Below, in pieces: positions 1 to 64,000 of a DNA stretch of 64,000 nucleotides. The stretch's first letter is position 1, and each line of letters starts with the position of its first letter. Position numbers and translations under genes: made by a program. Source of the DNA: a virus; IMG/VR virus record IMGVR_UViG_3300033153_006968, positions 21,610-85,609 of that record, one strand, 5' to 3'. The notes under the pieces were generated by a model. That model saw nothing but the letters and a program-made list of their open reading frames with translations. It did no database searches and had not been told where the DNA came from.

Positions 1-1632
1 AATGCCTCCCGATGGAGCGTAACCTTCTACGCCATATGTCGTCTCGCTCGTACCATATACGCCAGCAACGTCTGTACTCGATCCCTTAAGTCCATAACCG
101 TTTGTACTATATCCCCACAGCCCTATCCCGGTAGGATTGTTTGCGATTAGGGCGTCAAAAGGAGATGCGAGATATAGTAATGCTCTTTGACTATCTGGAT
201 CTCCAAAAAGAATACTGCGACTATTCGCAGAATCGTTTAAATAATTTCCGTCTACAGCTACGGTAGATGCCATTACCAAGTTACCAAGCATAGCATTGTC
301 GTTTACATCTCTATTTCTTCCACCTGAAGTTCCTGGACTCCCTGCGCGAGAAAGAAGAGAAATATGATCGTCGTGAGCCCACCTACTTGGAGCCCAAGCG
401 GGAACATCTGTAGGATACTGGTTGTTATGGTTAGAACCAGTGTATGCACTTGGTGGTGGATTGAGATTAGTTAGTTTGCTGTGTTCCATTAGTGAAGAAA
501 AGTCACCTTCGTTCCCGTGCGTATGGTTCATGAATGCATTAGAAAGAGTCCAAAAAGAACGAGCCAACGGAGAACCTACAGCAATAACAACATAATCTGT
601 CTGATTATAACTGACCTCTGTTTCGTCGGTAGTTACATCAGATGCAAAACTCACAGCACTACTTGAAACTTCAAAAACCCATTCCTTCGTAGCGTCAGGA
701 CCTCTCTTGAACACGGCATCAGCTATGATAGTTCCAGAACCTCTATCCCAGAGATAAAGAAATCCTGCAGGAAGAGTATCTCCTTCTGTCATTGCGCTCA
801 ACTGAGCCTTTAACTCTTTAGGTAAACTATATCTATAAAATGCATCAACGAGAGCAGACGTAGTAGGATCTTGCCAAAGATGTTTGCTACCCTCTGTCGC
901 TACGGTAGCGTCATAGTTATCGCTTAAATCACCAACAGGAGGATATCTTTCAGGTAAGGACCATCCATCAAAAGGGCCATTGTCAAAGTCTGTAGCAGAG
1001 GCATGGGACAAAGGACATCTCGGAGGCAAATGGATATAATACTTCGCGCCGGACTGAGAAATCTTACAACTTGTATAGTCGGCTTGTCTTGGATCTGGAA
1101 TAACTCCAGGTAATGTTTCTGTTCTTGTATTCCATTCTGTAGTATCAACTGTATAACTAACTTCGTCAGCAGCGACTAATGCGTCAAAAGAGATGAGTCT
1201 ACCAGTATCTACATCTACCCAATAATCTCCAGTCGCATCTACGTCATACTTATTTGATTTGAGAGAAGTGAGTGTAGTCCCTGCCGTAATTGCAATTGTG
1301 GCAGATTTAGGTTTAAATTGAAGATAAATTTCATTCTGACCGGCGAATTTAGTCCCAATATTATCTACATAAATAAAATCTTCATCTACCGGATAGAAAC
1401 AAGGATTGAGATATTTGTTCTGACCAATCGTTCTAGCAAGATTAGGAAGTTGTAGAGGAAAGGTAAAGAGAAGACTGTCTCCAGACTGATTCCATAAGTC
1501 ACCGACTGCTTTCTCGATCGTATTCGTAGCAGCGCGTAACTGATGATTAATAGCAGTTACCTTGTGAGCAGTAGGCTGTTCTCCGTCTGCAAAAGTTATT
1601 GTTAGTGTTGCCGTCCGTCTCAGTTTGTCCAT
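1..1632 (-). CDS. Tail fibre / baseplate-attached receptor-binding protein, truncated by the window edge (missing from ORF track)
   Basis: Manual translation from ATG at 1632 (MDKLRRTATLTITFADGEQPTAHKV...) stays open to position 1, with GGAGG upstream. It has a His/Asp 'HDDH' motif and ends in ~10-aa G(L/V)xGxS repeats (GLWGYSTNGYGLKGSSTDVAGVYGTSETTYGVEG) typical of beta-solenoid fibres. It lies downstream of the baseplate genes. Confidence 0.75.
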   Translation of the reverse strand, partial: MDKLRRTATLTITFADGEQPTAHKVTAINHQLRAATNTIEKAVGDLWNQSGDSLLFTFPLQLPNLARTIGQNKYLNPCFYPVDEDFIYVDNIGTKFAGQNEIYLQFKPKSATIAITAGTTLTSLKSNKYDVDATGDYWVDVDTGRLISFDALVAADEVSYTVDTTEWNTRTETLPGVIPDPRQADYTSCKISQSGAKYYIHLPPRCPLSHASATDFDNGPFDGWSLPERYPPVGDLSDNYDATVATEGSKHLWQDPTTSALVDAFYRYSLPKELKAQLSAMTEGDTLPAGFLYLWDRGSGTIIADAVFKRGPDATKEWVFEVSSSAVSFASDVTTDETEVSYNQTDYVVIAVGSPLARSFWTLSNAFMNHTHGNEGDFSSLMEHSKLTNLNPPPSAYTGSNHNNQYPTDVPAWAPSRWAHDDHISLLSRAGSPGTSGGRNRDVNDNAMLGNLVMASTVAVDGNYLNDSANSRSILFGDPDSQRALLYLASPFDALIANNPTGIGLWGYSTNGYGLKGSSTDVAGVYGTSETTYGVEGYAPSGGI

Positions 1633-1663
1633 TTAAATACCCTCTACCTCCAATTATACCTCA

Positions 1664-4600
1664 TTAACCCACTTCATACAGACCACTTGGTAATGGATCG
1701 TTCAAGTCTAGGAAAACGCGCTGATCTAGTACAGACGCTATTTCGCTATTATCATCTTTCAATCTATATCCAATAGGTGTCATATTAGGAGCAACTCCAG
1801 AGAACGTATATCCATCTAAATCAACAGACCTAGTATCTAATTTCCTCGTTCTTCTAAACCAAGTTACGTAATCTTCATAAGTTAAACCATAGTCTGGCTG
1901 GAATGTATAATCAGTTTGCTCTCCAGAACTAAGTCTAATCTCATCATAATAACCAAGAGCGCTAAAATTTCCACCAAGGTCCACAACTTCAGCTCCAATA
2001 CCAGAAGCGGCAAATCCAGCTACATATTCTAATCCAGAAGTTATAGTCTGAGGAATGTTGTTGAAAGGTATATTGTCGGAATTAATGATAGAAATATTAT
2101 CTACCCAAACATCTAAATCAAGCTGTCCGCTATTGAGAACTACGTCATCTGGACTAAAGTCCCAAGACATTTTGATCTGATGCCAATAACCGTCTGTTAA
2201 ATTAGTGCTGTCTAATCTATAGGCTCTTTGACTCGCTATTCCAGCAGTCTGTCCACTCGCCATCCAGTCAAAGAATACATATGGAGTAACGCCGATTTTT
2301 TCTGCGCGGATAATAATTCCATCATAACCTATCGGACTCGTACCATCCTCTAGAGTGGTAGAACTTTGTCCAACAAGATAATTAAGATATTCCGCATTAG
2401 AGCCTGAACCCAATTGATAATCTGCGTAAGGAGTCTTGTAATGTAACTCAAGAGTTCCTTTGTTCATATCTAGATATTCAGGCACTAGACCACTAGCCAT
2501 TACACAATCGCTAGATACGGCAACACTAAGAGACTGAGTATTAAAAGCATTTGTAGTAATAAAAGAAGTTCCATAATCAGTTCCGTCTACACCACTGGGG
2601 CTAGCATCTGTGTAATCTCCATCAAAACGATACAAAACTCTTGAAGGAGGATCTGTTATCGTTAATTCTTTATACTCTTTGATAGTAGTAGGTAGTCTTT
2701 CATTAAGATAGTAATCCCATAATTCACCTGACGTAGCTATGATAGTGGCATCTGGTAAAGCATTAACGTCATAAGGTCTATTAAATAGATTGGTAGGTAT
2801 ATCCGCCGAAGAAGTAAAGAAAAATACCCCATCAGATTTCTCAGGAACGTTAGTGTCAAGATTTATAGTATTCGAATAAGTCTTCTTTCTCGTTTTGTTA
2901 TTTGTTATGTACGCTCTAGCTCTATCTCCGCCTTCAACGGCAATAAAGAAAGATCTAACATCGCCGGCAAATGGATCTTCTCCATCACTAGCATAAATTA
3001 GCTGAAGAATAGGATTATCAGATGTTCCAATGTTCTGATGGTGGATAGGCCATATAGGAGAGTTAATAAAATCTATAGAGATAAAATAAATAGTTCCGCC
3101 AGTTCCAACAACTACATAATTCCCATCGTTATGTCCAACTCCATGAAGATTAACAGATCCATTTACACCTGTAAGAACAGTCCAATTACCAGTTCCGTCT
3201 GGAGAACTCATTATGACGTTGCTATTAGCTGAAGTAACGAAAAGTCCAGAACCGTAATCAATTCCCTTAAATCCGTAACCAGCAACCGTTGCAGAATCCC
3301 AGCTATCTCCGTCCGAAGAGGTGATTATGGACCCTATTCCAACAAGTAAAAAGAAACCATCTGCATAAATACCATCATAATAATCTTGTTCCACAGGAGC
3401 TGACTTTGGAGTCCAGCTACTCCCGCCATCTGAAGAAACTGATAAATTCCCTTCTTGACTCCCAACTACCCATACGCCATTGCCATATGTGATACAAAGG
3501 CAATCCTGTGCAATTCCTACATTGTCGCTAGACCAACTAATTCCGCTATCTGACGATTTGTATACCTCGCCCGAAAACGAAGATGCTATCCAAAGACCAC
3601 TGCCATAAGCAACGTCGAATATCCCACTTCTGTCACCAGCTCCGGCAGATTCGCTCCAATCAATTCCGTTCGACGAAGTTAGGATTATCCCACTATCTCC
3701 GCCTGCAACAAATATGCCGTTTGCGAAATGAATGCCATCAAAATCTTCACCCGATGTTCCGCTAGTTCTAGCTGTCCAGACTTTTCCATCTAAAGATGTT
3801 AATATGGTGTCATTATTTCCAACTGCCACCCAAAGACCTGCTCCATAAGTAACTTCATTCAAGTCTTCGCTCGTTCCGCTAGTCTGCGAAGAAGGTATTA
3901 AACCATTTTGCTCAATCCCAAAATGAGGACTTATAACTCCCGAATCAGAATCATATAGCAGAACTTTCCTTCCCGTTCCAGTATTAGACGAGAGGGTATC
4001 GTCAAAGGTTACAGGCTCTTCAAGGCCAAACATATCTCTGTAATCTTTCTCAAAATCTAACCCCGACTGAAGAGAAGTAGATACGCCCATAGGGGTAACT
4101 TCGAATTCTTCATCTGTAATATAATCTGTATAATAATCGTCTAAACCACTAGCTGGAATCCCGATAGAATCGTCGTTATCGTAAACGGCATAGATGAGAA
4201 CCCCACTAGGACTAGTCGGTTCAAACAGATTTGCTATCTCATATATATTGTAATCACCGCTTACAGTCACATCTTGAGTGAATCGACCTACACTCTCAAA
4301 ATTGGCAGGTGGACTATAGATGACCTTTGCTTGACCACTTGCGTCCGTCAAAGAATTGTCTAAGTTAGCAGAACCCACAGAAGGATCCAGTATCTCAAAG
4401 CCAACATTGACACCCTCGATAACTCGACCCTCAATATCTTTAACCGTCGCTACAAGGTTGCCTACAGATCCGCCAACCTCTGTCTGGTAGTCAGATCCAG
4501 TCTCGTAGCTTGCTTCAAGAATTATAGAGGCAGGCTCAGTATCGTTCATTGTGGCTAGAACGAATCCAGCGTCAAACGGATTGTGGATAGGATTAGTATC

Positions 4601-5659
4601 TGCATCATAAGCCGCTGTAAAATCTCTGCTCTTCTCAGGTTCATATTCAACTACCAATCCAGAAGTGTAACGCGAGATTACTTTCGATCCGGCTTCCGGC
4701 ATGCATCCAGACCAGAATGCAACAACGCCCAACATGTCGTCAACCTTACATTCGTAAGGCCATTCCGCTTCGCCTACAGGTTCGTTAAATACTTGATTAC
4801 TGTCTATTTTATTCCACCAGGTATAAGCGCCAGAAGAAACATAAGACATTATCTCTACCTGGCCAGAAGGATCTACTGGAGAATATCTGAAGTTATAAAC
4901 TTCTTGAGTTCCGTCAGAGACACCGACTAACTCATAGCTGTCAAATTCGCCGGAAGCGGCAATAATATCTTGATAGCCTTGATCTACAAAAATGCGAGGA
5001 GTGGCACTATAATCATAATCGACAACAAATTCTTCTTGCCCCGAAGCCATATTGTGAAACGCGATAGTTCCGTCGTCGTTTAATGTATCGGCATCATCTT
5101 CGCCCGTGAATTCAACTTTCTTACGCAAGTTGATATCAATCTCATATTCTCTTTTGGTCTTATCGAAAACATATCGCCTAACATTAACCGGAACACCGGG
5201 CTTAGGTTTGTAGTCAAGGTTGATATATTGAACGCCACTCTGTGTCTGATTGTGGTAGAAATGCTCCAGTCTAAGATCGTCGCTGAATAGATACCATTCC
5301 GTATTTCTGTCATAAAAATGTCCGTGGTGTATCTTAGGAATCCACAACTCGTCATTCTCAACTACTGAATCTTCGACAGAAAGAAGAAGAAGATCGTTAT
5401 TATCTCCAATGCCAGACTGCCAATAATCGTAGGTAAGCCAGGAAGAAACTGGATCCCAAACGACAGGAGCAGATTCAGTTGCATTCAGCTCTCTATCAGT
5501 AGGCCATACTTTTTTATCCCACTGCCAGCCCTGAACTAATTTGCCAGAACCAGGATGCTTTACGTCCGTATATCTTGATTGGAAACCTATAGATAAATCT
5601 TTAGATCCGCTGTAATAGATATGTAGGATAACGTCGTTGTCTACTGAATAATTACTCAT
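1664..5659 (-). CDS. Large baseplate/adsorption protein with Ig-like, beta-propeller (Asp-box-like SxDGxxW repeats) and LamG/concanavalin-like domains
   Basis: 1331 aa. Repeats TSLDGKVW, SSNGIDW, SSDSGISW, SSDGGSSW, SSDGDSW, SPDGTGNW. Big_1-like 'LVATVKDIEGRVIEGVNVGF...TDASGQAKVIY'. LamG-like 'LYRFDG...DGYWHQIKMSW...YYDEIRLS'. Located in the baseplate cluster. Confidence 0.7.
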   Translation of the reverse strand: MSNYSVDNDVILHIYYSGSKDLSIGFQSRYTDVKHPGSGKLVQGWQWDKKVWPTDRELNATESAPVVWDPVSSWLTYDYWQSGIGDNNDLLLLSVEDSVVENDELWIPKIHHGHFYDRNTEWYLFSDDLRLEHFYHNQTQSGVQYINLDYKPKPGVPVNVRRYVFDKTKREYEIDINLRKKVEFTGEDDADTLNDDGTIAFHNMASGQEEFVVDYDYSATPRIFVDQGYQDIIAASGEFDSYELVGVSDGTQEVYNFRYSPVDPSGQVEIMSYVSSGAYTWWNKIDSNQVFNEPVGEAEWPYECKVDDMLGVVAFWSGCMPEAGSKVISRYTSGLVVEYEPEKSRDFTAAYDADTNPIHNPFDAGFVLATMNDTEPASIILEASYETGSDYQTEVGGSVGNLVATVKDIEGRVIEGVNVGFEILDPSVGSANLDNSLTDASGQAKVIYSPPANFESVGRFTQDVTVSGDYNIYEIANLFEPTSPSGVLIYAVYDNDDSIGIPASGLDDYYTDYITDEEFEVTPMGVSTSLQSGLDFEKDYRDMFGLEEPVTFDDTLSSNTGTGRKVLLYDSDSGVISPHFGIEQNGLIPSSQTSGTSEDLNEVTYGAGLWVAVGNNDTILTSLDGKVWTARTSGTSGEDFDGIHFANGIFVAGGDSGIILTSSNGIDWSESAGAGDRSGIFDVAYGSGLWIASSFSGEVYKSSDSGISWSSDNVGIAQDCLCITYGNGVWVVGSQEGNLSVSSDGGSSWTPKSAPVEQDYYDGIYADGFFLLVGIGSIITSSDGDSWDSATVAGYGFKGIDYGSGLFVTSANSNVIMSSPDGTGNWTVLTGVNGSVNLHGVGHNDGNYVVVGTGGTIYFISIDFINSPIWPIHHQNIGTSDNPILQLIYASDGEDPFAGDVRSFFIAVEGGDRARAYITNNKTRKKTYSNTINLDTNVPEKSDGVFFFTSSADIPTNLFNRPYDVNALPDATIIATSGELWDYYLNERLPTTIKEYKELTITDPPSRVLYRFDGDYTDASPSGVDGTDYGTSFITTNAFNTQSLSVAVSSDCVMASGLVPEYLDMNKGTLELHYKTPYADYQLGSGSNAEYLNYLVGQSSTTLEDGTSPIGYDGIIIRAEKIGVTPYVFFDWMASGQTAGIASQRAYRLDSTNLTDGYWHQIKMSWDFSPDDVVLNSGQLDLDVWVDNISIINSDNIPFNNIPQTITSGLEYVAGFAASGIGAEVVDLGGNFSALGYYDEIRLSSGEQTDYTFQPDYGLTYEDYVTWFRRTRKLDTRSVDLDGYTFSGVAPNMTPIGYRLKDDNSEIASVLDQRVFLDLNDPLPSGLYEVG

Positions 5660-6559
5660 CTATGGCCCAACTGAGATTCCCGTAATACTCAATAGTTCAT
5701 TCACAAAATCTGCACCAAGTTCCTTGGGCGCTCCATTGATTGTATCCCCATCACTATCTGTAATCTGCTCAAACATTTTAGTCTTGAAGTCGTCAGACTG
5801 TAGGTTGTGTACAATCACTGGGCTTGCCCATACTTTAAAATCGTCATTTCTATATTTATATCTTATTGCCGATCCTGGAGAAGGACTTTCTGTAGTATAG
5901 ATTATTCCATTTAAATAATCAATATAATATTGTCCAGCTCTTACAAGTTCTATTTGCGTATCAACTCTACTTACTAGATTAGAGCTAGAAACAGAAACAG
6001 AGTCAGAAAATAATTTATTATGATTTAAATTAATTACTGCGCCAGAGGTAGATAAATCCTCAGAGACAATAAGTTCAACAGAGCTTTGATCGTAAATCGT
6101 CATCGAACGTGTACTACTACTAACTCCGCTCTTAATACTTGCTGAAAAATAACCTGTTGCTTGAATAGAGGTAAGTAGTTCTGAATAATTATATGCTCCG
6201 TCATCATGGTCGTATCTGTCAATAGTTGCAGCTAACCCACTAGTGCTATCAGTATAGTCGCTATACACATAGCATTTCGTTTCCTCAAATATGATTGCCG
6301 GATTGCTCCCCAAAGAGTCTCCATCAGAGTCTAACACCGGAGTAATAGTCATAGCTTGAAACATATTTAGTCCAAGCTCTCTTGTGATAGCGTAAACCAA
6401 TCCAAGACGATCTGAACCAGCTCTATGAACAAAGACATCAAAGAGACGCTGCTTATATGCGTCATTTTTTTCACCAGAAAGACGAACCAGATCTAGTAAT
6501 AGACCCATGTTGTCCAACTCGTTATGGACTTGCCATTGCTCTGGAGTATAAGTTGCCAT
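5660..6559 (-). CDS. Baseplate wedge protein (P2 gpI / T4 gp7-like N-terminus)
   Basis: 'LDNMGLLLDLVRLSGEKNDAYKQRL' matches the LD..G....L.R..GE.D..YR.R wedge motif; located after baseplate J. Confidence 0.65.
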   Translation of the reverse strand: MATYTPEQWQVHNELDNMGLLLDLVRLSGEKNDAYKQRLFDVFVHRAGSDRLGLVYAITRELGLNMFQAMTITPVLDSDGDSLGSNPAIIFEETKCYVYSDYTDSTSGLAATIDRYDHDDGAYNYSELLTSIQATGYFSASIKSGVSSSTRSMTIYDQSSVELIVSEDLSTSGAVINLNHNKLFSDSVSVSSSNLVSRVDTQIELVRAGQYYIDYLNGIIYTTESPSPGSAIRYKYRNDDFKVWASPVIVHNLQSDDFKTKMFEQITDSDGDTINGAPKELGADFVNELLSITGISVGP

Positions 6560-8157
6560 TATGTAATATCTACGCTATCGTAATCCTCTCTAAAATAAAC
6601 TATCTTATCTTTATAATCTACTATCATCAAGTCTGTATGTAAATCGAATTTGTGGAATGAAGTACTTGTCTTTATCCATAACTGTTGATCTGAACTAAAG
6701 TCCAAACCGCTCATAGTCTCACCAGGCATATCAGAAGACAAGTCTATTGTAGTTAATGGAAGTTTATACTGAACGGGGACTATTACTTTATCGTACTGTA
6801 CCACTCCGTCACTATATACAGCCTCAAGAGTAAATTTATATTCTCCGCGCTCGGAAGCGACAATCAATCTTTCTTCTTCTAATTGCCTACTGTAACTAGT
6901 GGGATAATTCCAGAAGTCCGAAGTAACCGAAACTGCTACGCCGTTAGACAGTCCATATTTTACTCCGTCAGGAGTTTCGTATGACAGTCGATACTTGTCA
7001 ATTTTTTTCAGCAAACGAGTTTGAGTAGGGGTAATAGATATGTCTTCTCCGAACAATACATAGTCTTCACCAAGTTCTATTTTGACTTCAGGACCATTAG
7101 TTCTTTCTCTAACAAAGTCAACACCGCTCACCGTTGTTTCTTCCATGCTGTAACAGTATAATTTAGCGCTGTGGTCGATAACCCAACATCTATCTGTAAA
7201 TGGCTGCACAGCTATATCTGCCGCACTGACATTGCTCTCGCTAGAGTCAAGAAGTTCCCATCTATTCTCTGGAGCCTTGTCAGAAAATCCAAACAAGAGA
7301 TTCTGCCATTCGTCAGATATATAACCTATTCTATCTAGGGTGGAACCACGAGCAAATCCTCCAAGGTCCCAGAACTCATCAACTTTATTATCGTTTTCTG
7401 ACCATCTAAGATTGTAGAAAGACCAATATGGACCAGCGTTAGTATCTCCAGATAAAATATCTACCTGAACTCCGCTCTCCATATTATAAATGTCGACACG
7501 AGTTATCTCTTCCCACTCTTTGAGAGTCTGTCTTTTCTCGTCCCAAGCATATGTAAGAGTCTCTGTTTCTTCGGTTCCTTTTCTTGTGGTACCGGTGAGA
7601 ACAACTTGACCTCTATCAACTTCGCTATCGTCGTTAACTGAGACGTACTGAGTACCGCTACTTACTTCCACCCATAAATGTCCACCGCCCAAATGGTGAG
7701 CGAGTAAACCGCTGTATGGAAAATCATCTACAAATTGAGAAAGAAGCTTGTCAGTTTTATTTGACACAGTATCTGAAAGGGTTGTTCGAGTTGGTATGGC
7801 ATTATACCAAAGATCTTCTAAGTCGTTGTTGTCCGCTAATGAAACAGAATATTCTACGCTACTAGAAGTTCCCACAACAGTAGGAGCAATCTCTATTGGA
7901 TTTAAAGGATCTGAAGTATTAGTAGAAAAGGTAAACGAAGTAGGTAATTGAACCTTATAGACAAGGTCAATTTCATCAAGATTAACGGTAGAAAGATATT
8001 GGTTCCACTTCATTCTCTCTAAGTATTTGTCCATTTTATCAATGGGCAGGGATAGAGCATTAAAAAATTGAAAACCTATAGATTGATCGTTATTTCGGAT
8101 CCTAGAATAAGTCGGATAATAATTTACTAACTCTTGAACACTTCTTCTCTTTGTCAT
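6559..8157 (-). CDS. Putative baseplate structural protein
   Basis: 532 aa, acidic and beta-rich; 1-nt stop/start overlaps with baseplate J and the wedge gene. Confidence 0.5.
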   Translation of the reverse strand: MTKRRSVQELVNYYPTYSRIRNNDQSIGFQFFNALSLPIDKMDKYLERMKWNQYLSTVNLDEIDLVYKVQLPTSFTFSTNTSDPLNPIEIAPTVVGTSSSVEYSVSLADNNDLEDLWYNAIPTRTTLSDTVSNKTDKLLSQFVDDFPYSGLLAHHLGGGHLWVEVSSGTQYVSVNDDSEVDRGQVVLTGTTRKGTEETETLTYAWDEKRQTLKEWEEITRVDIYNMESGVQVDILSGDTNAGPYWSFYNLRWSENDNKVDEFWDLGGFARGSTLDRIGYISDEWQNLLFGFSDKAPENRWELLDSSESNVSAADIAVQPFTDRCWVIDHSAKLYCYSMEETTVSGVDFVRERTNGPEVKIELGEDYVLFGEDISITPTQTRLLKKIDKYRLSYETPDGVKYGLSNGVAVSVTSDFWNYPTSYSRQLEEERLIVASERGEYKFTLEAVYSDGVVQYDKVIVPVQYKLPLTTIDLSSDMPGETMSGLDFSSDQQLWIKTSTSFHKFDLHTDLMIVDYKDKIVYFREDYDSVDIT

Positions 8158-9380
8158 TAACTCGCAATTGTAAACAAGATCGGACTGGTTCCGGCGTATT
8201 GATTCTCGACAATGACTCGTTCATCCTCTTCTGCGCTATAGTCGTTAAGGAGGATTCCTCGAATTTTATTGTCTTCAAGCTTTGTAGGTTTGTAGGTATA
8301 AATGTTTTCAAAAGGTTTAGTGGCGCTTCCAACATTTTTGATTTCGGAAGATGTAGCCATTACACGTTCAATCAGTTCATTCACGATCATATCTTCATCT
8401 ATATCTAGACTGTTAATATAGTCTGTTACATTTGATGTCACAGCATTCAGTATATTAGTTTCTTCTGATGCTGTCATTCTTTTTTTGAGAGTTAGTTTAC
8501 CAACAAGAGAGATTCCTACTTCAATAGGGGCTCTTACACTCGGCACTACACCATGCGCTACAACTTTAAGCACTGCTTCGTTCACTGCGCTAATGAGGCC
8601 AGTCGGAACAGTAGGAGTCACAGCTTTGATTAAGACATCAAAAGTTCCTATACCTCTGAAATATGGAATAATTACTAAATCTGCTACACCTGGAGTGTTT
8701 AGAACGGCTAGTCTAACTGATGTAAGATTGGCCTTTTCGGCACTAGTTACTTGTTTAGATATACGAAAACGATAATTGGTATCTATCTCTCCGTCCTCTC
8801 CTTTGATAACTTCTGAATCGTTAACGACTTTGAGAGAATCATCTGCACTGCCTGTATAGTTAGTGAAGTTATGATATTTTAATTGCCGCGCGCCAACATT
8901 GCTTCTTGTTCCAGGCTGAACTGCCTGTGCAGCAACATACACTTCAGAGAGAGAAGAAGACAAAATAACATTATAGGGAATCCTATATGTTACTCCCGTA
9001 CCAGCAAGAGCTGTGCCTACACTTGTTCCAGAAGATAAAAGTATTGAATTGCCATTATTGACATCTCCAAATGTACCACTATCTACATAGAATCTTATTA
9101 CCCTTTCAGAAGAAGAAACAGAAGCGGTCTCTTGACCAAGCTTCTCTATTCCCATCATGTCGCCAATAAATTCTAGATATTTTCCATCTGCGCCGACAAG
9201 AAGAGCTTGAGCGATATTCACGTCGAACTTCTGATACATCTTGCCGAGCTTACCAGAAAGAGCATTTACTATAGCTCGCGTCTTGCTACCAACAGAGGTT
9301 TTTGTAATGGGAGTATTGTCTATGACTTCAATAAGTAAATCGCCAAATATTTTATCTTTGGACTCTGAGAATAACGGCAT
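8157..9380 (-). CDS. Baseplate J-like wedge protein (T4 gp6 family)
   Basis: 'GADGKYLEFIGDMMGIEK', 'AVQPGTRSNVGA', 'GEDGEIDTNYRFRI', 'VLNTPGVADL...RGIGTFDVLI' are Baseplate_J hallmarks. Confidence 0.88.
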   Translation of the reverse strand: MPLFSESKDKIFGDLLIEVIDNTPITKTSVGSKTRAIVNALSGKLGKMYQKFDVNIAQALLVGADGKYLEFIGDMMGIEKLGQETASVSSSERVIRFYVDSGTFGDVNNGNSILLSSGTSVGTALAGTGVTYRIPYNVILSSSLSEVYVAAQAVQPGTRSNVGARQLKYHNFTNYTGSADDSLKVVNDSEVIKGEDGEIDTNYRFRISKQVTSAEKANLTSVRLAVLNTPGVADLVIIPYFRGIGTFDVLIKAVTPTVPTGLISAVNEAVLKVVAHGVVPSVRAPIEVGISLVGKLTLKKRMTASEETNILNAVTSNVTDYINSLDIDEDMIVNELIERVMATSSEIKNVGSATKPFENIYTYKPTKLEDNKIRGILLNDYSAEEDERVIVENQYAGTSPILFTIAS

Positions 9381-9877
9381 TATGTTCTCCTAAAAATATG
9401 CTCTCTTTCTCTCTGGTCTTGAGGTTTAAACCAAACGCTATCTTCAACACTATCGTATATAACAGTTACAACGACTGGCTGTCCCAATTCAAGACTGTTC
9501 ATATTGGTAGCCATAGCATTGACCTTAATAAATATAGCAACTTCGTGTATTCCGATAGGGGTAACTCGAACATCCAAATCTTCTGGACGAACTACGTTGT
9601 TAGAAATGAGAGAACTCTTTACTCTTTGCTCTATAGCTTTTCCAATCTCTCTCGTATTCGGCTCTCCTCTATAATCGCTGAGGGTCGTCGCAAAAGCAGG
9701 ATTGGCTTTCCAGTCTCCTACTTCGCTCTTAATAATACTTTGAATTTCTTGAATTTTTGCCTGGATTAGATCCGCAGAGGTGTCTCCAAGGTCGCCGTCT
9801 TTACCTACTGTATAGTCTCCGTCATATGTGAATTCAAGATCTATAGAATCGTATAATGAAATTGCCGTTACCTCCAA
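9380..9877 (-). CDS. gp25/gpW-like baseplate wedge (sheath initiator) protein
   Basis: 'DGDLGDTS..DLIQAKIQEI...KSEVGDWKANPAFATTLSDYRGEPN' resembles the gp25/DUF2634 family; immediately upstream of baseplate J. Start codon uncertain (TTG or ATT). Confidence 0.72.
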   Translation of the reverse strand: MEVTAISLYDSIDLEFTYDGDYTVGKDGDLGDTSADLIQAKIQEIQSIIKSEVGDWKANPAFATTLSDYRGEPNTREIGKAIEQRVKSSLISNNVVRPEDLDVRVTPIGIHEVAIFIKVNAMATNMNSLELGQPVVVTVIYDSVEDSVWFKPQDQREREHIFRRT

Positions 9878-9883
9878 ACAATA

Positions 9884-10222
9884 TTATACCACCAAAAAAG
9901 CCATTAAAAACGGAAGTGATAAAGCCACACTTGTAAACATTCCTATTGGAGGAATGGGCAGTTGAGAAGGGATAGGAGTAACAATAGTAGAAGGAACCAT
10001 CTTCACAAAATCATTCATTCCTACAAAAAGACCTGCAGTTCTGATATTCTCACCAGTCGTAATAAAAGATACTGGACCACTTATATGGGTTCCCTTCTTG
10101 TCTATGGCGATAAAAGCACTCTTGGAACCAGCCATTATAGCAGTCTCTGGAGTGATCATAAAGCCAGCATCACTTTCTCTGCTCGCCTTCCAAATTTTGT
10201 AGTCCTTCTTACTTGCTCCCAT
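9884..10222 (-). CDS. Small baseplate/spike-associated protein with hydrophobic C-terminus
   Basis: 112 aa with AGGAGG RBS, between the spike-like and gp25-like genes; Pro-rich then hydrophobic tail (FTSVALSLPFLMAFLVV). Confidence 0.45.
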   Translation of the reverse strand: MGASKKDYKIWKASRESDAGFMITPETAIMAGSKSAFIAIDKKGTHISGPVSFITTGENIRTAGLFVGMNDFVKMVPSTIVTPIPSQLPIPPIGMFTSVALSLPFLMAFLVV

Positions 10223-10230
10223 TTATCCTC

Positions 10231-10650
10231 CTAAAGTAGGCCCGGGGAAAAAATCCTATAGGCACCTACAGCTACTTCATTCAGGTAAGGCGTCTTTCTA
10301 AGAAAGCTGTGATCTTCGTCCCCTATCACTTCAATTATAGCATTTCTTGGACTAAGTTTTCCTCTCCAATATATTCTAACAACTAAACCTTCTCTGAGTG
10401 CACCCCAAAGAAGATAAATCTCAGACAACGGAGTGGCCAGTGGCAAAAACGCATTAGAGATCTCGTTCCCTACCTTTCCGTCTGCCTCTAATTTTTTAAC
10501 CTTTACCTGACCACTGTCATAGTTAACGGCACTTATGATCCCATAGGTAACTCTGTCCTGCTTGTCGGAAGGCTGCTGCGCTTGACGATTTGTTTCGTGC
10601 AAGGCTTGCTGTAGTTCGTTTTTAGGTGCGGAAGAATTATATCCTGGCAT
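10231..10650 (-). CDS. Putative baseplate spike OB-fold protein (gpV/gp5 N-terminal-like)
   Basis: 'YGIISAVNYDSGQVKVK...AFLPLATP...LREGLVVRIYWRG' fits the gpV/Gp5 OB-fold pattern; follows the hub gene. Confidence 0.55.
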   Translation of the reverse strand: MPGYNSSAPKNELQQALHETNRQAQQPSDKQDRVTYGIISAVNYDSGQVKVKKLEADGKVGNEISNAFLPLATPLSEIYLLWGALREGLVVRIYWRGKLSPRNAIIEVIGDEDHSFLRKTPYLNEVAVGAYRIFSPGLL

Positions 10651-13600
10651 TATTCTGGTGGACTAATTATATCTCCTAATAAATAATTACTAATATCTCC
10701 TTGGGTATGACCGGCCCAACTATTAGGATGAAGTTTATCATAAACGTCATTAAGATACAATGGAGCAGTCCTTTCAGCTTCTTTGATCCATTTGCCAATC
10801 CTCTGAATAAAGCTGCCTCCAGTATGTCTGTTGGGAAGCCCTCCTATCATAGGTTTGTTTCCAAGAACTAACGGAGAGAATCTAAAAGGATGAGCAAGCT
10901 GAGTTCTCGTTATTAACTTTCTGAATATGAATATCCCGAGCATTCCGGTAATAGAGGACGCCCCTTTAACGCCTATAGCATTCTCGGAAGAATTAAAAAA
11001 CATCCTGGCGATTGGGGCAAATGGAGCACTAAGCGGAGCTAACACACCCTGCGTTACTGCTGCGCCAACAGTGTCAATACTTCCCACTCCTACAGAAGCT
11101 TTAACTATAGAACCAAGACTCTGAAGACCTATTGATTTGAGACCCTGTTCTACTATCAATCCCATCGCATCTGCCGTAGCCATTGTAGAATGTTGATTAA
11201 CGTGAACCATAAGATCAGGAGTTATCTCTGTTATAAATCCGTTCTTCTGACTAAATCGATGTATAACTTGCTCTACTTCTATCGGTCCATACATGTCGTT
11301 ATATTCGTCAAAAATATAGACAACATCAAAAGGACGGATTTTAGGATTGCCAACAGAAACAATAGAGCCTGTATACGCTTCCTTTAAAGAGTTGAATAAA
11401 AGAGAAACGCAATAATTTTTTGCCATCTCATAACCTACACAATTAGGATACTGGGCAAATAGCTCTCTAACTTCTTCATCTGGAATAGCCGCATCTGCTT
11501 TCAGAGTGAAGGCCTTAGCATCATCAAAATTTAGTCGTGCTGTATCGTTGTCTACATAAGGAGAATCATCGCTATACTGTAGAGTTACGGTATTAAAAGT
11601 ATTATGTGCCGAAGAAGAAATAGAATTGTGGAGAATATGCATAGAGCTTGTCAGAACATGATATGAACGAAATGGTTTTATAAAGCCCTTATCTAAGGCA
11701 TAAATCTTTGCAATCTTCTTTACCCAAGCTTCCTGTTCTTTCTTGTCATTGGTCGTAACGGCATTCTCTAATTCTTCTGACGGGAGAGAGTCATTACCGA
11801 CCATTCTCTCCTGTGCTCTTTGTTGTTCCTCTCCTTCAACTCCGTCTTTAACAATTTTCCTCATCTGCTCCATTACGTCTTCTTCAGAATGATCTGGATC
11901 TCTAGCGAAATAAAGCTGATCTGGCAATCCAAAAAACATTGTCATCCTAGGGCCATGTTTGCCTTGATAAGGAACTGGGCAAGCGATATAACTTGGATGT
12001 CTAAGAGTCATCTCTTGAAATACGTCCCATACAGTTGTGTGATATAGAGAATAAGTAGGAGTCGTTGAAAAATTGCCAAGAAATCTATCCATTAGACCAA
12101 GAACATTGCTTCCCTGCGGCGCAAAAATATTATCGTCTTGCGGCGAAGGTTGGAATTTCCACCGATTCTTAAGCAGACTGTATCCGGCATTCTTTCCAAA
12201 TTCACCACCTTCCCATCTACCGAAATGTACAACCTCTGGTGAAGCAAGAAGCTGTTCAAGCATTGCAAAGGTTCTGCCATCTCCATCAAACCACCCACCG
12301 AACTCTTTTACTTCCCCATGGATCGACTGAATAAGTTCTATGGCAAAGCTCTGACAAACAATCTCTACCAAATCGGTACTCTCAGAAAATTGCACATCTG
12401 TTATTACGCCATTAAAAACAACGTCTAGCTCATCTGGATTATTGCTGTATCCCAAATTAAGTTGTACCTGTATGCCAGGCTGCAACATAAGAGAAGCGAT
12501 CGGATTTTCTTTAGCTGTGTTCGTTGCAGAGCCTCCTTTTTCTACTGCAATATTTCCCTCTTCGTCAAGATTTTTAGTTGGATCAGCGGCAAAAGAAAAC
12601 TTCCTATTACTAAGAACTCCAGATATATTTGTCATTCTAATTCTGCACAAATCTGCAGCAATCTTTCTACTTCTAATTACTTCTATCTCTTGAATCGCAC
12701 TATATGAAAAGAAATCATCAAAGGCAAATTTCTTTCTTTCGCCCAAATCGCTTTCAATAAAATAAAGCTTGAAGGTAGGATAGGCGCGTTTCATGCCATA
12801 CCCTTGTCCGCTCTTCAATTCTTTTTCGAATTGTTCAATACTCTTCGTAAATAGGCTTTCGTTATTTGGATCAAGGCCAGCTATAGGTCCTTGAGATTTA
12901 GTTGTTTCTCCTTTGAGAATCGGTAAAGGATCTGTATGTTGACCATCTTTTTCCATTTGAAAATGGAGATGAGGTCCTGTTGAATAACCAGTAGTGCCCA
13001 TATGTCCTATTAATTTGCCGACTTCTACCGTAAGAGCCCTATTAACGCCATCGTCAGAAATTCCTAAATCGGCAGAACGATATAAAATACTAGCCCAACC
13101 CTGAGTAATTTCGTCCCACATTAGATGAGAATATTTAGTAATCCATCCGTTAGCATGCTGTATTACTAAAGTCACTCCCTTTGCATCTGCTCTCGCTTGC
13201 TGCGCGATTTCTAAAGTTGGATGAAATATAACTTTGCCATAATCACTTATTTTTATAATCCGTCCAGAGGCAGATGCCAATATCTCACTACCTCTACTGT
13301 CTCTCCAATTATCTGCAGCAAGATCTAGTCCTTTATGAAAGGAAGGCTTCTTTTCGCCCTGTTTTTTTGCAACAGGATCGTCTCTCTTCCCATACCTAGA
13401 TGTAATCCTACGGACAGTAGAACGGGTGGGCCACTTAAAACTAGGATCCTTGCCAGAATCATGATCGGCAGGATTCTCATATTCACTAGGTGGCAAAAAA
13501 GACAATACTTCATTCGTTTCAAATCTATGCTGTACGGCAGCCGCATTAGAAGGAGGAGATACATTACTCTCTATTGAATTTCTATAATTGGTGTTAAGGT

Positions 13601-16472
13601 TGTTGTCTTGATTATCTCCATCGCCGGGCTGGATAGATACAAGCTCAATAGGCTTTTCAGCCTCATAAGAAGCACAGCCTAAAGAGCCAACCAGCTGATT
13701 AGGAGCCATAGCGTTATCTTTGAAAGAGCTATCTTTCTTTGAGATATAATCGTCTACCGCTCCGTTATCTGCTTCGCCATCTTTTTCGTCTGCTTTAGAT
13801 TGTCTTTCTATTAAATCTTTGTTCTCTCTCGAAAACATGCCCGTCAATAAACTAGATTTCTCTAGACCGAGTATATCCTTCTCGTACACATTCTTAAACC
13901 AGTCACCCTCTACTTGCTCTTGTGTCTCTTTTGCTTCAATAATGGCATCCTTTGCATCGTTCATAGCTTCGATAGGAATGAGATTATCTACAACATCATT
14001 TTGCGGCTCAAAGAAATAAAAATCAGGATCAATGAAAGCAGCTATTCCAACGTTCTTTAGAGCTAGTCCAGATTCCTCATACAAGCCATTCAATTTGTTA
14101 TATGCGTTCTTAGACAGATCGTCAGAGCTTGCCTGAAGCGTAGAAAGAACATCCCTAATGGGAAAGTCAGGATAATTATCTGCGCCGGCAGAAAGACCAG
14201 TCTTATTCATTGACTCTCTAACCTCTTTGAACTGGGGAAGATCTCGTAAACTCTTAGTATTTAAAATTTTATCAAGGAATTTCTGCGTAAAAACTGCCCA
14301 TTCCTGAAAGCTATTATTGATAAGAGCATTTAATCTAATGTTGTCTTCAGTTCCAATCCCTTCTACGATATCTTCAACGCTTGTATCTCGAAATTGTCCC
14401 ATCCCTATACTTCCAAGAAGAGCTTGTTCTTCTTGTCCTTGATTATATGCGTCTATAATTTTTTCGCTTTTAACCTGAGTATCTCCAAGGTTATGTTCTG
14501 ATACATAAGATTTTCCATAAAAATCACTTCTAAATGTATTAATATATCCTTGTCCTTTCGCTCTTCTAATAGAGTTGTATATTTCTGTTAAATCTTCGTT
14601 AACTCTCTCTATACTTATTAAATCTTTATTCTTTAAAAGTAAAAGATCTGCCACTATTTCTTTAGCTAAAACTGAATTATTCCAAGGTCCAATTAAATTT
14701 CCTAAATTGAGAACTAATTTTTTAACAAAATTCGCAAGATTTTCCGCATACTCGGAACAAAGTTTTGCAAACCGTGCATTTCTACCGTTGTTTTCAGGAC
14801 CAGAATATTCATAATATTTTAAGGGAGAAAGAGCAACTCCAAATGCTTGCTTCCCAGATTCCTGAATTTCGATCTTTTCATGAGTTGTTTTATAGTTTAG
14901 ACCTAAAAAGAAATGTTCTGTAGCTCCTTGTATTTCATATAGTTTATCTGGATAAAATTTAATATTTTTTTCTATAATCTCTGCAATCTTTGACCTTAAA
15001 TCCTGACCGCTTGTAAAAGATCCACTAGCTTGAAAATTCTCCCTAGTGTACTCTGTCAAAGGATTATCTACGAGAACAAGGGCACCCTGATAACTGCCAG
15101 GTTCTCCCTCTATGTTCTCAACAACGAAACTCTCTGCAAGGAACCCTTCGAGTCCACACATGTTAACTATGTCATTTTCAATCTTGATGTTTCTGTGTCC
15201 GGCGGGAATATTCCTATATTTTAAAGATTGATCTTCCACCGCAGAATAGAAAGAAGAAAGCTTCTCTATAGCGCTTTCCATAGTTGTAGCAAAAGAAATA
15301 ACTACTTCAGCGTCTATACTTCCTATATGTTGAAAAGATGGGAATGGATGTCCCATTAGAGGAAGCATTGCAAGGATATTCTCAAAAGAAATAGATATAC
15401 TTTGTATGACTAATCCTGTGTCGTTGAAGTCTAAACTTACCCCGCGAGAAAGAAGAATGGTATCTTCCTTATCATATTTGTCTTTACCGTCTGGATTCTT
15501 CTGAAGAGAAGGAGAACCTTTGAAAGAAACGGCACTACCATTTATTTGAACAACGGTCCACTCAGTCATATATTCGTATTTAGAACTAGATAGTTGATTA
15601 GTTAAAACGTTCCTAAATTTGCTCAATACTTGAGTCGCAGGCATATCGTCAAGCATAGAGGTCATATCACCGACTAATTCTCTAACGTTTGTCTCTGCCC
15701 ATCTCTTGTCGGCGACTTCTTTAGAGAGCATATCTCGAATGCCTTTTATATCCTGATTCTCTTTCCCTTCAGCGCCAGTCATTAAAGAGGCTAGATTAGA
15801 GCGAATACTCTTAATAATCTCAATTTCTTTTTCTAGTTGTTCGTATTTTCTTATTGTAATAGAACCAAATTGTTTGAAACGAGCGGTCAATCCAGTCTGC
15901 AAACTTCCGACATCTCTGTATCCGAAATCGCTAGTGCGAAACGCCCTTCTCTGCTCCGCATGATAAAGCATTTTCCAAGCCTTAGAATCTGCTGGATTGA
16001 AAACTGGCTTAGGTTCCCATATATGAGATTTGAATGCAAAGTCTCTTGTGAATGGGAAATAATTAAACCAACAAAAATGAAAATTAACAGTAATTACATT
16101 TGTGTCTTGATTGTCTTTAACGATCTCTATCTGTTTAACTGCTATAGCCATATTCTGAATATTGTTACTTCCAAGAATAGACTTTCTAAGGAATTGATTT
16201 TCGATAAAACAGAAAGGAGTTACGCGGATTTGAGAGATAATATTGCGCAACTTAGAAAGCCCATTTGTTAGATCTCCTATTTTATTCCCTGGAGATGGAT
16301 TGTCTGTGAATTCCGCAGTTACATAGATGTCAAGAGTGGAGTAGCCAGACTTAGATTTGACAGATGAACGAGTCCTAAGCGTCTGCCACTTGTGATTAAA
16401 TGAACGTCTATCTATTCTTATATTTTTGGGAGGAATATCAAGAATTATGTCATTGATCTGGAATGAACTCAT
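10650..16472 (-). CDS. Baseplate hub protein with internal M23 family peptidoglycan endopeptidase
   Basis: 1940 aa. M23 motifs 'WP...ITSRYGKR..P...FHKGLDLA', 'TKYSHL', 'GHMGTTGYSTGPHLHFQ...DPL' (~12915-13440). C-terminal hub-like 'LQPGIQVQLNLGY...VFNGVIT' and 'GNPKIRPFDVVYIFD...IEVEQVIHRFS'. Confidence 0.85.
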   Translation of the reverse strand: MSSFQINDIILDIPPKNIRIDRRSFNHKWQTLRTRSSVKSKSGYSTLDIYVTAEFTDNPSPGNKIGDLTNGLSKLRNIISQIRVTPFCFIENQFLRKSILGSNNIQNMAIAVKQIEIVKDNQDTNVITVNFHFCWFNYFPFTRDFAFKSHIWEPKPVFNPADSKAWKMLYHAEQRRAFRTSDFGYRDVGSLQTGLTARFKQFGSITIRKYEQLEKEIEIIKSIRSNLASLMTGAEGKENQDIKGIRDMLSKEVADKRWAETNVRELVGDMTSMLDDMPATQVLSKFRNVLTNQLSSSKYEYMTEWTVVQINGSAVSFKGSPSLQKNPDGKDKYDKEDTILLSRGVSLDFNDTGLVIQSISISFENILAMLPLMGHPFPSFQHIGSIDAEVVISFATTMESAIEKLSSFYSAVEDQSLKYRNIPAGHRNIKIENDIVNMCGLEGFLAESFVVENIEGEPGSYQGALVLVDNPLTEYTRENFQASGSFTSGQDLRSKIAEIIEKNIKFYPDKLYEIQGATEHFFLGLNYKTTHEKIEIQESGKQAFGVALSPLKYYEYSGPENNGRNARFAKLCSEYAENLANFVKKLVLNLGNLIGPWNNSVLAKEIVADLLLLKNKDLISIERVNEDLTEIYNSIRRAKGQGYINTFRSDFYGKSYVSEHNLGDTQVKSEKIIDAYNQGQEEQALLGSIGMGQFRDTSVEDIVEGIGTEDNIRLNALINNSFQEWAVFTQKFLDKILNTKSLRDLPQFKEVRESMNKTGLSAGADNYPDFPIRDVLSTLQASSDDLSKNAYNKLNGLYEESGLALKNVGIAAFIDPDFYFFEPQNDVVDNLIPIEAMNDAKDAIIEAKETQEQVEGDWFKNVYEKDILGLEKSSLLTGMFSRENKDLIERQSKADEKDGEADNGAVDDYISKKDSSFKDNAMAPNQLVGSLGCASYEAEKPIELVSIQPGDGDNQDNNLNTNYRNSIESNVSPPSNAAAVQHRFETNEVLSFLPPSEYENPADHDSGKDPSFKWPTRSTVRRITSRYGKRDDPVAKKQGEKKPSFHKGLDLAADNWRDSRGSEILASASGRIIKISDYGKVIFHPTLEIAQQARADAKGVTLVIQHANGWITKYSHLMWDEITQGWASILYRSADLGISDDGVNRALTVEVGKLIGHMGTTGYSTGPHLHFQMEKDGQHTDPLPILKGETTKSQGPIAGLDPNNESLFTKSIEQFEKELKSGQGYGMKRAYPTFKLYFIESDLGERKKFAFDDFFSYSAIQEIEVIRSRKIAADLCRIRMTNISGVLSNRKFSFAADPTKNLDEEGNIAVEKGGSATNTAKENPIASLMLQPGIQVQLNLGYSNNPDELDVVFNGVITDVQFSESTDLVEIVCQSFAIELIQSIHGEVKEFGGWFDGDGRTFAMLEQLLASPEVVHFGRWEGGEFGKNAGYSLLKNRWKFQPSPQDDNIFAPQGSNVLGLMDRFLGNFSTTPTYSLYHTTVWDVFQEMTLRHPSYIACPVPYQGKHGPRMTMFFGLPDQLYFARDPDHSEEDVMEQMRKIVKDGVEGEEQQRAQERMVGNDSLPSEELENAVTTNDKKEQEAWVKKIAKIYALDKGFIKPFRSYHVLTSSMHILHNSISSSAHNTFNTVTLQYSDDSPYVDNDTARLNFDDAKAFTLKADAAIPDEEVRELFAQYPNCVGYEMAKNYCVSLLFNSLKEAYTGSIVSVGNPKIRPFDVVYIFDEYNDMYGPIEVEQVIHRFSQKNGFITEITPDLMVHVNQHSTMATADAMGLIVEQGLKSIGLQSLGSIVKASVGVGSIDTVGAAVTQGVLAPLSAPFAPIARMFFNSSENAIGVKGASSITGMLGIFIFRKLITRTQLAHPFRFSPLVLGNKPMIGGLPNRHTGGSFIQRIGKWIKEAERTAPLYLNDVYDKLHPNSWAGHTQGDISNYLLGDIISPPE

Positions 16473-19400
16473 CTACCTCAAAACTCTATTTGCTATTGTT
16501 GACGGACTTAAGCTATTACTATTATCTCTTACATTTACGTTAATTCTATCAGCTCCTGTAGCAGCTCCTAACCTACTTGTAAAATCTCTACTCATTTGCT
16601 TAGTCGTTACGCGCGCAGAAACATTCGTTGCTTGGCCAGGGTTAACGCGAACTGTAGGAGTATACATTCTTGACGGAGGAGAAGGACTGCCTACTGCTTG
16701 GCCAGGAGGCATTACGTCTTCTGGTTTCATTTGAGAACCAGCCTTATTCACCCTCATCATAGGTCTAGAATCTGGTATCATCACTGAGCCAGGACCTACA
16801 AGGCTGTCTGGCTTACTTAATGCTGCGGCTATAGCAAGAGAACCAGCAAAGCCGAAACCAACAGCTTTCTTATGTTTCAGAACTCCCAATCCCGCCGAAG
16901 CAAGAAAATTCTTCGCAGTCATGGCAGCTTTAGAAACATTAGCTCCCAACCCAGTTGCTACACCTCCTGTATAGGCTAGATATTTTCCGAGTTGCTCAAC
17001 GGTAGGAGCCATTCTGCCCTGCGCCATACGGGCCATTTTGTCCATTCCTGTAGCTTCAGAGATTTCGAGAGCAGATATAATATCCTGTGATGCCTGCCTC
17101 ACATTAGGAGCAGGAAGAACGTTGCTCATTTTTATTCCATAATGTTTTTCAACATCTTTTATTATTGCAGATCCTGGATCTATTGTCACTCCTTCAGTTA
17201 GATATCTCCCCGCAAGAGATCCTTCGTCCATAGCTCCCATAATGGTGCTTTCAAGCCTAGCGGCATTTTTATCCCGTAAACTTGACTGAAGAGTTTTGAA
17301 ATAGTTTTCCATCTGATATTCAAGAACTTCTCTTTGGCCATGGTGTTTACCTGCAATAGCCATCTGTTCTCCGTGCTGAAGTACGAACAAAGCATCTGCC
17401 GTCCTTTGTTTAGATAGTCCCGATTCTACTATCGCCTTTCTTGCCATCGAGATGTCGGTAGATACCAAAGGAGTCCACTTCTGAGCAGTACCTAGTTTCA
17501 TAGCGTCGGCAACCATTCCTTGTCGAGTCGTCAACTCTCCTAAAGCGACCGTTCCAGATCTTGCTTTAATGATCTGAGTCCTAATAGAGTGTTGTACCTG
17601 CGCTTGAGTATATATGTTATCTTGATATAAAAGTTGCTCTCCAATTTTTTCGCCAATCTTAGGCTTCATGAAAGCTGCGGCGATAATATCTGCATCAAAG
17701 TCGGCCAACATACCTGCTGCAGGAGATAGAGTAAGGGCCGCTTCTTTCCCTCCAGATTTGAGAGAGGTGGCAAAAGAAGGTAAAGATATAATCGGTTCAG
17801 TAATTCCTTCTATCGCTCTGATATTTACCCCCTGAATAGATCCAGCGGCCGTAAAAGGGTGTCTCATAAGTATCCCGGGAGACCCAGATCCTAAAAATTG
17901 CTTCTCTATCTTTGTAACTTCAGCCCTAGAATAAACTCCGGTATCTACCAACTCTTCAAGCATTTGCCTTCCATGCCCTATCGGGATCCCGACCTCTGCA
18001 GCGTGTGCCGGAGTAAATCCCTTTACCTTTGTCAACCCGGTAAAAAATCTTGAACCAAGAATCTTTCTCTTCTTGCCGAATAAAGCTCCTGCGCCTTCGC
18101 CATATGGCGCCTGTTGTTTTTGAATTCCTCCTATGAAGTCTCTAATAGCTACATCTGCATCAAGTAAGTCAGCGCTCTTCTCGGCAGATAGTTGTCTTGC
18201 TAGAGTATGATAAATACCAGCTACATCTCCTTTTACAGTATCTCCTGCAGCGGTCATATAAGGCTTTAATATATCTCCGCCGGGAATAAAAACTTCTCTC
18301 TTCCCAGCCTTTAGCCATCCACCTTCTTTACCGCCTGCCTCTAACCAAGCTTGAAATCCTGCTGAGTCATATCCTTTAACTCCAATATCCCACATACGAG
18401 CACCCTTCCCAGGAGAAGCCATGCCTTCAACAGATTGTAACGTTTTGGTCAGGGCATCATATGTAGCGGTAGCTCTTGGGTCCGTCATGGCAGCTCTCCG
18501 AGCAAAGTCCTCTGCAATCTCTTCTCCAAGTGCTCCATGTTGTCCCGCGCGCAAAAGATCAAATGCTCTAGATTCTATAGATCCTAACTTTCCAGCACCA
18601 GTTCTTTCCATTGTCTCGCCAAACATAGACTGAGATATACCCAGAGATAATCCCTCAGTTCCAAGCAAAGCGTCAAATTGATGCACTGAAATACCTGCTT
18701 CTTTCATAGCAAATCGCTTCACGCCTTTGATAAAACCTTCACCTTCACCATATTTTCCAGCTATATAAGAGGCAAACACATTTGGATTTCGCATAAACGA
18801 AGCGAGTTTACCGTTGCGACGAATGGCATCTTCCGTTCTCGTCCCTTCGATCATATCCCAAAGACCAGTGATAATCTGGTTGTTTCTGTTGGCCATCTTT
18901 AATTTATTAGCAGAAGCTATCTGCAAAGGTTCTCCAGTCGCCATAGCGTCCAAAAATGGCCGACGTTGCTCCGGAGACATTCCTGCAGTTAAATCCCATA
19001 CCGACTGTCTAACATCTGCCGGATCTGCAAATTTCATCATCGCTTTGAGACCACCAAAAGCACCAAAGATCTTTTGAGCTATACCAGGTCTATGAGTCTG
19101 TAAATAATAAAGAGATTTTAAATCTCCCTTACCGACAGTAGAAAACCCTTCAACTCCCAACAACTTCATATTGCTTTCATAAGCAACGCCTTTGCCTTCC
19201 GGCGTCCAACCAAGCATCTCACCTGGTGTAAAAGTTGCGCCTTTAGCGATACGCTCTTCTACGCCTTCAACAAATGTCTTAAAATGTACTGGATCAGGCA
19301 TTCTAAATGCTTCAAGCATTCTTCTTGTCTGAGGAGTTCCTGTAATAATACTTTCGCCTTCTCCCAGCCCTAGCTTCTGAAGTTGGGTGGCGTATTTTTC

Positions 19401-20744
19401 TGGATCTACATAGAGAGTTCTTATATGTGGTGCAGCATAGGCTCCAAAATCTTTACGCCAACCTTGTGTTTCAAATATGGACCATTTAGATCCCTGATTC
19501 ATAAACTCTTCAACGGCAGCAGGAGTCATTCTCCATTCTCTAGCTGCTTGCATGGGCCTATTACCAAAAGAGGCGACTTCTGGAGTTGGAGACCAAGCTC
19601 TTGGATCAAGAGTGGATAGCCTCCATTTGGATAGATTCTTAGGACTCGTAGAAGGATATAGTCCACCTTGTTCCATAATACGAGCCCCTTCTCGACTCGT
19701 AGGTTCTCTAAATATATCTCCTTCAAGAATACGAACGTCTACAGCTTGTCCGCGAATATTTAATTCACTCTTTCTAGCAGCGTTTTTTATACTAGATGGA
19801 AGATTAGGGACATGCGGCATAGCAAATATATCTCTCTCATATACTGATTTCAATACTTTTTGAATATCAAAGGCGGATTTATATTCGCCCGCAGCAAGAC
19901 TTGGTAATATCGTCTGTTCTATATCTTTAAGATAATACTGAGTCCTCGTCATCTTCTCTAACAGATTGCCACGAGGATCAAAAATATGTGCTCCAACAGC
20001 TACCCTCTTCGAAGACTGGGTAAGGCCTTCTACTAATGCTCCTTTCTGAGACATCGGAATAGTCACGTCAAATTTATGTTTCCCATATCTGAAAGGCATC
20101 TTGTATGTCCCAAAACCTTCTTGTTGCCAACCTTTACGAGTATAATATTTGACCTCTCCAGCAGCAGTAACGCCTGTATCTTTAGTAAACTCTTTATGAA
20201 ATGCCTGTAATTCAGCAGGTAATTCATTGATGGCTTTATTCATTGCGCGCGGAAAAGAAAGATTTTCTACTCTCTCAACTGTAGGCATCTTGCCGATTAC
20301 CTCCATATGTTTACCAAGTAGTCCTACATTCTTTTTAAACTTTCGATAAGCAGACGCCATAAATAGAGAGTTATTACGCTGAAGTGTTTGCTTTATAGAT
20401 GTGTAGACTTTGTTGGCAGGCATAGTTTTTATATCGCCGGCGAATGAAAGAACTTCCCCTGCTAATGGATCTGTAGATTGTATAGCTTCTATCCATGCCC
20501 TTCTAGCTATCTCTGCACCTTCTTTAGTCCTGAAAACACCAGCCATCTCATTCATTAAGCTCATATCTATAGCCGAAACAGCTTCTCTTGGCGCGGCAGA
20601 TACAGCTTTATTCAGGAATGAAGAGCCCATACTTGGAGGAACAAAAGCACCAGCCTTAGCTGCTTGATGAATAGCGAAACCAGAACCAGCAACAAAAGGA
20701 GATGCTACTAATAAATCTTTCAAAAAGTTCCTATCGTCAGGCAC
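16473..20744 (-). CDS. Putative single-chain two-barrel virion RNA polymerase encoded in the tail (tape-measure) locus
   Basis: 1423 aa, GTG start overlapping the upstream stop. 'LMRHP' (17856-17864) precedes 'MLADFDADII' (17688-17705), echoing beta' NRxP...NADFDGD. 'QKIFGAFGGLKAM' (19044-19073) echoes the beta GDK...GxKG lysine pair. Hydrophobic helices near both termini. Confidence 0.62.
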   Translation of the reverse strand: MPDDRNFLKDLLVASPFVAGSGFAIHQAAKAGAFVPPSMGSSFLNKAVSAAPREAVSAIDMSLMNEMAGVFRTKEGAEIARRAWIEAIQSTDPLAGEVLSFAGDIKTMPANKVYTSIKQTLQRNNSLFMASAYRKFKKNVGLLGKHMEVIGKMPTVERVENLSFPRAMNKAINELPAELQAFHKEFTKDTGVTAAGEVKYYTRKGWQQEGFGTYKMPFRYGKHKFDVTIPMSQKGALVEGLTQSSKRVAVGAHIFDPRGNLLEKMTRTQYYLKDIEQTILPSLAAGEYKSAFDIQKVLKSVYERDIFAMPHVPNLPSSIKNAARKSELNIRGQAVDVRILEGDIFREPTSREGARIMEQGGLYPSTSPKNLSKWRLSTLDPRAWSPTPEVASFGNRPMQAAREWRMTPAAVEEFMNQGSKWSIFETQGWRKDFGAYAAPHIRTLYVDPEKYATQLQKLGLGEGESIITGTPQTRRMLEAFRMPDPVHFKTFVEGVEERIAKGATFTPGEMLGWTPEGKGVAYESNMKLLGVEGFSTVGKGDLKSLYYLQTHRPGIAQKIFGAFGGLKAMMKFADPADVRQSVWDLTAGMSPEQRRPFLDAMATGEPLQIASANKLKMANRNNQIITGLWDMIEGTRTEDAIRRNGKLASFMRNPNVFASYIAGKYGEGEGFIKGVKRFAMKEAGISVHQFDALLGTEGLSLGISQSMFGETMERTGAGKLGSIESRAFDLLRAGQHGALGEEIAEDFARRAAMTDPRATATYDALTKTLQSVEGMASPGKGARMWDIGVKGYDSAGFQAWLEAGGKEGGWLKAGKREVFIPGGDILKPYMTAAGDTVKGDVAGIYHTLARQLSAEKSADLLDADVAIRDFIGGIQKQQAPYGEGAGALFGKKRKILGSRFFTGLTKVKGFTPAHAAEVGIPIGHGRQMLEELVDTGVYSRAEVTKIEKQFLGSGSPGILMRHPFTAAGSIQGVNIRAIEGITEPIISLPSFATSLKSGGKEAALTLSPAAGMLADFDADIIAAAFMKPKIGEKIGEQLLYQDNIYTQAQVQHSIRTQIIKARSGTVALGELTTRQGMVADAMKLGTAQKWTPLVSTDISMARKAIVESGLSKQRTADALFVLQHGEQMAIAGKHHGQREVLEYQMENYFKTLQSSLRDKNAARLESTIMGAMDEGSLAGRYLTEGVTIDPGSAIIKDVEKHYGIKMSNVLPAPNVRQASQDIISALEISEATGMDKMARMAQGRMAPTVEQLGKYLAYTGGVATGLGANVSKAAMTAKNFLASAGLGVLKHKKAVGFGFAGSLAIAAALSKPDSLVGPGSVMIPDSRPMMRVNKAGSQMKPEDVMPPGQAVGSPSPPSRMYTPTVRVNPGQATNVSARVTTKQMSRDFTSRLGAATGADRINVNVRDNSNSLSPSTIANRVLR

Positions 20745-23700
20745 TTAACACCTTCCTTATGGCTTCAACAGCCTCATCGGTCTTATCTTCTTCAACTTCT
20801 ATATCTACGGACGTTCCACTTCCAGATCGAGAAGTAATGAACGAACTACTATTCTCCATCTTATCAACAAAAAACAATTCGTTAAGTCTACCCTGTACAT
20901 CTTCTCTAGAGAGCTTTTCAGACTCAAGCAGAGGTTGGATAGCCTCTTCGTCTATAAACTCTTTGTAGGGCAATTCTGCGCCTCTGGAGGGCCATAAATT
21001 AAGCTCGATAGGATCTCCTCCAATCTCCTGGACAAGTTTGAGTTTAACATCTTCTAAATCAACTGAAGGATGAAAGCCCGCCCAATCCGCCCCGGGAATA
21101 GAAGGAACCTGAGAAAGTAACTTGGTTCTTCTATACCAATCAGGGTAACTCTCTCCTTTAAGCTTTGTAGCTACATATTCTGCAAATAGATCTTTGCTTG
21201 TAGGGAGTCCTTCTGTTCGAGCCTCGTCGTAAACTTGATCTATCTCTTCTTCTGCTTCTGCCTCTTGCTCTTCTGTGAGTACTCCTTCTTTGATTGCGGT
21301 TTTGAGATCTTGAGCATGAACCATCTTCCACCGCGCAAGATAAAGAGACTTTTCATTCTCTGGCACCATCTCTAAGATGCGCGCCCTCTCTTCATATGAC
21401 TCGGCACCTTCAAATGCTTGAAAGTAATCTCTTTCTCTTCTCGGGAGTGAGCGATAAATAGATGTATAATTTCTAGTATAAGGACTAACTCCGAATAACG
21501 TTTCGTTCTTCTTTGCTTCGAATTCTTTGACCGCAGCAGTATCATCAGCCATCTGTGCCATATTAGATAACCTTGCATATTTGGTATACTTGAGAATATC
21601 AAAATATTCCTCTATATTTCTGAGATGTTCGGAATGTTCAGGAACGCCTTCGGCACCAAGGGCTCGTCCCATTAATCTTCCGAATGGTTTAGCAAAGTGT
21701 TCAAGAGGGTGTGTCCAGAAAGCACTTGGAGTTCCGTAGAGAACATCCCTCTCATATGCTTCGATAGCAGTTCTAGTATGAACTAGTTTGCCGCCAGGAG
21801 ATACAGGAGTCAACTGATCAAAAGCAGTCTCTGCGTTGTGAGCAAGTAGCTCCCAATAGCCACCAAATAATCTATCGGATAAAGAAGTCTCCTTTGCTCC
21901 AGAAGCTTTCCATTCATTCATCGCAATCATCAAGTCAGAACTTTCCTGCCGCGCGGGAGAAAAAATATCGCCCATTGGTGACAGATGTTTATATTCTTGA
22001 AATTCTATTCTCTGTTTTTTGGATTTAACCTGCTCAAGAGTAGTCTGATATATATCTTCCTCTTGTTCGGACCAATCTCCCCTTGTTCTCTTCCCTCTTA
22101 TCTTAGAATAAGTTCTCTTATATTTGTCTGTATATGGAGCCACATCGGCTAATATTTTATATTGATGAATAAGGGGATAGTCCGCAGGGTCTACGCCTTC
22201 TAGCTCTGGATGGAGAGCAGCATATCCAACACCAGGAAGACGTATTTCTCCCATTTGTACTTTGGTAAATGGATCGCCATATTGAATATTAGGTCCTCTT
22301 TCTCCAGGCCCTGGCAACCATTCAGGCATTAAATTTCTAATAGGATTCTGAAGTTCAATCTGTCTTCTTCTATGAGGATACAAACGCCTCCAGGCTTCAC
22401 TTAGTCCTGCAAGGCCGCCTAACTCCCTATCCCAATATTCTCTTTCGTAACTAGCTATCCTGCTTGCGCTTTCCAATTGAGACATCTGGTCAAACCAATC
22501 CTGACTACCTGTGAGTTTTTCCTTTATTGCCGAAGAAATAAAACCAGTCAAACCAGGTAATTCAGTTCCTAGTCTATATATCTGCTCACCAGCCATTTCG
22601 GCTAATCCTGGAGCAATAGGAACTCCACCAGGCTCTTGTCCTATCTCTGTAGCTACCCTTCCTCCAAACCCAGGAGCAGGAAGTTTGACTCCTCTATCAG
22701 AGAAAAACTCATCAATGTGCATATATAATTGTGGCTTAATCCATCTGCCTACAGTCTGAGATAATAAAGGTCCAATAAACGGTACATCTTCAAAAGGTAA
22801 ACCAGTAGTCGGATAGGGTCTATCCTCATAATGTTCTCTTTCTAGTTCGTAAGTAAATTGACTCTTCCACCATTTAGATACTGGACTTAATTCTTCATCT
22901 TCTCCCCAGATAGATTTTTCTTTCCCGCGCAACCTAAGCATTGCATAAGTATGTGGACGATAATATCGAATACGGGTACCCTCGTACGGCTGACGGCCAA
23001 GTTCCCACCAACGACTTTTACGTATTGGAACTTCCTGTTCTCCTGAGTAGATACGTCTCAATTCTTCTGGAGATTGTTCCGGAATTAACGCACCAGGAAT
23101 AAAGGGGGCGATGAGAGCCAAGCCAGCAAGAGCACCTGCTCCAATTAGCGCTTTGCTAGGAGTCATTCTGCTCAGTAATTTATTGGTTCCAGCATTCTCA
23201 AAGAATTTCCCCATCTTGGCCCAAGACTCAAACTGCCCATCCAATCTTTGTCGCGCCAAGGAAGAAGATATTCCTTCAGATATTTGAAGGGCGGCCATCT
23301 TCCAAGTCTTATATCCGTAGATTCCAACGCCAATACCCATAGCTCCCATAGCTGGGAAGGCTGCAAGTTTCAGTAAGTCAGTGCTGCCTGGAGCCACTTC
23401 TTTTTGTTTCCGTACAAATTCTTGAAGTCCGGTCACTTCAGCAATCTCTGCCGCTTTGACATGCGCCGCTACAGGAATGGTTGCCAATCCATAGGTAAGG
23501 CCATGTTCGAACAGGGTTCCCTCAGTTGCTTCGCTGGTACGCGCTGCCCAATCAAGAGTTCCATACCCAAGAGCAAGAGCGCCTAATCCAAGTCCATACT
23601 TTCCAGATAGCCTAGCTAACATCTCAAGACCACCCGCCTCTTTAACTGCAAGATACTTGCCAACAGAGGGCATAAAACGACCAATACCGGGTATCTTACT

Positions 23701-24492
23701 AGGAGAGTCGGCAGTCATTCTGAGTAATCTATTAAACCTCTGTATTTGCTCAGTCCCAAGAGCGCCTAACTTTCTACCCCAGTGTTCTGTTAGAGTTTTT
23801 CCGCCTATTATCTGGGCAGCATATCCTTCACCAAGCTGAGGGTTAACTATAATTTGTTTGCCCCACTTGAATTCAGGAGAAGCAAAGAAACGATCAAAAG
23901 GAATGGATCCTTTTAATCCAAGTCTACGCGCATAAGCTCCGCCGATATGGGATCTTTCTCCAACTCCAGGAGACGTAATAGCTGAAGCATATTTAAGGGC
24001 TACATCCCCGCCGCCCCAATAAAGGCTACCTCCTTTGAGAGATACTCCTTCCTGAAGCAATCTCTGGTATGTAAAGGAACCAGGCTTCTCACCTATAATA
24101 CGGGCAAGATATTCGGCGTATTGCTTATTCTTACCTAATAATTCTGGACCAACAACTAATTCGGCTTTTCTTACAGCTGTTTCAAATGGGCTAAATATAT
24201 GACTTAATTGGAATGTTCTAAACGCTTTAACGGGAGAGTATTCTTCAAGTGCTCTCAAGCCAGCGACATAGTAATCCCATACATGCTTGCCCTTTCTTCC
24301 GGCAGGCATATACCCTAACGCCCCAATTGCTCCAAGAGTGGCAGCAAAACCAGCTACGCCACCAACTTGTGATCCGATTGGTCGGGTTAATTTTTGGGGT
24401 TCAGTTGTCCAGTAATCAGGTTGGCTGGTTGGATCTGTTAAAGATGGGCCGTAATAAGACCGTGCAGAATTGAATACAAATTGATTAGCCAC
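20737..24492 (-). CDS. Tape-measure-like / ejected virion protein with several predicted membrane helices
   Basis: 1251 aa directly after the tail chaperones. Gly/Ala-rich hydrophobic stretches (VAGFAATLGAIGALGY; YGLGLGALALGYG; FPAMGAMGIGVGIYGY; LIGAGALAGLALIAPFI). Aromatic block 'EVPIRKSRWWELGRQPYEGTRIRYYRP'. Confidence 0.55.
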   Translation of the reverse strand: MANQFVFNSARSYYGPSLTDPTSQPDYWTTEPQKLTRPIGSQVGGVAGFAATLGAIGALGYMPAGRKGKHVWDYYVAGLRALEEYSPVKAFRTFQLSHIFSPFETAVRKAELVVGPELLGKNKQYAEYLARIIGEKPGSFTYQRLLQEGVSLKGGSLYWGGGDVALKYASAITSPGVGERSHIGGAYARRLGLKGSIPFDRFFASPEFKWGKQIIVNPQLGEGYAAQIIGGKTLTEHWGRKLGALGTEQIQRFNRLLRMTADSPSKIPGIGRFMPSVGKYLAVKEAGGLEMLARLSGKYGLGLGALALGYGTLDWAARTSEATEGTLFEHGLTYGLATIPVAAHVKAAEIAEVTGLQEFVRKQKEVAPGSTDLLKLAAFPAMGAMGIGVGIYGYKTWKMAALQISEGISSSLARQRLDGQFESWAKMGKFFENAGTNKLLSRMTPSKALIGAGALAGLALIAPFIPGALIPEQSPEELRRIYSGEQEVPIRKSRWWELGRQPYEGTRIRYYRPHTYAMLRLRGKEKSIWGEDEELSPVSKWWKSQFTYELEREHYEDRPYPTTGLPFEDVPFIGPLLSQTVGRWIKPQLYMHIDEFFSDRGVKLPAPGFGGRVATEIGQEPGGVPIAPGLAEMAGEQIYRLGTELPGLTGFISSAIKEKLTGSQDWFDQMSQLESASRIASYEREYWDRELGGLAGLSEAWRRLYPHRRRQIELQNPIRNLMPEWLPGPGERGPNIQYGDPFTKVQMGEIRLPGVGYAALHPELEGVDPADYPLIHQYKILADVAPYTDKYKRTYSKIRGKRTRGDWSEQEEDIYQTTLEQVKSKKQRIEFQEYKHLSPMGDIFSPARQESSDLMIAMNEWKASGAKETSLSDRLFGGYWELLAHNAETAFDQLTPVSPGGKLVHTRTAIEAYERDVLYGTPSAFWTHPLEHFAKPFGRLMGRALGAEGVPEHSEHLRNIEEYFDILKYTKYARLSNMAQMADDTAAVKEFEAKKNETLFGVSPYTRNYTSIYRSLPRRERDYFQAFEGAESYEERARILEMVPENEKSLYLARWKMVHAQDLKTAIKEGVLTEEQEAEAEEEIDQVYDEARTEGLPTSKDLFAEYVATKLKGESYPDWYRRTKLLSQVPSIPGADWAGFHPSVDLEDVKLKLVQEIGGDPIELNLWPSRGAELPYKEFIDEEAIQPLLESEKLSREDVQGRLNELFFVDKMENSSSFITSRSGSGTSVDIEVEEDKTDEAVEAIRKVLSA

Positions 24493-24493
24493 A

Positions 24494-25417
24494 CTATTTC
24501 TTCTTGAGTTGCTCCTTTAGTCTTTGCCTGTTCCTCTCAATCCTTTCTTCTGCTTCCTTCATTCTTTCATCGAAGGGTTTAATTTTAGCTTTCTCGCCTC
24601 TCTTTAGAGCTTCAAGTTGACTCTTGTACATTGTCTTTGCATCACTAATCATTTGCCTTTCTTCTAAGCTTTCAGCCATAGGATCGGTGTCTAGATTGTG
24701 TACCAGTTCATTTAATGATATCACAGTATTCCCGTCTTCGTCAGTCTCCTTCCCGAAATCAGGAATTGCTTCTTCTTCCATATATGGTTGATTAAGAGAC
24801 TTTTCTCCCGCCGTTTGTCTGCTTCTCGCATTCCAATCTCTTGGTTCTTCTTGTACTTCAAACTCTCTCCTTAATTTAGATAAGTCAACCTTGGGCTTTC
24901 TTCTCTGTTTCTGTTCCGCCCGCTCGTCAAAAAATCCAATAGGCTCTTTGAGGACTCCCAATTCTAGAAGTTTCCGCTCCGCTAGAGCAAGTCTATCCAT
25001 TAGGGTATATATATCCATTGAATATATATCATCAGGGGTGTAAGCTGAGAAAGCTTGAGTTATCAAAGAAATAGCTTGATGGACAATATTATCTACATTA
25101 TATCGCGCGAGGTTTAAAAAATATTCGAATTCTTCTGAGTTTTGAGGGGCGGAGCTTCTAAGGATTAGATCCGCGACGAATGATACAGTACCTGCTTTTT
25201 GCTTATCTATATTCTCTACAAATACTTCATCTTTAACACACTTACAAAAGATCTCATTTTCTAATACCGCCGGGGCAATAAGATTTCTTTGGATTGCTTG
25301 AGCATAATGAAAATACTCACCTACAGATAAAAGTACACAGGGAACAATAGTTCCGTCTGGTACTTCTAATATAAAAACTGGACCGTAGGCTTGACGGTAA
25401 TCAGAAAGAGATAGCAA
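24494..25417 (-). CDS. Tail assembly chaperone-like protein (long form)
   Basis: 307 aa; the N-terminal ~90 aa resembles the upstream 137-aa protein; charged helical C-terminus; lies between tube genes and the TMP position; TTG start. Confidence 0.55.
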   Translation of the reverse strand: MLSLSDYRQAYGPVFILEVPDGTIVPCVLLSVGEYFHYAQAIQRNLIAPAVLENEIFCKCVKDEVFVENIDKQKAGTVSFVADLILRSSAPQNSEEFEYFLNLARYNVDNIVHQAISLITQAFSAYTPDDIYSMDIYTLMDRLALAERKLLELGVLKEPIGFFDERAEQKQRRKPKVDLSKLRREFEVQEEPRDWNARSRQTAGEKSLNQPYMEEEAIPDFGKETDEDGNTVISLNELVHNLDTDPMAESLEERQMISDAKTMYKSQLEALKRGEKAKIKPFDERMKEAEERIERNRQRLKEQLKKK

Positions 25418-25423
25418 ATTTCC

Positions 25424-25837
25424 TTACAGTTTCATTACGAGCATAGAAGCCATAGCAGGGTTCATAAAGTTGGATTGCATTAGTATTTGCTCAGAAAGGG
25501 TAGGAATACTGCCTCCTTTTCTTTCAAAAATAGATTTGTCCGACGCCCAAAGTAGGCAAGCATCAACTACTCCTCCCTCGAAATCAAGCTCCTGCCCTTC
25601 TTGTTGCCCGGCGAGTTGGGCTTTCTTCTGAAGCTCTAGGTAGTCTGCACGAGAAATAGGGTGCCAGATAAATAGTTCTTCTTCGGAAAATCCAGAAGTA
25701 AAGATTTCTCCGAATTGCTCTTTCCATTTCTCGATATCTGTCTCAGAAGGAGAATCAGCATGTCCCTTTAGAAACCCTTTAAGATCGGGAGCCTCAGGAG
25801 CTTGTTGCTCAACGGTATTCGTCTCTGTATCTGTCAT
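25424..25837 (-). CDS. Tail assembly chaperone
   Basis: 137 aa, acidic; 'IEKWKEQFGEIF...FIWHPISRADY' is typical of myovirus tail chaperones; GGAGGT RBS; canonical position. Confidence 0.65.
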   Translation of the reverse strand: MTDTETNTVEQQAPEAPDLKGFLKGHADSPSETDIEKWKEQFGEIFTSGFSEEELFIWHPISRADYLELQKKAQLAGQQEGQELDFEGGVVDACLLWASDKSIFERKGGSIPTLSEQILMQSNFMNPAMASMLVMKL

Positions 25838-25905
25838 AGATACCTCCTTGTTCGTCTGCTGTATATATTACTAGATTGTCACCGGATTGGCAACTATAAA
25901 TATCT

Positions 25906-26664
25906 TTAAACTCTTGTCTTCGCGAAAAAACTATAAGATTCTTGTACCGGATTTCCATCTATTTCTATTCGTTGCGCAGTTCCCACTATATACACATCTT
26001 CTAATTTTATTATTGTATGGTTAGCTCTATTATCTCCTGCAAAATCTCCATAAGAAATAAAAATATCAAAAGGATTAAGATCTACGTCATCTGCACGTCT
26101 ATTCTCGTTCAGTAATTGTTCTTCAGAAGGACCCCAAACTTTATCTTCAAAGTTTTCAAATAAACCCTCTGCTCTACCTACGCTATTTTCAGAAAGAGCC
26201 GCTCGTGCACGAGTACGAGAAGAAAAACCAGTTAAAGAAGCATAGCTATCTGCAAGAGCTTCTATATTCTTAGTCCTTTCATCAGGCTCTATTTCTGCGT
26301 TAATCATTCTCTCTATATTCCTGCTAACTTGATTTCCCGAACTTGTCCAGGGATTATCGTCTAAAGGACCTTCCAGTCCTTTAATAAGCTTTTTATATCT
26401 AGCAAGAATTAGCCAGAGATAACCTGCTTCTTTAAAGTTGATAGAGAACTGACCCTGAACTATTATCTGCCCTTTAGATACTTGGCGGAAGAATTGATCT
26501 GCGTATCCATAAAGAGGTCGTCTATTCTGTTGAACTGTGAAGTTGAGAGAGGTAACTTCATCTACAAGCACATCTCCTATAAATAAAGCTACCTGAGAAG
26601 AGGAGAAATATTCTACGTTATATACGCCTGGTTTAATGCCGTCAAAAGTAGTTTCGTCAGCCAT
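25906..26664 (-). CDS. Tail tube-fold protein (tube initiator-like paralog)
   Basis: 'YFSSSQVALFIGDVLVDEVTSLNFTVQQNRRPLYGYAD...VSKGQIIVQGQFSINF' parallels the tube protein; ends with 'ESYSFFAK'. Confidence 0.65.
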   Translation of the reverse strand: MADETTFDGIKPGVYNVEYFSSSQVALFIGDVLVDEVTSLNFTVQQNRRPLYGYADQFFRQVSKGQIIVQGQFSINFKEAGYLWLILARYKKLIKGLEGPLDDNPWTSSGNQVSRNIERMINAEIEPDERTKNIEALADSYASLTGFSSRTRARAALSENSVGRAEGLFENFEDKVWGPSEEQLLNENRRADDVDLNPFDIFISYGDFAGDNRANHTIIKLEDVYIVGTAQRIEIDGNPVQESYSFFAKTRV

Positions 26665-27794
26665 TATCTATTAAGGAGAGATCTACGCACTCCTAACCTC
26701 TGAAGATAATCGTCATAATTTGCCTTATTTGTAAAGAGGAGTTTAGATCCGTCTGTAGGCAAACCTTCGTCATTAAAATGCATTCCTCTCTGATCTCGTT
26801 GTAATCCTATATTGCCCATGGACACCATAGGATCTACATCCCGCGCAACAAAATTAATTATTTCTTCTGTAAGAAGATCTTCAACAGAAAGAGTATATCC
26901 ATCGTTCATAAATTCTACACCATAAATAGCCGCTTTAGAAAGACTGCCATACTCATTTGCAAATATAATAGTTAAATCGATTGGAGGTAGTTGATCTGCA
27001 AGAAGAGAAGATACTTGAGAGTCTACAGAGTATTTTGGATCTCCATACTTGTTCGCAGTGCTCCCCATAGCTCTTATTAATTGAGCAAGAGCATGTTCGT
27101 TAAACATAGTAAAAATCATACTTCCCGCGATCGTACGATGCGTTCTTGTCCATCCTTTTACGTTAGCCATCCCAAAGGCCCTAACTGGATTCTTCTGCCT
27201 GTGAGACTGGATAGATATAGTCTGAAGTGTAGCAAGGACGAGAGTAGAAGACGCACTTTTTTGTAAGTCGTTTAGCTTCTTCAATTTAGAAGTTATACCA
27301 TCCCTGATACTCGTCAAATATAGGATATCGTCTTCCATCGCCTTGATGGTTTTTTCCCCCGTTGTATCATTTTGCCAGCTGTTAAAGTACGTACTGAACC
27401 CAGACGCTCCGGGGTCAGACATAGAGCTAAATCCTCCACCCTTTAAAAAGAAATCTAAACCAAGAACTCCATTCTCAGCAATCTCGGCCAATAACCCAGG
27501 AAATCCTCCGCCACTACTTTTTCCAGTGAAAGAAATTAGTCCATCTATTAATCCATTTAAATCTCTTTCTTGATTATTTAGATAGTCAAACTCTATATTA
27601 GATGTTACTTCTCCATACATATGGGCAACAACTTTTATATCCGCGCCGGAATAGGAACTTCCTAACCAATTAATCTTAAGAGACTGATCCTCTCTGCCAG
27701 GGAGAGTACTCTCAAGATCTGCCACCTCTACAGTATTAGCCTCAACCTGATTGATGTCCGACTCTTGTTCGTTAGGATAATTCTCGTTAGCCAC
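26664..27794 (-). CDS. Tail tube-fold protein (paralog with helical insertion)
   Basis: 'SYSGADIK' ... 'LQTISIQSHRQKNPVRAFG...RTIAGSMIFTMFNEHAL...DQLPPIDLTIIFANEYG...IYGVEFMNDGYTLSVED' aligns by eye with 27868-28521. Confidence 0.72.
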   Translation of the reverse strand: MANENYPNEQESDINQVEANTVEVADLESTLPGREDQSLKINWLGSSYSGADIKVVAHMYGEVTSNIEFDYLNNQERDLNGLIDGLISFTGKSSGGGFPGLLAEIAENGVLGLDFFLKGGGFSSMSDPGASGFSTYFNSWQNDTTGEKTIKAMEDDILYLTSIRDGITSKLKKLNDLQKSASSTLVLATLQTISIQSHRQKNPVRAFGMANVKGWTRTHRTIAGSMIFTMFNEHALAQLIRAMGSTANKYGDPKYSVDSQVSSLLADQLPPIDLTIIFANEYGSLSKAAIYGVEFMNDGYTLSVEDLLTEEIINFVARDVDPMVSMGNIGLQRDQRGMHFNDEGLPTDGSKLLFTNKANYDDYLQRLGVRRSLLNR

Positions 27795-27806
27795 TCACAT
27801 CTCTCC

Positions 27807-27846
27807 AAAAAAAATAGGCAGGGCCAGTAAGTACCAACCCTGCCTT
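27807..27846 (-). terminator. Rho-independent terminator after tail tube gene
   Basis: Minus strand AGGCAGGG-ttggtacttactgg-CCCTGCCT followed by ATTTTTTTT. Confidence 0.8.
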
Positions 27847-27867
27847 ATATTCTATCACAAAGCTCTA

Positions 27868-28521
27868 TTAACTTTCAGCTGAAAGGTTAACTTTACCAAC
27901 TGGTCTCCAAGGAACTAGAGTTCTTGCTACATAAGTATTCTGCATTTCTGAAACAATATCGTCAATAGAAACGCCGTAACCTTCATTGAGTAATTCTATA
28001 CCGAATATACGCATGACGGCAAGTGAACCGTATTCATTTGCCGCAGCGAGAGTAACGTCGAATGGAGGGATTTGATCAGAGAACCAAGGAGCAGCAGGAA
28101 CTTGATCACTATCAACGGCAGTAATATTAGTCTCTGCTACCTGCACAGAAGCCGCAGCTGCTGCAGGGTTAGCAAGCGTAACTGAAGATAAGTCTTTGGT
28201 TACGTCAGCAGAAGGTCTAACATCGTCAATATCTGACAAGAAGAGCAGACGCTGATTAGCTTCAGGTTGCTGATCTCCAAAAGTAGAAAGAAGAGCATGT
28301 CTATCGAACATGATAAAGATAAGAGTTCCAGCAATTCCTCTCTTACCGCGTGAGAATGCCCGAGGATCAGCAGAGCCCATTGTATAAATAGGTGCTTTCT
28401 CTCGACTAACACTATACGAAATAGCTTGGAGTTCTGCAATTACCTGGTTGCCAAAGACACCCTTGATATCAACTCCAGAAAAACTGTTATAACCTTTTGC
28501 AAATAGAGAAGTCTGAGCCAT
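27868..28521 (-). CDS. Major tail tube protein
   Basis: 217 aa right after the sheath; 'SFSGVDIK...LQAISYSVSREKAPIYTMGSADPRAFSRGKRGIAGTLIF'; strong GGAGG RBS and a downstream terminator, as expected for a high-copy gene. Confidence 0.8.
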   Translation of the reverse strand: MAQTSLFAKGYNSFSGVDIKGVFGNQVIAELQAISYSVSREKAPIYTMGSADPRAFSRGKRGIAGTLIFIMFDRHALLSTFGDQQPEANQRLLFLSDIDDVRPSADVTKDLSSVTLANPAAAAASVQVAETNITAVDSDQVPAAPWFSDQIPPFDVTLAAANEYGSLAVMRIFGIELLNEGYGVSIDDIVSEMQNTYVARTLVPWRPVGKVNLSAES

Positions 28522-28535
28522 TTATCTATTCCTCC

Positions 28536-30449
28536 TTATACCGCAGCCAGTCCGACTGTAACGACGATTTCTCTCAACTCGAATGCGGGAACAAGCTTAA
28601 GCTGAACAAACGCCTGACCTAGAACACGTTGAGCTGGAGTAGCGGTAACTCTCACCTCATATCTCTGCAAGTCTTGATTCGTAACACGTTGTTTGCATTT
28701 GTTGTCACAAGCAGTTTCAAGAGCTGCAAGTTTAATGCCTGTGATGCCTTCTCCTAAGAAAGGTTCGCCTACTTCGCGAATGTCGTCAATAACTGCCTTT
28801 ACAATGCGAACAGTAGAGAGTCTACGATAGTCGCTGTCCGGACGTGCGGCAGTAGGAGCGTCACTTACAACGATACCTTTAATTTTCTTATGGAAGGTAA
28901 CATAACGAAGACCGGCAAGAAGATCAAGCTTCGCAGTACCAATACGGAACGGAAGAGAAATACTCTTGAGAATCTTGTTAGTAGGAGCACTCGACGGAGG
29001 TAGACCTGAATAAAATCCACCGTAAGTAGCAGCGCCAGTTGCCATATAAGAAGTAGCGCGACTTTGGTTAGCAAGAATCGGATAGGTAGCAACTACATTA
29101 ATATACTTACCAATATCGATAAGATGGTCATTATCGTCAGTTTGCTGGGTTCCATCCATAAATCCGTCGTCAGTTGCGGCAAATCCGCCGGCATAAAGAC
29201 CATCTACACCATTTATAATATGGCCAGCAAGACCACCTGAGCTAACTCGACCAGCCATGAACTTGTTACCAAGCAGACCAGTTCCGTTAGTTGTAATAAT
29301 AGTATTACCGTTTGCGTCTGTACTAGTAACTGGAACAGTGCCAATCCAAGCTTTTACTTGAGCAGGAGAACGACCATCTGCAGGTTTAACTCCAATGGCG
29401 CTAGTCATCTCGGCACTCTGTTCGCTCTGGCGATAGCAGAAGTCAGCAAGCTGATAAGCAAAGTTAACTTCATGGAAATCGTCAGCGTCTAAAGCTGTCC
29501 CGTCAGTCTTAGTTGTCGAAGAAGCAGAGCCAGCACTCGGAGAAATATTTGCCGCAGCGAAAGTAGGATTGGTAGGATCGTTCGGGAACCACCACCAGAA
29601 ATATTGAGTTCCTAGATACTCTTCGGTATAGAACTTGCCAAGGACATCGTCGTCAGCACCAGCGCTTGCAGGATAGTCAGAGAGGGCAGTAAGGCCGCGA
29701 TCGTTAATCTGGCCAGTAGTTAAGTCCATGACATTCAGATCATCAAGATATATATTCATAGGAAGAACTACATCAAGATCTTCGTCTGACATAAAGTCAT
29801 ATGCTCGCCAAAGACCTTCGTAAATCTTCGTTCGACATAGAGCACCAGCTCCAGTAGAGCTATTTGGTACACCGTCAGTACCTGCTGTATATACGGCAGG
29901 ACCATCGCCGTCTGCGTCGGCCGCAGCGAGAGTGATAGGAGTTGAAGAAGTTCCTATATCTGAAACTGAACCAGTAGTGCTACCGCTTACAGCTACTTCG
30001 CCATCGTCGATAGCGCTCAGCGGATAAGCAGGATTGTTGTCGTAAATTACTTCGTCATCACTTGCTCTATAGACTCGAAGTCGTCCAGTGGAAGCTTCGA
30101 AAAAGATTAAATAATCAGTACCAGCAGTTGTATCCTTAGAGATAGTTTCTACTGTAAATCCAGTACCATCGCCGACACCAGAAAGAGTTGCAGAAGTAGC
30201 TCCAATACGGAAAAGTTTCAGATTAAGCGCACCGCCGATAATAGCTTCATACATACCTCTGATAAGAGTTCCTGTAGAGCCAAAAGCAGCTGCAGCGTCT
30301 GATGCTTTATCTACGCTGTATAACGTCTCTGAGTCACCACTTGCAGCTGTTCCAACAACACAAACTACAGGATTATCATTCCGCTGTACGATAGTTAAAA
30401 GACCATCAATTTTATTAGTTCTGACTTCTGCAAGATTTTCAAAAGACAT
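28536..30449 (-). CDS. Contractile tail sheath protein
   Basis: 637 aa; 'VVCVVGTAASG...AAAAFGSTGTLIRGMYEA'; C-terminal 'YRRLSTVRIVKAVIDDIREVGEPFLGE...LKLVPAFELREI' sheath signature. Confidence 0.92.
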   Translation of the reverse strand: MSFENLAEVRTNKIDGLLTIVQRNDNPVVCVVGTAASGDSETLYSVDKASDAAAAFGSTGTLIRGMYEAIIGGALNLKLFRIGATSATLSGVGDGTGFTVETISKDTTAGTDYLIFFEASTGRLRVYRASDDEVIYDNNPAYPLSAIDDGEVAVSGSTTGSVSDIGTSSTPITLAAADADGDGPAVYTAGTDGVPNSSTGAGALCRTKIYEGLWRAYDFMSDEDLDVVLPMNIYLDDLNVMDLTTGQINDRGLTALSDYPASAGADDDVLGKFYTEEYLGTQYFWWWFPNDPTNPTFAAANISPSAGSASSTTKTDGTALDADDFHEVNFAYQLADFCYRQSEQSAEMTSAIGVKPADGRSPAQVKAWIGTVPVTSTDANGNTIITTNGTGLLGNKFMAGRVSSGGLAGHIINGVDGLYAGGFAATDDGFMDGTQQTDDNDHLIDIGKYINVVATYPILANQSRATSYMATGAATYGGFYSGLPPSSAPTNKILKSISLPFRIGTAKLDLLAGLRYVTFHKKIKGIVVSDAPTAARPDSDYRRLSTVRIVKAVIDDIREVGEPFLGEGITGIKLAALETACDNKCKQRVTNQDLQRYEVRVTATPAQRVLGQAFVQLKLVPAFELREIVVTVGLAAV

Positions 30450-30473
30450 TCTATTCCTCTCCTTCTTAACTCT

Positions 30474-31184
30474 TTATCGAGCAGACATGGTTAAATTAAT
30501 ATAGATTTCCTCAAGCGCTCTTTCGCTTAACATCTTTATTTTCTCATTTCTCACAAAATAATCAAGGGGCCTTCCATACCATTTTTGACTATCTTTTTCA
30601 AGAACTTTATCTGCCCCGCGCTCATAAAAAATTGTTCTATCTACTCCTTCAGCTTTGAACCACCAATCATACTCAAACATAAGATTCATAAGCCAATCAA
30701 CTCGTGAATTAGCCGCCTTATTAGTTTGTGCCCAGCACGTTAATCTAACAATACTGTCAGTCCAATATCCAAGAGTGGCGACTTTATAACCTGGAGTATC
30801 AGGATCGTCAACCTCTTCTCTAAACATAAACCTAAGATTCTTAACTCCTCCTTCCATAGGAGAGCCTTGAGAGAATGAGCCAGGGACAGACTTGACGCAA
30901 GACACAGATATAACTTCTGTACTGAGTTTCTTGTCAGGCATTTCTTCCGTAAAGATAACCTTTTCTGCATCGGGAGTATTAGCTCTAGTCTGATAATCGT
31001 CTACTGCTCGTTTGAATAAGGCATACACGTCTCTAAGTGAATGGAGAGCAATTTTAGGAGTTCTTAGTCGCGGCTGCTGGTGAGAAGTGTCTCTATCGAA
31101 ATAACTCTGATAAAGCTGAGTAACGTGTACTCTCCGATTATCCTCTTTTAAGTCTTCATCAAGAATATCTTCTAATAATGTCAT
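30474..31184 (-). CDS. Tail completion / terminator (neck) protein
   Basis: 236 aa immediately upstream of the sheath; 'VRLTCWAQTNKAANSRVDWLMNLM' is a tail-terminator-like pattern. Confidence 0.6.
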   Translation of the reverse strand: MTLLEDILDEDLKEDNRRVHVTQLYQSYFDRDTSHQQPRLRTPKIALHSLRDVYALFKRAVDDYQTRANTPDAEKVIFTEEMPDKKLSTEVISVSCVKSVPGSFSQGSPMEGGVKNLRFMFREEVDDPDTPGYKVATLGYWTDSIVRLTCWAQTNKAANSRVDWLMNLMFEYDWWFKAEGVDRTIFYERGADKVLEKDSQKWYGRPLDYFVRNEKIKMLSERALEEIYINLTMSAR

Positions 31185-31747
31185 TATCCACCTGGCCCAT
31201 TAAGAAATTTTACATCTTCTTTATATGTAGCTATCTTGTAATATTCAAGTCTTCCATTGTCGGCACGAAAATCAAAAAGAGTATTAATTCTATACACCGC
31301 TGTTCTACGCAAAGGCTTTACTTTTTCACCAGCAGTATTTAAATTTAACTCAACTATCTTATCCGCCTCTGTAATAACTTCGGAATAATCAGCATAGAAT
31401 AAGACAACAGGAATATTCCATAGAGAAGGAGAGGCTAGTTGTTCCTTGAGGGCATTTCCTACATCGCTCTTGATAATAACTTTATATACGTCTAGAAATA
31501 TTTCGTCCCAATAATAGCCATCCCCAAAACAAAATCCACAAAAATGATCCTTATCTGGTTCTCCAGTCACATCATCTACGCAAGCACAAGCTGTGAGTCC
31601 ACCACTATCTGTCCTGCGCATTCTACGAAGAACAGCGGGTATCTTTTTAGATATCTCCGGATATGAACCTTGAAGGAAATTAGTCATCTCATCTCTGAGG
31701 CTAATCTCAGTACGGGTTATTCCTTTATAAAAATTATTATTGGGCAT
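31184..31747 (-). CDS. Head closure / neck protein with Zn-finger
   Basis: 'CACVD...HFCGFCFGDGY' CxC..CxxCxGxG motif as in neck proteins of large myoviruses; consistent position. Confidence 0.6.
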   Translation of the reverse strand: MPNNNFYKGITRTEISLRDEMTNFLQGSYPEISKKIPAVLRRMRRTDSGGLTACACVDDVTGEPDKDHFCGFCFGDGYYWDEIFLDVYKVIIKSDVGNALKEQLASPSLWNIPVVLFYADYSEVITEADKIVELNLNTAGEKVKPLRRTAVYRINTLFDFRADNGRLEYYKIATYKEDVKFLNGPGG

Positions 31748-31750
31748 TTA

Positions 31751-32734
31751 TTACCAAAAACGTTTCTTTGATTTGAAAACTCTTTCAAACCGCCGCGAAG
31801 GGGAAAGTTTATCTACATAGTTAGCGGCTGGTCTCTTATCTGAAATGCCAGATGAATCATTTGTAGGAGCCCACATTCTGTCTACAATAGGTCTATCGTA
31901 ATCATACTCTCCTTTCACAACCCCTGTAGGCTGTTGAGAATCAAGAGCATATCCACCAGAGATAATTTGAGGTTCCCACTTTTGAATACAGTCTAAGATG
32001 CGGAGAAGAGTTCTTTCTATTGCATTTGTATCATACTCAACACGGAGATTATCTAGAGTTTTAGATTTTAATCCATGGCTAGTTATATTATCAAGGAGAG
32101 TAAATGCTACTTTACAAGTTGTCCATTCCCGCCGCGCATGAGAGAAAAATGAGTCATTGCGAGTAAGCTGGAAGCTAAGTTGATCTACTTCTAGACTTGC
32201 TTCAAGAATTGCCAACTGGAGAGTAAAGTCAGATAAATCCTCAAGATAACTCCCTATTTCTAACCTTACCTTCCTTGAAGTTGTGTAGGAAGGAGAGGTT
32301 GTAGTAAGAAATTCAAAAGAATATCCATCAGTTAAATAGGTTCCATCAGTTGCCATGATTCCAGAAGAAAGAGTTACCTCTATTAAGTTGTTAACATAGA
32401 GCTGATCTCCAACTTCTTCTATATCGCCGGCGGAATAAACAGCAAAATTAAACTCTTCAGAAAGAACTTGTCCATTCAATATCCCAGACCACGAATCTGT
32501 CCACGTACCTTCGGTAGCTGTACCAGGAACTTCATAAGAGTGTTCCCAGATACCCTGCCCTACATATACCACTTCGCTAGAAGTGCTGAAAATAGCATTG
32601 GCTTCTTCAGAGGTATCGGCTCCAGGTTCGTAGATATGAAGCCAGACACCGCTAGCTATAGCAGGATCACCTAAATCGTCTTTAAATCTCGCGCGAAGAT
32701 CAATTTCTTGACCGGCGATTACGTCTCTGGACAT
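31751..32734 (-). CDS. Head-tail adaptor (neck) protein with N-terminal Ig-like domain
   Basis: N-terminal beta domain (GQGIWEHSYEVP..ATEGTWTDSW). C-terminal 'YTTSRKVRLEIGSYL...ILEAS...KSKTLDNLRVEY' is adaptor-like. Confidence 0.55.
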   Translation of the reverse strand: MSRDVIAGQEIDLRARFKDDLGDPAIASGVWLHIYEPGADTSEEANAIFSTSSEVVYVGQGIWEHSYEVPGTATEGTWTDSWSGILNGQVLSEEFNFAVYSAGDIEEVGDQLYVNNLIEVTLSSGIMATDGTYLTDGYSFEFLTTTSPSYTTSRKVRLEIGSYLEDLSDFTLQLAILEASLEVDQLSFQLTRNDSFFSHARREWTTCKVAFTLLDNITSHGLKSKTLDNLRVEYDTNAIERTLLRILDCIQKWEPQIISGGYALDSQQPTGVVKGEYDYDRPIVDRMWAPTNDSSGISDKRPAANYVDKLSPSRRFERVFKSKKRFW

Positions 32735-32792
32735 GGATAGACCTCTATAAAATTATAACCCGGATATTAAGAATTGCTATTATCGATTTTCG

Positions 32793-35700
32793 TTAACCGC
32801 CAACCATAGAACAGGTTAAACGAACATTGTCAACGGTGAAATCTGGGGTACCTACATCTATTGTTCTCATTGCAACCTGGATTGTTTGTCCTGCCGCTAA
32901 TGCCATAATGCCCGTTCCTGTACTTGCCTGTTCTTGATTTACAAACTTAGAAGTAGTATGGCAGTGAGGAGAATCGGCCGCAGGTGCTGCTCCGTCAATT
33001 TCTATTCCGAATTCAATATGGTCATTCGCTGCATCAACTTCGTACGAGATATCAAATGTTACCAAATATTTCCCGGCATAAGTTACAGTTAATAAACCAT
33101 TACCATCATGCGTTACAAGGTTTAGGGAACCACTTATCATATCGGCGTCAACAACGTTATACCAAGTGTTTTGAACTGCAGACGCTTGTGTCCAACCAAT
33201 ATGATCTCCGTAACAGTAACCATATGGAACGCCTGCGCCTGCACCAGTATAAAGTACATCGCCAGCGTGTGTGGCACCAGCTGAATACATATCTCCAGAA
33301 GCAACAATGTCTTCCGCGTGAAAATCAGTTAGAGCACTATCGTCAGCAAGTTTGCAATAAAGATCTTCGTTGCCTCCAGCAAGTGCAGAATAATAAGCAG
33401 TATCTCCTCCAAATCGGAGCAAACTTTCATCATATACTACAACGTTCCCACCACTATCGACGTTGAAAATATCTTCGCCATCGCTCTTTTCAATGGCGAA
33501 CAAATCTGCATTTTGAGAGCTGTTGCCGGTAATAGTTAGCTGAACTTCGTCTGCCGAACCAGTAATGGCAACTTTTCTATCGGCATAAAGCATGCCGTCA
33601 ACTTCAAGAGCATTTCCGCAAATAACATTGCCTGCAGCTAAGCTATGAGAAGTTGTGGCGGCATCCCCGAGATTCAACGCAAAGGAAAAATTCGTTAAAC
33701 GGATTCCGCCAAGACTCATATATCCGAAACCCCAATAATCGCTCACAAAAGCAACTCGTGCCCCACCAAAAGCAAGCTCAAGTTTATATTGGCCCTGAGA
33801 ACGGATAAAGGAACCCGTATATAGATCTCCTCTAAACTGTGCATAACCGCCATCTTGAACGGCTAATCCATCATGTGCAAGTAGCTTCCCAGTCATTGCT
33901 CTAGTACCGTCTATTAGTAGATACTGAGAATGATCATCGTCTGCTAAACCGTCAAGCTCGCCATGGTCAGAGGATCCTTCTCCAGCACTATCTAAATCTA
34001 CCCAATCGGCTCCAGTGTAACCTTGAAAATTAGAACCGTCCCACTGAATAGTCCCGGCAGTTTCATTCCCTGTTCCGACCTGTATGCCGCCAGTAGAATA
34101 CATATCTCCAGAAGCAACAAGATCTTCTGCGTGGAAATCAGTTAGAGCACCACTATCAGCAAGTTTGCAATATAAATCCTCGTTGCCTCCAGTAAGTGCA
34201 GGATAATAAGCAGTATCTCCTCCAAATCGAAGCAAGCTTTCATCATTTAATAAGAGATTTCCTCCAAAATAAGCATCTCCGCCCGCAAGATAAAAAGCCC
34301 AAGAATCGTCTATAGTCATCTTAACCCCTGAAGCAGGGGCTGCATCTACATAAAAAGAAGAAGCGGTAGTAACGGTTGTAGGACTTGTTCCATCTAGAGT
34401 AAGGGTTCCAACTCTAAATCCTGACTCAATAGGCCTGACAGGTCCTCCAATTGATAAGCTTTGATCGGGAATTGTAAATACATATCCAACACTAGAGTTT
34501 AAATGGGGTCTCCAAGCTTCCAAACCTCCATAATGCGGAAGTCTCAAATTTAAATAATTATGGTTGTAGAAGTCTATGTCGTTTACATTTTGGACAAAAC
34601 CATTAGATTTAAACTTAATAGCTCCAGTAGCACTATTGTCTTGGAATAATAGATTAACTCCCTTTCCTGAATTAGTGCCCGTATTTCTAAAAAATTTCAC
34701 ATCAAAATCTTCACCACTTTTCTTCTTCGTAAATGTAGTATCACCATCACTATCAATATTGAGAACATCCTCGCTGTCACTCTTCTCGATTACAAATAGA
34801 TCTGCGCTCTGAGAACTATTCCCGGTTATGGTTAGCTGAACCTCGTCAGCAGAACCAACAACGCCGACTCCACCAGTAAATGCGCGAGTACCATCCACTA
34901 GAGAATATTGGAGATGATCGTCTCCTCCTAAACCAGTTAGATCTCCATGATCTGCAGTACTTAAAGCTACTCTCGAAACAGCTTCATTACGCCAATCTAC
35001 ATAATCGTCGCCTTCTTCCGTGGATACTATCCTTGCATTTACTGCCGAATCATAAGATACGTTAGTCTGGAATATGACAGTTGCTATTGGTCTAATTTCT
35101 GGAAAAAGCAAATCACCAAGAACAAGGGACTGTATCTCTGTTTTTGCGCCTGTCCTAGCCGCTAATTTAGTCAGATAGTCAACTTGTCCCATGATAGCAA
35201 TCATAGGTTTATCTTTTTCTGTAGTTGCGAATACATGATAAAGAACATACCGAGTACTGGCAACTTCTGTCAATTGCCATGCTCCACCAGTATATTCGTT
35301 CCAAGCTAATCTTGTTGCTGAAGTTCCATCGTATGTTCTAACGCTAAACCCTGTTTCTGTATGTCTCTGCCATTCAGCGCTTGCGCCCAGCATATAATAT
35401 ATGGGCAACCCAGTTGTCGAACTTACAGCGGCGATAGATGAGTATATATCTTCATCCGAAACAGAACCAGTATCAACTCCGAATTGAGCATCTGCTGTAA
35501 CTCCTGTACCATCTACGTTAACGGTATTTAATCCGAGACCAAATAAATATGCTAACCCTTGAACGAAATGAAGATAATTGTGAGTATTAGGAGACATACT
35601 ATTCCCATGCCTCTCTTCGCCAACATAAATAGCTGTAGATGTAGATGTATCCCAATATAAGATACAGACAAGACATTTAGTTCTAATTACGGTGCTATAA

Positions 35701-36677
35701 TCACTTGTTGTGGGATTAGCTAACGCAGTTAGAGTACTCCCGTCATAGTAAATTACATGAATGCCTTCTACGTCTGTTATCTGTACTGTATCTCCAGTTG
35801 TTGTATATTTAACGCCCGACATAAAATATTCGAATGAAGTAGATGTTGGCTGTATAGACAAAGTCCTGTCTGGGCTGCTGTCTGTCCAGGTAAGTGTACT
35901 AGTTGTTCTAGTCACAAATCCATTCTGACCCCAGTCATCACGGAGAGTATACTGTGTATGATCGTCGTCTGATAGACCGGTCAAACAACCATGATCGGGA
36001 GCAATCAATATCCTGCATAGAATAACGCCATTCTCTTGATGAGAATATAAAACAATACCTAGAAAGATATGAGCATTAGGAAGACCCGGAGCAACATTTG
36101 TAAGCCCTCCATCAACGGTCGACAAATAAAGACAATCTCCTTCAGAATAAGAGTCGGTGTCCAAATCTCTAATTAATCCAAAAGTTGTAACATATCCAGT
36201 TGCATTATCTGCAATATCTGAAGTTACAATGCCGATTGTAGATTCGCAAACTCCGACATTAGACGCATTAGCTTTAGCTATAGTAGGCCTATTCCCTTGA
36301 GCGCCATCAACATACACTACACTCCCATTTGGAATAGTGCCTCCAGTTTTGTTCGTGGCTCTTAAAACCTGTTCTTGTCCAACCTGGATTACAGTTTCGG
36401 ATACTTCGGTACCTATATTTAATGTCTTGTCGTCGTCATTCCAACACAGAGAGCCTTCTGAATGGGTATGGGAAAAAGATGTATTGAATTGGATAGAGCC
36501 TACATTACTGAAGCTTCCATTGTCGTCAACAAGGATAGGAGAACTTTGGATTATGTCTCCATTAGTTCCGTTGAAGCGGACTAATGCATTATCGGCTGAA
36601 CTAGATGGACCAAAAACAACTTGAAAGGCCCCTAATTTTATATGTTCTATTTTGTGTTGTTCGAGTTTGGAAGGCAT
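32793..36677 (-). CDS. Long modular fibre protein (head/neck fibre) with DDDHxQY knots and C-terminal C1q/TNF-like jelly-roll
   Basis: 1294 aa; three DHGxLxGLxxDDHxQY motifs; two internally duplicated segments; C-terminal 'GLLTVTYAGKYLVTFDIS...LAAGQTIQVAM'. Confidence 0.7.
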   Translation of the reverse strand: MPSKLEQHKIEHIKLGAFQVVFGPSSSADNALVRFNGTNGDIIQSSPILVDDNGSFSNVGSIQFNTSFSHTHSEGSLCWNDDDKTLNIGTEVSETVIQVGQEQVLRATNKTGGTIPNGSVVYVDGAQGNRPTIAKANASNVGVCESTIGIVTSDIADNATGYVTTFGLIRDLDTDSYSEGDCLYLSTVDGGLTNVAPGLPNAHIFLGIVLYSHQENGVILCRILIAPDHGCLTGLSDDDHTQYTLRDDWGQNGFVTRTTSTLTWTDSSPDRTLSIQPTSTSFEYFMSGVKYTTTGDTVQITDVEGIHVIYYDGSTLTALANPTTSDYSTVIRTKCLVCILYWDTSTSTAIYVGEERHGNSMSPNTHNYLHFVQGLAYLFGLGLNTVNVDGTGVTADAQFGVDTGSVSDEDIYSSIAAVSSTTGLPIYYMLGASAEWQRHTETGFSVRTYDGTSATRLAWNEYTGGAWQLTEVASTRYVLYHVFATTEKDKPMIAIMGQVDYLTKLAARTGAKTEIQSLVLGDLLFPEIRPIATVIFQTNVSYDSAVNARIVSTEEGDDYVDWRNEAVSRVALSTADHGDLTGLGGDDHLQYSLVDGTRAFTGGVGVVGSADEVQLTITGNSSQSADLFVIEKSDSEDVLNIDSDGDTTFTKKKSGEDFDVKFFRNTGTNSGKGVNLLFQDNSATGAIKFKSNGFVQNVNDIDFYNHNYLNLRLPHYGGLEAWRPHLNSSVGYVFTIPDQSLSIGGPVRPIESGFRVGTLTLDGTSPTTVTTASSFYVDAAPASGVKMTIDDSWAFYLAGGDAYFGGNLLLNDESLLRFGGDTAYYPALTGGNEDLYCKLADSGALTDFHAEDLVASGDMYSTGGIQVGTGNETAGTIQWDGSNFQGYTGADWVDLDSAGEGSSDHGELDGLADDDHSQYLLIDGTRAMTGKLLAHDGLAVQDGGYAQFRGDLYTGSFIRSQGQYKLELAFGGARVAFVSDYWGFGYMSLGGIRLTNFSFALNLGDAATTSHSLAAGNVICGNALEVDGMLYADRKVAITGSADEVQLTITGNSSQNADLFAIEKSDGEDIFNVDSGGNVVVYDESLLRFGGDTAYYSALAGGNEDLYCKLADDSALTDFHAEDIVASGDMYSAGATHAGDVLYTGAGAGVPYGYCYGDHIGWTQASAVQNTWYNVVDADMISGSLNLVTHDGNGLLTVTYAGKYLVTFDISYEVDAANDHIEFGIEIDGAAPAADSPHCHTTSKFVNQEQASTGTGIMALAAGQTIQVAMRTIDVGTPDFTVDNVRLTCSMVGG
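33282..34856. repeat. Two pairs of diverged direct repeats inside the fibre gene (A: 33471-33560 / 34767-34856; B: 33282-33431 / 34095-34244)
   Basis: A encodes GSADEVQLTITGNSSQ(S/N)ADLF(V/A)IEKSD(S/G)ED; B encodes DESLLRFGGDTAYY..L.GGNEDLYCKLAD..ALTDFHAED.VASGDMYS. Visible at the DNA level. Confidence 0.9.
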
Positions 36678-37420
36678 TAGATAGAGAGAATAATCTTTTT
36701 ACCTTGAACTTCTATCACCTTAGCAATGTCTTCATTTACGGTTATACCAGCAGAAGGATGATCTGTAGCGACATATCCTTTGATGTTGATAGAATCGTTC
36801 GTTGCGGTAATTGAAGAGATCTCTTTGTTGAATTCAATCTCGATAGTAGATAAATCTAATTCCTGTTCTACTGCGTCATTCACAGGAGACGTACTCTCTA
36901 CTTCAAGTGGAGTTTGAACAGAAAGAACAGAGGTCTGATAAGTCAGAGGAACGAGAACAGAAGTAGAAGCTGTAGCTGGTAGAGCTTCAATAGAGCCAGA
37001 ACCAGAAGTCCAGCTAAAGGTAATATGTCCTGTATAACTATTGGCAGCAGGATCTTGTGCTTCAGGTAAATGAGCTGTATACTCCGTAAGCGCAGCCATT
37101 GGGTGAGTCGGAGTAAATGTCATTTTTGTTCGACTGCCAGAAAGAGTTTCATACGAAAATAAGCCAGAAACTATGCCCTGATAACCAGGGGATGCAAGGA
37201 GATCGTCACCTTGAGATACGTTGTCTGGATAGAGGTTCCATTCTGCTACGCCTGGACCTATAAATTGATCTGTGTCTGGACCAGAAATAAAGAATTCCCT
37301 AGAAAGAGAATCTTCGTCCATTAACCTGTCAAAAGTTATTGTGACCGTTGATGAAAGCGGAATGCTCGCAGAGCCTGCTGCTGGACTATAGTCTTGAATT
37401 ATCGATTTTAAGTCTGCCAT
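36677..37420 (-). CDS. Ig-like (Big_5/SbsA-type) virion protein, two domains
   Basis: 'YSPAAGSASIPLSSTVTITFDRLMD...MTFTPTHPMAALTEYT' and 'VESTSPVNDAVE...IEIEFNKEI'. Confidence 0.7.
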   Translation of the reverse strand: MADLKSIIQDYSPAAGSASIPLSSTVTITFDRLMDEDSLSREFFISGPDTDQFIGPGVAEWNLYPDNVSQGDDLLASPGYQGIVSGLFSYETLSGSRTKMTFTPTHPMAALTEYTAHLPEAQDPAANSYTGHITFSWTSGSGSIEALPATASTSVLVPLTYQTSVLSVQTPLEVESTSPVNDAVEQELDLSTIEIEFNKEISSITATNDSINIKGYVATDHPSAGITVNEDIAKVIEVQGKKIILSI

Positions 37421-38067
37421 TAGCTGCTATCGGGTTCTTCTCCCATATGGATAATTATCTCATGTTCTTCACTTTCTTCTATGTCTGTAATATTGTCTAA
37501 ATACGCCTTCTCTACGCCTTTATAGAGCTGATGTTTCAGATAATTACCGTTAGGATTCCCGACCACTGTATTTATATTCTTCGCAACGCTTTCTTCTTGT
37601 CTTTTTATGAGTTTGTTTTTAAATTCTTTTACCAAATTAAGAATAGTCTTCCTATTTTTTTCGTTCTGTTCAAGATTGTATACCATGTTAAGACTTTCTA
37701 GATTAAGCTGAGGTAAACTCTTTTTCACTGTTGCAACATTATTAGAAAGTAATCCCTTTATTTTCTTAGCCTTCTCAACTAATTCGACTGCTTGTTTGTC
37801 TCCTTTCAAAACTGAAGGAATATCAACTGAAGAATCCTTTTCAAGAACAATTGTCTTTTTAGGGAAAAGGACATTTTCTAATTCTTCGATATTCTCTACA
37901 TTTAGAATACCGTTAGCTATATTAAGCCAAAGAGTTTCTAGATGTGTTCTCGTAAGATTAGAAAGGTCAACATTGAGCCACTCGTTATTCTCAAACGAAA
38001 GATGGAGACTCGTCTCCTGAAGAGCCCACATAGGGTTACGATTAGTGTCCTTAATTTTAATCTGCAT
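37420..38067 (-). CDS. Hypothetical protein (helical, 'EQNEKNRKTIL' motif)
   Basis: 215-aa ORF with GAGGAG RBS; 1-nt overlap with the next gene. Confidence 0.55.
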   Translation of the reverse strand: MQIKIKDTNRNPMWALQETSLHLSFENNEWLNVDLSNLTRTHLETLWLNIANGILNVENIEELENVLFPKKTIVLEKDSSVDIPSVLKGDKQAVELVEKAKKIKGLLSNNVATVKKSLPQLNLESLNMVYNLEQNEKNRKTILNLVKEFKNKLIKRQEESVAKNINTVVGNPNGNYLKHQLYKGVEKAYLDNITDIEESEEHEIIIHMGEEPDSS

Positions 38068-38098
38068 TTATTCTCCTCTTACAAAGAGTATATAAGAA

Positions 38099-39559
38099 TT
38101 AACTCTTCAATCCAAGGAATTTCCCAACTGTTAGCAATTTTTTCTTCATAAATGCGCCGAAAGATCCAGGCGACAAGTGAGCGTCAATTTGTTCATCCCA
38201 TACTGCGTCTGCAATCTGAGATACTCCCTGTATTAGATTGTCAGAGTTTACTGTTGCTCCAGGGCCACTATTGTCTGTAAGCTTTGCTATTCCTCTAACT
38301 ATGATAGTTCCAGAAGTAACAGTAGAATCTATTATAAGATGTCCAGAAGACATATCGATCGAGATAAAGTCACCAGGACCAGAATAGTTAATAATTTTCA
38401 AAGATCCACTAAAATCTCTGACAACCAAGTCTTGGCCAGATCCGCCAAGATCTATTATCGGAGCTAGTAATTCATTCTGAGCCAGACTAGAAAAGCATTG
38501 CATCAACATTGCTTGTACGCCGCCACCAAGAACTATAGTGCCGTGTATCGCTGTTTGCCACACATAGCCACTATAATATGACAAACTCATAATTTGACTC
38601 TGTCTAATTACGGCATTAGAGTCAAGAGTTCCAGTTAGGGTACAGTTCCTGAATTCGCAACGATCTACGATAGCAGAATTCGCCACAGTTATAGTGACAG
38701 AGGCAGGAGAGGTAGCGTCAAAAACAAACCCGTCGCTAAAATCGCCTACATCTACTGTCATAGACTCCATAATACAAAACATACCGAGTCCACGTTCTTC
38801 TGCTATAGATTTAGCGTCAATCATATTATCGCAAGGCGATACTTTTGTGCCAATTGGGAAAGCTGTTCCAGAAGAACCTGTAGAAGGTTTAATGGATACA
38901 CAGCCATCAAAAGACGAATGTTCCAACTGTGTAACGTTTTGCAGAGTAGCTGAAGACGAAGAGGTTCTAACTATCTGAGTAAAAACAGTAGGAAAAATAG
39001 CGTCGGCTGAACCCCCTTGAGTGTCAACTCCAGTCAAGTTACCTCCAGCAATCTCACATTGAACTGTAGCGAATATGGAATAATCGTCCCCTATTCCCCA
39101 ATCATTATTTACTCCATTCTCTAGATCGGTATGAGTAACATAGTTTTCTCCCGAAGGGGCAGACACTACAGTAGCGAACGAATGATCGTCCCAATTAATT
39201 ACAGAGTCTCCTCTGTTAACTCCACTGGCTGTAAAATCTACTCCCGCCGCGCCAGTAAGGGTTGTTCCGTAGATATCATCTGCGTCTGCTAAACCGTCAG
39301 CTATATGAGTAGTACGAGCTTCAAAAGAAACCTGAGCATCTTGAAGAGAGGCAGTGATTCCAACTGTGACTCCTCCGCCTAAGTCTTCTTTTCCTGCAGC
39401 GTTAACTAAATGAGGGTTGTCGATGTTGATGAGTTCGTCTTCGTTGTCTCGGCAAGTGTCAACTAGATCTTGTATAGAAAATTCAGTAGATGGAGCATCT
39501 ACCTCGATGATTCGTGGACTTGTTGTCCAGTCTATTGTAACATCATTACGAATAGCCAT
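38099..39559 (-). CDS. Virion structural / fibre-like protein with beta-helix region
   Basis: 486 aa; N-terminus resembles that of 39773-42211; 'GTAFPIGTKVSPCDNM.DA' precedes beta-solenoid-like repeats; C-terminal 'IADAVWDEQIDAH..PGSFG'. Confidence 0.6.
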   Translation of the reverse strand: MAIRNDVTIDWTTSPRIIEVDAPSTEFSIQDLVDTCRDNEDELINIDNPHLVNAAGKEDLGGGVTVGITASLQDAQVSFEARTTHIADGLADADDIYGTTLTGAAGVDFTASGVNRGDSVINWDDHSFATVVSAPSGENYVTHTDLENGVNNDWGIGDDYSIFATVQCEIAGGNLTGVDTQGGSADAIFPTVFTQIVRTSSSSATLQNVTQLEHSSFDGCVSIKPSTGSSGTAFPIGTKVSPCDNMIDAKSIAEERGLGMFCIMESMTVDVGDFSDGFVFDATSPASVTITVANSAIVDRCEFRNCTLTGTLDSNAVIRQSQIMSLSYYSGYVWQTAIHGTIVLGGGVQAMLMQCFSSLAQNELLAPIIDLGGSGQDLVVRDFSGSLKIINYSGPGDFISIDMSSGHLIIDSTVTSGTIIVRGIAKLTDNSGPGATVNSDNLIQGVSQIADAVWDEQIDAHLSPGSFGAFMKKKLLTVGKFLGLKS

Positions 39560-39567
39560 ATATAATG

Positions 39568-39596
39568 ATTTTACAACATTAATCTAAATAGTACAA
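39568..39596 (-). promoter_or_regulatory. Sigma70-like promoter, probably giving a leaderless transcript
   Basis: Minus strand TTGTAC-17 nt-TAAAAT, then 8 nt to ATG at 39559, with no Shine-Dalgarno. Confidence 0.55.
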
Positions 39597-39603
39597 ATAC
39601 TAA

Positions 39604-39765
39604 CTATTCTTTTTGTTGAAGTTCGGCTTCTGCTAGAAACATCTGAAGCTGAGCTTTCTCCTTTATTTTCTTCTCGATTTCAGTCTGGAAAAGAATAATC
39701 TCCTTATCACACCTCTCTATATCTGCTCTCAGAGCACTTGGATCATATTGTATTTTTCTCACCAT
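39604..39765 (-). CDS. Small coiled-coil protein, 53 aa (missing from ORF track)
   Basis: MVRKIQYDPSALRADIERCDKEIILFQTEIEKKIKEKAQLQMFLAEAELQQKE*; fills the gap, with GGAG just upstream. Confidence 0.65.
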   Translation of the reverse strand: MVRKIQYDPSALRADIERCDKEIILFQTEIEKKIKEKAQLQMFLAEAELQQKE

Positions 39766-39772
39766 GTCTCCA

Positions 39773-42211
39773 TTAAGTCACAATACCATCGGTAGTTCGA
39801 ATAGCGGCAACACTCAAGCCAGTATTGTTCACGGTACCAGAAGTTTCAAATGGTAAGATACCTTTCTTTCTCACTCGGATTAAGACAGTTCTGTTACTTA
39901 GGTAAAGGATACTTTGTTCAACGGATGTACCTCCAGCTTCTTCGTCAATGAATGGGACATATGCATCATCGGCATCGTCATAATTCGCAACAAGAACTGG
40001 ACTTATTCCGCTGAAGATCTTCCCAGACCATGAGGTAAATATATATCTTTGTTCAGATCCATCATCGTTGTTAATAACTCTTAGAATTCCAGCAGCAGGA
40101 GTATCTTGAGCAATATTCTCTACAACTTCAAAAGTACTGAGACCTGATGTGTTGTTAGTATTATGGCTCTGGTATTGGGCCTTATTAATTGCACCCGCAG
40201 CTGTTAAGAAAACACCAACTCTATCACCAGTTATCAAAGAAGAAACCGTAACAGTAACAGAGATCGGCGGAGTCTGTGTAGCTCCAGCCGCATCAATTAA
40301 TTGATAACTTTGACCAGAAGCCATGCCGGAAACCCAAACACTTTGAGCACCGAAGAATTTACCACCAGCGAATGTCCCAAATGGAGCTGATTTAACAGGA
40401 GTATATCCTGTAAACGCCTGAATATATTCTTCGCCATCCAGTTCTGTAATCACTCCGTCAATAACTGTATACATAGCAAAATCAGAATCTTCTCTACAGA
40501 CGAACTTCAGGTATTGATATACTTGCGCTAGGGTTCTTCCAGCCTCATAGATATCGCCACCCTGTATAATCACGTCATAGGATTTATCAGATTGCTGTTC
40601 AAATGCTTTTAACATAGTATGAGAAGACTGAAGAGCCTGATCGGGAGTTGCGGTTGCACTAGACAGCTGTCCAGAAACCTCATTCCCACTCAAGTCAGTG
40701 CTAGTACAATTGCCCAATGTTAGAACACTAGATGAGTCTTTTAGAACAATTGCAGTTTGAGCCTGTCCATCATCCCATGTAACCTGTTCTCCTACGGTAA
40801 ATGTACCGCTAGTACCACCTGTAGTTACTGTCCCATTTACGAATGCAACAGTTATGTCGCTAAACCCCGATACAGCAGTAATACTATCGGCATCAAGAGT
40901 AACGTCTCCATCAGTAGCCCCTGTCGCATTTTCGTCATCGTCAAAAGTTGTGTAATAAGCTTCTCTAGCAGTCCCAGTAACAGTTTCGTCCACTTGACAA
41001 ACTGCCTTATCGTTAGCTCCATCAACTCCTCTAAGTAATCTCTTAGCGCCAGAAGTAAGGCCAGTAATAATTTGCCCTAATGTGCTAAAGTCGGATGCCT
41101 CAGCGTCCCAAGAAAGAAGAGTATCTCCAAGAGTCCCGTTCGTAATTCCGGTTGCACCAGAAGTTCCACCAGAAAAACTCTCGTCATCCGAAAGAGTTCC
41201 TTTCACTCCGCTAATTCCAAGTAGTCCAACACCAGAAGAATATTCTACAAAAGATATAACTTCAGCACTCCAAGTACCATTGGTCTCAGAAATAATTTCT
41301 CCTGTTGAGAAATCAGTACCGACCCCGCCGTCATACAAAAGATAATAGTCGGCCGTAGTATGATCTAAGTCTGTAGCTGTACCTAACGGTACGGCGTTAC
41401 GCCCACCTTCGCCAAGATCGATTTCGAAATGGTCAAAGCTATCACTTTCTTGTCTTGCGAAAACAGTCACATATCCCTTTGGTTCACCAAGTTCGTAACC
41501 AGCTTCTTTAATCTTAAGTAAAACGTCAATATGACCACGATTCCAATTGTCTAAATTACTCCATTCGTCAAGGACTATACCTCCTTGGAAAATATAAGCT
41601 TGGGGAGACGGATCGGACGAAATTGTACCAAGAGTATATACGTTAGTATAAAGTTCCTCTCCGCTCAAAGAACCGCCAGCATCTATTAAGTTTCCAGCTC
41701 CACTACCTGCACCATCGGTAACATCAAGAGCAGTTCCGACATCTGTAAATTCGTCAGACGCATCACCGTTATCAACCCGGATCCACCAGTATCTCTTTGT
41801 ATTGTCGTAAGATAGTAACGTTCCGGTATCTGTAGGAGAACCACCAGAGTACCCAATTTCCTCTCCTAAGTCTCCAGAGCCAGCCCAAACATAACCGCCA
41901 GCTTCAAGTTTCAGGAGTCGAACACCATCGTCGTAACCACTAACACTATATCCATCAGTTTTAATAGCTCCGCCACTAAGGTATTTATGAGCATAAGATA
42001 ATTCGCCAGGATCTAGGAACCATCCATTAATCATGGTGTAAGCAGTAGGAGTTTGAGCGCTCATAGGCTCAGGATTGTCCATCTGAGCTAATTCGTCAAA
42101 AACGTCCTGTAACCAGGAATATAATTCGTTGACATCGTAAACGGTTGTGCCGTATTGATGATAAACTCGTCTATTTACTGTATCGATACCAAAATCTGCT
42201 CCAATAGGCAT
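39773..42211 (-). CDS. Virion structural protein (fibre/decoration family paralog)
   Basis: 812 aa, acidic and Gly/Thr/Ser-rich; internal 'F..GE.I.G.TSGA' repeats; strong GGAGG RBS. Confidence 0.65.
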   Translation of the reverse strand: MPIGADFGIDTVNRRVYHQYGTTVYDVNELYSWLQDVFDELAQMDNPEPMSAQTPTAYTMINGWFLDPGELSYAHKYLSGGAIKTDGYSVSGYDDGVRLLKLEAGGYVWAGSGDLGEEIGYSGGSPTDTGTLLSYDNTKRYWWIRVDNGDASDEFTDVGTALDVTDGAGSGAGNLIDAGGSLSGEELYTNVYTLGTISSDPSPQAYIFQGGIVLDEWSNLDNWNRGHIDVLLKIKEAGYELGEPKGYVTVFARQESDSFDHFEIDLGEGGRNAVPLGTATDLDHTTADYYLLYDGGVGTDFSTGEIISETNGTWSAEVISFVEYSSGVGLLGISGVKGTLSDDESFSGGTSGATGITNGTLGDTLLSWDAEASDFSTLGQIITGLTSGAKRLLRGVDGANDKAVCQVDETVTGTAREAYYTTFDDDENATGATDGDVTLDADSITAVSGFSDITVAFVNGTVTTGGTSGTFTVGEQVTWDDGQAQTAIVLKDSSSVLTLGNCTSTDLSGNEVSGQLSSATATPDQALQSSHTMLKAFEQQSDKSYDVIIQGGDIYEAGRTLAQVYQYLKFVCREDSDFAMYTVIDGVITELDGEEYIQAFTGYTPVKSAPFGTFAGGKFFGAQSVWVSGMASGQSYQLIDAAGATQTPPISVTVTVSSLITGDRVGVFLTAAGAINKAQYQSHNTNNTSGLSTFEVVENIAQDTPAAGILRVINNDDGSEQRYIFTSWSGKIFSGISPVLVANYDDADDAYVPFIDEEAGGTSVEQSILYLSNRTVLIRVRKKGILPFETSGTVNNTGLSVAAIRTTDGIVT

Positions 42212-42240
42212 TCAATTTCCTCCAGATATACTGATAATCT

Positions 42241-42268
42241 ATTATACCTTGTCACGCTATGGTGTAAA
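42241..42268 (-). promoter_or_regulatory. Sigma70-like promoter upstream of 39773-42211
   Basis: Minus strand TTTACA-16 nt-TATAAT, then GGAGG RBS and ATG. Confidence 0.5.
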
Positions 42269-44488
42269 GTTTGGATCTGCAATCCATACAGCTGTAACTG
42301 TAAGACCATTTGAGTCAACTATACCGGTAGTCGAAAAAGGTAAATAGCCCTTATATCTAGCTCTTACAATTGCAGGTTGAGGGGTTCCAGTATAACTGTA
42401 AGCTTCTGTCGCTTTATAGAATCCTGCAGCACCATAAGAAGTTGTAGCCTTTTCATTCATTAGAATTGTGCCAACAACTTCATCTCCACCAGTGTCAGCC
42501 TCAATATGACATCGAACATAATTAGTAGGTTCTACACCTGTCTTAACTCCGTTCACTTCCAAAGTCACAGTAGCTGCAGGAGACCAAGTTACCCCCGCAT
42601 CGTCGGTAAAGTATTCAATCGTTCCAACTCCATAGTTGGTGACAAAAATCCCTTTAGAATATGATCTTTCTGTTGAGAATCCGCTAACTCCGACAATAAG
42701 GGCTCGACCCTGAGAATCTCGTCCCCATTCGTGGATCAATTCTCCATTCGCCGATAAGGTGGTTTCAGAAGTAAGGGCGGCAAAATAATCATAAATTATT
42801 TGCATTGATTTCGTTACACCGTCAACCCAAATCGAAAAATCCTGCTGAGACGCAGACACCAACGTTGCGCTCCAACCAGCTCCATTCCCTAAATCCTCTG
42901 TTCCAGAAAAGTCATTAGCGTCCCGCGACTTAAGGTGAACAATTCCGGCAACACTATTTCCTTCGATAATCTTAGTTACAATACCGTCAGCACTAGAGGT
43001 CCCTCCTGTCACGGTGTTGCCAACTGAAAGTGTACCGGTTCCACCTTCAAACTCAATGATACTTGATGGATTAGCGTCCTCGTTCCACGTAATTCCGCTA
43101 CCGTTGGAAAGAGCTGTCGCCTGTGTAGTTTCGTCAATTGCAGTGTCGGTAGAAAGTACTACTACACTATCGAATGATTCAGTCGAAATTTGTGTCGCAA
43201 TAAACGGACTATATAACCAACAGTCAACTCGTAATGCATGTCCACCATAGGTTGTAGTTGCACTTCCGGTGTGATAATAGAGAGTGAATACGCCAGCCGC
43301 AACACCGTTAGCGTCAGTATATGTTTCTAATACGAGATCTCCGAGAGTCGTATTTTCGTAAATGAGTACATTCGCATTTTGGATTTTTGTACCATCTGCT
43401 TCTTGTACTACGGCGTCAATACTACGCTGATCGTAAACGTAATTACTCGTCGTTGTCAACCAGTTGAATAAAGCATCGTTGTAACTTGTGATAGTCCATA
43501 CCGGATTAATTAGATACCAAGTCTTATTGCTGTTGATAATAATATTGTCAACGTTGTTAACAAAAGCGACATCTCGCGCAGTAATATTTTCGGTTGTAGT
43601 AGAACCATCTGCTGTAGTAAGGCCTGCAGTATTCAGTAGCGTTAATCCATTAATTGTTGTGCCTGCATCAAATCGCACCAACTCTGACACTCCACCACGT
43701 CCACTAATTGAACATCGGATTAATGTTGAGTCAAAAAATTCAGAACCATAAGCTATACTCAGCAGTTTGCTGTCTGTGTATTGAGCGTCATTGCCATTGA
43801 CACCTTCCCAATAAAGAGCGTTGAGCTGCGCCCAAATCAGCGAATCAAAGATACGAGTCTTGCCTCCCGACTGTATTTGCCACGTTGGTTCTCCATCGGT
43901 ATTGTTGACAAACGTCAAAATACCTCCATCAAGCGAGACTCCACCCTGTTCATAGCCCATAAATAAATAGCCATTATTAGCTACAAAATTCTGAAGTGTT
44001 GAACCAGTATCGTCAGCTTCTAAGCCTTCACCAGCATTAATCTGCAAACCAGTCGCATTGGTGCCACCACCAATCGTTAGATCGTTTGTTAACTCATATA
44101 AACCTGATTTCGAGTTAAGTCCTATACCAGAACCTGCACCACCGCTTTCGATATCGTCAAGACAATAACAGACATGAATCGTATCACTTTGTACAGGGTT
44201 AGTACCCCAATCCTCACCGACCGTTAAAATAATTGTATTTCCGTCCCCTGCTGCTTCTCCCGTACACATACGTACTTGCGGAGTCGATGCCAAATTGACA
44301 ATTACTAATCGGCCAGTATAGCCAGCTTTCTCACTCCCTATATTTCCATTGCCTGGAGGCGCGGTTGAAATATCGTCTGACATCACAACAGTATCGTCGT
44401 TAGTCTGTTGAGACTGATCCCCCAATGTCTCATCAGCGGCAAATTCGTCAATTAATGTACCAGCTCCAGGTGAATAACTAATCGCCAT
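42257..44488 (-). CDS. Virion structural protein (fibre/decoration family paralog)
   Basis: 743 aa; its C-terminal 'IVRARYKGYLPFSTTGIVDSNGLTVTAVWIAD' matches the neighbour's 'LIRVRKKGILPFETSGTVNNTGLSVAAIRTTD'. Confidence 0.65.
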   Translation of the reverse strand: MAISYSPGAGTLIDEFAADETLGDQSQQTNDDTVVMSDDISTAPPGNGNIGSEKAGYTGRLVIVNLASTPQVRMCTGEAAGDGNTIILTVGEDWGTNPVQSDTIHVCYCLDDIESGGAGSGIGLNSKSGLYELTNDLTIGGGTNATGLQINAGEGLEADDTGSTLQNFVANNGYLFMGYEQGGVSLDGGILTFVNNTDGEPTWQIQSGGKTRIFDSLIWAQLNALYWEGVNGNDAQYTDSKLLSIAYGSEFFDSTLIRCSISGRGGVSELVRFDAGTTINGLTLLNTAGLTTADGSTTTENITARDVAFVNNVDNIIINSNKTWYLINPVWTITSYNDALFNWLTTTSNYVYDQRSIDAVVQEADGTKIQNANVLIYENTTLGDLVLETYTDANGVAAGVFTLYYHTGSATTTYGGHALRVDCWLYSPFIATQISTESFDSVVVLSTDTAIDETTQATALSNGSGITWNEDANPSSIIEFEGGTGTLSVGNTVTGGTSSADGIVTKIIEGNSVAGIVHLKSRDANDFSGTEDLGNGAGWSATLVSASQQDFSIWVDGVTKSMQIIYDYFAALTSETTLSANGELIHEWGRDSQGRALIVGVSGFSTERSYSKGIFVTNYGVGTIEYFTDDAGVTWSPAATVTLEVNGVKTGVEPTNYVRCHIEADTGGDEVVGTILMNEKATTSYGAAGFYKATEAYSYTGTPQPAIVRARYKGYLPFSTTGIVDSNGLTVTAVWIADPNFTP

Positions 44489-44502
44489 CTTAATTCTCTA
44501 TT

Positions 44503-45183
44503 TTAACCATAGATATATATTTCTCTGTCATCCCAGATTTTGTTGAAATCTGAAGTCCCATTAGCGTATCTCTTAACAAGTTCGACATTGAGTTCTCCAG
44601 AAGCAGTTTCGTCAAGACGATAAATTGACCAATCCGCCGCCGAGAGAAGAGAGCCCGGAAGAGCTTCTCCTACATAAGTATAATCGTTAACTTCGTCATA
44701 TAAAATATCTAATCTACTTGGCATTGATCCATACTCCAAATTTCCATGCTGAGCCCAACCAGAGCTGGTATATACATACATTATATCGTCACTTGGGTCC
44801 CAAGCCAACTCTCCAAGTCTAGAAGAAGTAGAAGATGGTACGCCATATGTATAGGGAGTAGTAAATCTCCCGGCCGCCAAATTAAAATCATCGTCAGAAA
44901 AGTCTTGCATCATCATATAGTCGGCTACATAATCAGCAGGGACTTCTTGAGTTATACCATCTCTAGACCATTCTAGACCACTAGTAGTAATCTCGTAATA
45001 AAGATTATACGAATCTCTAAGTTCAACAGATGTAAATTGGCCGGAAGCAGTCCAAGGGGAAGGAGGATTAGCGGAATTTATTACAGTCCAATTTAAACCA
45101 CTTTCTACGGTATAGCCAAGATCGCTAATATCGACGCCAGATGCAAGCCCACCGTCAGAAGTACGGATATGTAAATCACCCAT
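44503..45183 (-). CDS. Putative virion accessory protein
   Basis: 226 aa; 'YVGEALPGS..SAADWSIYRL...YANGTSDFNKIWDDR' small phage structural module; 'GELAWD...MYVY..SGW' fibre-type motif. Confidence 0.55.
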   Translation of the reverse strand: MGDLHIRTSDGGLASGVDISDLGYTVESGLNWTVINSANPPSPWTASGQFTSVELRDSYNLYYEITTSGLEWSRDGITQEVPADYVADYMMMQDFSDDDFNLAAGRFTTPYTYGVPSSTSSRLGELAWDPSDDIMYVYTSSGWAQHGNLEYGSMPSRLDILYDEVNDYTYVGEALPGSLLSAADWSIYRLDETASGELNVELVKRYANGTSDFNKIWDDREIYIYG

Positions 45184-45185
45184 AT

Positions 45186-45686
45186 CTATAGATTGTTATT
45201 TCTCCATGCTATTTCGGCCCAAACCAATACGTTCTTTACTCCATCAAAGGCGCTTGTATTGGCGTAAAATTGAACAATGTCACCTTCGTCTAGATTAACG
45301 TCCGTAGATGTATTATGATTGCCGACAGAATCAACCATAGATAAAGAAACTATCTCTATGGTTGTGTTATTTCTTCTCATTCTCAAGGTCCACGTTTGGG
45401 CTATCTTTGTATGAGCTGCTACAGCAACAATAGTGGCAGGTCTTATGATTCTATAGCTAGAGACACCGCTAGAAAGACCGTCTATTAAAGGAAGATACCC
45501 ATTAATGGTCTTTCCCTTGCGCGCGGCAAATATATTAAACCTATTAGAGCTAAGCCATTTATCCCGAGTGCTATCTCTAACCCATAATATATCGTCACTA
45601 ACTTTTAAATTAGATAAGCTACTGTCAAGACCTAATATCTCATGTTCTATAATATGATCTACAAGAGAGGAGCCAGTAACTGCCAT
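45186..45686 (-). CDS. Putative virion accessory protein (jelly-roll-like C-terminus)
   Basis: 166 aa; 'DVNLDEGDIVQFY'; tightly packed in the structural operon. Confidence 0.5.
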   Translation of the reverse strand: MAVTGSSLVDHIIEHEILGLDSSLSNLKVSDDILWVRDSTRDKWLSSNRFNIFAARKGKTINGYLPLIDGLSSGVSSYRIIRPATIVAVAAHTKIAQTWTLRMRRNNTTIEIVSLSMVDSVGNHNTSTDVNLDEGDIVQFYANTSAFDGVKNVLVWAEIAWRNNNL

Positions 45687-46061
45687 TTAGATAGAGTCTC
45701 CAACACCCGGTAAGTCCGCAAAACTAATTGTTGGATTCTCGGAGTCGCCTCCAGCTTTAGCCCATTTAGCCCATAGATAATCGCCACTAACATTTTCTAT
45801 TTCGATATAGTCTCCAAATACTTGAATCGAACTAATTACTCGATCCCCTTCTCCAAGATGTACAAATAATCTGTCTTGACCCATATAAGACTTGTGAACC
45901 CATTCGGTATAAATTAATGGCTGATTATAGTCGAAAGGTGACTTAGGAATAACATCGGTATAAATTTTAAGCGTATCAAGAGCTAAAACTTTGCCAAGAG
46001 AATTTTTATACAATCTATATGCTGAACCTAGATATACGGTTTGCGTACTCGGTGTCGACAT
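45687..46061 (-). CDS. Hypothetical protein
   Basis: 124-aa ORF with GAGG RBS, after the capsid terminator. Confidence 0.5.
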   Translation of the reverse strand: MSTPSTQTVYLGSAYRLYKNSLGKVLALDTLKIYTDVIPKSPFDYNQPLIYTEWVHKSYMGQDRLFVHLGEGDRVISSIQVFGDYIEIENVSGDYLWAKWAKAGGDSENPTISFADLPGVGDSI

Positions 46062-46106
46062 TTGTCAAGTCCTCTTCTTAGGTTGTTAATAGAATTAGTA
46101 TATCAC

Positions 46107-46143
46107 AAAAAAAGGGCTGATACCGCGTTAACAGTATCAGCCC
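46107..46143 (-). terminator. Rho-independent terminator after major capsid gene
   Basis: Minus strand GGGCTGATAC-10 nt loop-GTATCAGCCC followed by TTTTTTT. Confidence 0.88.
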
Positions 46144-46166
46144 AGGGATTATCTTATATTAGAGGC

Positions 46167-47408
46167 TTACAGACCAGGAATAGTATCAGTAGCACCGAGC
46201 GGACCCATCGAGCCAGAAACACCGGCGTCGATAGTGGTCTGAGCGGGAAGTACAATCTCATTCGGAGTAACTTTGATATTCTTGATAACGCCAACAGCTT
46301 GACCTTCGTTCAGGATGCCAAGACCATAGCGTTCCTTCAGTTTAATCTTAGTAATGTCATTGCGGGGATCTTTAAACTCGTCAGTAGAAATATCTTCATC
46401 TACAATTAGAACGCCTAGTTCGTTGCGATCAAAGATATAAATATCAGTAAGCTTTCTACGTGCATCAAACGGAACAAACGGACTAACAAGAATAGTCAGA
46501 GGATAAGGGAAGTACGAAGGAACTTCTGGAGCACTATCGATAGTTTGGGGATAATCAAGAAGATCAGTAGCGGTTAGACTTGCAGCATTTGATCCAGGAG
46601 CAATGTTCTGACCCACGCCAGGTCCGAGACCACCTTGTGAGCTATTGCCCCAAGGAGCCTGGCCAGCAGGGTTACCACGATGAGTAGCAAAGAATGTTCC
46701 GCCGCCACTTGCAAGAGCAAACGAACGAAGAACAGGATCTTTAATCCAAATTACCCATGCAAGAGGATGCATTAAGATAGTATTGGGAACAAAGCCTTGA
46801 TGAAGAATATGGGCATACGCATCAAAAACATCGTCCATGATAACAGAACCGTTGGCATTGCCATTGAGTCCACGACCATGGGTGATACCGAGTAACGAAT
46901 TAGTAGGAGTAACGTTATCAAAGATCTTGACGCCGAGTTGGCCAATAAGGTTGAAAATCTTCTCTTCCTTATGTCGAGCAAGTGCACGACCAGCCATTCG
47001 GAGCATCATTCCAATGATATCGTACTGAGAAAATTTAATCATTTCTTCAGTGATTTTCAGGGCAAGACCGGATTTACCGATGCTAGCCGTCACCGAAGAA
47101 CCACCCCATGAAGGATAAGCTTCTGGGAATTCCATCCCTTCTGCGATATCCGAAGCGGTCAGAGCACCAGTAGCTCCGATAGTGATAGTCTGGCCATAGT
47201 GATAGTTAATGCGATTAAGCAAACTTGTTCCAATGAGCAGAGGTTCAGCAGCTTCCTTTACTATATTTTGAATAACCTTGGGAAGGAACACAGGTGCATT
47301 CATAGTAGAAATAGCATCTGTAATAGACATGCGCTCACCATCAGGAAGCGAGCCGTTGTTCCGCCACATCCATTCGTATTTTTTTACGTCCTCAACTTTG
47401 AATTCCAT
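46167..47408 (-). CDS. Major capsid protein (HK97 fold)
   Basis: 413 aa; 'FLPKVIQNIVKEAAEP', 'DIAEGMEFPE', 'KSGLALKITEEMIKFSQYDII...AGRALARHKEEKIF', 'KLKERYGLGILNEGQAV'; followed by a strong terminator. Confidence 0.92.
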   Translation of the reverse strand: MEFKVEDVKKYEWMWRNNGSLPDGERMSITDAISTMNAPVFLPKVIQNIVKEAAEPLLIGTSLLNRINYHYGQTITIGATGALTASDIAEGMEFPEAYPSWGGSSVTASIGKSGLALKITEEMIKFSQYDIIGMMLRMAGRALARHKEEKIFNLIGQLGVKIFDNVTPTNSLLGITHGRGLNGNANGSVIMDDVFDAYAHILHQGFVPNTILMHPLAWVIWIKDPVLRSFALASGGGTFFATHRGNPAGQAPWGNSSQGGLGPGVGQNIAPGSNAASLTATDLLDYPQTIDSAPEVPSYFPYPLTILVSPFVPFDARRKLTDIYIFDRNELGVLIVDEDISTDEFKDPRNDITKIKLKERYGLGILNEGQAVGVIKNIKVTPNEIVLPAQTTIDAGVSGSMGPLGATDTIPGL

Positions 47409-47426
47409 TTTATCGGAAGCCTCCTT

Positions 47427-48662
47427 TTATCGGGATACCAGATTTACAAGCGCAACAAGATTAGCAGCTCCGGCATAATGAACCGCAGCGCTAGCACCAC
47501 CAGTCGCAGAACCAGGCATCTGATCCATTTGACCAGTAGCAGCTCCACCAGGGAGTGAACCAGATGCATCAGTGCTTAGGTTTGACCAAGCAGTTCTTAC
47601 TCTATCAAGATAGTCCTTAGGTTCTGATTGAATCTCTAAGATTTGACCCATGATAGCAGAGAAAGTATCAAAATTATCAGTTACTCCATCTCCAAATACC
47701 TTGGGGACAGCAAGTGCCCAGTTAGAGTCACTATTGCATTTTAAGAAATCGCCAGCTTCAAGATTTCCAACTGCACAGGCAAATACCGAAACGGTACCAG
47801 GAGCAGAAGCATAATTGTAATAACTAACAGAATAAGTACCGCTTAGAGTAGTTGGAGTATACACAGTAACAATACCAGAGATTAAGTCAACATGCCAATC
47901 GCCATCAGAAACACATTGCGCAGCAGTGCTTTTTTCGGTTACGAACCGAGTCGAAGCATCAGCCAAACTGTTGTTAGCAAATGTGATCGGAGTACGAGTG
48001 ACAGTATTCTTTGCAACAGGTAGGTTGTTAAAAGCGTCAAAAACTTGAAGATTTGCAGTTCGCGCACCAGCAGTAATCGTTTCCGAAGAAGTCGAAGCTG
48101 GTACAATTGCTAATTCAAGAACATAATCACATACAAGAGCAACACGATGTTGCATATTGTAATTATGATGTCTGTAAAATGCTGGGTTACTACCATCGTC
48201 GCCAGGGCTACCATCTCCACACCACTGAAGGAATGGATACGAAGCAACACCGACAGGAGATTTAGCAGACCAAGTTACCCCTGCAACTCCCATCCAAGCA
48301 GCTACGCCAGAAAGATCTATTGGACTTGCCGATACACTTGCGGAAGTACAAACATTGCCAGTTCTTACATCGATAGTTCCTACATTAACATCGTTTGTAG
48401 TATACGTAACAGTAGAGCTACCCAACATGTATTGTCCAGGAACAATGCGCCCTTGAGGGTCTGTCGATATAACCTTACCCGGCATGGTAACAATCCAGTT
48501 TTCGAAATGCCTATCGAAAAAAGAAACCGGCAACCAAGCCGCAGGTTTTGCTTCAAGATAAGGACGAATACCTTCAGATTTCTCTGCAACAGGTACAATA
48601 TTCCCTACATGATCCCAAGATTTATGGTTGGCTGTTAGTTGGCCTACAGTGTTAAAAGTCAT
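47427..48662 (-). CDS. Head decoration / capsid auxiliary protein
   Basis: 411 aa between scaffold and capsid genes; 'LEAGDFLKCNSDSNW...IMGQILEI' beta-tulip-like decoration pattern. Confidence 0.65.
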   Translation of the reverse strand: MTFNTVGQLTANHKSWDHVGNIVPVAEKSEGIRPYLEAKPAAWLPVSFFDRHFENWIVTMPGKVISTDPQGRIVPGQYMLGSSTVTYTTNDVNVGTIDVRTGNVCTSASVSASPIDLSGVAAWMGVAGVTWSAKSPVGVASYPFLQWCGDGSPGDDGSNPAFYRHHNYNMQHRVALVCDYVLELAIVPASTSSETITAGARTANLQVFDAFNNLPVAKNTVTRTPITFANNSLADASTRFVTEKSTAAQCVSDGDWHVDLISGIVTVYTPTTLSGTYSVSYYNYASAPGTVSVFACAVGNLEAGDFLKCNSDSNWALAVPKVFGDGVTDNFDTFSAIMGQILEIQSEPKDYLDRVRTAWSNLSTDASGSLPGGAATGQMDQMPGSATGGASAAVHYAGAANLVALVNLVSR

Positions 48663-48680
48663 TTTCTTCTATGGTCCTCC

Positions 48681-50921
48681 TTAGACGTTCGCTTTCAGGA
48701 TATTTTCTTTAATTTCTTTTATGATTTCTTCAGGAAGTTCTCCCTTGTTGAGCATGTCAACAAGTTGAGAATTCAGCCAATGTTCTGCATCGACCTTGCT
48801 TTTAAATGCCATACTGAGATACGTTGATTGCATTTTCTCAAATTTGCTTTGTAAAGCTTCTCCGTCTAAAACCTTCTTACGAGTACCGCCTGCCGTTGGA
48901 TCTCCAACGCTTCCTTCAGGTGTTCTACTCGTTCCATCACTAAGCTTATCAGCGATTTTATTAATGTCAACTTCCTTAGTTAATTCTTCCAACTTAGCAT
49001 CAACAGCTTCATCAGTTAACTCTTGAAACTTAACCATTCTATCTTCGTCTTCCTTCGCAACTCCGTCTTTGAGAGCGACAAAGAAATCAAGCTTATCAAT
49101 TTTAGAATCTCTCAACCTTTTCTTCTCGTCGATTAATTCATCTCTCAGGCTATCTACTTCGCCTTGAAGCAAGTCATATTCTTCTCGTAATGCGTCACGA
49201 GTATCTTTTGCTTCTTCAAATTCTTCACGGATATCTCCGAGACTATCCTCAAGAGAAATAATTTCCTCCAAAAGATCAGCGTCTTGGAAAACTTTTACAA
49301 CATCTTTAAGTTCTTGGCTTTCATCGACAGAAATAGATTTGGCAAAATTATCTTTACCTACCATTCCCGCGAGACGTTTGAGAATACTGCCAAGAGATTT
49401 AACCTCTTCTTCTGCCAACATGGGTTCCTTGCCATCCTTCTCAAGGTAAGTCTTAGCCCACATATGCTCTTCCATAACATTGGTTACCATATGAAGCATA
49501 CGGGCATGTTCAAGGCCATCTTTGGCTTTCTTATTTTTCTTCACGCATCCCATTGCACGACCTTTGCGCATGATACTAGCCTTAATAGCTTTCTTATCGC
49601 CCGGCCCATTGTAACGATCCAATAGTCTAAGCGCAGCAGTATAGTGAGCAGAATCATTCACCGGGAATGATCGATCTGGTCCACAGAAGGTCGATTTAGA
49701 AAGTTTCTTTCTTTTAGCGGTACTTAACTTAGCGTCCTTAACAAGTTCCTCGTCGGCACCTTCCCAAGAGAGATCGTACAACTTCTCGACATCCTCTTCT
49801 GTAAGGCTTTCAACAGTCTCTAAACGCTTGAAAAAATCTTCAACACTTTCAGGTTTTTCTTCTTCGCTTTCAGAATCTTGCACATTCTTGTCGTCAGAAG
49901 TAGAAGTATCACCTTTAGCTTTTGCAGCCTCTTCAACTTCTAATTGTTCCTTTTTCTTAGTGCTATCTTGAACCTTTTCAACTTCCTTCTTCTTGCTCAT
50001 GGAATGACTTTCCTCCTCGGACATTGAATCATATTGCGGGAATTCTAAGCAAATCTCATGCGTATCTCCCACATACTCGTTTTTAATTTCTATATTCTTA
50101 ACGTTTCCGTTATAGTATAACTCTAAAACTTTAGAATGTCTATCAGCCGGAGTATTGGCCACAGAATATTCGTCGTAAGAAAAATTGCCAGCAATAAGAA
50201 CCATTTTCATATCGTCATAGATATTGCCAGGCTCGTGCTCACAAGGTCCGTCTTCTATCCAGTCCTGTTTACAAACAGAACAAATAGCCTTATCTGTGGT
50301 AGCTCCAACAGAACCAGTTAAATATCTACCGTCTAAAAACTTCTGTATCGCGTCTTCATCTGTAATATTAGCTATAATTTGTACATGGCCGAGACCTTCG
50401 TAAGATTTATTATCAAGAGGAGAACTACCATCTTTTACCGACCGTGAAAAAAGATTCCGAATTAATTCAACCTGCATACCAAAAGGCATAGTTCCATCAC
50501 AAAAACTCTGTATAACTTCGTCTGTTACATTAAGTTCATGGCCAGAACCATCTTTGATAGTCACGTTAGAATAATTGTCTCTAATAAATCTTGAAGTGTC
50601 TACATAGAACGAGTCGATAACTCGACCAATTGGATCACGATGTTCATCGTGATGTAGAAGAACTGGCTTATTATAATCTCTAGTAAAGGTAGAAGCTCCT
50701 TTCTTAAGTTTATCTGGCAAATAAAACATGTTATTTCTAGTAACAATACCAGCATGAGTAGCGGCTATACGGACCTTTAGACCTTTAACATCTTGATCGG
50801 TAATCGAATCTAGAAATACGCCTTTCTTGTTATCGAAATCGTCCTTCACTCGAACCAATTCTGGATTCATAAAACTGAATGTTACGAGATCGTTAATTCT
50901 TAGATAATTGTCTTTTTTCAT
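48681..50921 (-). CDS. Prohead protease fused to scaffold
   Basis: 'ATHAGIVTRNNMFY', 'KPVLLHHD...PIGRV', 'FLDGRYLTGSVG', 'CSVC...CEH', 'EYSVANTPAD' (HK97/S78-type). Long acidic coiled-coil C-terminus. Confidence 0.88.
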   Translation of the reverse strand: MKKDNYLRINDLVTFSFMNPELVRVKDDFDNKKGVFLDSITDQDVKGLKVRIAATHAGIVTRNNMFYLPDKLKKGASTFTRDYNKPVLLHHDEHRDPIGRVIDSFYVDTSRFIRDNYSNVTIKDGSGHELNVTDEVIQSFCDGTMPFGMQVELIRNLFSRSVKDGSSPLDNKSYEGLGHVQIIANITDEDAIQKFLDGRYLTGSVGATTDKAICSVCKQDWIEDGPCEHEPGNIYDDMKMVLIAGNFSYDEYSVANTPADRHSKVLELYYNGNVKNIEIKNEYVGDTHEICLEFPQYDSMSEEESHSMSKKKEVEKVQDSTKKKEQLEVEEAAKAKGDTSTSDDKNVQDSESEEEKPESVEDFFKRLETVESLTEEDVEKLYDLSWEGADEELVKDAKLSTAKRKKLSKSTFCGPDRSFPVNDSAHYTAALRLLDRYNGPGDKKAIKASIMRKGRAMGCVKKNKKAKDGLEHARMLHMVTNVMEEHMWAKTYLEKDGKEPMLAEEEVKSLGSILKRLAGMVGKDNFAKSISVDESQELKDVVKVFQDADLLEEIISLEDSLGDIREEFEEAKDTRDALREEYDLLQGEVDSLRDELIDEKKRLRDSKIDKLDFFVALKDGVAKEDEDRMVKFQELTDEAVDAKLEELTKEVDINKIADKLSDGTSRTPEGSVGDPTAGGTRKKVLDGEALQSKFEKMQSTYLSMAFKSKVDAEHWLNSQLVDMLNKGELPEEIIKEIKENILKANV

Positions 50922-50929
50922 TTCAACTC

Positions 50930-53368
50930 TTATTTTAACTTACTATTGCAAATTTTAAATGCTGAAGCTTTAATTTTATCCTCTGACCAATCAGCATGCT
51001 TCGCCCGAAGATCTTTTTTAACCTTTAAAACACATCTCTCAAGCTTATTAGAATCAACTTTATCCTTCGTAGCTATACTCTCGCATACGGAATGAGCCAT
51101 AGCGTTCGCTTCTACTTCGGCTAAACCCAAATCACTCTTTTTTATTTTTCTCGTCATCCTACGTATACAATCGGCCATCGTAGCAGGATTCCTTTTTTTC
51201 TTTTGCTTATCTTGAACACTATCAACTATGTTCTCTTTAGCTATCTCGTTCTTAACAACAGCAATAGTACAATCGCAATTTGCGTGGAACGGAGGAACAT
51301 CATCAAGAGAAGCTAGAGATGTATCGTAAAGAATTTCTTCCAAACGTGCATGACATTTCTCGCAAGCGTCTTCTGTTAATTTTATCCCAAATTTCCCCAA
51401 TCCAAGATGTCTCAACCCTATCACTTGCCCAAAGCTATTCGCCCGCCCTATCTCAACATCTTCTATAAACTTTGTTCTATACGAAAAACTATCAAAAGTA
51501 TTTCTAATAAAACTTAAAGCCTCTTGAATATTTGTTTCTTTGTTGATATTGCGCTGTAAAGTTCCGATAGTATCGTTAACGAGTTTATCTACATACTTCT
51601 CCATTCGGTTCTTTAAAGAAGATCTATATATAGACAAAGCAGAAATAAATGCATCACTCCGAGTAGAACTAAAGCTAGAATAGCCTTTTCTGAAAGCGGT
51701 AATTTGATTATCGTGTAATTTGTCGATAGCGGACGAGATAGAAGTTCTGATAAGTTGGCCGATCCAAAGCTCGTCTATTTCGCCTTTATCAGAAACGTAA
51801 GAAACTATCTCTAATTTAGTTTTATTATATACGGTTGTTAAAGCAGCATCGTTGATACTGTTCTTAACGGTCTTCTTAGCTGGAGAGGGCTTCTTTGCTA
51901 TAGCGGCCTTCTTAACGTCAAGCTCTTCTTTGCGCGCTGATTCAGCCGCCGCCCTTGCTTTGGCAGGGTTAGAATATGGCTCATCTACTGCATTAATAAG
52001 AGCCTTAGGTCTTTCCATCAGCGGCCATCTCAACGCATACCATTCTGGATATTTATCTCTATCATCCTGACCGTTATCGATTTCGTCATAAGAGGGAAGC
52101 TCTATAGGTTCTCGACCTACACCAAGTCTAGCTTCATGAAGGGTAACTACATCTTTATTATACTGATCCGCATAATGAGCTTCTTTTTTAATTTGCGAAA
52201 AAACATCTATTTCTTTGAATTTCAAAGCAACTATATTTTCATCGTCTAGGGCGTCAAAAGGAAAGTTAGACTCAAGTAATAATTCTTTAATGATATATTC
52301 ATTAATAAATATTTCTGTTATTTGTTGATAATCCTTAACTCCATCTATAAGATTTTGAGATAATTGTTCGGCCGTACTTCTGTTGCTACTTTCGGTCTCT
52401 CCAAGATCTACTGGAGACATTCCAAGACCGGCAAACACTCTACGTTTAAAGTGGGTAAGATAGCTCTCTGCCCTTAAAGCTCTACCCTCCGCGCCGATAG
52501 CAGAAATCTCATGTCGTTCGGTGGTAACAATACCGCCTTCTGTAGGCATATACTGAATTTCAGCCTTAACAATGTCAACTTCCTTAACGCCTTTCTCTGT
52601 AGTTCCGGCTGGCATTTCTTTTGTGCCTACCTTCCACTGGAAAAGAGGGAAAAGGTGCTGATAGATAAGTAGTTCAATATTTTCTTCTATCTTTCTTAAC
52701 GCTCGAATATCGTCAATAACTGGAGTAATTGTAGGAGTTCCAAATATAAAACCGTCCTTTCTTTCATAGAACATATGGACAATATCTTCAGGAACGAACT
52801 CTTTTGTATAACCGTCTGGTAAGCTCTGTCTCCATCGAACGATTTTATTTTCAGTCATCTTAAATTCCATAGTCTCCGCCGGAGCTATAAAATAACCAGC
52901 AACTGGCTTCAAAAGCTTTCTCGTTCCAGAAGGAACTCTTACCTTCCCTCCAGAAGATTTAATATCTCGAACCTTAACAACAAACGCATTAGACTTCTGA
53001 ACAATACTTGTTCCCATATCTCTAAACAGTTTAAGGGTCGGGACACCAGTTGCGTTAGAAATCTGAGAAAATCGTGCTTTGATATACTTTATAGTTTTAG
53101 GATTCTTTCCAATAAGAGTCCAGCCCTCTTTATACATAAGGGCAATCTTTTTACTGAATGATTGTCTGGCATAACTTTCTACATCGATTATGCGTCCAAT
53201 TTCTGCAAGATTATATTCAGGAGGATCCCAAGGACCTGCCTTCTTGGATGGATAATAGCTATAGCCTAAAACGGGATCTACTACGCGAGTAGTCGTAACA
53301 GGCTTCTTTATCTGATCGGCAAATACAACCTGAACAGGATGAATCTCTTTGATAGATCGATCACTCAC
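50930..53368 (-). CDS. Portal protein with C-terminal MuF-like (head morphogenesis) extension
   Basis: Portal-like 'EDIVHMFYERKDGFIFGTP...', 'FAGLGMSPVDLGETESSNRSTAE', 'VTLHEARLGVGREP'. C-terminal 'DACEKC...VPPFHANCDCTI' MuF signature. Confidence 0.85.
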   Translation of the reverse strand: MSDRSIKEIHPVQVVFADQIKKPVTTTRVVDPVLGYSYYPSKKAGPWDPPEYNLAEIGRIIDVESYARQSFSKKIALMYKEGWTLIGKNPKTIKYIKARFSQISNATGVPTLKLFRDMGTSIVQKSNAFVVKVRDIKSSGGKVRVPSGTRKLLKPVAGYFIAPAETMEFKMTENKIVRWRQSLPDGYTKEFVPEDIVHMFYERKDGFIFGTPTITPVIDDIRALRKIEENIELLIYQHLFPLFQWKVGTKEMPAGTTEKGVKEVDIVKAEIQYMPTEGGIVTTERHEISAIGAEGRALRAESYLTHFKRRVFAGLGMSPVDLGETESSNRSTAEQLSQNLIDGVKDYQQITEIFINEYIIKELLLESNFPFDALDDENIVALKFKEIDVFSQIKKEAHYADQYNKDVVTLHEARLGVGREPIELPSYDEIDNGQDDRDKYPEWYALRWPLMERPKALINAVDEPYSNPAKARAAAESARKEELDVKKAAIAKKPSPAKKTVKNSINDAALTTVYNKTKLEIVSYVSDKGEIDELWIGQLIRTSISSAIDKLHDNQITAFRKGYSSFSSTRSDAFISALSIYRSSLKNRMEKYVDKLVNDTIGTLQRNINKETNIQEALSFIRNTFDSFSYRTKFIEDVEIGRANSFGQVIGLRHLGLGKFGIKLTEDACEKCHARLEEILYDTSLASLDDVPPFHANCDCTIAVVKNEIAKENIVDSVQDKQKKKRNPATMADCIRRMTRKIKKSDLGLAEVEANAMAHSVCESIATKDKVDSNKLERCVLKVKKDLRAKHADWSEDKIKASAFKICNSKLK

Positions 53369-55157
53369 TATCTAACTCCTCTACCCACTGATTCACCTTT
53401 TCAGCATCGGCGACAGTGGTAAGCATTTGACAACCAATAGTTGACTTACTTGCCACAGCAAGCAACTCAGCAGTTTTAGAAATATTTGAATCTAAAATGT
53501 CGTCTCCAGTATAGTTTATCAAAGAAGATAGATTTTCCAATGGAGTAGCATTTGGATCATAATCTTTGTTCTGCACTATTGCTATTTCGTTAATAGCGTC
53601 ACTTATACCTCCGATATCTTCCTCTATGTTTATATTCTCTCCATCACTCCAAATACTATAGTTTTTATCTTGCGGAATCCTGCTAGCAAATGCATCAATC
53701 TCGTCATCTTCGCAATCTACGCCTGAATCTAAAGCGTCTATAATTGCCTTGATAAAACCTACTAGCTGAAGGATAGCTAATTTTTTAACAGAGAAATCTA
53801 TATAAAGACTCGAACCACCAGCAAATTCTCCTAATAGTTTTTTGAATTCGTCAAATAGGGAAGTAAATATTGCGTCAATTTTCAAGCATGCCTCTCTCAT
53901 AAAGGTTACTAATTGAAGAAAGATACCTTTAAGGGTTTTTTGAAATTTTTCAATATTCTGATTCGCCTTACCGATCGCAGACATATTCTTGTCCCGAACA
54001 GAATTGTTATATTCGTCTATAGCAGCTTTTTCTTGCTCTTTGTATTTTTCTATCGCAGCGGGATCGGCGCCATCTACGGAGGCGGAAGCTTTACGAATTT
54101 TCAGCAATTCAGCCTCTGCCTTTCTTATCCTCTCTTCTTCTTTAAGGCTAGATTCTACCACTTCTTTAAGATTAAATTCTACAGCTCGCGGCCTATAATC
54201 TTCTCCGCTAAAAGCAGGATCTTGAACGCTGAGAGCACCAAAATATGGAAGCTTTACGCTTCCACCAAAGTGTCCTGCTGCGTCTTGGACTGCGCCAGCT
54301 ACTTGCTCTCCAAATATCTGAGGCCTTGAAGGATCTCCTTGTTTAGGTCCAAAACCGACATTTATTCTCTCTAGATCTTGGAAAAGAACATTATAGTCTA
54401 ATTTGCTAAGCATGTTTTGAATGCTATCAATAATACATTCTATAGGTTTAATAATGAGCATTATGTACTTCATAAGGACATCAAGGAGATTGGTAAGAAA
54501 TGGCATAAATAATGGAAGTATAAGACCAAGAGCAAAATCAATTACGCCGTTTAATTCAAAAGAAAGATCCATCATTAACGCCATAAGAACGGCCAATATT
54601 TTAAACAAGTCTGGAATGCACATAAAGTTTTTAAAAAAATTAAAGAATTCACATAGATCAACATACTGATCTAAATTCTTAAACATGTCTATAATGTTGC
54701 GAATTTGACTAAAAGCTCTAGTAATCCAAGCCGACATAGTAGCAAGCATTTCTTTTCCTATATCGGAAATACCAGCCTTAATATTTAGCTCATCCATCAT
54801 ATTAATTCTTACGCCACAAGGAATACAGTCGCTATCTAATATCTTCCCAAAATCACCACCAGGGACAAATCCATTGCCGATCTTAGAAATCATACTCTCA
54901 ACAGTATCTTTAGCAGCTTCACCTAAAGACACGTTCTCATTTTCATTCTCGTCTTCTTGATTAGAAAGTGCTGCCCATGCGTTCTCGTTATAGCTATCCA
55001 TCTGTTTGCTAATGGTGCTAGACATGCTACGCATAAAATTTAAATCGGCTGTAAGCGGAGCAACAGTGGCTCCTTTAGTCAGAGAAGCATGACAACCTTT
55101 CTTATATACCTTTGTAATGGCCTGACAATCTTGAAATTGAACAATATTAAGAGTCAT
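53361..55157 (-). CDS. Hypothetical protein with long hydrophobic/amphipathic helices and Cys motifs
   Basis: 598 aa; 'DCIPCG', 'DLCEFF..FMCIPDLFKILAVLMALMM...FALGLILPLFMPFL...IIKPIECII'. Confidence 0.6.
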   Translation of the reverse strand: MTLNIVQFQDCQAITKVYKKGCHASLTKGATVAPLTADLNFMRSMSSTISKQMDSYNENAWAALSNQEDENENENVSLGEAAKDTVESMISKIGNGFVPGGDFGKILDSDCIPCGVRINMMDELNIKAGISDIGKEMLATMSAWITRAFSQIRNIIDMFKNLDQYVDLCEFFNFFKNFMCIPDLFKILAVLMALMMDLSFELNGVIDFALGLILPLFMPFLTNLLDVLMKYIMLIIKPIECIIDSIQNMLSKLDYNVLFQDLERINVGFGPKQGDPSRPQIFGEQVAGAVQDAAGHFGGSVKLPYFGALSVQDPAFSGEDYRPRAVEFNLKEVVESSLKEEERIRKAEAELLKIRKASASVDGADPAAIEKYKEQEKAAIDEYNNSVRDKNMSAIGKANQNIEKFQKTLKGIFLQLVTFMREACLKIDAIFTSLFDEFKKLLGEFAGGSSLYIDFSVKKLAILQLVGFIKAIIDALDSGVDCEDDEIDAFASRIPQDKNYSIWSDGENINIEEDIGGISDAINEIAIVQNKDYDPNATPLENLSSLINYTGDDILDSNISKTAELLAVASKSTIGCQMLTTVADAEKVNQWVEELDSE

Positions 55158-55846
55158 TAGGGAGTTGCTCCAGATTGTTCGTCTACATTACTTAGCATAT
55201 TCTTAGTAGATTTTGAAACAGGCACTAACTCGTCTGGTAGGAAAGGAAGAGGTATAACAGGTTTAATAAAACTTTTCCATAATGTATTAATCAATACCTT
55301 TATAAGTTCGTCTCGGAACTTATCTAGGTCTATAGGTTTTACAATTTGGTTCTTCTTATCAAGCTCTGGTCTAAGGCCGCCATTTTTAGAAGCTTCTGTC
55401 CCGAGGCCTCCAATAGGCACATTGCCGCTCAATAGACTTTCGCGAGCCTTAGCTACGTCATCTGGAGTAATAACAGCATTCTGTCCTATTTTTTCTCCAT
55501 GATCTCTGATGCTATCTTCGCATAACTTATACTGCTCATATGTAATTCTATTTGGATCTGCGTCTGGATAAGATCTTCTCATCGCTTGGATAGCAAGAGC
55601 GTCTACACTGGGATCTAATTCTATAATTTGACCTTCTGCTTCATCATCTATAAGGCCTTGAGTTAATTCAGCAAGCAATTTTAATGCATCTGCATATGCT
55701 TTTATCTTTTTTCTTTCGTTGCTTACCTCTTCAGGATCAGAAGGATCTGGTAGAGCAGTTATTTCTCCTTCTTCTTGATCGGGTTCGACAAAATTAATAT
55801 TCGGCCGAAATTTTAGAATATCTCTACTATTAGAATCTAACTTCAA
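55157..55846 (-). CDS. Hypothetical protein
   Basis: 229-aa ORF, TTG start overlapping the upstream stop; tight operon packing. Confidence 0.55.
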   Translation of the reverse strand: MKLDSNSRDILKFRPNINFVEPDQEEGEITALPDPSDPEEVSNERKKIKAYADALKLLAELTQGLIDDEAEGQIIELDPSVDALAIQAMRRSYPDADPNRITYEQYKLCEDSIRDHGEKIGQNAVITPDDVAKARESLLSGNVPIGGLGTEASKNGGLRPELDKKNQIVKPIDLDKFRDELIKVLINTLWKSFIKPVIPLPFLPDELVPVSKSTKNMLSNVDEQSGATP

Positions 55847-56268
55847 ACAGCAATCTCCTCTGCCGTAACTCGAAGAATAACGTCGTTATACGAAGCAACG
55901 CTCGCACCACGAGGAACCTCTATTCGGAACCAAAAAGGAAGATAGGTCGATATATCAGAAATGGCGGACATTGAAATGGCAACACCAGCAGTAATAGCAT
56001 CCCATTCAGCGCTTGTAGGTTGAGTATCCCCAGCGCTCAATTTCCAGCTAAAGCCATTGCTGTCTGTGATATCCATGCCACTCTCATCTACAGGATCTAT
56101 TTGAATGCTAGAATATGAATATGAAGCACTATCGTTTCTAAGGTAATACTTTGTTTCCGCAGTACGTCCAACTCGTCCATCAAAGCCATGTCTCATAGGG
56201 TTTGTCATAGTTTTTGACTGGCTATAAGGATTATCTGGAGCAGCCGCTGGGTATATTTTTAAAGCCAT
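55843..56268 (-). CDS. Putative small virion structural protein
   Basis: 141 aa, beta-rich; 'WKLSAGDTQPT.AEW', 'YLPFWFRIEVP'; AGGAG RBS. Confidence 0.55.
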   Translation of the reverse strand: MALKIYPAAAPDNPYSQSKTMTNPMRHGFDGRVGRTAETKYYLRNDSASYSYSSIQIDPVDESGMDITDSNGFSWKLSAGDTQPTSAEWDAITAGVAISMSAISDISTYLPFWFRIEVPRGASVASYNDVILRVTAEEIAV

Positions 56269-56277
56269 GAATGTCTC

Positions 56278-58302
56278 CTATATATTTTTCCTTGAAGGCT
56301 TAGAGGTCCTAACAGATCTATTCGGCCCTGTTCTCTCGCCAGAGCGTATCTTAGGCCTAGGAGAATCACTTCCAAAGCCAGGCCAAGCCCAAAGTTTAAC
56401 CTCTCCACCCCTATTTAAATTCGCGCCAGGTAAAGGATTGTTATTTAAGATAAGATTTTCACTTGGTGTCATTTCTTCTGCTCTATTTAGATCTGGCCGA
56501 CTCTTTGCTCTTTCGTCGACCTTCTTTTTATTCTCGATGATTATACCAGCTCCTTCAAGGTCTGGCATTATTTTTTCTCCAAATCTACCAGCAAATTGAA
56601 AATCTACGCTATAACTGGGTTTACCGAATAATGTTTTTTCTAGAGTATAGCCAACAAGGGCCAACATAAGGGCATCTAGTGCATGATCTCCTATTTTTGG
56701 ATCAGATGTTTTATATACTGGAGAACCTGTAGAAGTAACATGATCTACTATGTAACTGAGCAATTGTTTTTCTAACTTGTCGTCATTTTCCGAATAATGG
56801 AGAGTTCCTGTTTCAAACCAGCGAACAGTATTTTCAACAAGGAAAGGCTTAGACGGTTTAGAAATAGGTTGCTTAGTGATAAGATCGTGAATTTCTACTC
56901 GCCCGCCGAAATTATAACCTTTAACAATATCCTTCAGCTTTGCATCTGGATGATTAGATCCCTTGTTAGGATTATTGATAGCGTCATATCCATACTTCTT
57001 CAATATCTCTAAATTAGTAGCTCCATATCCGGTATCGACATATATAAATGCCGGTCGCCAAAATTTATTCATTTCTGCTATTTTTTCCATCGCGGCGAGT
57101 TGAGTCCATCCGTCTCTACTAACTATCTTTCTGTCAAGGATGTAAGCATGCTTACTCATAGGCTCAAAGCCAACAACAACTATATTAGTTCCAATTTTTA
57201 CATCGTTCCAATCTACTCCAATAATATGTATCCATTTAGAATCATATTTGTGCTCTCCGTAATCGTAAGGAGATTTAGCAGCTTGAACATATAAGTTCTG
57301 AAACACACCTTCTTCTTGTTCTCCGAATATTGCAAGCGCTTCATGCTTGTAGGCAATCTCTGTAAGTTGTCCTTTTAGAGTTGCTTCCAGTTCCTCATTC
57401 CAAAGAGGGTTGACTTGCGATGGATAATGAAATTCTCTATACATTCTGTTATGACACGTATTATAGAATGTATCTCTTGTCCCTTTAGGGGTTGAACTCA
57501 TCCATACAATAGCGTCTGGATAATTGGTGATAATAGATAAAGAACTGTCTAAGTCTCCCGCATTAAGATAATCTGCTTCGTCAAAAACCAACATATTGGC
57601 TTTCTGACCACGAACACTGTCTGCATTACCTCCAGACTTAGTTCCTGCGGTAAAACCAGTGCAAATACTCTTGTTATGAAGTTCAAGCTTACAAGGAGGA
57701 GATCTAGTACGGCTTTTAATAGAGTTCATGGCCATAGAACTAACTGACAGTAATTCGTCCATCCGATTAAAAAGAAGATCGATTTGTGCCTGATAGGGGG
57801 TAAGAATTATTACTCTGAACCCTTCATTCTCTGATACTCCGGGCTTGGTAAAAAGATGGAAAAGTATAGCAATTACAAGAGCTTCCGATTTGCCAGCCTG
57901 ACGACCAATCCGAAAAACTTTTCTCTTCGCCGCGCAACGAAGCATCATTGCTTGATAAGGGCGATGATATCTAGATTTCCCTAAAATATCTTCGTCTGGA
58001 TGCTGATCTATCCATTTATGATATTCTTCTGGATTCTTTCTTTTCCAAATTTCTCCGTCAGGATCGAAACAATGCCAGTCTAATACTTCTGCTGCCCAGG
58101 TTACCGGATCGAGCATAGATAAAGCTGTTCTTATTTCTTCTTCGGGAAGAATATGGCAAAGTTTTTTATCTATATATTCTTCAGGAATACCGCTACAATT
58201 AATGCGAAAAGGATTCTCTTCGCCCGGCTTTAAGCGATGTTTCTTTTTGTAATTAAGAATGCAGTCTGTACATTCTTTTTTACACTTGTTGAGATCTAGC
58301 AG
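56278..58302 (-). CDS. terL: Terminase large subunit
   Basis: Adenine-binding 'RPYQ', Walker A 'GRQAGKS', Walker B 'MLVFDEAD', coupling 'SSTP', RNase H-like 'IGVDWN' and 'DHALDALML'. The frame stays open 62 codons upstream of the ORF-track ATG (58116) to a CTG at 58302 preceded by GGAG at 7 nt. Confidence 0.93.
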   Translation of the reverse strand: MLDLNKCKKECTDCILNYKKKHRLKPGEENPFRINCSGIPEEYIDKKLCHILPEEEIRTALSMLDPVTWAAEVLDWHCFDPDGEIWKRKNPEEYHKWIDQHPDEDILGKSRYHRPYQAMMLRCAAKRKVFRIGRQAGKSEALVIAILFHLFTKPGVSENEGFRVIILTPYQAQIDLLFNRMDELLSVSSMAMNSIKSRTRSPPCKLELHNKSICTGFTAGTKSGGNADSVRGQKANMLVFDEADYLNAGDLDSSLSIITNYPDAIVWMSSTPKGTRDTFYNTCHNRMYREFHYPSQVNPLWNEELEATLKGQLTEIAYKHEALAIFGEQEEGVFQNLYVQAAKSPYDYGEHKYDSKWIHIIGVDWNDVKIGTNIVVVGFEPMSKHAYILDRKIVSRDGWTQLAAMEKIAEMNKFWRPAFIYVDTGYGATNLEILKKYGYDAINNPNKGSNHPDAKLKDIVKGYNFGGRVEIHDLITKQPISKPSKPFLVENTVRWFETGTLHYSENDDKLEKQLLSYIVDHVTSTGSPVYKTSDPKIGDHALDALMLALVGYTLEKTLFGKPSYSVDFQFAGRFGEKIMPDLEGAGIIIENKKKVDERAKSRPDLNRAEEMTPSENLILNNNPLPGANLNRGGEVKLWAWPGFGSDSPRPKIRSGERTGPNRSVRTSKPSRKNI

Positions 58303-58305
58303 ATG

Positions 58306-58698
58306 TTATCTCCAGCCTTTGAGGGTACTTTGGACTTTATTAATACTTTTATTCGCCATAACTCGTGTTCCTCGAAAATCTAAACGGGCACGATTAACAA
58401 CCCCTCTACCAAAAGCACTTCCGTATGCTCTAAGACTTCCTCCAAATCCCATTCCTCTGCCAGACAAAGCTGCTCTTTTAAATCCAGCTCCTAAATAACG
58501 AGCACCACCAGCTCCCATTAAAGCTCCACCAATTACGCTCGTATCTCCAGATGCCATTCCCCAGCCAGCACCTACTCCAGCCCCAATAGCCGTCCTACGA
58601 CCAGCAGCTCCCATACCTCTCCATGCAGCACCAGCCATTCCTGCAGCGGCACCTCCAGCTAGTAAAGATTTTGTAGCCCAATTCATTCCTGCTATCAC
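58306..58698 (-). CDS. Gly/Ala-rich basic hydrophobic protein (glycine-zipper; possible ejected/internal virion protein)
   Basis: 130 aa; 'TAIGAGVGAGWGMASG...IGGALMGAGG'; GGAGG RBS. Confidence 0.55.
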   Translation of the reverse strand: MIAGMNWATKSLLAGGAAAGMAGAAWRGMGAAGRRTAIGAGVGAGWGMASGDTSVIGGALMGAGGARYLGAGFKRAALSGRGMGFGGSLRAYGSAFGRGVVNRARLDFRGTRVMANKSINKVQSTLKGWR

Positions 58699-58711
58699 TT
58701 TTTAATCCCTC

Positions 58712-59287
58712 CTATCTCAAATACGGAGACGACATAATCAAAGCTTCATTACCCAACGCTCCCCTTCCATTGAGATGACTATTTTGTATTGCTTGTAGAC
58801 TTCTCTGTCTCATTGTAGATATAGTTCCAAATCTATCAACTACGTCAGCGCCTAATTCTAATCCTTTAATTCTCTTTTCATGAGCTATAGCGGCCTCACC
58901 AAGTTTATAGCCTCCATAACCAAGACCAGCTACTGCGGCGGCTCCAAGAGTAACGGGATTAGCAAACATAGACCAGGCAGCTCTCATAGCTCCCCACGTC
59001 GCCGCATCAGCAGCTACATTCTTGGTAGCTCCCATTATTCCGCCTTCCTTGTATCCAGAATAGGCAGAATAGGCAGTAAATACAGGAAATAACCCACGAC
59101 CAAGAGCGGCCATTTTTCCAGCGGCAAATACTCCACCAGCAGCCTTTCTTCCCATGAAACCCTTGGACACTCCGCCTTCATAATGCATACCAAAGGTCTC
59201 TCCAACGCCTTGCGCAAAAGCTCTACCAGGACGAGATGCCATCATAGTGCCTCTTGCTCTTTGAACAAAACTCTGATCAGACGCCAT
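58712..59287 (-). CDS. Gly/Ala-rich hydrophobic protein (possible ejected/internal virion protein)
   Basis: 191 aa; 'NPVTLGAAAVAGLGYGGY'; C-terminal 'TMRQRSLQAIQNSHLNGRGALGNEA'. Confidence 0.55.
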   Translation of the reverse strand: MASDQSFVQRARGTMMASRPGRAFAQGVGETFGMHYEGGVSKGFMGRKAAGGVFAAGKMAALGRGLFPVFTAYSAYSGYKEGGIMGATKNVAADAATWGAMRAAWSMFANPVTLGAAAVAGLGYGGYKLGEAAIAHEKRIKGLELGADVVDRFGTISTMRQRSLQAIQNSHLNGRGALGNEALIMSSPYLR

Positions 59288-59295
59288 TATTTACC

Positions 59296-59781
59296 TCAGT
59301 GCCTAGACGAATGCATTCCCTGCACAAGTCCATACGTACTTTCCATTAACCTTTGATTTCTTACCACAGAACCAGGAGTTAAACTTCCAGTTGGCATTAC
59401 TCCTGTATCCATTGCTTCTACGGCCGCTGCCTCTCTATTAATATTCATGGACATTTGTTCTCCCCGCGCGCCAAGAGAAGGAGACACGTTCGGAGTGCTA
59501 CCAACTCCAGAAGAAAGAAACATGCCAGCTCCAATAGTTCCAGCAGTTGCATAGGGATGTCGAATGGCGAATGCTCCTGCCTGCATTCCAAACCTAGCTA
59601 AACTAGGAGAGGCATGCGCTGCCATTTTTGTTGCCTTCCAAGCTCCTTTAGCTCCATATTTAAGAGCAGTTCCTACTGTCGATATAGCGGCAGTAAAAAG
59701 CTTGTCTCTAAGAGCCATAGATAAACTGCCTCTATATGCCGCAGAGGCTCCTAACATACCAGCAATAAACGGAGCAGCCAT
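59296..59781 (-). CDS. Gly/Ala-rich hydrophobic protein (possible ejected/internal virion protein)
   Basis: 161 aa; 'RHPYATAGTIGAGMFL'; TATAAT and AGGAG upstream. Confidence 0.55.
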   Translation of the reverse strand: MAAPFIAGMLGASAAYRGSLSMALRDKLFTAAISTVGTALKYGAKGAWKATKMAAHASPSLARFGMQAGAFAIRHPYATAGTIGAGMFLSSGVGSTPNVSPSLGARGEQMSMNINREAAAVEAMDTGVMPTGSLTPGSVVRNQRLMESTYGLVQGMHSSRH

Positions 59782-59809
59782 AATTATCTCCTATTATACA
59801 ATATATTTA

Positions 59810-61984
59810 TTATCCCGCAGTCTTATTCGGATCATAAAGAATCTTCTTCATTTTTGCATGACCCTTGCCTGGATTCAGAGAATAGGAATGAGCTTGTGCA
59901 ACACCGGACTTATGAAGTTCTTGTTGAGCTGCTTTTCTTCTAGCTGCAGCTTCTCTCAATATTCTTGTATGATTGTCAGATTCTTTGTATATTGCGCGTT
60001 CCATTCTGTCCATTACTCTTTTTTCGGCAGCATGACTTTCTAATATTTCGATTAGAGAACTAGATTCACCCCTTTGTCTGGCTACTGTCTCCCATAGACC
60101 TTCAGCTTCAACTGTAGACGCTCCAGGAGAAATTCTTGCTAATTTATCTTTGGCCCACCGATCTGCTAAACCACCTCTGATTTGTTCTCCGCTAAATTCT
60201 TTAGGTCCTTTACCAAACATCTGAGCTTGTTTATGAGGAGCTGCTGGAAGAAGCATCCGTTCAAGCCGAGTATTGTCTGCAATCCTTTGCAATCGCTGTT
60301 CAACAAATCTAGTCCCTGGACCGCTCACTTGCGCAGCGCTAAATTCTGTTGCTCCAGTTCCAAACGAAGCTTTTATTTCTGCAGGAGTAAATTTGAGAAA
60401 CCTCTTTTCAAGAGCAAGTGTCTCCCTCACTTTGAAAAAGCTCTTAACTCTGCCGAATATCCCTCTCCAACCAGATCCAAAGTCAGTATTCTCTCTTCTG
60501 GTTCTTCCGGCCATACCTTTATGAGATAACCCTTCAATCGTATTATAAGCATCATCTTTGCCAGAAAACGAGTTGTCTAGAAGTTCGTTAACCGAAGACA
60601 GGCCTTTATCAAAAAATCTACCAACCTCTCCAAAGAATCTACTTCCGACAGATTCTGTTTCTCCCTTTAGATCCCTCATTTTTTCTAACAGTTCATAATA
60701 TTGTTCAGGTACTTCCTCGCGAATTCTTTCGATCATCGGATCTACATTCGTTATTTTTCCTTTGAGGTAATAATACGCTCCAGGTACACCTTCTGTAACA
60801 ATATGGGGCACACCAGATGCAAGTTGGCCTACATACTCAGCAACACTAACTTCCTCCCCCTGCTTCCTCTTTTCTATTCTAAGTTTCTCCAGAGACATAG
60901 TTGCTGCCGCATGAACATCCTCATGCATAGTCCACATCTTGTCATGCTCGTGTAAGTGATAAAGATTACTAGTATGCCTATAGCTGACAAAAGAGGATTG
61001 TCCTGATTCTGGGATAGCAATTGTGACTGGGACAAATCCCAGCTCTCCTGTAAGTTCCTCTTCGCTAATTAAATTTTTAGGAATGAAGATTCTCTTATGC
61101 CCTGTCCCAGCTTCAACGCCATACTTTTCTAGACCGACTTTTAGCTGATTAAATATCTTAGCGGTTTCACTCGTATCACTTCCCTGATACCCAGATCCAA
61201 AATCGGTATGTATTCTCCTCAATCTCTCTGCTTGTCCACCATGAGGTAATCCTTCAATAGTATTGTATTCATCGTCCTTACCAGAGAATAGAGACAAGGG
61301 CTTCGTTAGATACAACCCCATCGCTGTTACGGCGAAGCCTCCAGCCATTTTTGTCCCCAGTGGAACGGTCGATAGACCTCGGAGACCCGCCTTACTGAGG
61401 ATACTTTCTTCAAACCCCAGAGCTGCCTTCTGAGCAGCCTTTATGCCTCTGGATACTTGCTGACCCAAGGTGGGTGGGAAAAGACGCTCAGTGAGCATTT
61501 CTGGGGCACTGGGGCCAAGTTTAGAGGCTAGTTCGCCCGTTATTCCGAAGTGACGAGCACGAGCAGCGATACTTCCATAAAAGGACGAAAGAGGTTGTCG
61601 AGGATCGAATGGACCTTTCCCTACTGCTTTAGTTAGTCGTTCTGTGAGAGCTAGTCTGTTCCATCGAGTAATGAACTGCTCTCCCGATTTTTCTGGAAAC
61701 AGGGATAGGTTTCTCCTAATATTGCGAGACCAACCAGCGAACTGGATCCCTTCTTCTTTGAGCTGTAGAGCTGCGCCAGCTTCGCCGAGCGTTTTTTCTA
61801 ATCTCAGACCCTGTTTAGTGTAGCCAACAGCTTGTCTGTAGAGTTCTGGATCTACTATTCCTGGATGTCGTGTTACTTCTTTGGCTGTCTGATATGCCCA
61901 GAGAAGATTAGACTTGGGTGTTGGAATTGGTTTGATTGGTCTGGGGAGAAATCTTTTCTGAAACTCTTCTGGAGTGAAAGGCAT
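59810..61984 (-). CDS. Modular protein with two 36-aa repeats flanking a His-rich domain
   Basis: 724 aa; repeat FSGKDDxYNTIEGLxHxGxAxRxRRxxTDFGSGxxG occurs twice; internal 'YHLHEHDKMWTMHEDVH'. Confidence 0.65.
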   Translation of the reverse strand: MPFTPEEFQKRFLPRPIKPIPTPKSNLLWAYQTAKEVTRHPGIVDPELYRQAVGYTKQGLRLEKTLGEAGAALQLKEEGIQFAGWSRNIRRNLSLFPEKSGEQFITRWNRLALTERLTKAVGKGPFDPRQPLSSFYGSIAARARHFGITGELASKLGPSAPEMLTERLFPPTLGQQVSRGIKAAQKAALGFEESILSKAGLRGLSTVPLGTKMAGGFAVTAMGLYLTKPLSLFSGKDDEYNTIEGLPHGGQAERLRRIHTDFGSGYQGSDTSETAKIFNQLKVGLEKYGVEAGTGHKRIFIPKNLISEEELTGELGFVPVTIAIPESGQSSFVSYRHTSNLYHLHEHDKMWTMHEDVHAAATMSLEKLRIEKRKQGEEVSVAEYVGQLASGVPHIVTEGVPGAYYYLKGKITNVDPMIERIREEVPEQYYELLEKMRDLKGETESVGSRFFGEVGRFFDKGLSSVNELLDNSFSGKDDAYNTIEGLSHKGMAGRTRRENTDFGSGWRGIFGRVKSFFKVRETLALEKRFLKFTPAEIKASFGTGATEFSAAQVSGPGTRFVEQRLQRIADNTRLERMLLPAAPHKQAQMFGKGPKEFSGEQIRGGLADRWAKDKLARISPGASTVEAEGLWETVARQRGESSSLIEILESHAAEKRVMDRMERAIYKESDNHTRILREAAARRKAAQQELHKSGVAQAHSYSLNPGKGHAKMKKILYDPNKTAG
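60461..61288. repeat. 108-nt diverged direct repeat (60461-60568 and 61181-61288), 720 nt apart
   Basis: Encodes FSGKDDEYNTIEGLPHGGQAERLRRIHTDFGSGYQG and FSGKDDAYNTIEGLSHKGMAGRTRRENTDFGSGWRG. Confidence 0.9.
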
Positions 61985-62013
61985 TACCTAATTATAATAC
62001 AATACTTATTCTT

Positions 62014-62799
62014 TTAATCGTCCTCAGAATTGATTAATTCATCGGGAGAGAGGACTGTAGATTTTTCTGCCGGGGAGGGAAGAAGCTTTTCTTCCAGTTG
62101 ATTGTCAAATCTTCTCTTAAGCGCTTCTATCTTTCTTCTCATTTCTGCCTGATGAGACGAGGGATCACTTTCGTCCTTCTGTTTGAGTGCTGCCTCTCTC
62201 TTATATCTTTCCTGTCTGTCTCCCACCATTAGCTTAACTATTCGACTTCGCCTATTCTGTAACTTCTCCTTTAATTCCATTAGGGGAGATAACTGTTGTT
62301 GTGTGATGGCGTTACCTTCTGGATCTACTCCTACCGGTTGATCTACTATTAATTCTGCGTTTTCTGGCTTAGAGAGATTATTATTAATCCTCCAAAGATA
62401 AATTTCTATTTCGGATAGTTCATTACAATATCCTACTTCTGTGAAGTTTTCTGGATCTACGTTGTATTCTTCCATGTATTGATATATCCAGTGTTTTAAC
62501 ATTTGGACTTCTAGGGGACATTGACGATTCAATGGACTCTTTCCCATTTGATGGAAGGGACATCTATCTGAAAAAGGACATTTATCCCCGCCGCAGTAGA
62601 GAGGAACCATTGCAGTTGAGCCGGTCTGGAGTTTGTTTATGTGATTTACTATACGTAGAGCTTCTTGAGGTGTGTAGGTTATATCTGAATAATCATCAAA
62701 ATCATAATCTAAGTATTTAAAGAACTTAGTTTTTTTACTTTCGCCCGACTCGGTAATGCCCATACCGTTGGGTTTAATTGCTACTAGTTTATCAGTCAT
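62014..62799 (-). CDS. Probable terminase small subunit (Cys-rich N-terminal half, helical C-terminus)
   Basis: 261 aa; 'CGGDKCPFSDRCP...QCPLE' followed by helices '...SPLMELKEKLQNRRSRIVKLMVGDRQER' like TerS oligomerisation helices; near the head of the packaging operon. Positional inference. Confidence 0.45.
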   Translation of the reverse strand: MTDKLVAIKPNGMGITESGESKKTKFFKYLDYDFDDYSDITYTPQEALRIVNHINKLQTGSTAMVPLYCGGDKCPFSDRCPFHQMGKSPLNRQCPLEVQMLKHWIYQYMEEYNVDPENFTEVGYCNELSEIEIYLWRINNNLSKPENAELIVDQPVGVDPEGNAITQQQLSPLMELKEKLQNRRSRIVKLMVGDRQERYKREAALKQKDESDPSSHQAEMRRKIEALKRRFDNQLEEKLLPSPAEKSTVLSPDELINSEDD

Positions 62800-63028
62800 C
62801 TACTAACTCCTCATAACGAAGAATTCCAGCACCATCACAATTACAACAAATTTTGTCTACTGGAACAAGATCTTTCGCTAGAACAAGTTTTCCTGTTTTT
62901 TTGCTTCTGTATTCAAAACCATAATATCCAGATATGCGATCGTATTCAGGTTTCCATTCCTCGTCATCATAAAGAGCTTGCATAATGCCACTGCCTTCAC
63001 AGACCCAACAAGAGAATATATCACTCAT
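62792..63028 (-). CDS. Small zinc-finger protein (two CxxCxGxG motifs)
   Basis: 'CWVCEGSG' and 'CCNCDGAG', DnaJ-type Cys repeats. Confidence 0.65.
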   Translation of the reverse strand: MSDIFSCWVCEGSGIMQALYDDEEWKPEYDRISGYYGFEYRSKKTGKLVLAKDLVPVDKICCNCDGAGILRYEELVDD

Positions 63029-63267
63029 CCTTCACTTCCTAACTTATCCATGACTTCTTTTAATTCAACAAGGAGAGAATAGATTTGATCATAGTCTTTC
63101 CTTAGGAATATATCTAGGCTTTTACGATAATAAGAACAATCATTCCCGCCGGCCTTATCAGAAAGTACCCTCATCATACCAGCAGTTCTCTCCACTCCAG
63201 ACCTATTAAGTCTGTTACGTAACTCTTCTAATCTGATTATCAAATCTTGACCAGGGAACTCAGTCAT
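63025..63267 (-). CDS. Hypothetical protein, first gene of the leftward operon
   Basis: 80 aa; ATGA-type overlap with the next gene; TATAAT 7 nt upstream of ATG. Confidence 0.55.
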   Translation of the reverse strand: MTEFPGQDLIIRLEELRNRLNRSGVERTAGMMRVLSDKAGGNDCSYYRKSLDIFLRKDYDQIYSLLVELKEVMDKLGSEG

Positions 63268-63330
63268 TAGATTGATTATACTACATAAATAATAAAATAT
63301 GAATAATAAAAAAATACATTAGGGGCGTAT
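63268..63330 (-). promoter_or_regulatory. AT-rich promoter region heading the morphogenesis operon
   Basis: TATAAT at 63275-63280 (minus strand) in a very AT-rich intergenic stretch at the strand switch. Confidence 0.55.
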
Positions 63331-63539
63331 TTGAAAATAAAATTCTGAAGGACATTACGAAAACAATATAGATATGAAATTGAAATATTATTGTGAGGGA
63401 GGTAGGTGTTATATACCCTCCAGTAAGTACCTACTGGTTGGTTTCATCCCCGGGTCGTTCTCCATGGTGGAGAGTGATAACGGTGATGAGTTCTGCTGTT
63501 TTATCTACCTTAGTGTAGATATCAGCAAAGGAGAAGAAG

Positions 63540-63827
63540 ATGACGAATTCTTTTATTCCCGCCGCGACCAAAGAAGAAAACCTTTCTTTCTTCAACAACG
63601 CCTGCAAGTGGTATCTTGAGGCGTTGGCTGCTGACATCCAGACTCTTGAGTCTGGTAATGTGGTAGCTGGTGATGAAGTGGTTAGGTTCTACTGGCCTGT
63701 GTGTGAGCACATCGCCTGTCTGCGTGACTCGATTGATCGTGGTCGAGTGGATGAGATGGCTGCTTTGTTAGCCATGCGTACATTGGTTGATGTACGTGAT
63801 GTGATTAGCTCACGTATGAGTGGGTAG
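63540..63827 (+). CDS. Hypothetical protein, divergently oriented
   Basis: 95 aa; AAGGAG RBS upstream; followed by a hairpin. Confidence 0.55.
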   Translation: MTNSFIPAATKEENLSFFNNACKWYLEALAADIQTLESGNVVAGDEVVRFYWPVCEHIACLRDSIDRGRVDEMAALLAMRTLVDVRDVISSRMSG

Positions 63828-63835
63828 TAGGTAGT

Positions 63836-63867
63836 GGTAGTAGGGAGAGCAGGTCTCCCCTACTGCT
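63836..63867 (+). terminator. Hairpin after the + strand gene (possible terminator)
   Basis: GTAGTAGGGAGA-gcagg-TCTCCCCTACTGC inverted repeat with one bulge; no clear U-tract. Confidence 0.35.
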
Positions 63868-64000
63868 AGCTCTATGTACACATGTGGTATGTAGTGCTAG
63901 TAGTGGAGTATATAGCATATAGACATGATATAGCTTGACATGCCTTATTTGTGGGAGGGTATCTATATTGGTACTTGTTGGTGTTTGTTGGTGTGTATTG

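What the first reader, a model, noticed from the sequence alone, without database searches (positions are those of the whole stretch)
16473..20744. Candidate single-chain two-barrel RNA polymerase encoded inside the contractile-tail operon, at the tape-measure locus
Seen: the 1423-aa protein has, in order, 'FGNRPMQ', 'GLGEGESIIT', 'AQKIFGAFGGLKAMM' (Lys ~558 and ~567), 'KILGSRF', 'GILMRHPF' (~961) and 'AGMLADFDADIIAA' (~1014-1019). Known: two-barrel RNAPs use a beta-type barrel with two conserved lysines (GDK...GxKG) and a beta'-type barrel with RxP followed by the Mg-binding DxDGD. Single-chain phage versions exist (SPbeta YonO; crAss-like phi14:2 virion RNAP with a DFDID variant; Thermus P23-45, whose virion RNAP is fused to the tape measure). 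Inference: this is a divergent virion RNAP with a DFDAD variant in a myovirus. It sits between a TMP-like gene (8-nt overlap) and the hub, and has hydrophobic terminal helices and a Pro-rich linker before a TMP-like C-terminus. It may be loaded in the tail lumen and injected to transcribe early genes or pull in DNA.
Basis: partly seen in the sequence, partly recalled or inferred. Interest (0 to 1): 0.92.

Follow-up and report, generated by a model that had tools for sequence, protein, structure and literature searches.

The report
RNA polymerase in myovirus tail module
A large unannotated gene among the contractile-tail genes of an uncultured phage of about 190 kb encodes a one-chain, very diverged relative of the cell's RNA polymerase, which the phage probably carries in its particle and injects to start its own transcription.

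Summary
The ORF is real: window 16473-20744, minus strand, 1423 aa. All six quoted motifs are at the stated positions. No Pfam, PHROG or PDB sequence search recognises it. It heads a family of at least 150 clusters at 50% identity. In 112 aligned members D1015, D1017, D1019 and P963 are 112/112, R961 110, K558 109, K567 101 plus 6 Arg. A template-free AlphaFold2 model (pLDDT 86.8, pTM 0.87) matches RNA polymerases above all else in an unbiased scan of 48,161 PDB chains. Residues 175-720 resemble beta/Rpb2, 773-1266 resemble beta'/Rpb1, and 897-1027 form a double-psi barrel. The gene sits between a homolog of 0305phi8-36 gp145 and the baseplate hub in 7 of 7 related loci. Its last ~150 residues match the C-terminus of 0305phi8-36 gp146, the 'hypothetical tape measure' recorded in virions. 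The RNA polymerase fold and active site are well supported. Packaging and injection are inferred, not shown. AI notes of this scan report the same kind of gene on other DNA, in at least 21 genomes. I found no paper describing it.

The parts
16473..20744 (-). Whole ORF, 1423 aa plus stop, GTG start: single-chain two-barrel RNA polymerase candidate
   Evidence: The N-terminus is conserved from residue 2 in homologs.
20737..20760 (-). Translational coupling: Shine-Dalgarno-like AAGGAAGG, GTG start, and 8-nt overlap (GTGCCTGA) with the stop of the upstream gene
20580..20744 (-). Residues 1-55: low-confidence N-terminus with a hydrophobic segment at 7-25
   Evidence: pLDDT 36-56. Kyte-Doolittle window.
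20223..20579 (-). Residues 56-174: helical N-terminal domain
   Evidence: helices 62-150, pLDDT mostly 80-95. An archaeal RNAP clamp entry, 3qqc_A, aligns weakly over 50..884 (Z 6.8, 129 aligned).
18585..20222 (-). Residues 175-720: beta/Rpb2-like module including the second barrel
   Evidence: VIA Z 13.1-14.4, 406-499 aligned, to second-largest RNAP subunits. AR9 and phiKZ nvRNAP chain C: Z 13.4 and 12.9, rmsd 4.4 and 4.3 over 279-280 residues.
19044..19073 (-). K558 ... K567: the two basic residues of the beta-like barrel
   Evidence: K558 109/112; K567 101/112 plus 6 Arg
16947..18428 (-). Residues 773-1266: beta'/Rpb1-like module
   Evidence: Foldseek: 56 PDB hits (model 1) and 320 (model 2) at E<=1e-3; all rows shown are RNAP chains. 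VIA Z 9.6-12.9, 258-365 aligned.
17655..18062 (-). Residues 895-1030: catalytic double-psi beta-barrel (DPBB-A)
   Evidence: Isolated DPBB domains (CDC48-N, VAT-N, designed DPBB) align at Z 9.2-10.9, rmsd 2.0-2.6, 84-97 residues; again with model 2.
17856..17864 (-). R961-H-P963 (R-x-P motif)
   Evidence: R 110/112, P 112/112
17688..17702 (-). D1015-F-D1017-A-D1019: candidate Mg-binding triad
   Evidence: Each Asp 112/112. The fourth position is Ala 73, Gly 26, other 13 of 112.
17424..17528 (-). Residues 1073-1107: 35-residue helix, candidate bridge helix (inferred)
   Evidence: DSSP on the model. It lies inside the range aligned to largest subunits. No residue-level superposition was available.
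17322..17411 (-). Residues 1112-1141: helices with invariant E1126 and K1133 and near-invariant H1134, candidate trigger-loop region (inferred)
   Evidence: E1126 112/112, K1133 112/112, H1134 102/112
16818..16991 (-). Residues 1252-1309: two Gly/Ala-rich helices, low confidence; start of the C-terminal tail module
16593..16817 (-). Residues 1310-1384: disordered Pro-rich linker
   Evidence: pLDDT 35-50; 16% Pro
16476..16592 (-). Residues 1385-1423: conserved C-terminal end (N-x-N-x-R-D ... motif). With 1268-1384 it forms the module shared with 0305phi8-36 gp146, WH1 gp095 and KLEB27-3 gp034
   Evidence: Family HMM against gp146: 22.0 bits, E 1.9e-9 at Z=1. hhalign E 4.6e-4. The genome search E 5e-6. 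WH1 26.7 bits and KLEB27-3 11.1 bits. Mapping to residues 1268-1415.
20737..24492 (-). Upstream partner gene, 1251 aa: homolog of 0305phi8-36 gp145 with three strongly hydrophobic segments (43-64, 373-391, 443-472)
   Evidence: always adjacent in relatives
10650..16472 (-). Downstream partner gene, 1940 aa: baseplate hub homolog with M23 peptidase

Best explanation
The gene encodes a single-polypeptide two-barrel nucleotide polymerase, a fused beta-beta' type enzyme, most likely a Mg-dependent DNA-directed RNA polymerase. SHOWN by computation: residues about 175-720 are predicted to fold like the second-largest subunit of cellular RNA polymerases, and about 773-1266 like the largest subunit. 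Residues 895-1030 form a double-psi barrel that carries R961-x-P963 and D1015-x-D1017-x-D1019. The other barrel carries K558 and K567. All of these are conserved through a family of at least 150 sequence clusters. The last ~150 residues (Gly/Ala-rich helices, Pro-rich disordered linker, conserved end) are a separate module. The same module ends the proteins that occupy this gene slot, directly upstream of the hub gene, in cultured 0305phi8-36-like large myoviruses. INFERRED: the protein is made late together with the tail. It is built into the particle through that C-terminal module, at the hub or in or near the tube lumen. It leaves the particle on contraction, largely unfolded, perhaps helped by the hydrophobic upstream partner. 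It then transcribes the first genes of the entering DNA without the host polymerase. My odds: polymerase fold 0.95; catalytically active RNA polymerase 0.8; virion-delivered 0.6; true tape-measure or tail-lumen location 0.35.
For: Conservation in 112 aligned members (17-59% identity to the query): D1015, D1017, D1019 and P963 112/112; R961 110; K558 109; K567 101 plus 6 R; E1126 and K1133 112; H1134 102. [quoted passage not shown] Structure: a template-free AF2 model of residues 1-1200 has pLDDT 86.8 and pTM 0.87; a second model of 730-1423 is confident to about residue 1259. Foldseek against PDB gives 56 and 320 hits at E<=1e-3, and every row shown is an RNAP chain. In the unbiased VIA scan of 48,161 chains the top rows are AR9 and phiKZ nvRNAP (Z 13.4, 12.9), human Pol I largest subunit (12.9) and P74 gp62 (12.2; 351 aligned over model 323-1160). 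They are followed by RDR2 (11.5), QDE-1 (11.4; 435 aligned over 247-1166), P23-45 gp96 (9.6 and 9.0) and phi14:2 gp66 (6.5; 495 aligned). Context: the gene lies in a sheath-tube-chaperone-...-hub-baseplate operon. It has an 8-nt overlap upstream and zero spacer downstream. The order is the same in 7 of 7 related IMG/VR loci, and there is one copy in each of 5 of 5 relatives' records, two of them complete at 191 and 189 kb. The C-terminal module matches 0305phi8-36 gp146, whose GenBank note says 'identified as virion protein by mass spectrometry'. Same-slot proteins of cultured phages carry DxDxD: WH1 gp095 (annotated 'virion structural protein') DHDGD, KLEB27-3 gp034 DYDGD, ME3_36 DHDQD. The BFVD models of both halves of a 1603-aa ME3 protein match my model (E 4e-8 and 1.1e-4). 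Precedent: the P23-45 tape-measure-fused virion RNAP.
Against: There is no direct evidence that this protein or any family member is in virions; the mass-spectrometry note concerns gp146, which shares only the C-terminal module and has no DxDxD. All fold evidence rests on predicted models, and no residue-level superposition could be inspected. No sequence method links the protein to any known RNAP: Pfam, PHROG and PDB phmmer/hmmsearch find nothing, and hhalign against P23-45 gp96 and gp64 gives probabilities of 0.1-0.2%. The fourth catalytic carboxylate of the beta-like barrel is not cleanly conserved (E462: E 63 plus D 21 of 112; E464: E 55 of 112). The fourth motif position is Ala in 73 of 112 rather than the usual Gly (compare). 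A folded core of about 110 kDa cannot sit in a tail-tube lumen unless it is unfolded. The ~150-residue tail module is far too short to measure a long tail. I found no repeated promoter-like motif and no second phage RNAP in the complete relative G001.
Confidence: 0.6

Rival explanations
1. It is an active two-barrel RNA polymerase that travels in the particle as capsid cargo or an ejection protein, as in crAss-like and N4-like phages. It is not a tail-lumen or tape-measure component, and its place in the tail operon reflects only late co-expression.
For: phi14:2 gp66 is also encoded next to tail genes and is a particle component (passages). The folded core is too large for a tube lumen. The upstream gp145-like protein or another protein could be the real length ruler.
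Against: The C-terminal module is shared with the slot protein called tape measure in 0305phi8-36. The position directly before the hub gene is strictly kept.
Confidence: 0.15
2. It is an active RNA polymerase that is not packaged, a non-virion enzyme for middle or late transcription that merely sits in the late operon.
For: There is no proteomic evidence for this family. No second phage RNAP was found in the complete relative G001, so a single enzyme might serve inside the cell.
Against: A polymerase needed to express late genes would not itself be expected in the late structural operon, translationally coupled to virion proteins. The gp146-like tail module and hydrophobic ends have no obvious use for a cytoplasmic enzyme. 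The WH1 record calls the slot protein a virion structural protein.
Confidence: 0.1
3. It has the two-barrel fold but another chemistry or template: an RNA-dependent RNA polymerase like QDE-1/RDR, a primer-making enzyme for replication, or a DNA polymerase like archaeal PolD.
For: QDE-1 and RDR2 align about as well as the DNA-dependent enzymes (Z 11.4-11.5, 435-438 aligned). Template and product cannot be read from a fold.
Against: The highest-ranking rows in both searches are DNA-dependent RNAPs. The phage has its own Pol III alpha and DnaG-type primase (in relative G001). A dsDNA phage has no known need for an RdRP.
Confidence: 0.07
4. It is a structural tail or ejection protein that descends from a polymerase but no longer polymerises.
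For: 0305phi8-36 gp146, in the same slot with the same C-terminal module, has no DxDxD. The fourth carboxylate is loosely conserved. The protein evolves faster than its neighbours: 24-40% identity against 33-59% for them in the same loci.
Against: The three Asp, P963, E1126 and K1133 are invariant in 112 of 112 sequences at 17-59% overall identity. R961, K558, K567 and H1134 are near-invariant. This pattern is what purifying selection on an active site produces.
Confidence: 0.06

Closest known systems
Thermus phage P23-45 gp96 (also P74-26, G20c, TSP4): virion two-barrel RNAP fused to the N-terminus of the tape measure protein (PMC10770324; PDB 8h2m, 8h2n)
   Same: Both are single-chain two-barrel RNAPs encoded at the tape-measure locus. 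In both, the polymerase is N-terminal and the tail-associated part C-terminal. Both have a DxDxD triad and no detectable sequence similarity to other RNAPs. There is a structural match at Z 9.0-9.6, 307-311 aligned.
   Different: P23-45 is a siphovirus; this phage is a contractile-tailed phage of about 190 kb. gp96 has 5,002 aa with a long tape and a metallopeptidase. Here the protein has 1423 aa with only a ~150-aa tail module, and the M23 peptidase is in the next gene. hhalign finds no sequence relation. gp96 is described as clamp-less and flat. My model aligns more fully and with higher Z to cellular-type subunits, and weakly to a clamp entry. P23-45 has a second, non-virion RNAP; none was found here.
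P23-45 gp64 / P74-26 gp62 non-virion RNAP (PDB 8f5m)
   Same: This is the best single-chain structural match: Z 12.2, rmsd 4.2, 351 aligned across both barrels (model 323-1160).
   Different: It has about 600 aa, no tail module and is not in a tail operon. hhalign probability is 0.15%.
phi14:2 gp66, virion RNAP of crAss-like phages (PDB 6vr4)
   Same: Both are candidate or proven virion-delivered single-chain two-barrel RNAPs with a non-Gly fourth motif position (DFDID there, DFDAD here). Both are encoded beside tail genes.
   Different: The phage is a podovirus and the protein has 2,180 aa with about 1,600 residues of unique domains. The structural match is weak (Z 6.5, 495 aligned). There is no sequence relation.
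YonO / QDE-1 / RDR family (Pfam PF05183), including 0305phi8-36 orf99
   Same: Both are single chains with both barrels. QDE-1 and RDR2 align at Z 11.4-11.5 over 435-438 residues.
   Different: There is no Pfam hit at E<=0.1. 0305phi8-36 keeps its YonO-like gene (orf99) on the other genome arm, not in the tail operon.
Multisubunit phage RNAPs of phiKZ and AR9 (split beta and beta' subunits)
   Same: These give the highest Z for the beta-like half (13.4 and 12.9, rmsd 4.3-4.4). The beta'-like pieces also match. In phiKZ-like phages one RNAP set is virion-packaged.
   Different: Those enzymes have four or five separate polypeptides packaged in the head. Here there is one chain, encoded in the tail operon, with a tail module.
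0305phi8-36 gp146, 'hypothetical tape measure protein' (virion protein by mass spectrometry per the GenBank note)
   Same: It occupies the same gene slot, after the gp145 homolog and before the hub. Its last ~150 residues are homologous.
   Different: It has 2537 aa, no DxDxD and no detectable similarity outside the C-terminus.

Membership tests
Two-barrel (double-psi beta-barrel) RNA polymerase superfamily | A beta'-type DPBB domain | tested here: met
   Model residues 897-1027 align to isolated DPBB domains at Z 9.2-10.9, rmsd 2.0-2.6, and again with model 2. Predicted structure only.
Two-barrel (double-psi beta-barrel) RNA polymerase superfamily | A second, beta-type barrel in a beta/Rpb2-like module | tested here: met
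   Residues 175-720 align to second-largest subunits at Z 13.1-14.4. Residues 380-719 align to AR9 and phiKZ chain C at rmsd 4.3-4.4. The barrel itself was not searched in isolation.
Two-barrel (double-psi beta-barrel) RNA polymerase superfamily | DxDxD metal-binding triad | tested here: met
   D1015, D1017 and D1019 are each 112/112. The fourth position is Ala 73, Gly 26, other 13.
Two-barrel (double-psi beta-barrel) RNA polymerase superfamily | Invariant R-x-P upstream of the triad (Rpb1 R446/P448; PMC2919709) | tested here: met
   R961 110/112, P963 112/112, 52 residues before D1015.
Two-barrel (double-psi beta-barrel) RNA polymerase superfamily | Two basic residues in the beta-type barrel (Rpb2 K979/K987) | tested here: met
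   K558 109/112; K567 101 K plus 6 R of 112. The spacing is 9 here and 6 in most members.
Two-barrel (double-psi beta-barrel) RNA polymerase superfamily | Fourth catalytic Asp in the beta-type module (Rpb2 D837) | tested here: inconclusive
   The candidate is the 'GEGE' strand: E462 is E/D in 84 of 112 and E464 is E in 55 of 112. The assignment is by recalled motif resemblance and the alignment is noisy there.
Two-barrel (double-psi beta-barrel) RNA polymerase superfamily | Bridge helix and trigger loop after the catalytic barrel | tested here: inconclusive
   A long helix (1073-1107) and following helices with invariant E1126/K1133 and H1134 (102/112) lie inside the range aligned to largest subunits. 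No residue-level superposition was available.
Two-barrel (double-psi beta-barrel) RNA polymerase superfamily | Template-dependent NTP polymerisation | not testable with these tools
   Needs biochemistry.
P23-45 gp96-type tape-measure-fused virion RNAP | Sequence homology to gp96 | tested here: not met
   hhalign of the 53-sequence profile against gp96 residues 1-1200: probability 0.08%. PDB sequence searches list no gp96 chain.
P23-45 gp96-type tape-measure-fused virion RNAP | Polymerase N-terminal to a tail-tape part, in one polypeptide at the TMP locus | tested here: inconclusive
   The polymerase is N-terminal. The C-terminal ~150 aa match the end of a putative TMP. There is no long tape, and which gene measures the tail is unknown.
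P23-45 gp96-type tape-measure-fused virion RNAP | Presence in virions and transcription of pre-early genes | not testable with these tools
   Only indirect evidence: GenBank notes on same-slot proteins of cultured relatives.
YonO / RdRP family (Pfam PF05183) | Match to the family model | tested here: not met
   No Pfam family at E<=0.1.
Tail tape measure protein | Match to a TMP family model | tested here: not met
   No Pfam or PHROG family matches the target.
Tail tape measure protein | Gene position between tail chaperones and hub | tested here: met
   It lies directly upstream of the hub gene, one gene removed from the chaperone-like genes, as for 0305phi8-36 orf146.
Tail tape measure protein | Long extended helical protein whose length scales with tail length | tested here: not met
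   Residues 56-1259 are predicted as a compact multi-domain enzyme. Length is nearly constant (mostly 1430-1560 aa) across the family. Tail lengths are unknown.

The most novel reading that the evidence does not exclude
In a whole lineage of large contractile-tailed phages the tape-measure slot has been taken over by a complete beta-beta' fused RNA polymerase. The lineage includes 0305phi8-36-like phages and the cultured Acinetobacter phage ME3 and Bacillus phages WH1, Edson and KLEB27-3. On this reading the enzyme is anchored by its C-terminal module in the hub and threaded out through the contracted tube. It stays at the membrane exit, held by its own and its partner's hydrophobic segments. 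There it transcribes, and thereby helps pull in, the leading end of a ~190-kb genome. That would make entry and first gene expression independent of the host polymerase and of cytoplasmic defences.
Probability: 0.3. Interest if true: 0.9.

Novelty: new variant of a known kind. Interest (0 to 1): 0.8.

Why it matters
Virion-delivered two-barrel RNA polymerases have been shown experimentally in only a few phage groups: phiKZ/AR9-like, crAss-like and P23-45-like. A polymerase joined to tail-tape parts is known only from the Thermus siphoviruses. This finding adds a large unannotated family of at least 150 clusters at 50% identity, in phages of about 190 kb with contractile tails. Its members are called 'hypothetical', 'structural' or 'minor tail' proteins in records. 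If they are active and injected, three things follow. Early transcription in this lineage is host-independent. Annotation pipelines miss a key enzyme. And a bulky enzyme must somehow leave through a contractile tail, a question that becomes testable in cultured Bacillus and Acinetobacter phages. The enzyme is also one of the more complete single-chain copies of the beta/beta' core, which is useful for studying how minimal such a polymerase can be.

Tried and rejected
Sequence routes that found no RNAP. Pfam and PHROGs give no family for the target. PDB phmmer and profile hmmsearch give only chance-level rows. tblastn against 50,697 phage records gives none at E<=1e-3. hhalign against P23-45 gp96(1-1200) and gp64 gives probabilities of 0.08-0.15%, and against Moorella MTATph1 CDS0027 and 0305phi8-36 gp145 nothing.

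Link to ME3_36 by sequence is weak. hhalign gives probability 6% (single sequence) and 21%, E 0.001 (profile against the 7-sequence A6), only over the Lys-pair barrel. The family HMM gives 12.8 bits. The genome search found nothing in ME3. I accept ME3_36 as a probable relative only because of the BFVD structural hits, the collinear K..K / R-x-P / DxDxD motifs and the same gene slot.

Second polymerase. In the complete relative G001 I kept 270 non-overlapping ORFs. Among those of >=350 aa, only the target's ortholog combines DxDxD with an unknown fold; the other DxDxD carriers are structural proteins, terminase or Pol III alpha. Pfam on 19 large non-structural ORFs gave no RNAP. The 759-aa unknown ORF is a ribonucleotide reductase by tblastn. 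Small or very diverged polymerases would have been missed.

Promoters. An exact 11-mer count in 64 intergenic stretches of G001 gave no word seen more than twice. This is a crude test.

A second ME3 protein, UniProt A0A172Q0S6 (798 aa), matches my model in BFVD (E 3.9e-6, TMt 0.51). The only 798-aa ORF I found in ME3 (224453-226849, minus strand) has no acidic triad, no HMM or hhalign signal and no homolog in G001 or the window. I could not confirm that this ORF is that UniProt entry, and I dropped the lead.

Other blanks. PolD-type DNA polymerases do not appear among the 50 rows of either VIA-wide list; that is no exclusion. ESM Atlas for the upstream 1251-aa protein gave a best score of 0.82, unnamed clusters. 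Prophage or host search in genome contigs: 35 pattern matches, none confirmed. Sequencing runs: none was listed, and no RNA holder was listed. Cluster look-up of 10 family members found no names except one 'hypothetical protein'.

Literature. Searches found no paper describing an RNAP in the tape-measure slot of a myovirus. So did passages of PMC7824862, PMC13282480, PMC5000817 and PMC2147016. This holds only for that library. KLEB27-3 and WH1 returned no papers.

Rows dropped. Of the 150 hits, 111 went into alignment A2: all those of >=1380 aa plus P0002. The 39 shorter ones were left out as fragments.

Full report
OBSERVATION. The window has an open frame at 16473..20744 on the minus strand (GTG start, 1423 aa). 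The start is preceded by AAGGAAGG and overlaps the stop of the upstream gene (20737..24492) by 8 nt. The next gene (10650..16472) begins at the base after the stop codon. All genes in the window run on the minus strand. A bare D.D.D occurs in 6 other ORFs of >=100 aa in the same contig, so the motif by itself proves nothing.

WHAT SEQUENCE SEARCHES SAY. Pfam and PHROGs give no family. PDB sequence searches with the protein or a profile give only chance rows. tblastn against 50,697 phage records gives nothing. The word-indexed protein search found three relatives (58%, 26%, 26% identity). The exhaustive HMMER search with residues 330-1130 found 150 cluster representatives at E<=1e-3: 128 at <=1e-10 and 62 at <=1e-30. 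Most are 1430-1560 aa long.

CONSERVATION. I aligned the query (residues 1-1200) with 111 of the 150 hits; the 39 fragments under 1380 aa were left out. Counts out of 112 are as follows. D1015, D1017 and D1019 are 112 each. P963 is 112 and R961 110. K558 is 109, and K567 is 101 plus 6 Arg. E724 is 109 E plus 3 D, and R726 is 108. E1126 and K1133 are 112, and H1134 is 102. The fourth position of the triad is Ala in 73, Gly in 26 and other residues in 13. [quoted passage not shown] Seven have clear, conserved counterparts here. The eighth is uncertain (E462 is E/D in 84 of 112; E464 is E in 55). My equating of 'RGKxxGSRF', 'GSxEPRxF' and 'GEGE' with named beta'/beta motifs is recalled, not tested.

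STRUCTURE. AlphaFold2 without templates, on a 53-row alignment, gave a model of residues 1-1200 with mean pLDDT 86.8 and pTM 0.87. Foldseek against 350,542 PDB chains gave 56 hits at E<=1e-3, and every row shown is a chain of an RNA polymerase complex. That the D/J chains are beta' is my reading of the chain letters. A VIA re-alignment of Foldseek's list put model residues 175-720 on second-largest subunits (bacterial, archaeal, Pol I/II, ASFV) at Z 13.1-14.4 with 406-499 aligned residues.

The independent VIA scan of 48,161 representative chains ranked RNA polymerases first:
- AR9 nvRNAP chain C: Z 13.4, rmsd 4.4, 279 aligned, model 380-719.
- phiKZ nvRNAP chain C: Z 12.9.
- Human Pol I largest subunit: Z 12.9, 330 aligned, model 773-1185.
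- P74 gp62: Z 12.2, rmsd 4.2, 351 aligned, model 323-1160.
- ZmRDR2: Z 11.5. QDE-1: Z 11.4, 435 aligned, model 247-1166.
- P23-45 gp96: Z 9.6 and 9.0. phi14:2 gp66: Z 6.5, 495 aligned.

Isolated double-psi barrels (CDC48-N, VAT-N, designed DPBBs) align to 897-1027 at Z 9.2-10.9 and rmsd 2.0-2.6. A second model of residues 730-1423 (pLDDT 79.1) is confident to about residue 1259. It gave 320 Foldseek hits at E<=1e-3, all shown rows again RNAP chains. In VIA its nine best rows are largest subunits (Z 9.6-11.9, 263-365 aligned, model 44-537, which is residues 773-1266). So the protein is a beta-like module followed by a beta'-like module in one chain. These are predictions, and I could not inspect coordinates.

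THE C-TERMINAL MODULE. After residue ~1259 the model shows two low-confidence Gly/Ala-rich helices, a disordered Pro-rich stretch (16% Pro against 4.8% overall) and short terminal helices. A family HMM matches the end of 0305phi8-36 gp146 (HMM 1306-1454 to gp146 2377-2519; 22.0 bits, E 1.9e-9 for one sequence). hhalign agrees (E 4.6e-4, probability 33%), as does genome search (E 5e-6). The matched part corresponds to residues 1268-1415 here. The same module ends WH1 gp095 (26.7 bits) and KLEB27-3 gp034 (11.1 bits).

CONTEXT. The window belongs to an 85,609-bp IMG/VR record that CheckV rates 45% complete. Around the gene lie, in order of transcription:
- terminase and capsid genes, then the sheath (28536-30449);
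- three tube paralogs and two small chaperone-like genes;
- the 1251-aa gene, the target, and a 1940-aa hub homolog (M23 peptidase; BLASTP E 8e-47 to ME3 'baseplate hub protein');
- baseplate wedge genes.

Seven related IMG/VR loci keep this order; L004 and L006 give identical numbers. In all 7 the target's homolog follows the 1251-aa homolog. In 6 the hub follows, and L005 ends at the contig edge. The target is the fastest-evolving of the three genes: 24-40% identity against 39-59% for the upstream gene and 34-58% for the hub. Five of five relatives' records hold one copy each, and two of them are complete with terminal repeats (191,113 and 188,653 bp).

The sheath's nearest cultured relatives are Acinetobacter phage ME3, Moorella phage MTATph1, and Bacillus phages 0305phi8-36, WH1, Edson and KLEB27-3. 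BLASTP shows that the window's sheath, tube paralogs, one chaperone-like gene and the 1251-aa gene are homologs of 0305phi8-36 gp139-143 and gp145. The target takes the place of gp146, whose record reads 'hypothetical tape measure protein ... identified as virion protein by mass spectrometry'. [quoted passage not shown] They noted that only its last 60 residues align with relatives (PMC2147016, passages).

CULTURED LOOK-ALIKES. gp146 itself has no DxDxD, and 0305phi8-36 carries a separate YonO-like orf99. In contrast, the same-slot proteins of three cultured phages each carry one canonical or near-canonical triad:
- ME3_36, 1603 aa, 'hypothetical': GGDHDQD.
- WH1 gp095, 2515 aa, 'virion structural protein': ADHDGD.
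- KLEB27-3 gp034, 2434 aa, 'structural protein': ADYDGD.

In a 7-sequence ME3_36 alignment K632/K639, R1174-E-P1176 and D1217/D1219/D1221 are invariant. BFVD holds models of a 1603-aa ME3 protein in two pieces, and both match my model (E 4e-8 and 1.1e-4, probability 1.00). The best BFVD hit is a metagenomic 'Minor tail protein' (E 7.5e-14, TMq 0.46). The sequence-level link to ME3_36 is weak.

REST OF THE GENOME. In the complete relative G001 I found Pol III alpha, a DnaG-type primase with an intein, an intein-bearing terminase, RNA ligase, AAA ATPases, TnpB and glycosyltransferases. I found no second RNAP and no repeated promoter-like word. Both tests are shallow.

MECHANISM. Shown: a conserved two-barrel polymerase core with a conserved candidate active site, fused to a tail module, in a fixed, translationally coupled place among tail genes. 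Inferred from P23-45 and crAss-like phages: the enzyme is packaged, ejected and transcribes the first genes. Open questions are whether it lies in the tube, at the hub or in the head; whether it must unfold to leave; what measures the tail; and what transcribes later genes.

NOVELTY. Virion-delivered two-barrel RNAPs and a tape-measure fusion are known, so the kind is known. A family of this size, in contractile-tailed phages, with a fuller beta/beta' core and only a short tail module, was not described in any paper I could search. Supplements were closed. AI notes of this scan report the same kind of gene in at least 21 other genomes. They are unchecked leads and did not change my scores.

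Noticed in passing
window 20737-24492 (-): The upstream 1251-aa protein has three strongly hydrophobic Gly/Ala-rich segments (43-64, 373-391, 443-472) followed by a Trp/Tyr/Arg-rich region. It is a homolog of 0305phi8-36 gp145, a virion protein. Its length varies from 1131 to 2542 aa among relatives, while the polymerase stays near 1430-1560 aa. It may be a membrane-inserting ejection partner or the real length ruler.
   Followed up: partly
window 25906-28521 (-): Three consecutive genes all hit phrog_9206, which PHROGs labels 'major head protein'. They are homologs of the 0305phi8-36 tail tube gp140 and its paralogs gp141/gp142, so the PHROG label looks wrong for this lineage.
   Followed up: partly
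L010:31971-39584 (0305phi8-36 gp146) and PMC2147016: The same-slot protein of 0305phi8-36 shares only the C-terminal module and has no DxDxD, while that phage has a separate YonO-like RNAP (orf99) on the other arm. Whether gp146 is a decayed polymerase or an unrelated insert is unknown.
   Followed up: partly
L037:29953-37500 (WH1 gp095); L036:30820-38124 (KLEB27-3 gp034): The giant 'structural proteins' directly upstream of the hub genes of these cultured Bacillus jumbo phages carry canonical DHDGD and DYDGD motifs near residues 1996 and 1933. They end in the same C-terminal module as the window's protein. They are candidate test systems.
   Followed up: partly
BFVD A0A172Q0S6 (Acinetobacter phage ME3, 798 aa): A second uncharacterised ME3 protein matches the polymerase model (E 3.9e-6, TMt 0.51, 870 columns). 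The only 798-aa ORF I found in ME3 (224453-226849, minus strand) has no acidic triad. Unresolved.
   Followed up: partly
L017:1224-4394 (-), L022:7423-13289 (-), L018:14408-15529 (-) in relative G001: The 191-kb relative has inteins with LAGLIDADG domains in its terminase, its DnaG-type primase and a neighbouring gene, plus a TnpB (IS605 OrfB) gene. The window's own terminase (56278-58116, 612 aa) has no intein.
   Followed up: no
window 10650-16472 (-): The 1940-aa hub protein combines a gp27-like hub part with an M23 peptidase (residues ~1035-1260). Its best PHROG hits are giant 'endolysin' families. In P23-45 the metallopeptidase sits inside the polymerase-tape-measure fusion, whereas here it is in the next gene.
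   Followed up: no
BFVD A0A8S5SD80_1: The best viral structural match is a metagenomic protein annotated 'Minor tail protein [Siphoviridae sp. ctnpt50]' (E 7.5e-14, TMq 0.46, 1453 columns). Members of this polymerase kind are therefore already in UniProt under tail-protein names.
   Followed up: no
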